Both the position numbers and the translations under genes were made by a program. Shown one piece after another: positions 1 through 32,000 of a stretch of DNA of 32,000 nucleotides. The notes under the pieces are model-generated. The model was not told where the DNA came from, searched no databases, and worked only from the letters and a program-made list of their open reading frames with translations. The stretch covers positions 1 through 32,000 of the forward strand of contig DAOVER010000022.1 of assembly GCA_030668875.1 (NCBI GenBank), in the 5' to 3' direction. Numbering within the stretch: position 1 is the stretch's first letter; each line of letters opens with the position of its first letter. The DNA is from Candidatus Heimdallarchaeota archaeon. GTDB lineage: Archaea; Asgardarchaeota; Heimdallarchaeia; Heimdallarchaeales; Heimdallarchaeaceae.

Positions 1-2
1 AT

Positions 3-1751
3 AATCTCCTTTATTTTGGTAATCCTGACGGGTACCTAGGTGACATAGACGATGATCCCCACGTTACTGTACTTCTAGCAGATTTGGATGATGCTGCAGG
101 TGTTGCTGGATATTTTGACCCCAGAAATGAAAAATCAGGAACACAATCTAATACTCGTGAAATGGTTTATGTTGATTATGATTATAACCGTTATAGTGTA
201 TTAGCTCATGAATTTCAACATTTGATACACTATAATTATGATCCTGACGAATATTGGTGGGTTGATGAAGGGTGTGCAGAATTTTCGGCTTATTTGAATG
301 GTTATGCTTTAGCAACTAATCTAACAGAGTTCGCTCGAGATTACTTCCAACACAATCCTGAAGATTCCTTACTTTACTGGAATTATTATGACCACGAGAA
401 TTCAGAAAACGTAAGGTCTGACTATGGGGGAGCATACATGTTCATCTTTTATTTTGCTGAAAAATATGGAATAGGGGCTATTCGTAATTTGGTTTCTGAA
501 ACATTTGGTGGACCATTGGGTATTGAAAATACTTTAGGTGGCTTAGGTTTTTCGATTACCTTCAATGAACTTTATCTCAATTGGATTACTGCTCTAAATG
601 TGGATGATACTTCATTCGGTGGAGGACTCTATGGTTTCGAGAATCTTGACATTGATATGGATTATGAACTGATATCCCTCTTTCCTGCTACTAAACTTGA
701 CAGATTAAATCGTTTTTATGGAATGTATATTGCTAAACTTGTTTCTCCAAATGATTTTATGTTACTAGAGATTACTCCCCCTGGTTCTTACTCACTTGCT
801 ATCTCTGTTGCAGTTCATGACATAAATGGTTGGTCTGTTACGCAACAAATTCTAGATACTGATATAAGTATACTAATGAATGGAACTTTGGTAGATACTG
901 TCTATGTTATAACTAGTATAGTTACAAGTACAACTCCTTCCATTCCACTTACAGGCACTAATCAGTTTGGTTTAGGTTATAGTGATGATCTAGATTATAC
1001 TTATCTTCCTGGTAAGCCTTTAACCATCACAACTGGAACATTAAACTACCAAAGTAACAGCTGGGATTTCTCCTTATCTGATGTTTATATTGAGGATGAG
1101 AACAATACTGAAGTAACAGATGCAAGTGGCATTTCTGTTTATGCTCATTTCGAAAAGAGTGGTGCATCTTTAACAGCTGAAAATCTTGAAATGAGTTACG
1201 ATCCTTCAATCAAGTGGAATATTATCGAGAACTTACAATATTTCTTTGAAGGTGATTATGATATCTCGATTGTTGCTTCTGGTTCTAGTCAATATGGTGA
1301 ACGGGAGTTATCCTCAATAAACATAGCACATATCTTGACAGTTGAAAAACCCACTTTGTCGCAATATAATGATACTGCACTTTATGTTTTTACAAACTCA
1401 TCATATACACAATTAGGTGGTTGGGAAACATTCACAGAAGATGTCGAAACCTATATTTTACTATATGATGCTACTGATACACCTGCAGGTATTTTTGATA
1501 TAGCTTATAGCCCTTCATCTAATAGTTGGGAAAGTGATTTGCTTCTAATGAATGAATATAATGGAGAACATTATATCAAAGTCAGTTTCAAATATGCAGG
1601 AAGGACTGTTAGATCTCTTGAATCTGAACATTTTCAGTTAGAAGGAGAAATTCCTACTCCTACTACTTCTATTGCCTACCCATTTCTCCCTGTTATTTTT
1701 ATTGTTTCTCTCAGCGCTATTATTTTCTTCAAGAAAAAGCACAAACAATAG
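3..1751 (+). CDS. Surface zinc metallopeptidase (M30/hyicolysin-like, HEXXH) with C-terminal membrane sorting tail; 5' end lies outside the window
   Basis: Frame is open from base 3 (NLLYFGNPDGYLGDIDDDPHVTVLLADLDD). Motifs are AGYFDP, LAHEFQHLIH (HEXXH) and downstream WVDEG (third ligand Glu). The C-terminus has a Pro/Thr linker, a hydrophobic helix and KKKHKQ. Confidence 0.8.
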   Translation, partial: NLLYFGNPDGYLGDIDDDPHVTVLLADLDDAAGVAGYFDPRNEKSGTQSNTREMVYVDYDYNRYSVLAHEFQHLIHYNYDPDEYWWVDEGCAEFSAYLNGYALATNLTEFARDYFQHNPEDSLLYWNYYDHENSENVRSDYGGAYMFIFYFAEKYGIGAIRNLVSETFGGPLGIENTLGGLGFSITFNELYLNWITALNVDDTSFGGGLYGFENLDIDMDYELISLFPATKLDRLNRFYGMYIAKLVSPNDFMLLEITPPGSYSLAISVAVHDINGWSVTQQILDTDISILMNGTLVDTVYVITSIVTSTTPSIPLTGTNQFGLGYSDDLDYTYLPGKPLTITTGTLNYQSNSWDFSLSDVYIEDENNTEVTDASGISVYAHFEKSGASLTAENLEMSYDPSIKWNIIENLQYFFEGDYDISIVASGSSQYGERELSSINIAHILTVEKPTLSQYNDTALYVFTNSSYTQLGGWETFTEDVETYILLYDATDTPAGIFDIAYSPSSNSWESDLLLMNEYNGEHYIKVSFKYAGRTVRSLESEHFQLEGEIPTPTTSIAYPFLPVIFIVSLSAIIFFKKKHKQ

Positions 1752-1753
1752 CC

Positions 1754-1780
1754 TTTTTTTCTCTCTCTTTTTTTCCTCTT
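1754..1780 (+). terminator. Archaeal oligo-T/pyrimidine terminator
   Basis: T7, a CT tract and a second T-run immediately after the TAG at 1749-1751. Confidence 0.55.
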
Positions 1781-1801
1781 CCACTTACATGTTAGGAATC
1801 G

Positions 1802-1809
1802 TTTATATA
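1802..1809 (+). promoter_or_regulatory. TATA box of the GTPase gene (probably leaderless transcript)
   Basis: TTTATATA with exactly 22 nt to the ATG at 1832; no SD motif. Confidence 0.6.
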
Positions 1810-1831
1810 ATAATGAAAAGAATAATCTGAT

Positions 1832-2587
1832 ATGAGTCAATTAGAACTAAGTGACATATTTTCAGTAGATAGGGAAGGAAAACCCACAATGAAAATTGTT
1901 CTTTTTGGACCTCCATCAAGCGGAAAAACCAGTATGTTAACAGTGTTTAATGCTTTGCGCAGAATGGAAAATCCTGATACCATCGTTTCTAATTTATTGA
2001 AAATACAAGATGATTCTGGAAGAACTGTCTTTTTTGATCAAGGTGTCTTTCAAACCCCTCCATTTAAAGGGAAAAAATTTGACAGATTACGATATCAATT
2101 GTGGACAGTTCCGGGTGAAGATCGACATAAAGTACAAAGAGATATTATAATGTCAGGAGTTGATGCAGTTATTCTATTCTTGAATTTCGAGAATATCGCC
2201 AGACAACAGAATTTAGCTATTATTAAAGAAGCTAAGGAAAAAATAGGTGAAAAATTTGGCAAGAAAATTCCTGTAGTAGCATACATAAACAAATCAGATC
2301 TAGATAAAAATGAACGTATAGATAAAAGAGAACTCATCAAGGATTTAATTGATGAAGGAGCAATTCAAAGTGATAAAGCAGCGAATGTTGTTATGACAGG
2401 GAGCTGTTTGAATGCTCGTAATGATTTGCTTTCAATTCTAAATTCGAATGAAAAACTAGCTTATTTTGAGTCTAATCGATTGAGATTAGATAAACGTCCT
2501 GAATCAGTCGGTTTAATAGTAAGACCGATTCAGAAGCTAACACAACTTGTTGTGGAACAAAGATTAGAATACGTTCAGAGTATCTGA
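1832..2587 (+). CDS. MglA-like / Arf-related small GTPase
   Basis: G1 GPPSSGKTS; G2 GRTVFFD (MglA has DRTLFFDF); G3 LWTVPGE (MglA has LYTVPGQ, not DxxG); GVDAVI strand; G4 INKSD; G5-like GSCL. Confidence 0.8.
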   Translation: MSQLELSDIFSVDREGKPTMKIVLFGPPSSGKTSMLTVFNALRRMENPDTIVSNLLKIQDDSGRTVFFDQGVFQTPPFKGKKFDRLRYQLWTVPGEDRHKVQRDIIMSGVDAVILFLNFENIARQQNLAIIKEAKEKIGEKFGKKIPVVAYINKSDLDKNERIDKRELIKDLIDEGAIQSDKAANVVMTGSCLNARNDLLSILNSNEKLAYFESNRLRLDKRPESVGLIVRPIQKLTQLVVEQRLEYVQSI

Positions 2588-2694
2588 ACTCTCTTTTCCC
2601 TCTTAATTCTGGAATTCATTATAATGATTGGAATGAATATAAGACATAGTTAGCAAAACTGGTTAAAATGAATTCTTTCAAAAAGAGAAAGAAT

Positions 2695-3267
2695 TTAAAA
2701 TTGTATGACATTATCTAAACTGATTTTTGCCAGTTCATAAGGAGTATTACGAGGAATTTCTACTAAACGTAGTTCGAAATTATTTTTTCTGAAATATCTA
2801 TGTTCAAAGAAGAAATATTCATCCATGGTCTTTCGTAACATTCGATTTAACGACTCTGTTATATCTCTTGTTCCTACTGGTTTATGGTTGAAATATTTCT
2901 CTTGTACATTTTTAATTAAATCATATTTACTCAGCTTTGTTTGATCATGTAAACGCAGTAATTCTAACATAAGAGCACTGCTAACCTGTCCAGAATAGCT
3001 ATTTAATCGATTTATAATTCTCTTATGGCGAGTAGGATGAAATCCTTCTATACTAAATCGATCGATGCTCATAAATGAACCAGCACTGTAAGCTATAATT
3101 AGCCCCAATACTGCTGAGAACTCTCTGATTCTAATAGCTTCGTTGAGTCGAACCCTTTTACCGTTCTCAGTGACGAATAGTTTAGATGATTGTCGAAGAA
3201 CTCGATCAATCTGAGCCCTAACCCCTAATTCGTCCATTTCTTGCTGAAATACACCCAATGGTATCAC
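2695..3267 (-). CDS. Hypothetical protein (C-terminal half possibly winged-helix-like); start uncertain
   Basis: 190-codon ORF filling the gap between two + strand genes, divergent from the actin-like gene; no recognised motif. Confidence 0.6.
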   Translation of the reverse strand: MIPLGVFQQEMDELGVRAQIDRVLRQSSKLFVTENGKRVRLNEAIRIREFSAVLGLIIAYSAGSFMSIDRFSIEGFHPTRHKRIINRLNSYSGQVSSALMLELLRLHDQTKLSKYDLIKNVQEKYFNHKPVGTRDITESLNRMLRKTMDEYFFFEHRYFRKNNFELRLVEIPRNTPYELAKISLDNVIQF

Positions 3268-3497
3268 CGTGTCGAATGTAATTATTTGTAGGATAGCATA
3301 TGCATTTATATACTTTTTTCTGAAGATGAGCTACTCCTTTATAAATAAAGCCGTTACTCGCCTATTAATTTATGTTATCTACGGAAAAGTATACTGAGAA
3401 GTAGATTTCTTAAATTGCTAGTAAAACAAGTTATCAAAATGCAAAAAATAGCTTTTAGTTTATAAATCATTTTCCTGATTACTGTACTGACAAACAC

Positions 3498-3534
3498 TTT
3501 AAATAACAAAAACTAAAGTGAATTACCGTGGTGA
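3498..3534 (+). promoter_or_regulatory. TATA box and GGTGA Shine-Dalgarno for the actin-like gene
   Basis: TTTAAATA at 3498-3505, GGTGA at 3530-3534, ATG at 3541. Confidence 0.5.
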
Positions 3535-3540
3535 AAAATT

Positions 3541-4587
3541 ATGCCAATTGCTCCAATGACTAATGCTGTAGGTATCGATTTAGGGACTAGTACAATAAAA
3601 TTAACATGCGGAGACCTGAAATACAGAATCCCTTCTGTAATAGGTACTCCTAATCCTGGCTGGACAGGTATGGCTACCGATAAAAGCTGGCTCAATAATC
3701 TAATTATTGACGACGATGGAACTGATGTTTATATTGGTGAATTAGCCAGATTGCAAAGTGAAATAAGAAAACCTTTAGCCTCTGAGGGTAAAATGAAATC
3801 TGTTAAAAACAGTGTTCTTGCTCTCAAAGCCATATTGAGTCTTATTATGAAGTCTAATTATGAACAGTTTGTTATTTCAACTGGTGTTCCAATTGCAACT
3901 GGTGTTGCAGAAAGTAAAGAACTAATTAAAGGTTTAAAGGGCACTCATGAGATTAAGGTAAAAAATGATGCTACAGGCGAATCTAAACAAATGAAGATTC
4001 TTGTCGAAAATTGTTTTGTTATGCCTGAGCCATATGGAACCTATTGGTATACTCTCAAAAATAGTGGGGTAACCACCGCTGTTGATTCAATCATTGTAGA
4101 TATTGGTCACGGAACTACAGATATCCTTTGTATGTATAAAGGAAACATGATGAGAGCAGCTTCTGGTTCTCTTGAAGAAGCTGTTGACAGTCTTACAAGT
4201 GCTTTAGCAAGAGCTATTCAAGATAAGACTGGAAAGATAGTTAGACCCTTTGATCTTATGATGGCAATAGAGAAAAGTAAGAAAAACATTCTAGTTGGTG
4301 GAAAGGTAATTGATATCGGTTCTGCCATGAGTCAAGCAGTTACTTCAATTGCTGATGTTATTGTAGATGAAAGTAACCGATTACTTAACAACCTCCCTCC
4401 TGATGCATGGATTGAAAAAGTGATAGTTTGTGGTGGTGGTGCTTATGTTTTTGGTGATTATCTCAGACAAGCTTTCTTTGATGCAAACATTGTCAAGAAA
4501 CCAGAGGAAGTGTTAACTCCTCCTGATGCTGTGATGTCCAATGCAATTGGTTTTGAAATGATTGCAGCTACAAAATTGAAAAAATAG
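3541..4587 (+). CDS. Actin-fold ATPase, ParM/StbA/Ta0583-like family
   Basis: Phosphate-1 GIDLGTSTIK; IPSVIG; connect motif VMPEPYGT; phosphate-2 IVDIGHGTTD; adenosine motif VCGGGA; C-terminal SNAIGF. Lacks the DNGSG signature of true actins/lokiactins. Confidence 0.85.
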   Translation: MPIAPMTNAVGIDLGTSTIKLTCGDLKYRIPSVIGTPNPGWTGMATDKSWLNNLIIDDDGTDVYIGELARLQSEIRKPLASEGKMKSVKNSVLALKAILSLIMKSNYEQFVISTGVPIATGVAESKELIKGLKGTHEIKVKNDATGESKQMKILVENCFVMPEPYGTYWYTLKNSGVTTAVDSIIVDIGHGTTDILCMYKGNMMRAASGSLEEAVDSLTSALARAIQDKTGKIVRPFDLMMAIEKSKKNILVGGKVIDIGSAMSQAVTSIADVIVDESNRLLNNLPPDAWIEKVIVCGGGAYVFGDYLRQAFFDANIVKKPEEVLTPPDAVMSNAIGFEMIAATKLKK

Positions 4588-4625
4588 AAATGTTTTTTCT
4601 ACTCCATTATCTTTTTTAGTTTCCT

Positions 4626-5411
4626 CTAATCCTCTTCTACAGAGTTTTCTCTTTCTTGTTCTGACCTTTTCTCTATTAATTTCATTGCATATCCAGGTCC
4701 AGCGATCAGGTATATTATCATATAGGTTGCTATTCCATAAGACAGATATTCCATTATGCTATTCGGAAGAACAACAAATCCCATGACCATCAAAGCAGTA
4801 GATATGATCCAGAATAAATCAAATTTTGATGGAACTCCCTTAAATGAGGGAAAAGGTATCATAGATACCATAAAACCTGATACAATCAATGATGATACAA
4901 GTATAACCCATTCCTGAGTGTTTTCAAAAATTACTAAACATGAAAGAACCATTGCTGCAAATGAGCTTGGTAATCCATTGAAGTAAGGTGTGTACAGGGA
5001 ATCTCTTTTGATGAATCTATACAACCTGAACCATGCTGCACCAAGAAAAACTAACCCTCCTGCTACTCCCGCAACTATATTCCACCCTACTATATTCCAT
5101 TCCGCAATTCTATAACCTATGAAGGTTGCGGGAAATATTCCAAAAGCAAAAGCATCCATAATAGTATCAATATCGATAGCTAACTTTTTGCTGCCACTAA
5201 TTTTAGCAAGTTTTCCATCTGCAAAATCTAGAATGGCACATATAGCAATGAGCCTAGCGAACCAATAATTCATGTCTGGTGTGTTAAGAAATGTTAACAC
5301 TATTCCTGTAATTGCAGCTGCACCATTACCTACTGTGAATATATTTGCTAAAATCCATGATGTTTTCTTAATCCATGGTTTTTGCAAAAAAGAAACTTCT
5401 TGCCAGCTCAT
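4626..5411 (-). CDS. pssA: CDP-alcohol phosphatidyltransferase, archaetidyl/phosphatidylserine synthase-like
   Basis: ANIFTVGN; CDP-AP motif DFADGKLAK...AIDIDTIMD; FNGLPS; LMVSMIPF-like C-terminal motif; multiple TM helices; its start abuts the psd stop. Confidence 0.8.
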   Translation of the reverse strand: MSWQEVSFLQKPWIKKTSWILANIFTVGNGAAAITGIVLTFLNTPDMNYWFARLIAICAILDFADGKLAKISGSKKLAIDIDTIMDAFAFGIFPATFIGYRIAEWNIVGWNIVAGVAGGLVFLGAAWFRLYRFIKRDSLYTPYFNGLPSSFAAMVLSCLVIFENTQEWVILVSSLIVSGFMVSMIPFPSFKGVPSKFDLFWIISTALMVMGFVVLPNSIMEYLSYGIATYMIIYLIAGPGYAMKLIEKRSEQERENSVEED

Positions 5412-6080
5412 CTAATCACTTTCTTCATTGAAAGTAGCTAATAAAGTAGATCCTGCTCTAGCGTGTTTAGGGATGGGATTAATCAGTTTGAAATTCTTAA
5501 GGCCAGTTACTTTCAAACTTATAATGGAGCCAAATCGGATAATTCCAATCAACTCACTTTGCTTAACTTCTTCTCCTTCTTTTGGATATGCTACTGTTCT
5601 CCTTCCATAAATTCCAGAAACTTGGATGAACTCTGCAGTTATTCCTAATTCAGTATTTTCGATTACAATGATATTCCTTTGGTTTCGCTTTGCATAATTG
5701 GGGAAATATACAGGCCAATGAGCCCCTTTCTGAAAAGTGATGCTTTTCACAACTCCGTCAATTGGGCTTCTGTTCATATGAACATTGAAAGGAGACATTA
5801 AGATTAGACATGAAAATCCATCTTTCATCTTCTTGACATCCATCAGAGTACCATCAGCTGGAGCTATAATCCCTTTTGGATCAATAATAACATCTCTTTT
5901 AGGGTTCCTAAAAGTCCAAAAGATAAAAAAGCCACAGAAGAGAATCACACCAAGTATACCAAAGTGCCAGTATATTGGTGTCTTTAATAGAGTGCAAATA
6001 AGAATAGCTGCTACTGTACAGATAAACATAATCGAGCTGATTATTGTGACAATTTTAGATGACCCTTTAGCAATTTTCAT
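5412..6080 (-). CDS. psd: Phosphatidylserine (archaetidylserine) decarboxylase proenzyme
   Basis: N-terminal TM helices, FWTFRNPKR, IIAPADG, LMSPFNVHMNRSPIDG, and the self-cleavage motif IRFGS. Confidence 0.88.
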   Translation of the reverse strand: MKIAKGSSKIVTIISSIMFICTVAAILICTLLKTPIYWHFGILGVILFCGFFIFWTFRNPKRDVIIDPKGIIAPADGTLMDVKKMKDGFSCLILMSPFNVHMNRSPIDGVVKSITFQKGAHWPVYFPNYAKRNQRNIIVIENTELGITAEFIQVSGIYGRRTVAYPKEGEEVKQSELIGIIRFGSIISLKVTGLKNFKLINPIPKHARAGSTLLATFNEESD

Positions 6081-6160
6081 TTTAACCCTCGAAATTTGGA
6101 AATTTTATCTGTTAAGAAACTGAACTAAACAACTGTTAAAAATGTTATGTTAAAAGGATG

Positions 6161-6190
6161 AAATAAGAAAAGAAGAGAAAAAAGAAGAAA
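6161..6190 (-). terminator. Pyrimidine/T-rich terminator after S8 protease 1
   Basis: A/G-rich run on the + strand, i.e. T/C tract directly after the minus-strand stop at 6192. Confidence 0.5.
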
Positions 6191-6191
6191 C

Positions 6192-9182
6192 TTATCTTCT
6201 TCTACGTTTGATAAATGCAGCTATGCTAGCAAGGGATACAATACCAAATAAAACAGCAATAGAAGATATTGGTGTTCCTCCAGGATTCTTAGTAGGAATA
6301 ATGTATTTTACATCTAGAGCATTCCCTCCAAGATCTACTGCCACAATCCGTAGAACATTATCACCTTCAATTAAACTAGATGTGAATATCACAAAAGTTC
6401 TTTCGGTATCAGAAACAATTGTGAAATCGATATTTTCGTCATTTAATTTCACGCTAAGTGATATAATTCTACTAATAGATTCACTAACTGTGAAATCCAA
6501 CCTTGCTACTTCTGGTTTTGTATAGTTGACCCATGTTCCAGTAAAAACTTCTGGAGGTGAATTATCATATGTGAATTCACTTTGATAAAAATCATCCTCA
6601 CTGGCTACTTTGAAGTTGTATACGGCTTCTGTAGTATAATCCATTCTATATGAATAATATCCTGTTGATACTTCCACTAGAGATACTGTTTCAGATTCTG
6701 ATCCTGCCACTGTGGTCCTTTTAATTGTCGTAGTTAGACTAGCTCCTGAATCAATTGAATGGATGTTAAGTGAAACACCACTAGCATCTTCAGTGAAGTT
6801 ACCAACAATGCGTTGTTTCGCAGTTAACCAGTTGAATATGTTTCTTGTTAGAATTGTGTTTTGTGTTTCACCAGGTGCGTAACCGTTTATGAACCCAGTT
6901 AAATCCATGATTGCGTTAGTCGTTGAAACAACTACTCTTCCTCCATTATTACTCTCATACACAGCTAATGTACCTTCGCTTTGTGTTCCAAACAATATTT
7001 GAGCACTGCCAGTAACAGACAATGTTGTTCCACGATGGTTTACTTTACTAACACCTTCAGTTAATCTGTGAGCAGTAACAACATTAACTTTTCCAGGAGG
7101 GTCATATGCATCGAAGTAATAATACTCATTAGACAAAGAAATCCCATAAGGTGTCAGGAAATCGTTTATCACTGTAAGATTATTACCTTCAACAATCGTT
7201 CCCCAACCTGTATATGTAACTTCAGTGTTACCTTGAGCATTTAAGTATAAACTTCCACCACCATCGACAAAGTCAAGGATAGCTTGGAATTCATCTTCAT
7301 AATTTGGATGAAGTGCCATATCTGTATAACCTGTAAGATTATCAAAGTAGTTGTATCTTGCGGGATCTGGCATCCAGATCGCATTATAGTCTTGAAGAAG
7401 TTCTGCAGTTATAACATTTGGAACACCAGTTATGTTCCATGAACGGAACTCATTCACTGCAATTCCATTAATAAGCAAATCTTTAGTTGCTTCGGCATAT
7501 TGACCAATAAGATTATCTGATCCTCTATTTGAGAATAAACTTGCCATAAGAATCTTGCCTTTGCCTTCTATGACTTCAATCTTAATATGAGTTGAAGCGG
7601 ATACTCCTCCAGTTGTCTCAAAAATAATATCGCCTTCATATATACCCAAAGTCTCATCATCTGCTACTTCAATTTCTACAAAGTAATTCTTAGACCAGTA
7701 ATCTGTCCATGATGTAGTATTCAGGTTGATTATAGAACTGATATTACCAGTAAGAACTGGCAAAATGTCTACGCTTGGTGTAGAGGATACGGATTGAACA
7801 AACAATTCTCCGTGAAATCCTTGAGGGAGTGTCTGATAATTTGAAATCGGAAATTCAGGGATTGCCCACATCATAACTGGGAACCCAGTACCATTTATAG
7901 GTGCATCTTCGATTAGTTGTAACGCTTGTGTTGCATCTGGTATGCCTGCTCCATATTGCAGATAATTAAACTTTCCAGGATCAGCTGATTTCATCATTGC
8001 TACTTTGATTAAACCTGGATCGTATGGGATAACAAGTGCTTTTAGAGCTTGGATAAGAATAGCACTTATTCCTGCTATGTGGGGCGCAGCCATTGATGTT
8101 CCACTTTTTGAAATATAGTCATTTGTACTTCCAATTCCGCAGCTCATTATACTTTCACCCGGTGCTGCTAAATTTGGAATTGGATAACCATCAATAGAAG
8201 GACCATTAGAACTAAAAGTCGATCTTAGTCCACCTTCTGTTGTAGATGCAACAGAGATAGTATTAGGGTCTGTACCTGGGGATCCTGAAGTATAATATCC
8301 ACCTTCTCCTCTATTCCCATTTGATGTTACAAAAACAATCCCTAGTAACATTAATTCTCTTGAAGCAAGTTCCCAAACGTCCCAACCTTCTTCATCGCCT
8401 CCACCCCAGCTTACATTTATTACATCTACACCTACAGATACACCATAATCATAGGCTGCAAGGAAAGCTTCGGTTGGAGCTGGACTGTCAAAACGAGCTA
8501 CTAAAAGTTCTGCTTCAGGAGCAACTCCAATATAATCAGGATTTCCGCTCCCATCTCCTAGCATAATACCAGCTGTGTGGGTTCCATGACCATCAGAATC
8601 TTCAATTGAAAGATCAGTTCTGGTAAATCCATAGGTGGGGCTTATGAAAGACTTACTTTCTATCATAATTCTTCCTACAAAATCGACATGACCTTGATTA
8701 ATTCCTGTGTCAATGTCATAAGCGACGATAGTATCTCCTTTATAACCCATATCCCAAAGAGGTTGGAGATTAAGTAAATCATTAGAAGAAACTGTTCTTC
8801 TAATTCCTTCTTTACTAGTATACAGAAGCTCTGCACCAGGTTCAGGTTGGATTTTGTAAAACCTTGAGTCAGTAACATCAAAAACTCCATCTACACCAGT
8901 GAAGCTACTAAGTGTAACTTTTTCGGTTAGTTTATCTTCAACTAAAACCATTTTCAAATTTGGAAAAGCTAGTTTGTATGAATTTGTTTCAACAAAACCA
9001 TTGTAAGCATTTTTTGATTCGAAATGCATAACAAATTTTCTCACAGAGTTAACAACTATTTTATCTCTAGGGAGACTTTCAATCGTTGCTGTATTAGTTG
9101 CAGGTTGAATTGTTGAACCTGTTTGAATTAGAAAAATGGTGAGTATGAAAAAACTAACACCTATGGTTAATTTTCTTTTCAT
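6192..9182 (-). CDS. Membrane-anchored S8 (subtilisin) serine protease with GIFT/GATase-like domain and C-terminal sorting tail, paralog 1
   Basis: Catalytic DIDTG, HGTHTAG, oxyanion SNGN and GTSMAAPH; signal-like N-terminus; TM plus KRRRR tail. Start moved from 9221 to ATG 9182 (MKRKLT, matching paralog MKRKAI, and 22 nt from a TATA-like box). Confidence 0.88.
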   Translation of the reverse strand: MKRKLTIGVSFFILTIFLIQTGSTIQPATNTATIESLPRDKIVVNSVRKFVMHFESKNAYNGFVETNSYKLAFPNLKMVLVEDKLTEKVTLSSFTGVDGVFDVTDSRFYKIQPEPGAELLYTSKEGIRRTVSSNDLLNLQPLWDMGYKGDTIVAYDIDTGINQGHVDFVGRIMIESKSFISPTYGFTRTDLSIEDSDGHGTHTAGIMLGDGSGNPDYIGVAPEAELLVARFDSPAPTEAFLAAYDYGVSVGVDVINVSWGGGDEEGWDVWELASRELMLLGIVFVTSNGNRGEGGYYTSGSPGTDPNTISVASTTEGGLRSTFSSNGPSIDGYPIPNLAAPGESIMSCGIGSTNDYISKSGTSMAAPHIAGISAILIQALKALVIPYDPGLIKVAMMKSADPGKFNYLQYGAGIPDATQALQLIEDAPINGTGFPVMMWAIPEFPISNYQTLPQGFHGELFVQSVSSTPSVDILPVLTGNISSIINLNTTSWTDYWSKNYFVEIEVADDETLGIYEGDIIFETTGGVSASTHIKIEVIEGKGKILMASLFSNRGSDNLIGQYAEATKDLLINGIAVNEFRSWNITGVPNVITAELLQDYNAIWMPDPARYNYFDNLTGYTDMALHPNYEDEFQAILDFVDGGGSLYLNAQGNTEVTYTGWGTIVEGNNLTVINDFLTPYGISLSNEYYYFDAYDPPGKVNVVTAHRLTEGVSKVNHRGTTLSVTGSAQILFGTQSEGTLAVYESNNGGRVVVSTTNAIMDLTGFINGYAPGETQNTILTRNIFNWLTAKQRIVGNFTEDASGVSLNIHSIDSGASLTTTIKRTTVAGSESETVSLVEVSTGYYSYRMDYTTEAVYNFKVASEDDFYQSEFTYDNSPPEVFTGTWVNYTKPEVARLDFTVSESISRIISLSVKLNDENIDFTIVSDTERTFVIFTSSLIEGDNVLRIVAVDLGGNALDVKYIIPTKNPGGTPISSIAVLFGIVSLASIAAFIKRRRR

Positions 9183-9204
9183 GCCTTTTGCTATGATTAT
9201 ATTG

Positions 9205-9220
9205 TTCATAAAGTTTTTCA
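9205..9220 (-). promoter_or_regulatory. BRE/TATA-like element for S8 paralog 1
   Basis: Minus strand GAAAAAC-TTTATGAA, 22 nt before ATG 9182; same box and spacing as the paralog. Confidence 0.6.
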
Positions 9221-9256
9221 AAAGCCAATGTAGTAGAATCCTTTACAAATAATTGA

Positions 9257-9284
9257 TAAAAAGAAAAAGAAAGAGATGGAAAAA
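9257..9284 (-). terminator. T-rich terminator after S8 protease 2
   Basis: A-rich tracts on the + strand, i.e. T tracts after the minus-strand stop at 9285. Confidence 0.45.
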
Positions 9285-12281
9285 CTATTGTTTTTTCCTT
9301 CTAATGAATGTTGCAATTGCTGCTAAAGATAATATCCCTAAAAGCATTGCAAACGTTGAAACTGGGGCTCCGGGTGATTTAGTAGGAATGTTGTAATGTA
9401 CGTCTAGAGTGTTTCCAGCAAGGTCTACTGCAACAATATGAAGATCATTATCTCCGTCAACTAAACTGGATATAAATATTACAAACGTTCTTACTTTTCC
9501 AGAACCTAAGGTACTAATACTTTCCCCATTTAATTCTATAGAGATTGAAAGAATATTTGATATATAGTCTTTGACTTCAAAGTCCAATCTTGCTACTTCT
9601 GGTTTTGTATTATTGGTCCAACCTTCAACAATTACTTCAGGGGGCGTTGAGTCAAACAAGAAATTTGCAATGTAAACGTCATCACCACTTTCAGCTTTGA
9701 AAATATATGCAGCTTCGTCTCCAAAAGTAAGTCTATATGAGTACATGCCTGGAGAATCTTCGGTTAATGTGACTGTGCCAGTTGTTTCACCAGTTGGAGA
9801 GACAATTTTAACGCTTGCAGAAACAGTAGCGGATGTATTAAGGCTTTCAATGGTTATGTCTGCTCCTGTAGAATCTTGAACATATGAACCAACGATTTTT
9901 TCAGATGCTGTAAACCAGCTGAAGATATTATTGACGAATACCTTGTTTTGTGTTCCGGTATTATAGGCATCCTTGTATCCTATTGTATCCAAGTGGAAGT
10001 TTGTTGTAACAACAATTACTCTTCCTCCTGCATCATTTTCATAAGCAGCTGTTGTTCCTTTATTATTCCACTTCGTTAGTATTTTGGCATCATCTCCAGC
10101 AACCGTCAAAGTAGTTCCATAATGATCAATTTTTATCACACCTTCAGTGAGCGCATGCGTTATTATTACACTTGATGTTGCAACAGCACTGAAGTCAAAG
10201 AGATCCTCCGAGACTGTTATATCATAGGGATCAATTAGATTATTGACCATTGTAATATTATTACCCGCGATGATAGAAGTTCCTAAGTGATCTATTTGTT
10301 CTGCACTTTGTCCAAGTAAATCAATGAACAATCCTCCGCCATTCGCAACAAAATTCTGAATTGCCATTATCTCTGATGCAACCAAAGGTCTTGCTGTTAC
10401 TTTATCTGCGTTTTGTGATGATTGATCGATTAAGATCAGATTTGGAAAGTCATAATCGAAAGGATCAGCAAACCAAATAGCATCATAACCTACTAATTCA
10501 GCATCAGTAATCAGGCCATGTCTATATTCATTTATTGCTATACCTTTATCCATGAAATCCTCTATTGCTATATGATATTGACCAAGATAACCATCAATAG
10601 ACCATGAAGTGTGTTGTTTAGCATAATATATTCTGCCCTTACCTTCAGTTACAGTTATCTCAAAGTAAGTGCTATCTTGAACTCCTTGAGATGTTTCGAA
10701 AACGATATTACCACTATAGATCCCTAGTGCTAGATCTGTTGGAATATCTAAAACAAACTTATAGAATTTAGTCCATGGTTCAGAATAAGGCACTACTTCA
10801 ATAGATCCTATGAGAGGTAAATCACCAGTTAATATTGGTGTTAAATCTTCCCATGGAGTTGATGAAACTGATTCAACAAAGAATTCATGGTGCCATCCTT
10901 GTGGGGCAACTTTAAGGTCGGTTGTAGGCATGTTCTCAATAGCATACAGAAGTGTAGGATAACCTGAAGCGTTTGTGGGGGCATCAATAATTAATTGCAA
11001 TGCATTACCAACATCAGGGATTCCTGCTCCTCCTCCTAAGTGATCCATCAATCCAGCATCAGCTGATAACATTAAAGCTGCTTTAATCATTCCAGGATCG
11101 TAAGGAATAGCAAGATCTTTGAGTGCCTCTATCATAACTGCTGCGGCACCTGCAATATGAGGAGCTGCCATGGAAGTACCATCTTTAGAAATGTAACCAT
11201 TAGTTCCTCCTTTATCACAACTAACTATATCTACTCCTGGGGCTGCAATATCAGGTTTATAAAATCCGTCTGCAGTTGGACCTAGAACACTAAAAGAAGC
11301 TAAATTGCCACTTGCGTCAACTGCTGCAACACTCATGACTTGAGGAGCTGAACTAGCAGATCCTACAGATATATAATCTCTGGTATCTCCAGGGTCATAG
11401 TTTCCAGCTGAATTAGAGATGAACATTCCTTCACCCCATAGGATTTGTACAAGAGTTTCCTCTAAATCCATACCTTCTTGATCACGTGAACCGAGACTCA
11501 TGTTAATAACGTCAATCTCTCCTACAGTTGCTTCATACTCTAAAGCGTATTCTAGTGCAGCTAATATTCCCCAAATTGGTAGCTCAGCTGCTGCTCCCCC
11601 TACTCGTCCAACAAGAATATCTGCTCCTGGAGCCATTCCTTTGTAACTAGGATTAGCATTTCCTGCTCCTGCTGCAGTACCCGCGGTATGAGTGCCATGA
11701 CCATTTTCATCATTAATGGAAGTTGTTGTATATGAAAATCCATATGATTTATTGACGAATGACATACTCCCGGGAAGTATTTTCCCGGTGAAATCTAAAT
11801 GATCTTGATTAATTCCTGTATCAATATCATATACAACAGTTCCTGTGCCATCGTAACCCATATTCCATACGCCCGAAACATTAATTTGATCAGCTGTAGC
11901 GATAGTCAATTTGATGTTATCTAGAACTGGACGGGATGAAATTGGTTCTATAAACTGAAATTTAGTATTTGTTATGTCAAAAATTCTTGTAACTCCCACT
12001 AAATTCAGTAATTCTATTTTATTGCTCAACATATCTTCAACTGCAACCATTTTCAGATATGGAAATGCTAACATGTAATTCCCATCATTGATATAATTAT
12101 TGAAATCTTCTTCTGAATCGAAGAGTACGATAAAATCTCTCATCGAATCAATAAAACCCTCTTCAGAGGGTGAGGTTTCAACAATTGCACCTTGTGTTGG
12201 TGATATCATGACAGCACTAATCTGTATCATGAAAATAGTAACTAAAAGAAAGCTGAAACTAACAATTGCTTTTCGTTTCAT
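9285..12281 (-). CDS. Membrane-anchored S8 serine protease, paralog 2
   Basis: DIDTG, HGTHTAG, SAGN, GTSMAAPH; collinear with paralog 1 (shared DPG.IK.A.M.SA, FVxSVSSTP, NxTKPEVARLDF); TM plus RRKKQ tail. Confidence 0.9.
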   Translation of the reverse strand: MKRKAIVSFSFLLVTIFMIQISAVMISPTQGAIVETSPSEEGFIDSMRDFIVLFDSEEDFNNYINDGNYMLAFPYLKMVAVEDMLSNKIELLNLVGVTRIFDITNTKFQFIEPISSRPVLDNIKLTIATADQINVSGVWNMGYDGTGTVVYDIDTGINQDHLDFTGKILPGSMSFVNKSYGFSYTTTSINDENGHGTHTAGTAAGAGNANPSYKGMAPGADILVGRVGGAAAELPIWGILAALEYALEYEATVGEIDVINMSLGSRDQEGMDLEETLVQILWGEGMFISNSAGNYDPGDTRDYISVGSASSAPQVMSVAAVDASGNLASFSVLGPTADGFYKPDIAAPGVDIVSCDKGGTNGYISKDGTSMAAPHIAGAAAVMIEALKDLAIPYDPGMIKAALMLSADAGLMDHLGGGAGIPDVGNALQLIIDAPTNASGYPTLLYAIENMPTTDLKVAPQGWHHEFFVESVSSTPWEDLTPILTGDLPLIGSIEVVPYSEPWTKFYKFVLDIPTDLALGIYSGNIVFETSQGVQDSTYFEITVTEGKGRIYYAKQHTSWSIDGYLGQYHIAIEDFMDKGIAINEYRHGLITDAELVGYDAIWFADPFDYDFPNLILIDQSSQNADKVTARPLVASEIMAIQNFVANGGGLFIDLLGQSAEQIDHLGTSIIAGNNITMVNNLIDPYDITVSEDLFDFSAVATSSVIITHALTEGVIKIDHYGTTLTVAGDDAKILTKWNNKGTTAAYENDAGGRVIVVTTNFHLDTIGYKDAYNTGTQNKVFVNNIFSWFTASEKIVGSYVQDSTGADITIESLNTSATVSASVKIVSPTGETTGTVTLTEDSPGMYSYRLTFGDEAAYIFKAESGDDVYIANFLFDSTPPEVIVEGWTNNTKPEVARLDFEVKDYISNILSISIELNGESISTLGSGKVRTFVIFISSLVDGDNDLHIVAVDLAGNTLDVHYNIPTKSPGAPVSTFAMLLGILSLAAIATFIRRKKQ

Positions 12282-12303
12282 ATTTTGACTTTAGTTAATC
12301 TTA

Positions 12304-12318
12304 TTCATAAATTTTTGC
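12304..12318 (-). promoter_or_regulatory. BRE/TATA-like element for S8 paralog 2
   Basis: Minus strand GCAAAAA-TTTATGAA, 22 nt before ATG 12281. Confidence 0.6.
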
Positions 12319-12425
12319 CAATATATAAAATCAAAACAGCAAAGATAACTTCCACTTCTTTACAAAATGCTTAATATGAACTTGGGTTAAAGTAAGACGA
12401 GATATAGTGTTATACGAAGGTGGAA

Positions 12426-13271
12426 ATGATAAGCAAAACTCATGTTATTCCTATATACCAAATTGATGCATTTACTGATGAACCCTTTAAGGGTAATCCC
12501 GCAGCAGTTTGCTTAATCACAGAAAATTATCCTGATAGAATTTTGCAGAAAATTGCAGCAGAGATGAACCTTTCGGAGACTGCCTTTCTCTACATTCCTA
12601 ATATTGATGCAATCAGGGAATTGAGTAGATTTCGTTTACGTTGGTTTACCCCTCAAGTTGAAGTAAATTTATGTGGCCATGCAACACTTGCTACTTCATA
12701 TTTGTTGTTTCATGTACTTAATATCGATTCCAACTCTGTAATATATGAAACACTAAGCGGCGAGTTAATTGCATCAAAGAAAGAAGATGGTGTAATATTA
12801 GACTTTCCTATGAATGAACCTGAAATTATAGAATCACTTCCCAAATTACTCGATGCTCTAGGTTTGAAAACAGCTGAGGCTTTTGCTTATTCAAAAAGTG
12901 TGAAAGATTTGTTGATTGAATTAGATTCAGAAGAAACCATTTCTGATCTTAAGCCAGATTTTGAGAAAATAAAACAATTATCTCTTAGTCGAGATATACG
13001 TGGTGTTATTGTAACAGCAAGAGGTGGTGCAAAATATGATTTCATCTCAAGATTTTTTGCTCCTTGGGTTGGTATTAACGAGGATCCCGTTACTGGTTCA
13101 GCTCATACAATCTTAGCTCCATACTGGGCAAAGAAATTTAGTAAAAAAGAAATGAAAGGTTACCAAATGTCTGAGAGGGGAGGAGAAATTACTGTGAAAG
13201 TTTTGGAAAACAACCGTGTGGAGATAATTGGAAAATCTACACTTGTTTTAAAAGGAGAATTTTATGTATGA
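12426..13271 (+). CDS. PhzF/diaminopimelate-epimerase-fold isomerase family protein
   Basis: IDAFT..PFKGNPAAV, AEMNLSETAF, LRWFTPQVEVNLCGHATLA, EDPVTGSAH. ATG at 12426 follows AGGTGG. Confidence 0.9.
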   Translation: MISKTHVIPIYQIDAFTDEPFKGNPAAVCLITENYPDRILQKIAAEMNLSETAFLYIPNIDAIRELSRFRLRWFTPQVEVNLCGHATLATSYLLFHVLNIDSNSVIYETLSGELIASKKEDGVILDFPMNEPEIIESLPKLLDALGLKTAEAFAYSKSVKDLLIELDSEETISDLKPDFEKIKQLSLSRDIRGVIVTARGGAKYDFISRFFAPWVGINEDPVTGSAHTILAPYWAKKFSKKEMKGYQMSERGGEITVKVLENNRVEIIGKSTLVLKGEFYV

Positions 13272-13529
13272 TTTTTCTATCATCTGATATACTCCAAGAA
13301 TCTTTTTTCTTATCTTCTATTAGGTAATTCCAGAAACATGAAATTGCTATTCTGGATAATAAAACTATCTGCTCGTTGTACAATTGCACCATATGTGAGT
13401 TTGGGGGTTTTTTGAGGTCATCTGGTGACTATATAAATATTTCTGCGCAATAATTCTAAAAAAACCGAATTACTCTTGCTGAATTGTTGCAAGCAATTTA
13501 ACATATCTGTCCAAGACAATTATATATTC

Positions 13530-14558
13530 ATGAGAGTATTATTAACGGGTGCATTTGGCAATGTTGGTCAAAGAACTCTTGAGGTCTTGTTAAAAAAAGA
13601 ATACAACGTTAGATGTTTTGATCTAAGAACTACGCGAAATGTGAACATTGAACTACAACTTAGAAAATTGGGGAAGTATGAGGTTGTTTGGGGAGATATC
13701 AGAGATGCCAATACGGTCCAAAAATTAGTTAAGGACGTAGATTATATTATACATCTAGCTGCAATCATTCCTCCTTTGGCATATGATATGCCTGAATTAG
13801 CATATGATGTAAATGTTACTGGAACTTTGAATTTACTTAAAGCTGCAGAAAACTGTTCAGTACCACCAAAATTCATTTACATTTCTTCGATTGCGGTTCA
13901 TGGAAATAGAATGAAGTATGAACCTCCAACATTTGCTGATGATTCATTAGATCCACTAAACTATGATAACTATGCTCAACATAAAGTCGAAATGGAGATG
14001 AAATTCTGGAATAGTAAATTACCTTGGGTTATTCTTAGATTTGCAGCAGTTACTCCTTTTGAACTGACTTGGAATGTCCCTGACATTATGTATGCAATTC
14101 CTTTAGAACAAAGAATAGAAATTGTCGATTCGCGAGATGCAGCTTTAGCCTGTGTTAATGCACTATCTGCAAACGTAATAGGTAAAACATTACTCATTGG
14201 TGGAGGTAAAGGTAATCAATTGTATCAACGAGAATATGTTTCAAAGATGCTGGATGCCTTAGGTATTGGAATGTTACCTGAATCAGCATTCAAACAAGTT
14301 AGAACAGATGATGATTATTACCACTGTGATTGGATGTACACTAAGGATGCTCAAGAACTACTTAATTTCCAAAACCATACGTTTGATGAGTTTCTTGAAG
14401 TTTTCAAAAAGAAAATCCGATTTAGAAGATTTTTAATCTCTCTAGTCAAACCTATTGCTAGAACATATCTATTGAAGAAGTCTCCCTACTATACAAAACC
14501 AAAACGTACAAAAAGAAAAGGAAGAACCCAAAGAAAGCCTGTTATTGCCCAAAATTAA
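13530..14558 (+). CDS. Extended SDR, NAD(P)-dependent epimerase/dehydratase
   Basis: VLLTGAFGNVG, WGDIRD, IHLAAI, VNVTGT, YISS, YAQHK (YxxxK). Start placed at ATG 13530, right before the Rossmann strand. Confidence 0.88.
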   Translation: MRVLLTGAFGNVGQRTLEVLLKKEYNVRCFDLRTTRNVNIELQLRKLGKYEVVWGDIRDANTVQKLVKDVDYIIHLAAIIPPLAYDMPELAYDVNVTGTLNLLKAAENCSVPPKFIYISSIAVHGNRMKYEPPTFADDSLDPLNYDNYAQHKVEMEMKFWNSKLPWVILRFAAVTPFELTWNVPDIMYAIPLEQRIEIVDSRDAALACVNALSANVIGKTLLIGGGKGNQLYQREYVSKMLDALGIGMLPESAFKQVRTDDDYYHCDWMYTKDAQELLNFQNHTFDEFLEVFKKKIRFRRFLISLVKPIARTYLLKKSPYYTKPKRTKRKGRTQRKPVIAQN

Positions 14559-14632
14559 ACCTTCTACTCTTCTTTTTTCTTTGTACGTTTCATCCATACT
14601 TTTTCTTTCCATACTTTTTATTAATGCCAACA

Positions 14633-14700
14633 TTTATATATCAGTAAATGGCGAACTGAATAGCGATTCCGAATAGAAATTCATTCCGAAAAGGAATTTC
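14633..14700 (+). promoter_or_regulatory. dnaK promoter: TATA box plus three palindromic boxes (candidate heat-shock operator)
   Basis: TTTATATA at 14633-14640; GAAT-N4-ATTC at 14658-14669 and 14671-14682; GAAA-N5-TTTC at 14688-14700. Confidence 0.55.
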
Positions 14701-14725
14701 ATTTTGTTAATATAATGCTTATTAA

Positions 14726-16633
14726 ATGGTGATATATTTGAGTAAGGAAAAAACAAAGAAAGAGTTGGTTGTTGGAATAGATTTAGGTACAACAAACTCT
14801 GGTATTTCATATATGGTTGCTGGAAAACCAGAAATTATTCCAAATTTAGAAGGTGGTCGATTAACACCTAGTGTTGTTACATTAAATGAAGATGGTACAA
14901 GAACTGTGGGGATTCAAGCAAAGAGGCAATCAATTGCAATGCATGATCGAACAATTCGAAGTATCAAGAGAAAGATGGGTACAGACTATATATTTTCTCT
15001 AGATGGAAAAGATTACAAGCCCGAGGAGATTTCTGCAATGATTTTATCAAAGATGGTAGAAGATGCAGAGGCATATTTGGGCGAGAAGATTAAGAAAGCT
15101 GTTATTACTGTACCAGCATACTTTTCTGACGCACAAAGAACCGCAACAAAGAATGCAGGAGAAATTGCAGGTTTAGAGGTTTTGAGAATTGTTAACGAAC
15201 CCACTGCTAGTGCCTTAGCTTATGGTTTAGAAAAAGAGGGTGCAGAAAGAGTGTTGGTGTTTGATCTTGGTGGAGGAACCTTTGATGTTTCAATTTTAGA
15301 ACTTGATGATGGTTTGTTCAGGGTAATTTCAACTAGTGGTAATAACCTACTTGGTGGAGATGATTGGGATCAAAAAATAATAGATTGGATCGTAGATGAA
15401 TTTAAGAAAAAGGAAGGAATCGATCTATCCAAAGATGCAAAAGTTATGCAGAGGTTAAAAGATGCTGCAGAAGAAGCTAAAATTGAGCTAACATCAAAAT
15501 TGAAAACAAAAATAAGTTTACCTTATATTACTGCTGATGCTTCTGGACCTAAACATCTTGATTTGGAGCTTTCAAGAGCAAAATTTGAAGACTTTACAAG
15601 AGACCTTGTTGAAAAATGCGTAGGCCCAACCAAGCAAGCAATGAAAGATTCAGGTAAGAAAGCTAAAGATTTAGACAAAATTATTTTGGTTGGTGGTGCA
15701 ACACGAATGCCCATGATCAGAAATATGGCTAAAGATCTTTTCGAAAAAGAACCACATAAAGGTGTAGCTCCTGAAGAAGTTGTTGCACTTGGAGCTGCTG
15801 TACAGGCAGCTGTTCTTGCTGGTGAAGTTAAAGATATACTCCTTCTAGATGTAACTCCTCTTACATTAGGATTAGAAACTCTTGGTTCTATTATGACTCC
15901 TCTTATTGAAAGAAATACAACTATTCCTGTAACTAAGAAGAATGTTTTCTCAACTGCTGCTGATATGCAAACTTCTGTAGAAATACATGTTCTCCAAGGA
16001 GAAAGAAAAATGGCTACTGATAATATAACACTTGGAAGATTCCAATTAGTAGGTATTCCTCCAGCTCCAAGGGGTATTCCACAAATCGAAGTATCTTTTG
16101 ACATGGATGCTAATGGTATTCTCCAAGTTGCAGCTAAAGATCTAGGAACTGGAAAGGAACAAAGCATAGTAATTCAATCTTCAAGTCTTTCTGAAAGCGA
16201 GATAGAAAAAATGAAAGCAGATGCAGAGAAGTATAAAGAAGAAGATGAGAAGAGAAAAGAGGCTGTTGAAACAAGAAATACAGCAGAACAGGCTATCTAT
16301 ACAGCTGAAAAAACTTTCAAAGACTTAGGAGACAAAGTAACTGAAGACGAAAAGAAGGTTATAGACGAGAAAGTTGAAGTTCTTAAGAAAGAGATGGAAA
16401 AAGATGATGTTGATAAATTGAAGAGTAAAACAGAGGACCTGATGCAAGAGATTTCCAAAGTAGCTCAAAGAATATATGCTGAAACTGGTCAAGCGCCTGG
16501 AGGTCCTCAACCTGGTCAAGATCCATTTACTCCTGCAGGAGCAGGACCCACTCCAGGAGCTCCTCAACAACCTGACATTGATGAAGAACAAGTAATAGAT
16601 GTAAATTATGAGCCAGTTGAAGATGAAGATTAG
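14726..16633 (+). CDS. dnaK: Molecular chaperone DnaK (Hsp70)
   Basis: [44 protein letters not shown]. Lacks the N-terminal ~24-aa insert (Gram-positive/archaeal type). True start may be TTG 14738 after GGTGA. Confidence 0.98.
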
Positions 16634-16722
16634 ATAAAAATCTAACTTCTCTATAACCGATAATATTTTTATTACTTCCTTCTTTCTTGTTTTCATATCC
16701 ACCAAATAATAGATGAATTCCA

Positions 16723-17877
16723 ATGCCAGAAAAGCGAGATTATTATGAAGTTCTAGATCTTTCTAAAGATGCAACAGAGGCAGATATTAAAAAATCATTC
16801 AGAAAGAAAGCAATGCAATATCATCCTGATCGTAATCCAGATGACTCTAAAGCAGCTAATAAGTTCAAAGAAGCTTCTGAAGCTTATGAGATCTTAACAG
16901 ATCCCGAAAAAAGATCTGCTTACGATAGATTTGGTTTTAGTGGTGTAGAATCTCGTTTTTCAAATGTTAATGCAGGTGATTTCTCTTCCGTTATGGATAT
17001 TTTTAACTCTATTTTTGGTGATGACTTTTCTAGCATGTTTGGAGGAAGACGATCTAGACGTCCATCTGGTCATCAAAAGGGATCGGATTTGTTAATGAAT
17101 TATGGAATTTCATTTGAGGACGCAATTTATGGTGTGACAAAGATTATCGATGTTCCAATTAAGAAACCTTGTTCAGATTGCAAAGGAATTGGATCAGAAA
17201 AGGGAGTATCTCCTCAAACTTGTCCAGAGTGTAAAGGTGCAGGTATTGTAATGGTTAGTCAAAGAACCGCATTTGGTGTATTTAGTACACAGCAAACATG
17301 CAGACGATGTAGAGGTAACGGAGAGATTATAACAAATCCTTGTAAAACATGCAGAGGTACTGGAGATTCAGGGGAAGATGAGAGGATTAAATTAGATATT
17401 CCTCCTGGCGTAGATTCTGGATTTCGATTAAGAGTACGAGGAAAAGGAGAAAAAGGTCGTTTGAGTGGTCCCAGAGGTGATCTTTACTTCCGATTGATAG
17501 TAGACTCTCATCCCTTTTACAAAAGACAAGGTGATAACATAATAGTTGAACTATCTGTCCCCTATCCAATTGCTGTTTTAGGCGGTGATATGGTCGTTCC
17601 GACGCCTTATGGTCCGGAAAAGGTGAAAATACCAAAGAAAACAAAAGAGGGCAATGTCTTAAGGCTTAGCCGAAAAGGAATTCAAAGAAAAACACAGTAC
17701 GGTATGAATTATGGGGACTTCATGATTATTGTTCATTATGCTATTCCTAATAAAATATCTGAAACTGAAAAGGAGCTCTTGACACAATTGAAAGATGTAA
17801 TGCCTCTTCCAAAGAAACAAGAAAAACAATTCCAAAAACTAATTGAAGATTCAAAGAAGAATAAGGTAAATTATTGA
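16723..17877 (+). CDS. dnaJ: Molecular chaperone DnaJ (class A)
   Basis: J domain with HPD, G/F region, four CxxCxGxG repeats (CSDCKGIG, CPECKGAG, CRRCRGNG, CKTCRGTG) and C-terminal domains. Confidence 0.97.
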   Translation: MPEKRDYYEVLDLSKDATEADIKKSFRKKAMQYHPDRNPDDSKAANKFKEASEAYEILTDPEKRSAYDRFGFSGVESRFSNVNAGDFSSVMDIFNSIFGDDFSSMFGGRRSRRPSGHQKGSDLLMNYGISFEDAIYGVTKIIDVPIKKPCSDCKGIGSEKGVSPQTCPECKGAGIVMVSQRTAFGVFSTQQTCRRCRGNGEIITNPCKTCRGTGDSGEDERIKLDIPPGVDSGFRLRVRGKGEKGRLSGPRGDLYFRLIVDSHPFYKRQGDNIIVELSVPYPIAVLGGDMVVPTPYGPEKVKIPKKTKEGNVLRLSRKGIQRKTQYGMNYGDFMIIVHYAIPNKISETEKELLTQLKDVMPLPKKQEKQFQKLIEDSKKNKVNY

Positions 17878-17922
17878 GAAATTTTAGATACTTTTTTAAT
17901 TCATTAATTTCATTACATAATA

Positions 17923-18717
17923 ATGAGTGAAGATTTTGTACGTTGCACAAATTGTGGTAATCTTAATATAGCAGGTACTTCCAAATGTGTTTTCTGTGAC
18001 ACAGATATTGATGCAGATGCTGAAGTGTTTAAAGAACATGCAGATGATCCAAGCGTATCAGAATTGCCTGGAGTACCTCCTGTAGTTAAAGAAGCTACAA
18101 CTTCTGATTATCCAGCCATGCCTGCAATGCCAGAAATACCAGATGCAGAAATTAAAGATAAGAAAAAAGATTCAAAGAAAGAAAAGATAACAAAACCAAC
18201 ACAATTGAAAGGGTACTCCTCTGGTATGAAATTTCTCTATATGACACTAATCTTTATCGCAGTATCAATACTTCATTATCTATTGAATCTTCTTGTAGCA
18301 CTAGCTTCATATGATCCAACGGACCCAAATATCGTTCTATCATTGAATATTCCAGCTAATATAAGTTCTATCCTTTCTATTACAGGATCTTCAGTAATAA
18401 TTGGTGTTCCCTTCGCAATTATTATAGGTTACATTCTAGGAAAATCAATTAGAAAATTCACACAAAAGAAGAAAGAAATAATTACTTGGTTGATTTATGC
18501 AATTATCCTTGATGTCGTTGTAAATCTAGGAATTGCTGCAATATTCGTCTTCGTGTTCAACTTTGAAGACTTATATTTTGTCTATCTTGTCGGAGCAGTT
18601 TTCATCTTCATAATATTCAATATTATAACACTATTCCTACCATTCTTGGTTGGTACTCATTTGATTTATTATAATATTGATAAAATCTTCTTTCCCAAGA
18701 AGTATTCAGGAAATTGA
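17923..18717 (+). CDS. Zinc-ribbon domain membrane protein (about 4 TM helices)
   Basis: N-terminal CTNCG-x9-CVFC, Pro/acidic linker, Lys-rich stretch, then about four hydrophobic helices; TTTTTAAT box 22 nt upstream. Confidence 0.75.
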   Translation: MSEDFVRCTNCGNLNIAGTSKCVFCDTDIDADAEVFKEHADDPSVSELPGVPPVVKEATTSDYPAMPAMPEIPDAEIKDKKKDSKKEKITKPTQLKGYSSGMKFLYMTLIFIAVSILHYLLNLLVALASYDPTDPNIVLSLNIPANISSILSITGSSVIIGVPFAIIIGYILGKSIRKFTQKKKEIITWLIYAIILDVVVNLGIAAIFVFVFNFEDLYFVYLVGAVFIFIIFNIITLFLPFLVGTHLIYYNIDKIFFPKKYSGN

Positions 18718-18720
18718 TCG

Positions 18721-19167
18721 GTGAAACATTTGGGATTTGATGATAAGTTAAGCAAGTTTCTAAAGTATGAAATAGATTCAATTAATTTACATCTGCCCAA
18801 GAGAAGAGTTCCCTTAAGTGTAGCCGACAAAGGTCACAATGTGTATATTAGCAAAGATAATAGCCAATTGTATATTGACAAGAAGGAAGTAGATCTACTT
18901 CTTTCAATTTGTCCAAACGCGAAAGAAAATGAAGTTCTACTTCCCTTTCTGATAATAAGAAGAAGAGATTTAGGACTTGGTACATATGTTATATCTGGTG
19001 AGTTGATTGAGCAGTTTTTAATATTAAAAGTGCTAGATAAATATGATGGTTCATGGGTTGAATTCATTGAAAATCCCCTCCCGAAACATTTAACATTTTT
19101 ATATAAACCAGATCTTATTACTATTAGAAAAATACTGCCAACTAGTACAGTAATAGGATTTGCATAG
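18721..19167 (+). CDS. DUF61 family archaeal protein
   Basis: SINLHLPKRRVPLS and LPFLII...G.YVISG pattern recalled for DUF61; starts 3 nt after the upstream stop. Confidence 0.65.
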   Translation: MKHLGFDDKLSKFLKYEIDSINLHLPKRRVPLSVADKGHNVYISKDNSQLYIDKKEVDLLLSICPNAKENEVLLPFLIIRRRDLGLGTYVISGELIEQFLILKVLDKYDGSWVEFIENPLPKHLTFLYKPDLITIRKILPTSTVIGFA

Positions 19168-19186
19168 AAAGAAGGAAAGAGTTTAC

Positions 19187-20371
19187 ATGAATAATTATGT
19201 CATATCAAAAGAGAATCATCTAAGAAGAATTGAAAAAATACGTGAGTATCAAGAAAAGAATGCTATGGGTTCTATGATCTTCTTTAGCCCAATATCGATT
19301 TATTACTTAACAGGATACCATTTTATCCCGACTGAAAGACCTATTGCATTTGTTTTACCTCAACATGATGAACCATGGTTTTTTGTTCCTAGATTAGAAC
19401 AAGAACATCTAATTGAGAAAATTCCATGGGTTGGTAGAGAAATCTATTTTGAATATCCTGATATGATACACCCAGCAAAGTTATTTGTTAAAAGCCTAAA
19501 AGAGCATAAAATTTTGGACACAAAAGTAGGGTTGGAATCAACCACATTCTCTGCTTATTGGGGGTATACAGGTCCTTTGTTATCTGATTTGATTGATAAA
19601 GAAACTTCGTATGAGATGCATTCCTCATTGATTCCAGAAATGAGAAAAATCAAGGATGGGGAAGAACTTAGACTGATAAAGATCTCAGCAAAGTATGGAG
19701 ATTTAGCTCATCAACTTTTACAGAAATATACTGAAGAGGGCAAAAATGAGGTAGAGGTATCACTTCAAGCTTGTATTGAAGCTTCAAAGCAGATGATGGA
19801 TGATCTAAAAGGCTTCATCCCAAGAGGTTTACTTCCTGCTCATGCAGGATACAGAGGTCAGATAGGAGAGTGGTCTGCAATACCCCATTCTGTAATTGAA
19901 AAAACAGTTTTCAAAAAAGGTGATGTTCTAGTTACAGGAGCAGCAGCCAATGTTTCTGGATATCTCTCAGAACTGGAAAGAACTATGTTTATTGGATCTC
20001 CTTCTGAAAAACAGAGGAGGTATTTTGATGTTATGAAGAAAGCACAAGACGCTGCTTTAGAAGCATTTAAACCTGGAATTCCTTGTAGTGAAGTGGATAA
20101 AGCTTCTGTAAATGTATTCAAGGAAGAAGGTATGAAGCATTTAACTCAACATCACACTGGACACGCAATTGGGATGGAAGGACATGAAGCTCCATTCCTT
20201 GATATCGGAGTCAATGAGATAATTCAACCAGGTATGGTTTTTACATGTGAACCAGGTATTTATGAGTATAAATTCGGTGGATTTCGTCATTCAGATACAG
20301 TAATCATAACAGAAGATGGTTCGGAGTTAATTACTCCATATCCAAGAGACCTTGACCCCTTAATAATCTGA
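19187..20371 (+). CDS. M24 (pita-bread fold) Xaa-Pro peptidase/creatinase-like hydrolase
   Basis: Creatinase-N-like YYLTGY, MRKIKD.EEL, HHTGHAIG, TCEPGIY, RHSDT. Start placed at ATG 19187. Confidence 0.85.
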   Translation: MNNYVISKENHLRRIEKIREYQEKNAMGSMIFFSPISIYYLTGYHFIPTERPIAFVLPQHDEPWFFVPRLEQEHLIEKIPWVGREIYFEYPDMIHPAKLFVKSLKEHKILDTKVGLESTTFSAYWGYTGPLLSDLIDKETSYEMHSSLIPEMRKIKDGEELRLIKISAKYGDLAHQLLQKYTEEGKNEVEVSLQACIEASKQMMDDLKGFIPRGLLPAHAGYRGQIGEWSAIPHSVIEKTVFKKGDVLVTGAAANVSGYLSELERTMFIGSPSEKQRRYFDVMKKAQDAALEAFKPGIPCSEVDKASVNVFKEEGMKHLTQHHTGHAIGMEGHEAPFLDIGVNEIIQPGMVFTCEPGIYEYKFGGFRHSDTVIITEDGSELITPYPRDLDPLII

Positions 20372-20415
20372 AATCCTATTTTAGAGACGTATCAATCTTG
20401 AAGATGGTTATTCTC

Positions 20416-21342
20416 TCACTTGTTTTTTGTTTTTGTTAAAATGTGTGTTTTATTGATACCAACAAAAATAGTTTCTTCAGCTTGAGTTACAGGAGCTCCT
20501 GTACTTTCAATAAGGACAGGATACCCATGTACTATGTTTCGATTTATTAGTTCATTCATAGTACCTTCTACTTCCTCGACTTCTAAGCCTTCATTGAAAA
20601 GCCATCTGGGAGAAAATGGCATTTTATGAAAATTGTTGTTAATGTATTGGTATCCTTCCCTAATTTCCTTCGGTAATATCTCAAAGTTTGCTTCTCGAAA
20701 TTGTCTAAAAATAGTCATGTCACGGTGATCTTTAACCCTTCCTTTTCCTGTTGTAACAAAAGGTTCAACAGCATATGCCCTTCCTGCTTTGAAGATCTGT
20801 GATTTATCTCTCATTCTTTTTGGGACATTATAATTTGGAATTGACATCCCATCATGTAAAGAATATTGAGCTAATGAATGTCCACTTAGATTGACAATAG
20901 GTTTGAATCCTTCTTTGTTAATTGTTTTTTCAACAATCTCACCTACTTCATATACTGTAGTACCAGGCTTGATTATCGCTAGAGTTTTATCCAATGCCTT
21001 TCTAGCCAATTGTTTCATTTGTTCCCATCTATCATCGAAAACAATGGTTCTTGCAGCATCTGTAATATACCCATTGACATGTACACCAGCATCAATTTTA
21101 ACTATAGATTTTTCTGGAATAGTCAAATCATCGAAAATTACCGGTGAATAATGAGCAGCTATTTCATTAATAGAAATATTAACAGGAAAAGCTGGTTGTG
21201 CGGAATTTTTACGGATCAGGTTTTCAACTTTATCCGCAATATCCACCAGCTTTACGCCTGGTTTTGTTATTGATAAAGCATACTCTAATGATTGAGCAAG
21301 TATTTGACCAGATTTTTCATATTGTAAGATTTGCTCTTTCAT
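20416..21342 (-). CDS. map: Methionine aminopeptidase, type II
   Basis: AFPVNISINEIAAHYSP, KIDAGVHVNGYITD, LSGH, AVEPF, type II helical insert (PFSPRWL), QAEET. Confidence 0.95.
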   Translation of the reverse strand: MKEQILQYEKSGQILAQSLEYALSITKPGVKLVDIADKVENLIRKNSAQPAFPVNISINEIAAHYSPVIFDDLTIPEKSIVKIDAGVHVNGYITDAARTIVFDDRWEQMKQLARKALDKTLAIIKPGTTVYEVGEIVEKTINKEGFKPIVNLSGHSLAQYSLHDGMSIPNYNVPKRMRDKSQIFKAGRAYAVEPFVTTGKGRVKDHRDMTIFRQFREANFEILPKEIREGYQYINNNFHKMPFSPRWLFNEGLEVEEVEGTMNELINRNIVHGYPVLIESTGAPVTQAEETIFVGINKTHILTKTKNK

Positions 21343-21398
21343 CAATAAACTCAGTCTCTATTTGTTGTTATGCTATTTTCCATATATTATTTTTGTTG

Positions 21399-21833
21399 TT
21401 ACAGTTTTTTTGTTTTCATCCTAGCAAAAGCGGAATTGAGCATTTTACCTAGTTCAGTTATTAGTACGGTTGACTTTGTATTTCCTCTTTGACCATTAGA
21501 TTCGAACAATCCATAATCTCTGAATTTTGTTAGGTTCCACTTTATCATTGAAAAAGTGAAATCTAATTTATGCGATAAAATCTCTGCTAATTTATTCAAG
21601 GAAAGAGATTTCTTATCTAGCTGTTTTATAGCTTCAATGAAAATTAATTTCTGCTTATTTTTCATTAAGTCAATAAAAAGATACAAACTTTTGTTCAAAA
21701 TCTCATCCATTAAGAGCAAGTAATTTTCAAGCTCAAAAATCCTCTTTTGCGCAAAGATGATCCCTTCTTCTGTATTTTCGATTCTTCCCAGCTGTAGTTC
21801 GGAAATTATTGCTGGCTTCAACAAAACGTTCAC
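21399..21833 (-). CDS. Putative winged-helix DNA-binding protein
   Basis: C-terminal SLNKLAEILS...MIKWNLTKFRDYGLFE...VLITELGK resembles a wHTH with wing; divergent from the ATPase operon. Confidence 0.55.
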   Translation of the reverse strand: MNVLLKPAIISELQLGRIENTEEGIIFAQKRIFELENYLLLMDEILNKSLYLFIDLMKNKQKLIFIEAIKQLDKKSLSLNKLAEILSHKLDFTFSMIKWNLTKFRDYGLFESNGQRGNTKSTVLITELGKMLNSAFARMKTKKL

Positions 21834-21982
21834 CTATTGTCATCTTTACACCTCTGTTGTTGAGTATATTCTTTAGTTACTAGACCTTTTTATATGTTTC
21901 TAGCTTCATCTAACAGTAAAGTTGTCATTAAAACTAAGGTAGATTTTATGATAACAGAATTATAGTTCGACACTTACAATGA

Positions 21983-22030
21983 TTTTATAAGTGAAAAATA
22001 ACATTAAACAAATTGAGTAAAGTGTGAGGA
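21983..22030 (+). promoter_or_regulatory. TATA box and SD for the ATPase/coiled-coil operon
   Basis: TTTTATAA at 21983-21990; GTGAGG before ATG 22036. Confidence 0.5.
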
Positions 22031-22035
22031 TAATA

Positions 22036-23799
22036 ATGACAAGTGAAAAAAGTAATTTTCTACAACCTTGCCAACCTGATGAATTCTATGGTTCACGAGA
22101 AATAATTAACAATTTCACAGAGCAGATTGGCAAAATCAAACAACAGGAAGAAAATATTCGTTCATTTTTGATTATAGGTGATGAAGGAACTGGTAAAAGT
22201 TCATTATTGTCTAAATTATCCAAATCAATTTCTGGAAGAAATGACATAGTGCATGATGTGAAGTTAATTCCTGAAGAAGATGAACTCCTAAGTTTTTTCA
22301 AGATGTGGAAGAATAAAATTGATGAATTATCACCTGATTGGCGTTCATTATTGGGAAAAGTAGGGAAAAAGAGACTAGGTGATGATCTTCCCCAATTAAA
22401 TCAAACATTAAAAATTCCTTCCCAAAAATCCTACACAGATCATTATGTTGACTTATTCTTCGATAGTCTTGATAAATTAAATTTAAAATTACAAGAAACA
22501 AATACGTTTCTTTATTTCTTCTTTGATAATCTACAGCTGTTTAAGTTATTGGATTTGCAAGAGTTCTATCCGATATTCTCAAGAATTGTAAAAGGTGTTA
22601 ACGAACGAAAATACAATTTTGTTATTGTTACAACATTTCATGAAAAATATCTTTATGATTTTGATTACGAGAAGAATTTGACTGAAGGTGCAAATATCAT
22701 AAAAATCGCACCGCTAACTGCTTCAGAAGCAGAAATATACCTTAGACGAAAGGTTCCAATGTTGATAAATAAGGGGATTTTAGAATTAATTACAAATAGT
22801 CACCGCTCTTTCTTCGACTTGAATCTAGGTGTTGCATTCATATCCTCCGATTTACAGATTGAGGATTTTGTTGAGAGGAATATACCTTCATATTTTGAGT
22901 TAACAGATGCTGAAGAAGCAGCTATTATAGAAATGACCTCATATAATGAAAATGTTTTCCCCTTGGAGCAGTTAACTGTTTATGTGTCACATGATACACT
23001 AAAGGGTTTAGAGGAAAGGGGGATTTTATGGCTAGGGTCACAATATGCAAGATTGGTTCAAGATTCGTTAATGACTGCAATGAAATTTAGGTTAACCTTA
23101 TTCGGACCTTTACCAACGTTAATGGTACAATTGGATTCGATTTTAAGCGATCTTAAAAATCACATTGCTCCAGCTGATAAAATTATAGAAACCGTTGAAA
23201 ACCTTACTCTGAAAATCAGGGATAGATTAGCAGATTTTGCTATTGCCGCGAAACTCAATAAAATTACTAAGATGTGTATAGAAAAGGAAATGTATCAACG
23301 AGCATACGATTTTGCAATTATTAATGCCCATCAATTTGAGCAAATAAGTGAGTTAGAACAAGCTGGTGGAGTTTGTGAATCAATAGCAAGAGAATTTGAA
23401 GAAAGAAACTATTATTTTGCTGCAAAACTCTATGTGAAGTCTGCAAATTACTATAGTGCTGTCGAAGAAGATTTGAAAGCAAAAAGATCTTACTCAAGAG
23501 CTTCTGATCAATTTGAAAAAGTGGCAATGAGTCTTCCCGTTGAGAAGAATGAATATGCTGTAAGATGCTATTTGAAATGGAGTTTAGATTGTAATAAAAA
23601 TATGGGTGATGTAGAGAATTTCGAAAGGATACGTAAGAAAGCTATTGATTTATTTAATCCTGAAAGCATACATCACAATTATTTCAAAACAATGATATTT
23701 AAGCAAGAAGAACTAACTATTGAACAAACAGTAGAATCAAAAAAGGAAGGAATAGAAGAAATTTCTTTGGAAAATATTGAAAAGGAATTAGAATTTTAG
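22036..23799 (+). CDS. STAND/AAA-like P-loop ATPase with probable wHTH and TPR/SNAP-like helical C-terminus
   Basis: FYGSREII N-terminal motif, Walker A GDEGTGKSS, Walker B-like LYFFFDN, APLTASEA, wHTH-like LTDAEE...LKGLEERGIL, and Ala/Tyr-rich helical repeats (AAKLYVKSANYY, AKRSYSRASDQF). Confidence 0.75.
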   Translation: MTSEKSNFLQPCQPDEFYGSREIINNFTEQIGKIKQQEENIRSFLIIGDEGTGKSSLLSKLSKSISGRNDIVHDVKLIPEEDELLSFFKMWKNKIDELSPDWRSLLGKVGKKRLGDDLPQLNQTLKIPSQKSYTDHYVDLFFDSLDKLNLKLQETNTFLYFFFDNLQLFKLLDLQEFYPIFSRIVKGVNERKYNFVIVTTFHEKYLYDFDYEKNLTEGANIIKIAPLTASEAEIYLRRKVPMLINKGILELITNSHRSFFDLNLGVAFISSDLQIEDFVERNIPSYFELTDAEEAAIIEMTSYNENVFPLEQLTVYVSHDTLKGLEERGILWLGSQYARLVQDSLMTAMKFRLTLFGPLPTLMVQLDSILSDLKNHIAPADKIIETVENLTLKIRDRLADFAIAAKLNKITKMCIEKEMYQRAYDFAIINAHQFEQISELEQAGGVCESIAREFEERNYYFAAKLYVKSANYYSAVEEDLKAKRSYSRASDQFEKVAMSLPVEKNEYAVRCYLKWSLDCNKNMGDVENFERIRKKAIDLFNPESIHHNYFKTMIFKQEELTIEQTVESKKEGIEEISLENIEKELEF

Positions 23800-23809
23800 G
23801 TGAAAAAAA

Positions 23810-25258
23810 ATGTCTGAAAGAGTATCTAAAGATCTAGATAAAATTAAAAAAGAAATAGAAAATTTAGAAGGTCAAGCAACCAATTTCAAAGAATCATTGG
23901 AAACTCTGCTTGAATTACAGAAATATTATCAAACAATGGCAACATTGATACAAAATAAGTTCATATCTTTAAATGAAAATATTCGAACCTTGATTGATGA
24001 TAATAAGACTAATCTTGAAAGCAATATAAAAGATAGATCGGAAAAAGATCAAACCTTAGTAAATGAGTGGACAGAAACTCAATCAAGTACAGTGTGTGGT
24101 AAATTAGAAGATACCACAAATATGCTGGTTTCATTACAAGAAACTGTTCTTTCTACATTGGAAAAGGGAAAAACTGAGTTTAACAAATATTCTGATAACT
24201 TTGAAGAGAAAATTTCAACGATTTTAAGTTCTCATGAGCAAGATATTAATAGATTATCCAATAGTCAAGTAAACACATTAAGAAAGGCAATTACAACTGT
24301 TAAGGAAGATGTTTCAGAAATAAAACAGAACAATCTTGCAACATTTGAGAAAAACGCAGAGGAAATGAAGAATCAGCTTGAATCTAATATCAATATAACC
24401 GAGAACATAATGAAAGAGTCTATAGAACATCTTCGCTCTGAATATGGTGATAAACTTACAGATAATATGGAATCAATTTTTGAGAGTTTTAATAGAATAA
24501 AAAGTGAACTAAGGCAACTAGTAGAGAACGCTGTTAAGAGAATACAGACAGAATTATCTGGAATTTCAGGAACTATGGATAAATACCTTATTGATGAAAT
24601 CGCAAAGATTCAAGAGGTTTTAGCAGAATATGAACTAGGTATGATTGATGTTAATGAAGTTGCTCTTTCTAACTTCAATGAATCCAAAGCATCAATGATC
24701 AGTATGTATGAGCAATTAGTCAAACAACAAATAGAATCTCATGGAAACGAACTGAAAACCTTTCAAGAAAATTTCAATAAAAATGCTGATGACGAATTAG
24801 TTTCATTTTCCAAACAATCAGATGAAGTGAAAGAAGAAACTAAGAATATCATTACTGCTGAAAAAAATGATATTAAACAAAAGTTAACTGAAATTCAAAC
24901 AACAGTAACAGAGGATGCTGCTAAAACTAAGGAAAAAGCTGAATCAGAAATTCTCCAAAAAATTACGCTGCTAGAAGAAGAAATCGAGAGATTAAAGGCT
25001 TCAATCGGTCAAACGAGCTCTCAAATCACAACTCAACTTGAGGCTAATGAAAGAGAGAATTTAGCAAATATTACTTCACAATCTTCCAAGATCAAAAGTC
25101 AAATAGCAGAGACACAGCAATCCATAATGACGGATTTAGATGTAGAAGCTAAAGAGCATGTTAAAAAGGCAGAAGATGCTGAGAAAAGAAAGCGAGATTT
25201 GATAAATAGAATTGAAAGATTAGAAAGGAGTATAGAATCTATCAAAAATGAACTTTAA
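23810..25258 (+). CDS. Proline-free long coiled-coil protein with hendecad periodicity
   Basis: 482 aa with no Pro; E/K/Q/N/S/T-rich; hydrophobics every 11 residues; AGGTGA SD; 10 nt after the upstream stop. Confidence 0.85.
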   Translation: MSERVSKDLDKIKKEIENLEGQATNFKESLETLLELQKYYQTMATLIQNKFISLNENIRTLIDDNKTNLESNIKDRSEKDQTLVNEWTETQSSTVCGKLEDTTNMLVSLQETVLSTLEKGKTEFNKYSDNFEEKISTILSSHEQDINRLSNSQVNTLRKAITTVKEDVSEIKQNNLATFEKNAEEMKNQLESNINITENIMKESIEHLRSEYGDKLTDNMESIFESFNRIKSELRQLVENAVKRIQTELSGISGTMDKYLIDEIAKIQEVLAEYELGMIDVNEVALSNFNESKASMISMYEQLVKQQIESHGNELKTFQENFNKNADDELVSFSKQSDEVKEETKNIITAEKNDIKQKLTEIQTTVTEDAAKTKEKAESEILQKITLLEEEIERLKASIGQTSSQITTQLEANERENLANITSQSSKIKSQIAETQQSIMTDLDVEAKEHVKKAEDAEKRKRDLINRIERLERSIESIKNEL

Positions 25259-25270
25259 AATGTGATAAAA

Positions 25271-28200
25271 ATGGAATCAACATTAGAAAAAATAGGCTTA
25301 TCGCAAGATGAAATTCAAGTTTATTCAACAGTAGTTCAATTTGGAACTAGAACCATTGGACAGATCCAATCCTATTATAAACAGTCTGCTGAAATTATTT
25401 CTTCTGCTTTGGATAGTTTAGTTACTAAAGGATACATAAAAGAAATTAAAGCTAGAAACACTGAGGGGACATCATATTTTATCCCATTACCTCCGCAAAT
25501 TAAGCTGACTGAAGATGTATCAATGAGGCTTGAAAATGAGCTCAAAGCTTTAAGTGATGATGTGAAGAATGATTGGAATAACACTATGAAGACCTTTCGA
25601 GGTCAATTATCTACATTTCATAACCAAATAACAGAATCAACTGACAATCATAGTCAAGAGCTAAGTGGTATTTCAAATCAATTTCTGGATTCTGTTTCTG
25701 AAGTAGTAACAACTGGCAAAAACGATATTCAAGAAGCAATTACAAAGATTAAAACAGATACGGGAACCATTTCCACTACACACAGTGACAATCTGAAGAA
25801 ATCTATACAAAGAATCCAAGATAATATCTCTTCAACTTTTGATACAACAATTCATCGAGTTGGGGAGCATCATGAGAATTTTAAGACAAAGATTCAAGAA
25901 ACATACACAAATCTAGAAACCGAACATACTGCAAGAGCACAAGGACAACTCGATGGTATAATAGAAAAAGTTGAAGGTATAAAAATTAACGTAAATACAC
26001 TTCTTGAGCAGTTTAATTCAAAAGCAGACGAGAAAAAATCTCTGATTGTTGAAAATACAAGTGAGGTTAACAAGAAACTCATCAGTGATTCTAAACTAAT
26101 AACCAAGGAATCAACAACAAAATCGATAGAAACAATTAACAAAATAGTTAGTGATTATCAAACTAATTTAGACGAATATCAGACAAAAGTAAAAAGCATT
26201 CTATCTTCGTTAAATGAAGAGTTAAAGAAGTTGGAAGACCTAACCTCTAATAGAATTAAAGATGCCATTGAAAAAGCAAAGGATTCAGCAATATCTGTTT
26301 TAGGACAAAATGAAACACAATTCCAAGATCTTTTGAGCAAAATTAAGACCCTGTCAGTCGAGAAACTTGGTGAATTAATCTCTCAAACTGAAACTACAAC
26401 ATCTGATATGAAAAATAAGCTCGTTGGGAACTTGAATGATTACCTGAATGATTTCGAGAAAAATAGTGATAGTCTATTAACACTTCTTCAAGAAGGGATA
26501 AATAGTGGTTTAACCCTCTTTGAGGATACTCTATCCAAATCCATTGAGAATGTAAGTGATCAGATAAAGACCTTCTTTGGAGAAATTATGGCTGATTTTG
26601 ATGCGTTGAAATTATCTATAAATGAAGATTTACAAAAAAGTCTCACCGATTTTGTGAATTTATCATCAAGTCAAAAAGAAGATATGAACAAGAAAATCAA
26701 GGAATTAAATTCATCTTTATCAACTTCTATTCAAGAATCTATTCAACAAAGTAACACAAAACTGACTGATGTTGCAACAGAGATAAGTACAGAAGCAGAT
26801 AAAGCTTTAGCTTCTATAAAGAAAAAGGAACAAGCATCTCTCAAGAAACTTGAGACTGATGTTTTGGCAAACCAAGAAATAATGGTGACATTCTTATCTA
26901 ATACAATATCAACATTTGAGTTATCTTCATCAGAATATGTTACTGATATATCTTCAACTATTGATAAATATTCCAAAAAAATGAATGAGAGCAAGAAGCA
27001 GTTTACATCCACTCACAAAGAGTTCAAAGAAAATTTCCTTGCTCATCTTAACGAACTTAAAACAACTGCTTTATCAGATATTAAAGAGAATATTGATGAT
27101 AATACAAATACAGTAAACAATTTCATGGATACTAAAAATGAGGAAATTAAAACAAGAATTGTATCATTTTCAGAAGATTTTGCTAAGAAAGGTAGAGACG
27201 TTAGAGATGAAGTACCTAACTTAGTTCAAATTAATTATCAATCAAGCTTGGAAAGTGTTCAAGAACTGGATGATCAATTTAAAACCGCGGTTGCCAAACT
27301 GACTGAAATTAATGAAGCCTTCCAAGATCTAGATCAGAAGCAATTACAGAAGGTTTTTGGAAAAGAAGCTGGCCCCCGAATGGCTCATTTAATCGGAACC
27401 ATGAGTGCTGATGTTAATAATTTGAAGTATAATACGGAAAGTAAAATTGACGAAGTTATTAAGACATTCACTAGCTCAATGGAGAGTCTTTCAACAGACA
27501 TTTTCAACAAAATGAATAATCATATAGACGAACTCTCTCAATTATCTGATTCAGAAGTAAAAGATATTAGTCAAAAAATAGAAGAAGCCAAAGGTGAGAT
27601 TACAAATCAACTTAAAGAATCACTCAATAGCATGAAGGAACACGTCACTACTATTTTCACTACCTATGAAACTAGTTTTGCTGAATTACAAGATACCAAT
27701 ACTAAAGCTCTTGGAAGTATTGTTGGTAATGAGGATGATTCAATAAACTCTTTGAAGAGTAAGGTTGAGGAAGCAACAACTAATTTAACAAATCATATAA
27801 CAGAAATCACCGCACCTGAAAAGGTTCAAGGTTTATATCAAGGACACATTGATACAGTAACAAAGAACTCTAATTCATTTGTTTCAGAAGTAGCAAAATT
27901 AATTGTTAATGAAAAAGAGAAAATTGATACATCCAAGAATACAATTCTTCAAACAATGAATGATTCTGAACAGGAAATGAGTAAAAAATTAGCTGATACT
28001 TCAAAGGAATTAGAAAAAACAAATAAGCTAATTACAGATAACGCTACCAACTCTTTCAAAGCAATTATAAACAAAACTGGTAAATATCTAGATGGACTGA
28101 TACAAGCAGGAGAGACGATTTCAGATGATGAGGAAGGAGGCGTTGAGAAAACAAAAATGCAATTACTCATTGAAGAAGGATTGCAAGGATTGCTTTCATC

Positions 28201-29686
28201 TAAAGAAGAGATTTTCAGCATAATGCGAGCGAACAATGATGAAGTCATGCTAAAACTACAAGAGACGATTAAAATAAATATTGATGAACACTCAGCGCTT
28301 GTAACAAATGTATCTTCTTCGATGGACAATAACATGAAAATCCTCCAATCAGAGTTTGAGGGGGCAAAAACTGCTTTAGATACTGATGTGTCCGTTACTC
28401 TAGATGAAGCTTCAGCAAGTTATGGTCAACAAACAAAAGTAGTGGGTGATGAAATCCAAAATGTTGTTGATCAAGAAGTACAAGCGTTCTTGGAGAATTC
28501 AGAAGGTTTGTTAGCAGATTTAAGCGTTTCACCTGAAAAAGCATCATCACTAGATAATGCAATTAATAAAGCAAAAACAGAACTCAATAAAATTACTGAA
28601 GCTTACCCCGAGTGGTTAGATGTTGATAACACTAAATATGCATCAGATCTTAATTCAGCAATAAGTGATTATCATACTCATGCACAAACAATTTTAGATG
28701 AATTATACGAAGAAACTAGAAAAGACCTGGAAAAAGTCTATGCGAACATTTCAAGTGAATATGATAAAAGTATAACTTCTGTTGAAGAAGCATTTGAGAA
28801 AGAAGGCAATGACTTCAAGTTGAATGTTAGTCATCAAATTAATTCGCTAGTATCAAATTCAGATTCCAATTCTTCAGCTTTAGTGACAAATATCCAAAGT
28901 ACAAAAGATTCGTTACTTGATGCTTCATCTTCAGTTCATGAGATAGTAGATGTAGATCTTAAAGGAGTTGAGAAAGCTGTTGAAGATATCTTTGAGACAT
29001 TCAATGGAGTTATAGTTGATAAAATGGAAAAAGCTTTGGAAAATTCTAAAGCATCTAAATCAACCAAAGAAGAATATGCATCAAAACTGCAAACATTCAA
29101 AGAAGAATTCATCTCAAATTCATTAAAGGAAATAGATAACGTAGATGTGAATATCACAGGTATTCTAAAATCAATCCCATCAAAGATCGACATTGTTTTG
29201 GAAGCTACAGGAGAATCAATGAAATTACTTAGAAGTGTTCTCAATTTAGGTAAGGGTGTTGAACCTGCCCCTATTGAAGACATCTGGCTAGTACATGGAA
29301 GAGAACAAACATTTTCCACGATGATGTCACTTCTAAGGAATACAAAATCTTCTGCTACTATTATCAGTCCTGCTTTGAGCTGGATTGATGCTGAATTCTT
29401 AGATACTTATGGAAGGAAACTAGAAATAGTAACCAATACTACAACACATACTGAAGCCGATAATACTATCTTAGATAAGTTACTAGGAATGGGGAATGTC
29501 ATAGTGAAAGATGACCATCAATTGACTGCTTATATGGGCACAAGAGATGGTATTGAGGAAGGATTTCTAGGACATACTACAGCATCTGGAGAACCTGTTT
29601 TAATCGTAACTTTCAATGAAGATCTGGTTAAAGAAATAACTAAAATCTTTTATGAATTCAGAAGTAAAAAACAAATCAGAAAATAG
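25271..29686 (+). CDS. Giant TrmB-like protein: N-terminal wHTH, ~1250-aa helical rod, C-terminal PLD-like/TrmB effector domain
   Basis: LEKIGLSQDEIQVY...LDSLVTKGYI...YFIPLPP is a TrmB wHTH pattern. C-terminal IWLVHGREQ...LLRNTKSSATIISP...RDGIEEGFLG resembles the TrmB middle/PLD-like fold. ATG 25271 preferred over GTG 25262. Confidence 0.8.
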   Translation: MESTLEKIGLSQDEIQVYSTVVQFGTRTIGQIQSYYKQSAEIISSALDSLVTKGYIKEIKARNTEGTSYFIPLPPQIKLTEDVSMRLENELKALSDDVKNDWNNTMKTFRGQLSTFHNQITESTDNHSQELSGISNQFLDSVSEVVTTGKNDIQEAITKIKTDTGTISTTHSDNLKKSIQRIQDNISSTFDTTIHRVGEHHENFKTKIQETYTNLETEHTARAQGQLDGIIEKVEGIKINVNTLLEQFNSKADEKKSLIVENTSEVNKKLISDSKLITKESTTKSIETINKIVSDYQTNLDEYQTKVKSILSSLNEELKKLEDLTSNRIKDAIEKAKDSAISVLGQNETQFQDLLSKIKTLSVEKLGELISQTETTTSDMKNKLVGNLNDYLNDFEKNSDSLLTLLQEGINSGLTLFEDTLSKSIENVSDQIKTFFGEIMADFDALKLSINEDLQKSLTDFVNLSSSQKEDMNKKIKELNSSLSTSIQESIQQSNTKLTDVATEISTEADKALASIKKKEQASLKKLETDVLANQEIMVTFLSNTISTFELSSSEYVTDISSTIDKYSKKMNESKKQFTSTHKEFKENFLAHLNELKTTALSDIKENIDDNTNTVNNFMDTKNEEIKTRIVSFSEDFAKKGRDVRDEVPNLVQINYQSSLESVQELDDQFKTAVAKLTEINEAFQDLDQKQLQKVFGKEAGPRMAHLIGTMSADVNNLKYNTESKIDEVIKTFTSSMESLSTDIFNKMNNHIDELSQLSDSEVKDISQKIEEAKGEITNQLKESLNSMKEHVTTIFTTYETSFAELQDTNTKALGSIVGNEDDSINSLKSKVEEATTNLTNHITEITAPEKVQGLYQGHIDTVTKNSNSFVSEVAKLIVNEKEKIDTSKNTILQTMNDSEQEMSKKLADTSKELEKTNKLITDNATNSFKAIINKTGKYLDGLIQAGETISDDEEGGVEKTKMQLLIEEGLQGLLSSKEEIFSIMRANNDEVMLKLQETIKINIDEHSALVTNVSSSMDNNMKILQSEFEGAKTALDTDVSVTLDEASASYGQQTKVVGDEIQNVVDQEVQAFLENSEGLLADLSVSPEKASSLDNAINKAKTELNKITEAYPEWLDVDNTKYASDLNSAISDYHTHAQTILDELYEETRKDLEKVYANISSEYDKSITSVEEAFEKEGNDFKLNVSHQINSLVSNSDSNSSALVTNIQSTKDSLLDASSSVHEIVDVDLKGVEKAVEDIFETFNGVIVDKMEKALENSKASKSTKEEYASKLQTFKEEFISNSLKEIDNVDVNITGILKSIPSKIDIVLEATGESMKLLRSVLNLGKGVEPAPIEDIWLVHGREQTFSTMMSLLRNTKSSATIISPALSWIDAEFLDTYGRKLEIVTNTTTHTEADNTILDKLLGMGNVIVKDDHQLTAYMGTRDGIEEGFLGHTTASGEPVLIVTFNEDLVKEITKIFYEFRSKKQIRK

Positions 29687-29693
29687 TTAACCT

Positions 29694-29712
29694 ATTTTCA
29701 TTTTTTTATTTT
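29694..29712 (+). terminator. Oligo-T terminator ending the three-gene operon
   Basis: TATTTTCATTTTTTTTATTTT shortly after TAG 29686. Confidence 0.5.
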
Positions 29713-29768
29713 AGCTTGCAGTAATCTGTAATCTTTTTATGTGAAGAGCCTTCAAGTTATGTAATAAG

Positions 29769-30143
29769 GTGCTAGTATTGTGGATAATGCAGCCATGTCC
29801 TTTACACAAAGAAGTTGACAACGAAACCTACTGCATTCTGGATGACGAATTTGATGATGTTATACTAATTAACTTTTTACACCCATTAGATTTGCAAAAA
29901 ATTGACTTAAGTGAGTTTCAAAACCCATCATACTGCATTAATGCTGTGATAGCTGATGAAGAGGATTTTGTTTTCTGCCCTACAAAGAATAAAAGAATAA
30001 AGATTGGAGATATGTCTATACCTCGCAAAATTTACATGAATGTGAGAGAAGTACTTCTATTTATGGATCCTGAAGCGCAAAGCTGTTCAGAATGTCTGTA
30101 CAAAGCTTTAATTGCGATGAAAAAAAGTGTAGAAGGGTTGTAG
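29769..30143 (+). CDS. Small Cys-rich hypothetical protein; start uncertain (29769, 29778 or 29787)
   Basis: ORF fills the gap; CPLH, YC, YC, FCP and CSEC motifs; TTTTTATG box upstream. Confidence 0.6.
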   Translation: MLVLWIMQPCPLHKEVDNETYCILDDEFDDVILINFLHPLDLQKIDLSEFQNPSYCINAVIADEEDFVFCPTKNKRIKIGDMSIPRKIYMNVREVLLFMDPEAQSCSECLYKALIAMKKSVEGL

Positions 30144-30147
30144 CTAA

Positions 30148-31155
30148 TTATTTACTAGCTACATAAAGAGCAAGATCTACCATTCTGTTTGAATAACCTG
30201 ATTCATTATCGTACCATGCGACAATTTTAACTTGATTTTTATGGCACATAGTTAAAGGTAAGTCCACTGTTGCTGATTGAGGTGCTCCATTGTAATCTAT
30301 AGAAACTAATGGTAAGCTAGAAACAGCTAAAATACCTTTTAGTTTACCTTTAGCAGCTTCTTTGAACATATTATTTATCTCATCAACAGATGTCTCTTTC
30401 TTCAACGTGTAAATGGCATCAATTAAAGATACATTTGGAGTAGGAACACGAATGGAAATTGCTTGTAACTTACCGTCTAAATGTGGTAATACTATGCCTA
30501 CTGCTGATGCAGCTCCTGTAGATGTAGGTATCATAGATAGAGTGGCTGATCTAGCTCTTCTCAAATCACTATGAGGAAGGTCAAGTAATCTCTGATCTGT
30601 GGTATAAGAATGAATTGTGGTCATAAACCCTGATTCAACACCAAAATTATCATCCAGTAATTTGGTAATTGGTGCATAACAATTAGTTGTGCAACTTGCA
30701 TTTGAAATCACCTTGTGTTCATCAGGATCAAACTGTTCTTCGTTTACACCAAGAACAAAAGTTGGTATAGGTTTAACCTTTCCTTTGTCTGGTGCAGAAA
30801 TAAGAACATATTTTACTCCTCTCTCCATGTGCTTAGAAGCTAGTTCATATGTTCGGAAAATGCCTACACATTCAAAAACGATGTCGACTTTCCAATCATC
30901 CCAAGGAATATTCGCGGGGTCTCTTTCTTTTGAAATTGGTATTTCAACACCTTTAACAATAATTGAATTTTCAGTGTGGCTTACATCATGCGAGAAAATT
31001 TTGTGAACACTATCATACTTTAACAGATGCTGTAATGTGCCTGCATCTGTGATATCATTAATCCCTACAACTTCGATGTTTGGATTATCATAAGCGGCTC
31101 TAAAAATCCCTCTACCTATTCTTCCAAATCCATTGATTCCAACTCTTAAAACCAT
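30148..31155 (-). CDS. gap: Glyceraldehyde-3-phosphate dehydrogenase, class I (bacterial/eukaryotic type)
   Basis: VGINGFGRIGR, SNASCTTNC, TTIHSYT.DQ, DLRRAR, PTSTGAA, RVPTPNVS, WYDNE. ATG 31155 follows GGTGA. Confidence 0.97.
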   Translation of the reverse strand: MVLRVGINGFGRIGRGIFRAAYDNPNIEVVGINDITDAGTLQHLLKYDSVHKIFSHDVSHTENSIIVKGVEIPISKERDPANIPWDDWKVDIVFECVGIFRTYELASKHMERGVKYVLISAPDKGKVKPIPTFVLGVNEEQFDPDEHKVISNASCTTNCYAPITKLLDDNFGVESGFMTTIHSYTTDQRLLDLPHSDLRRARSATLSMIPTSTGAASAVGIVLPHLDGKLQAISIRVPTPNVSLIDAIYTLKKETSVDEINNMFKEAAKGKLKGILAVSSLPLVSIDYNGAPQSATVDLPLTMCHKNQVKIVAWYDNESGYSNRMVDLALYVASK

Positions 31156-31258
31156 ATTACTCACCAGTATTGAACTCTATTGTAAAAACTAGCATTTAAA
31201 ATTTCCTACATCAATATGAGTGAGTAGTAAAAATAAAAGAAATAAAAGAAAAACATCC

Positions 31259-31990
31259 CTATTTTTCTTGTGTAATCTGTTTTTCTTCTTGCTTCTTCTT
31301 TTTTGCTTCAAGTCTTTGTTGTTTCTTTTCTTTTCTTCTCTTCTTATTTTCTTCGTATTCTTCATCAGACATAGTAGAAACACCATGAACAAAAGAGAAG
31401 AACCATGTTGAGAATACACCTATTAATAGGAAAAGTATCAATGAAGCGAACAATGCATATCTCATAACATCTAACCCATCCCAACCATTAACTAGATCCC
31501 CATCTCTGTATAGGAAATACTTACTTATACCAAGATATAAGGAGAAAATAGAAAATAGTAGAGTAAGAATTGACTGGATAAGAACATTGAGCCAGAAGAA
31601 TTTTTTAGTTCTGTTTTCAATATACCTTTGACCAACCAAATGCTTCAAAACGAACTCTTCACGCAAATAATCATGGAAACGTTTTGGTAGTATAAAGACT
31701 TTCTTGAGAGCTTGTTTAATCCTTTCGAATAAGGTTGATCTTTTAGCGAAGTTGTAAATGAGGATTCCCAATCCTGATAAAATGATTAAAGCACCTAGTA
31801 GAACAACCGCTGTTATCCAATCGTGACCAGTTAAAGCTGAGGTTATTGGAACAATAATCAATTCATAAAAGAAATCCATAAAAATTACTTGAAGTAACCA
31901 CCAAATTCCTTCACCAATTACGACAAATATTTGACCTATTGCTGCCCAGAATTGATCATTGAGGAATAAATCAATTATGTCGTCAAACAC
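31259..31990 (-). CDS. Hypothetical membrane protein with highly charged C-terminal tail; may start beyond the window edge
   Basis: Several hydrophobic helices and a K/E/R-rich tail; frame stays open to base 32000. Confidence 0.7.
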   Translation of the reverse strand: MFDDIIDLFLNDQFWAAIGQIFVVIGEGIWWLLQVIFMDFFYELIIVPITSALTGHDWITAVVLLGALIILSGLGILIYNFAKRSTLFERIKQALKKVFILPKRFHDYLREEFVLKHLVGQRYIENRTKKFFWLNVLIQSILTLLFSIFSLYLGISKYFLYRDGDLVNGWDGLDVMRYALFASLILFLLIGVFSTWFFSFVHGVSTMSDEEYEENKKRRKEKKQQRLEAKKKKQEEKQITQEK

Positions 31991-32000
31991 TTGAAAATAA

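Follow-up and report, generated by a model that had tools for sequence, protein, structure and literature searches.

A conserved Asgard three-gene module encoding a STAND NTPase, a hendecad helix and a giant TrmBL2-like protein

Organisation of the locus

The window analysed here, a stretch of 32,000 nucleotides from a Candidatus Heimdallarchaeota archaeon (contig DAOVER010000022.1), contains three co-oriented open reading frames. Gene 1 (22036..23799, + strand) encodes an effector-less STAND NTPase of 587 aa, gene 2 (23810..25258, +) an all-helical hendecad protein of 482 aa and gene 3 (25271..29686, +) a protein of TrmBL2 architecture with a giant hendecad insert, 1471 aa in length. The intergenic gaps measure 10 nt (23800-23809) and 12 nt (25259-25270). 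A TATA-like box, TTTTATAA (21983..21990, +), was read from the sequence ~45 nt upstream of the gene 1 ATG as a putative promoter, and oligo-T runs just past the gene 3 stop (29695..29712, +) were read as a putative terminator. Shine-Dalgarno-like motifs accompany each start, namely the purine motif GTGAGG at 22024-22029 for gene 1, AGGTGA overlapping the gene 1 stop for gene 2, and GTGAT ahead of the gene 3 ATG. The three co-oriented genes, their short gaps and the signals around them had been noted in a preliminary description of the locus and are confirmed here.

The listing of reading frames also gave upstream GTG starts at 22024 and 25262. Since the ortholog alignments begin at the ATGs, translation is likely to start at ATG 22036, ATG 23810 and ATG 25271. 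Chance does not account for reading frames as long as 482-1471 codons at 31-33% G+C that have orthologs in dozens of genomes. In public records all three genes are named hypothetical, gene 3 appearing variously as 'hypothetical protein', 'helix-turn-helix domain-containing protein' and 'sugar-specific transcriptional regulator TrmB'.

Gene 1 encodes an effector-less STAND NTPase

Gene 1 matched the Pfam AAA_16 family (E 5.5e-9, 37.2 bits, cut-off 32.6) and its AF2 model had a mean pLDDT of 87.4. The best Foldseek match was 6mfv, a STAND protein with a TPR sensor, followed by Avs3, SAMD9, CED-4, Apaf-1 and MalT, with Avs4 and Avs5 also among the fold matches; the alignments to STAND proteins span the full length, and the closest sequence outgroups are nSTAND1/AAA_16 proteins. 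The Walker A motif GDEGTGKS (aa 48-55; 22177..22200, +) was located by alignment of orthologs, in which its glycines are invariant and its lysine is replaced by arginine in three of 14 (L016, L020 and L025). The same alignment placed the Walker B aspartate at D164 (22525..22527, +), followed by Asn, so that a second acidic residue is lacking; the aspartate is conserved in at least 90% of aligned sequences and the residue after it varies (N, D, S, C, K). The Helarchaeota ATPase also lacks the Walker B aspartate which, together with the Lys to Arg replacements, indicates that ATP hydrolysis is not universally required.

Helical and winged-helix domains (aa 229-356; 22720..23103, +) were assigned from AF2 secondary structure and the full-length Foldseek STAND alignments, and a TPR-like helical-repeat sensor (aa 358-552; 23107..23691, +) from AF2 and Foldseek. 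The sensor consists of ten helices in succession with pLDDT >90, and its language-model look-alikes are AAA_16+TPR proteins, while a Pfam search of gene 1 returned no TPR match. Gene 1 is thus an effector-less STAND NTPase in which the P-loop is followed by a helical domain, a winged helix and the TPR-like sensor.

Gene 2 is a continuous hendecad helix

Fourier analysis of core residues in genes 2 and 3 gave a peak at 3.66-3.67 residues and no heptad signal at 3.5. Power at the hendecad period reached 8.5 in gene 2 and lay between 7.5 and 16.7 in gene 3, whereas 300 shuffles gave at most 2.8 at any tested period and 1.5 at the hendecad period, which bears out the hendecad nature proposed earlier. 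In gene 2 a single 11-residue register with core positions a, d, e and h runs over aa 39-450 with no break, proline and central break both being absent, and the protein is one continuous hendecad helix of about 60-70 nm. No DNA-binding domain was found in it. Its orthologs occupy the equivalent position in other lineages and range from 404 to 770 aa. Their length does not co-vary with that of the gene 3 arms, and co-assembly of the two rods over their full length is thus not supported.

End domains of gene 3

Gene 3 begins with a TrmB-type winged helix-turn-helix (aa 1-75; 25271..25495, +), matched by Pfam PF01978 at residues 8-74 (E 5.2e-8, 33.1 bits, gathering score 25.6) and kept in 17 of 17 orthologs examined. 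At the other terminus lies a PLD-like alpha/beta domain without the HKD histidine (29180..29683, +), assigned by AF2 (blocks with pLDDT 88-93), Foldseek and alignment. Its best eight Foldseek matches were all TrmBL2 (5bpi, 5bpd, 5bqt, 5box; E to 1.9e-9), followed by PLD/Nuc proteins and TrmB. The domain stops at the end point of TrmBL2, the sugar-binding barrel being absent. Orthologs conserve a K and an R-D..E pattern and retain the histidine in one of 13, and the domain is judged catalytically dead. With a net charge of 0 the winged helix is not basic, and the protein as a whole is strongly acidic; by homology gene 3 is nonetheless predicted to bind DNA. Pfam, AF2, Foldseek and the Fourier analysis together uphold the composition first proposed for the locus, a STAND-like ATPase with a hendecad helix and a giant TrmB-rod protein.

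The rod of gene 3 most likely folds back at its midpoint

Between the winged helix and the PLD-like domain lie ~1,230 residues of hendecad helix with a narrow hydrophobic stripe at a, d, e and h; no transmembrane segment was found in either rod. The N-arm (aa 82-698; 25514..27364, +) keeps essentially a single register over its ~56 hendecads, which would measure about 91 nm if helical throughout, and its sliding Fourier phase is constant over 82-698, here and in order-level orthologs. It ends in an apex break, KVFGKEAGP (aa 694-702; 27350..27376, +), which lies at the rod midpoint and carries a conserved K-x-F-G-K-type motif. The C-arm (aa 707-1303; 27389..29179, +) is a hendecad helix of about five segments with register shifts near aa 855, 960 and 1095.

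Three independent lines point to a folded rod. Firstly, in 12 orthologs of 1,110-1,806 aa total length the first hendecad phase break falls between 6 aa before and 20 aa after the rod midpoint, and N-arm length (434-809 aa) correlates with C-arm length (r = 0.985, slope 0.92). Secondly, congeners of 1256-1261 aa lack two blocks, one of 106 aa in the N-arm (aa 441-546; 26591..26908, +; from MAFFT, tblastn segment boundaries and length classes) and one of 108 aa in the C-arm (aa 829-835 plus 850-950; 27755..28120, +; from MAFFT). These lie at the same distance from the apex, about 144-249 aa and 139-260 aa respectively; the N-arm register of the short congeners is uninterrupted despite the loss, and no length intermediate with a single deletion occurred among 17 database relatives. 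Thirdly, the conservation profile is mirror-symmetric about a centre at 687-700 (r = 0.43-0.72 after detrending), with values of at most 0.30 at other centres and at most 0.16 for a parallel shift. On this sequence evidence the rod of gene 3 is therefore most likely bent back halfway along, an arrangement in which the end domains would meet again as a TrmBL2-like head. The two heads of the preliminary description are retained, but most likely they do not sit at opposite ends of a linear rod. Register breaks number three or four in the C-arm and none in the N-arm, so that the pairing is not a simple two-helix coil throughout; the arm may be a hairpin of two helices, or a dimer whose folded chains make up a four-helix bundle.

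An extended rod would instead be a parallel dimer of about 180 nm, with winged helices and PLD-like domains at opposite ends and the break serving as a flexible hinge. The helix that follows the winged helix in TrmB and TrmBL2 does pair in parallel with that of a second subunit (PDB 3qph, 5bpd). Moreover, a 747-aa paralog in the same genome has one unbroken register over aa 80-585 and no central break, so straight forms probably exist in the family. However, such a rod leaves without reason a break that tracks the midpoint over a two-fold length range, two equal-sized deletions equidistant from that break, and mirror-symmetric conservation with flat parallel-shift controls, and we regard it as very unlikely. 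Two paralogous TrmB-rod genes of this genome adjoin DNA-metabolism genes.

Distribution and synteny

Conservation of the three-gene order had been set beforehand as a test of the module. Of 40 related genomes, 39 contained the ATPase and 39 the giant, encoded on one contig with their gene order preserved, and these genomes span all four families of the order; the sequence ATPase-helix-giant is kept across Heimdallarchaeia. It recurs in further Asgard classes, in records labelled Wukong-, Jord-, Frey- and Borrarchaeota. Records with this order include that of Ca. Heimdallarchaeum aukensis as well as those labelled Ca. Freyarchaeum deiterrae, Ca. Borrarchaeum, Jordarchaeales and Wukongarchaeota. 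Records labelled Helarchaeota keep the order but lack gene 2, and in one family (f5) the giant lies 8-18 kb from the ATPase-helix pair on the opposite strand; the three parts are thus not obligatorily linked. Gene 3 length is nearly constant across the order (1473-1489 aa) at about 20% identity.

In a profile search the ATPase was single-copy and consistent within families: 83 of 399 Asgard genomes each carried a single full-length gene, which in a few draft assemblies was divided between contigs. The profile did not find it in the other 316 of 399, including 134 of 135 in the best-sampled family, and the module is therefore dispensable. The operon is flanked by housekeeping genes (DnaK/DnaJ, M24 peptidases, GAPDH) in an order conserved across the family; between lineages the neighbours vary, and the flanks contain no conserved target genes. 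We conclude that this is a self-contained module of three proteins, vertically inherited in Asgard archaea.

This context weighs on two further readings. A virus remnant, with the giant as a tail tape-measure protein, would account for matches of PHROG tape-measure families to parts of the rod (E 3e-14 and 2e-10) and a weak Pfam Tape_meas_lam_C match. Those matches, however, take in 130-320 of about 1,600 profile positions and consist entirely of helical repeat, neither the ATPase nor gene 2 matched a PHROG family, the 32-kb window holds no virus genes and the locus is syntenic across an order; its probability is negligible, the genomic context effectively refuting it. An anti-virus defence system, combining an Avs-like STAND sensor with a PLD-like/DNA-binding effector and a Zorya-like tail, is suggested by the Avs fold matches, by PADLOC ZorA models that match the rods with E values as low as 1.4e-20, and by the common occurrence of PLD-fold nucleases as defence effectors. 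Yet the catalytic His is absent from the PLD-like domain in 12 of 13 orthologs, the ZorA matches cover only the tail part of the models and no MotA-type membrane domain is present, PADLOC models match the ATPase no further than the P-loop, and a single-copy gene, consistent within families and set among conserved housekeeping neighbours, is unlike a defence island. We hold a defence role to be highly improbable.

Proposed function

We propose that the module is a nucleotide-switched, DNA-anchored scaffold. The architecture on which this builds, a TrmBL2-type giant with folded arms, a hendecad gene 2 and an effector-less STAND ATPase, can be held with considerable confidence; that the scaffold is the best explanation of the module as a whole has about an even chance, and the functional reading itself is tentative. 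In the giant, two hendecad arms of matched length, about 600 residues apiece, would take the place of the short pairing helix of TrmBL2 and pair antiparallel about the conserved apex at residue ~695. The result would be an acidic stalk some 90 nm long whose base carries both the winged helix and the PLD-like domain, and these heads would contact DNA in the manner of TrmBL2. TrmBL2 itself assembles stiff nucleoprotein filaments and causes SMC to stall at domain boundaries (PMC11840125). The ATPase could act as a nucleotide-state switch or oligomerisation hub whose TPR region recruits or clusters rods. Heads, ATPase and rods would then act together in organising the nucleoid, as a scaffold, spacer or bridge anchored to DNA. 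The filament or tether contacting DNA under ATPase control, envisaged earlier, stays plausible, and the preliminary interpretation as a whole is partly supported.

Alternatively, the genes may encode a transcription factor divided as if MalT had been split, in which ligand sensing by the TPR region of the STAND ATPase would lead the ATPase to oligomerise and so to cluster TrmB heads at specific promoters, with the rods as mere linkers. TrmB-family proteins are mostly transcription regulators (PMC4158304); MalT, a transcription-activating STAND protein, is among the ATPase fold matches, and the ATPase has no effector domain of its own but shares its operon with a wHTH protein. A simple regulator, however, needs no 90-nm arm of near-constant length at such low identity, the C-terminal domain resembles ligand-free TrmBL2 and not sugar-binding TrmB, and flanking target genes are not conserved. 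Such a regulator seems rather unlikely.

A cytoskeletal or tether element acting off DNA, akin to Scy/FilP or golgins, would have its TrmB-derived ends contact proteins and its assembly controlled by the ATPase. Hendecad coiled coils are a typical feature of filament formers of the Scy/FilP type, both the strong acidity of the rods and a winged helix that is not basic fit this reading, and gene 2, which lacks a DNA-binding domain, remains beside the ATPase in family f5. Set against this, the TrmB wHTH stays above the Pfam threshold in all orthologs examined, no membrane-binding or known cytoskeleton-binding domain was found, and, as a weak and circumstantial point, the two paralogs neighbour DNA-metabolism genes; we consider this quite unlikely. 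On the reading as a DNA-anchored scaffold, the module would be neither a sugar-responsive regulator nor a defence system.

Comparison with known systems

As had been anticipated, a literature search found no named system combining a STAND ATPase, a hendecad helix and a TrmB-rod giant, nor a paper describing this gene set, and models of SMC, Rad50, ZorA and tape-measure proteins gave only low-scoring matches to coil segments. The PADLOC ZorA models probably align to the rods because both are long non-heptad helices; unlike ZorA, the rods have no MotA/ExbB membrane domain or hydrophobic segment, and the Zorya partners ZorB, ZorC and ZorD are absent. With Scy/FilP-type bacterial cytoskeletal proteins and tetrabrachion the rods share long 11-residue repeats with an a, d, e, h core, no sequence relationship to either being detected; to our knowledge those proteins have neither TrmB-type end domains nor an ATPase partner.

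Gene 1 has the NBD, helical domain, winged helix and helical-repeat sensor of STAND proteins with a TPR sensor (6mfv, MalT, Avs, Apaf-1/CED-4). It differs in having no effector domain at either end, in a Walker A Lys and GxP motif that are not universally conserved, and in its conserved single-copy state in an operon with rods, in place of a defence or apoptosis context.

Gene 3 resembles TrmBL2, the Thermococcales chromatin protein, and its family in the N-terminal TrmB-type winged helix followed by a helix, and in the C-terminal PLD-like alpha/beta domain without catalytic residues or the sugar-binding barrel of TrmB. TrmBL2 measures about 260 aa and its pairing helix a few dozen residues, whereas the linker of gene 3 is about 1,230 hendecad residues long and apparently folded back. 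TrmBL2, which binds DNA and forms filaments, is not encoded with a STAND ATPase and a second rod; gene 3, a predicted DNA-binding protein, lies in a putative operon with both.

In contrast to SMC, Rad50 and MukB, the ATPase of the module is a separate STAND protein, the heads of gene 3 do not correspond to halves of an ABC ATPase (14.5 bits with NCBIfam SMC, for which the cut-off is 567), its repeat is hendecad and not heptad, and its apex is a short K-x-F-G-K motif in place of a hinge domain or zinc hook. Like them, however, gene 3 would bring its N- and C-terminal domains together at one end of a long intramolecular coiled coil with antiparallel strands, and its arms co-vary in length and carry paired indels.

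Organisation of the locus

Three ORFs were called on the forward strand between 22036 and 29686, encoding a STAND NTPase (gene 1, 22036-23799, 587 aa), an all-helical rod built on an 11-residue (hendecad) repeat (gene 2, 23810-25258, 482 aa) and a 1471-aa protein referred to here as the giant (gene 3, 25271-29686). The likely start codons are the ATGs at 22036, 23810 and 25271, where the ortholog alignments begin. The intergenic gaps are 10 and 12 nt, an SD-like purine motif lies 5' of every start (GTGAGG for gene 1, AGGTGA for gene 2 and GTGAT for gene 3), a TATA-like box, TTTTATAA, was read at 21983-21990 (+), and T-runs at 29695-29712 (+) follow the stop codon of gene 3. The preliminary description of these genes and their signals, from coordinates to T-runs, thus proved accurate. 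The flanks are housekeeping genes, with an epimerase, DnaK, DnaJ, a DUF61 protein and two M24 peptidases upstream and GAPDH downstream; a tRNA and Rfam search gave no matches.

The host genome is a 3.2-Mb draft, 92% complete, in which the window lies on contig C99, and close relatives of the window have been deposited as Candidatus Heimdallarchaeota or Heimdallarchaeaceae MAGs. A sequencing-run search found the stretch in four marine-sediment metagenome DNA runs from one study, two of which may be its source, and listed no RNA runs containing it.

Elsewhere in the window, a Ras/Roc-type small GTPase gene (1832-2587) and an actin-fold gene (3541-4587; ALP_N plus archaeal MreB-like_C), both typical Asgard features, lie approximately 18-20 kb upstream of the operon, and a tandem pair of subtilases (Peptidase_S8) of about 1,000 aa each is encoded at 6192-9221 and 9285-12281 on the reverse strand. 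Three window ORFs had no Pfam match, at 17923-18717 (264 aa), 21399-21833 (reverse strand, 144 aa) and 29769-30143 (124 aa). The 264-aa ORF, with its Cys-rich N-terminus, follows DnaJ, a position conserved in congeners.

Distribution and descent of the operon

The preliminary description had put the three genes forward as one system, and their order was indeed found to be kept in the four families of the order Heimdallarchaeales and in further Asgard records. The ATPase and the giant were each present in 39 of 40 related genomes covering all four families, on one contig and in the same order, the sole genome without them being an 80%-complete, 1.4-Mb assembly. Gene 2 was detected by sequence search in 31 of the 40, being too divergent in some, and an ORF of fitting size and composition lay between ATPase and giant in every locus inspected. 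The same order was also seen in records labelled Ca. Heimdallarchaeum aukensis, Ca. Freyarchaeum deiterrae, Ca. Borrarchaeum, Jordarchaeales and Wukongarchaeota. The names given in public records are 'hypothetical protein', 'ATP-binding protein', 'Orc1-like AAA ATPase domain-containing protein', 'helix-turn-helix domain-containing protein' and 'sugar-specific transcriptional regulator TrmB'.

Variants of the operon were also found. Helarchaeota-type loci carry the ATPase and a giant of 1110-1123 aa, gene 2 being absent. In f5, a sister family of the same class, the ATPase is followed only by a pure hendecad helix of 718-721 aa (loci L038, L039 and L040 of genomes G262, G219 and G133), and a giant of 1539-1545 aa lies 8-18 kb from this pair on the opposite strand. 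Two more metagenomic contigs likewise have just the ATPase-helix pair. The same three f5 genomes encode an additional four to six PLD-end paralogs of 326-1408 aa.

A profile search found one full-length ATPase per genome in 83 of 399 Asgard genomes, split between contigs in a few drafts. It occurs throughout some families and was not found in others, with one genome of 135 in the best-sampled family and no full-length match in any of the 12 genomes of f6, a second sister family. An absence from f5, suggested by a single-sequence search, was overturned by the profile search, which recovered the ATPase in 10 of 22 f5 genomes at a strict E cut-off and gave full-length matches in 12 of the 22. A defence system was considered as a rival reading of the operon; the family-wise pattern, together with housekeeping flanks that are conserved within the family, looks like vertical descent with losses and unlike a mobile defence island.

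Gene 1 encodes an effector-less STAND NTPase

Gene 1 encodes a STAND NTPase that lacks an effector and shows most of the features by which membership of the class is judged. Pfam AAA_16 matched above threshold, and the P-loop nucleotide-binding domain (NBD) carries a Walker A motif, GxxGxGKS, at aa 48-55 and a Walker B motif, hhhhD, at aa 160-164. The AF2 model (pLDDT 87.4) comprised the NBD, a helical domain, a winged helix, ten repeat helices and a 35-residue disordered tail; the helical domain and winged helix following the NBD were recognised in AF2 and Foldseek comparisons, and the helical repeats, at aa 358-552 and of high pLDDT, correspond to the repeat sensor, with no Pfam TPR match in the protein. 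Ten of 14 orthologs retain the proline of the GxP-like motif, a residue lost in this protein and its family. No fused effector domain was present, as the NBD starts at about aa 20 and the repeats are followed only by the disordered tail. The best full-length Foldseek match was 6mfv, a STAND protein with a TPR sensor, further fold matches being Avs3, SAMD9, CED-4, Apaf-1, MalT and archaeal ATPases; its look-alikes are AAA_16+TPR proteins. A single-protein scan returned close relatives only. A profile search of 1.84 billion representatives recovered about 33 full-length clusters, below which the score fell to proteins of about 380 aa with nSTAND1/AAA_16.

In the alignment of 14 orthologs the Walker A glycines are invariant and the Walker B aspartate is near-invariant. 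The Walker A lysine is replaced by arginine in three of the 14, and in the Helarchaeota form the Walker B aspartate is missing as well, so that nucleotide hydrolysis is unlikely to be essential everywhere. On these residues, the role of a binding switch or scaffold would fit gene 1 better.

The tail itself (23692-23796) is acidic, with pLDDT of 31-39, and ends in the motif L-E-K-E-L-(E/D)-F, which is conserved in the four aligned Heimdallarchaeaceae genera and absent from other lineages. This conserved end may be a docking peptide.

Gene 2 encodes a continuous hendecad helix

Fourier analysis of the core residues of gene 2 gave one peak only, at 3.66 residues, with a power of 8.5 against a shuffle maximum of 1.5, and no heptad signal at 3.5. 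One 11-residue register runs without change from aa 39 to 450, proline is absent, and the hydrophobic residues fall at positions a, d, e and h, forming a narrow coiled-coil stripe. Orthologs range from 404 to 770 aa, and the forms of 767-770 aa hold one register over about 700 residues.

Two arrangements of this rod were rejected. A hairpin was discarded for this genome, the periodicity showing no midpoint dip in 11 orthologs. Pairing of gene 2 along the arms of the giant was likewise rejected, since the two lengths do not co-vary: gene 2 proteins of 482-485 aa occur beside arms of about 620 or about 520 aa, and one of 770 aa beside arms of about 460 aa.

In the middle of the rod (aa ~241-262; 24530-24600) lies the motif R-I-Q-x-E-L-S-G-I-x-x-T-M-D-K-Y-L-I-D-E-I, which is strongly conserved across the family and leaves the hendecad register unbroken. 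The motif may be a binding site.

The giant carries TrmBL2-type ends on a long rod

Residues 8-74 of the giant form a TrmB winged helix-turn-helix (wHTH; PF01978, 33.1 bits against a gathering score of 25.6), which is kept in 17 orthologs. The last 230 residues were modelled by AF2 as a helix followed by an alpha/beta domain, the domain having a pLDDT of 88-93, and in Foldseek the eight best PDB matches to this C-terminal fold were all TrmBL2 chains (E 1.9e-9 to 6.5e-8), followed by PLD/Nuc enzymes and by TrmB 2f5t/3qph at E ~2e-6. The HxK histidine of HKD-type enzymes is present in one of 13 orthologs; since it is missing in the other 12, the PLD-like domain is judged not to be a nuclease. 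The sugar-binding C-terminal beta-barrel of TrmB proper is absent, the giant ending about 170 aa past the rod with only the PLD-like domain in the model.

Pfam gave nothing for the C-terminal domain of this protein, and among 13 orthologs Regulator_TrmB (E 0.013) and FilR1_middle (E 0.0034) matched one each. A profile of the C-terminal 230 aa returned only apolipoprotein and designed-helix noise from PDB sequences. The TrmBL2 relationship is visible at the fold level only. Precomputed annotation places PF28217.1 on the giant (P0192) and PF27150.1 or PF07464 on its relatives.

Between the end domains, about 1,230 residues carry a hendecad signal, with Fourier power up to 16.7. The maximum 19-residue Kyte-Doolittle hydropathy was 0.87. 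The two arms have a net charge of -83. The apex, being no more than neutral to mildly basic, supports no claim of a basic patch.

The rod of the giant most likely folds back at its midpoint

Sliding Fourier phase analysis found the register unchanged over aa 82-698 and interrupted at 698-707, beyond which the rod divides into about five segments. The first major break falls between 6 aa before and 20 aa after the midpoint between wHTH and PLD-like domain in 12 orthologs of 1,110-1,806 aa, whose N- and C-arms are correlated in length (r = 0.985, slope 0.92, N-arms of 434-809 aa).

Paired deletions were found within the genus, where the giant is about 1,257-1,273 aa instead of 1,471 aa in 18 species. 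The short giants lack aa 441-546 (106 aa) in the N-arm and aa 829-835 plus 850-950 (108 aa) in the C-arm, blocks separated from the apex by 144-249 and 139-260 residues, and the shortened N-arm is still in one register. The outgroup genera have the long form, which indicates that the short form is derived. The 17 relatives found in databases fall into a long class of 1470-1473 aa and a short class of 1256-1261 aa, apart from one protein of 1433 aa, and none is a single-deletion intermediate.

Smoothed conservation across eight orthologs was mirror-symmetric about residue 687-700, with a mirror correlation of 0.58 raw and 0.43-0.72 after detrending, with gaps scored or ignored; other centres gave at most 0.30 and a parallel shift at most 0.16. 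The common conservation trough coincides exactly with the two blocks deleted in congeners.

The rod of the giant therefore most likely folds back at its midpoint, and the covariation, the paired deletions and the mirror conservation together point to length-matched antiparallel arms. An extended parallel rod was considered as the alternative; it accounts for none of the midpoint break and arm covariation, the paired deletions or the mirror conservation. A complex prediction pairing the N-terminal 190 aa of the giant with its C-terminal 282 aa, from 17-row alignments, scored 0.25 against a mark of 0.32, a result that weighs neither for nor against the fold-back. In the folded-back form each arm would extend about 90 nm (617 residues at ~0.15 nm each) and the wHTH and PLD-like domains would sit together at the base. 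The folded-back form may be either a two-helix hairpin or a folded dimer, and the additional register breaks of the C-arm show that its arm pairing would not be uniform.

Shorter paralogs of the giant

The same genome was found to encode two shorter paralogs of the giant, of 747 and 766 aa, whose existence is new for this genome. Each combines a TrmB wHTH and a PLD-like end with a hendecad rod. The 747-aa paralog (L046:6098-8341, +, contig C58), flanked by an RFC-like AAA+ gene on one side and a Dna2-like gene on the other, keeps one register without interruption over aa 80-585, with no central break; the 766-aa paralog (L047:7430-9730, reverse strand, contig C68) adjoins an HhH-GPD (endonuclease III-type) gene. 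The Dna2-like neighbour, a 994-aa nuclease-helicase (L046:8764-11748, +; PD-(D/E)XK, Dna2, AAA_11/AAA_12), carries a zinc finger of the RING type at its C-terminus (zf-RING_2, E 3.6e-5), which is an unusual fusion in an archaeal protein.

Possible function

We regard the architecture, comprising the domain identities, the hendecad rods, the fold-back and the conserved linkage, as well supported. The functional reading as a DNA-anchored scaffold, spacer or bridge is offered tentatively, at somewhat less than even odds. TrmBL2, the closest relative of the giant, makes stiff nucleoprotein filaments, halts SMC at the boundaries of chromosomal domains and has recently been shown to be a roadblock for SMC loop extrusion (PMC11840125). 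By analogy, the head of the giant would bind DNA in the TrmBL2 manner, with its acidic stalks pointing away from the DNA. The STAND protein, consisting of a sensor and a putative oligomerising core only, would couple its nucleotide state to clustering or release of the rods via the TPR region, the outcome being a scaffold, spacer or bridge anchored on DNA. Two rivals bear on the same parts: a split MalT-like regulator, MalT being among the fold matches of gene 1, and a filament or tether that does not act on DNA.

A more specific version, which we consider a long shot, is an Asgard-specific chromosome organiser in which TrmBL2-like heads coat or mark DNA, the 90-nm acidic stalks form a brush, and the effector-less ATPase gathers the stalk tips and the gene 2 rod into nucleotide-switched hubs. 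If this were true, a hub-and-spoke or brush layer of this kind could link DNA segments that lie far apart, and it could keep the nucleoid apart from the remaining cytoplasm, giving a protein-based DNA boundary in the archaea most closely related to eukaryotes.

Among known prokaryotes, Asgard archaea are the nearest relatives of eukaryotes, and little is understood of how their DNA and cell interior are organised. The operon is conserved and single-copy, carries hypothetical annotation only, and joins a switch ATPase to two proteins each tens of nm long, one of which bears the head of a known archaeal chromatin protein. Should its function be architectural, it would represent a new class of nucleoid-organising machinery, and its phyletic pattern would bear on pre-eukaryote cell complexity.

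Comparison with known systems

A match to SMC/Rad50 or to a phage tape measure had been named as what would count against a new system; scores fell far under the cut-off and matches lay only in repeat helices. The SMC and Rad50 models gave 11-14.5 bits against cut-offs of 567-1087, and matches to ZorA, tape-measure and apolipoprotein models were confined to the repeat helices. A phage tape-measure protein was rejected, and a virus remnant was considered as a rival: the window holds no virus genes, the ATPase and gene 2 had no PHROG match, and the locus is syntenic across the order. As for Zorya, the MotA/ExbB-type membrane domain of ZorA was not found here and PADLOC matches were confined to tail positions. 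The proposed arm geometry of the giant resembles that of SMC, Rad50 and MukB; however, its ends are wHTH and PLD-like domains, and as the defining ABC heads are absent it does not belong to that family. It would represent a new protein plan, in which an SMC-like geometry is built from wholly different parts. Gene 1 has most of the features of STAND NTPases, the NBD and the repeat sensor among them, and differs from them by the missing effector.

The claim that no named system has this composition held up, as a full-text literature search found none; neither the operon nor any giant TrmB-rod protein turned up there. The system is without a named counterpart, though every fold in it is known. 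From TrmB proper the giant differs by the absence of the sugar-binding barrel, stopping where TrmBL2 stops. Its wHTH and His-less PLD-like domain are those of the TrmBL2 type within the TrmB family, whereas the compact size and short pairing helix of that type are replaced by the long rod, and it is this departure in size and linker that makes the giant a new architectural form.
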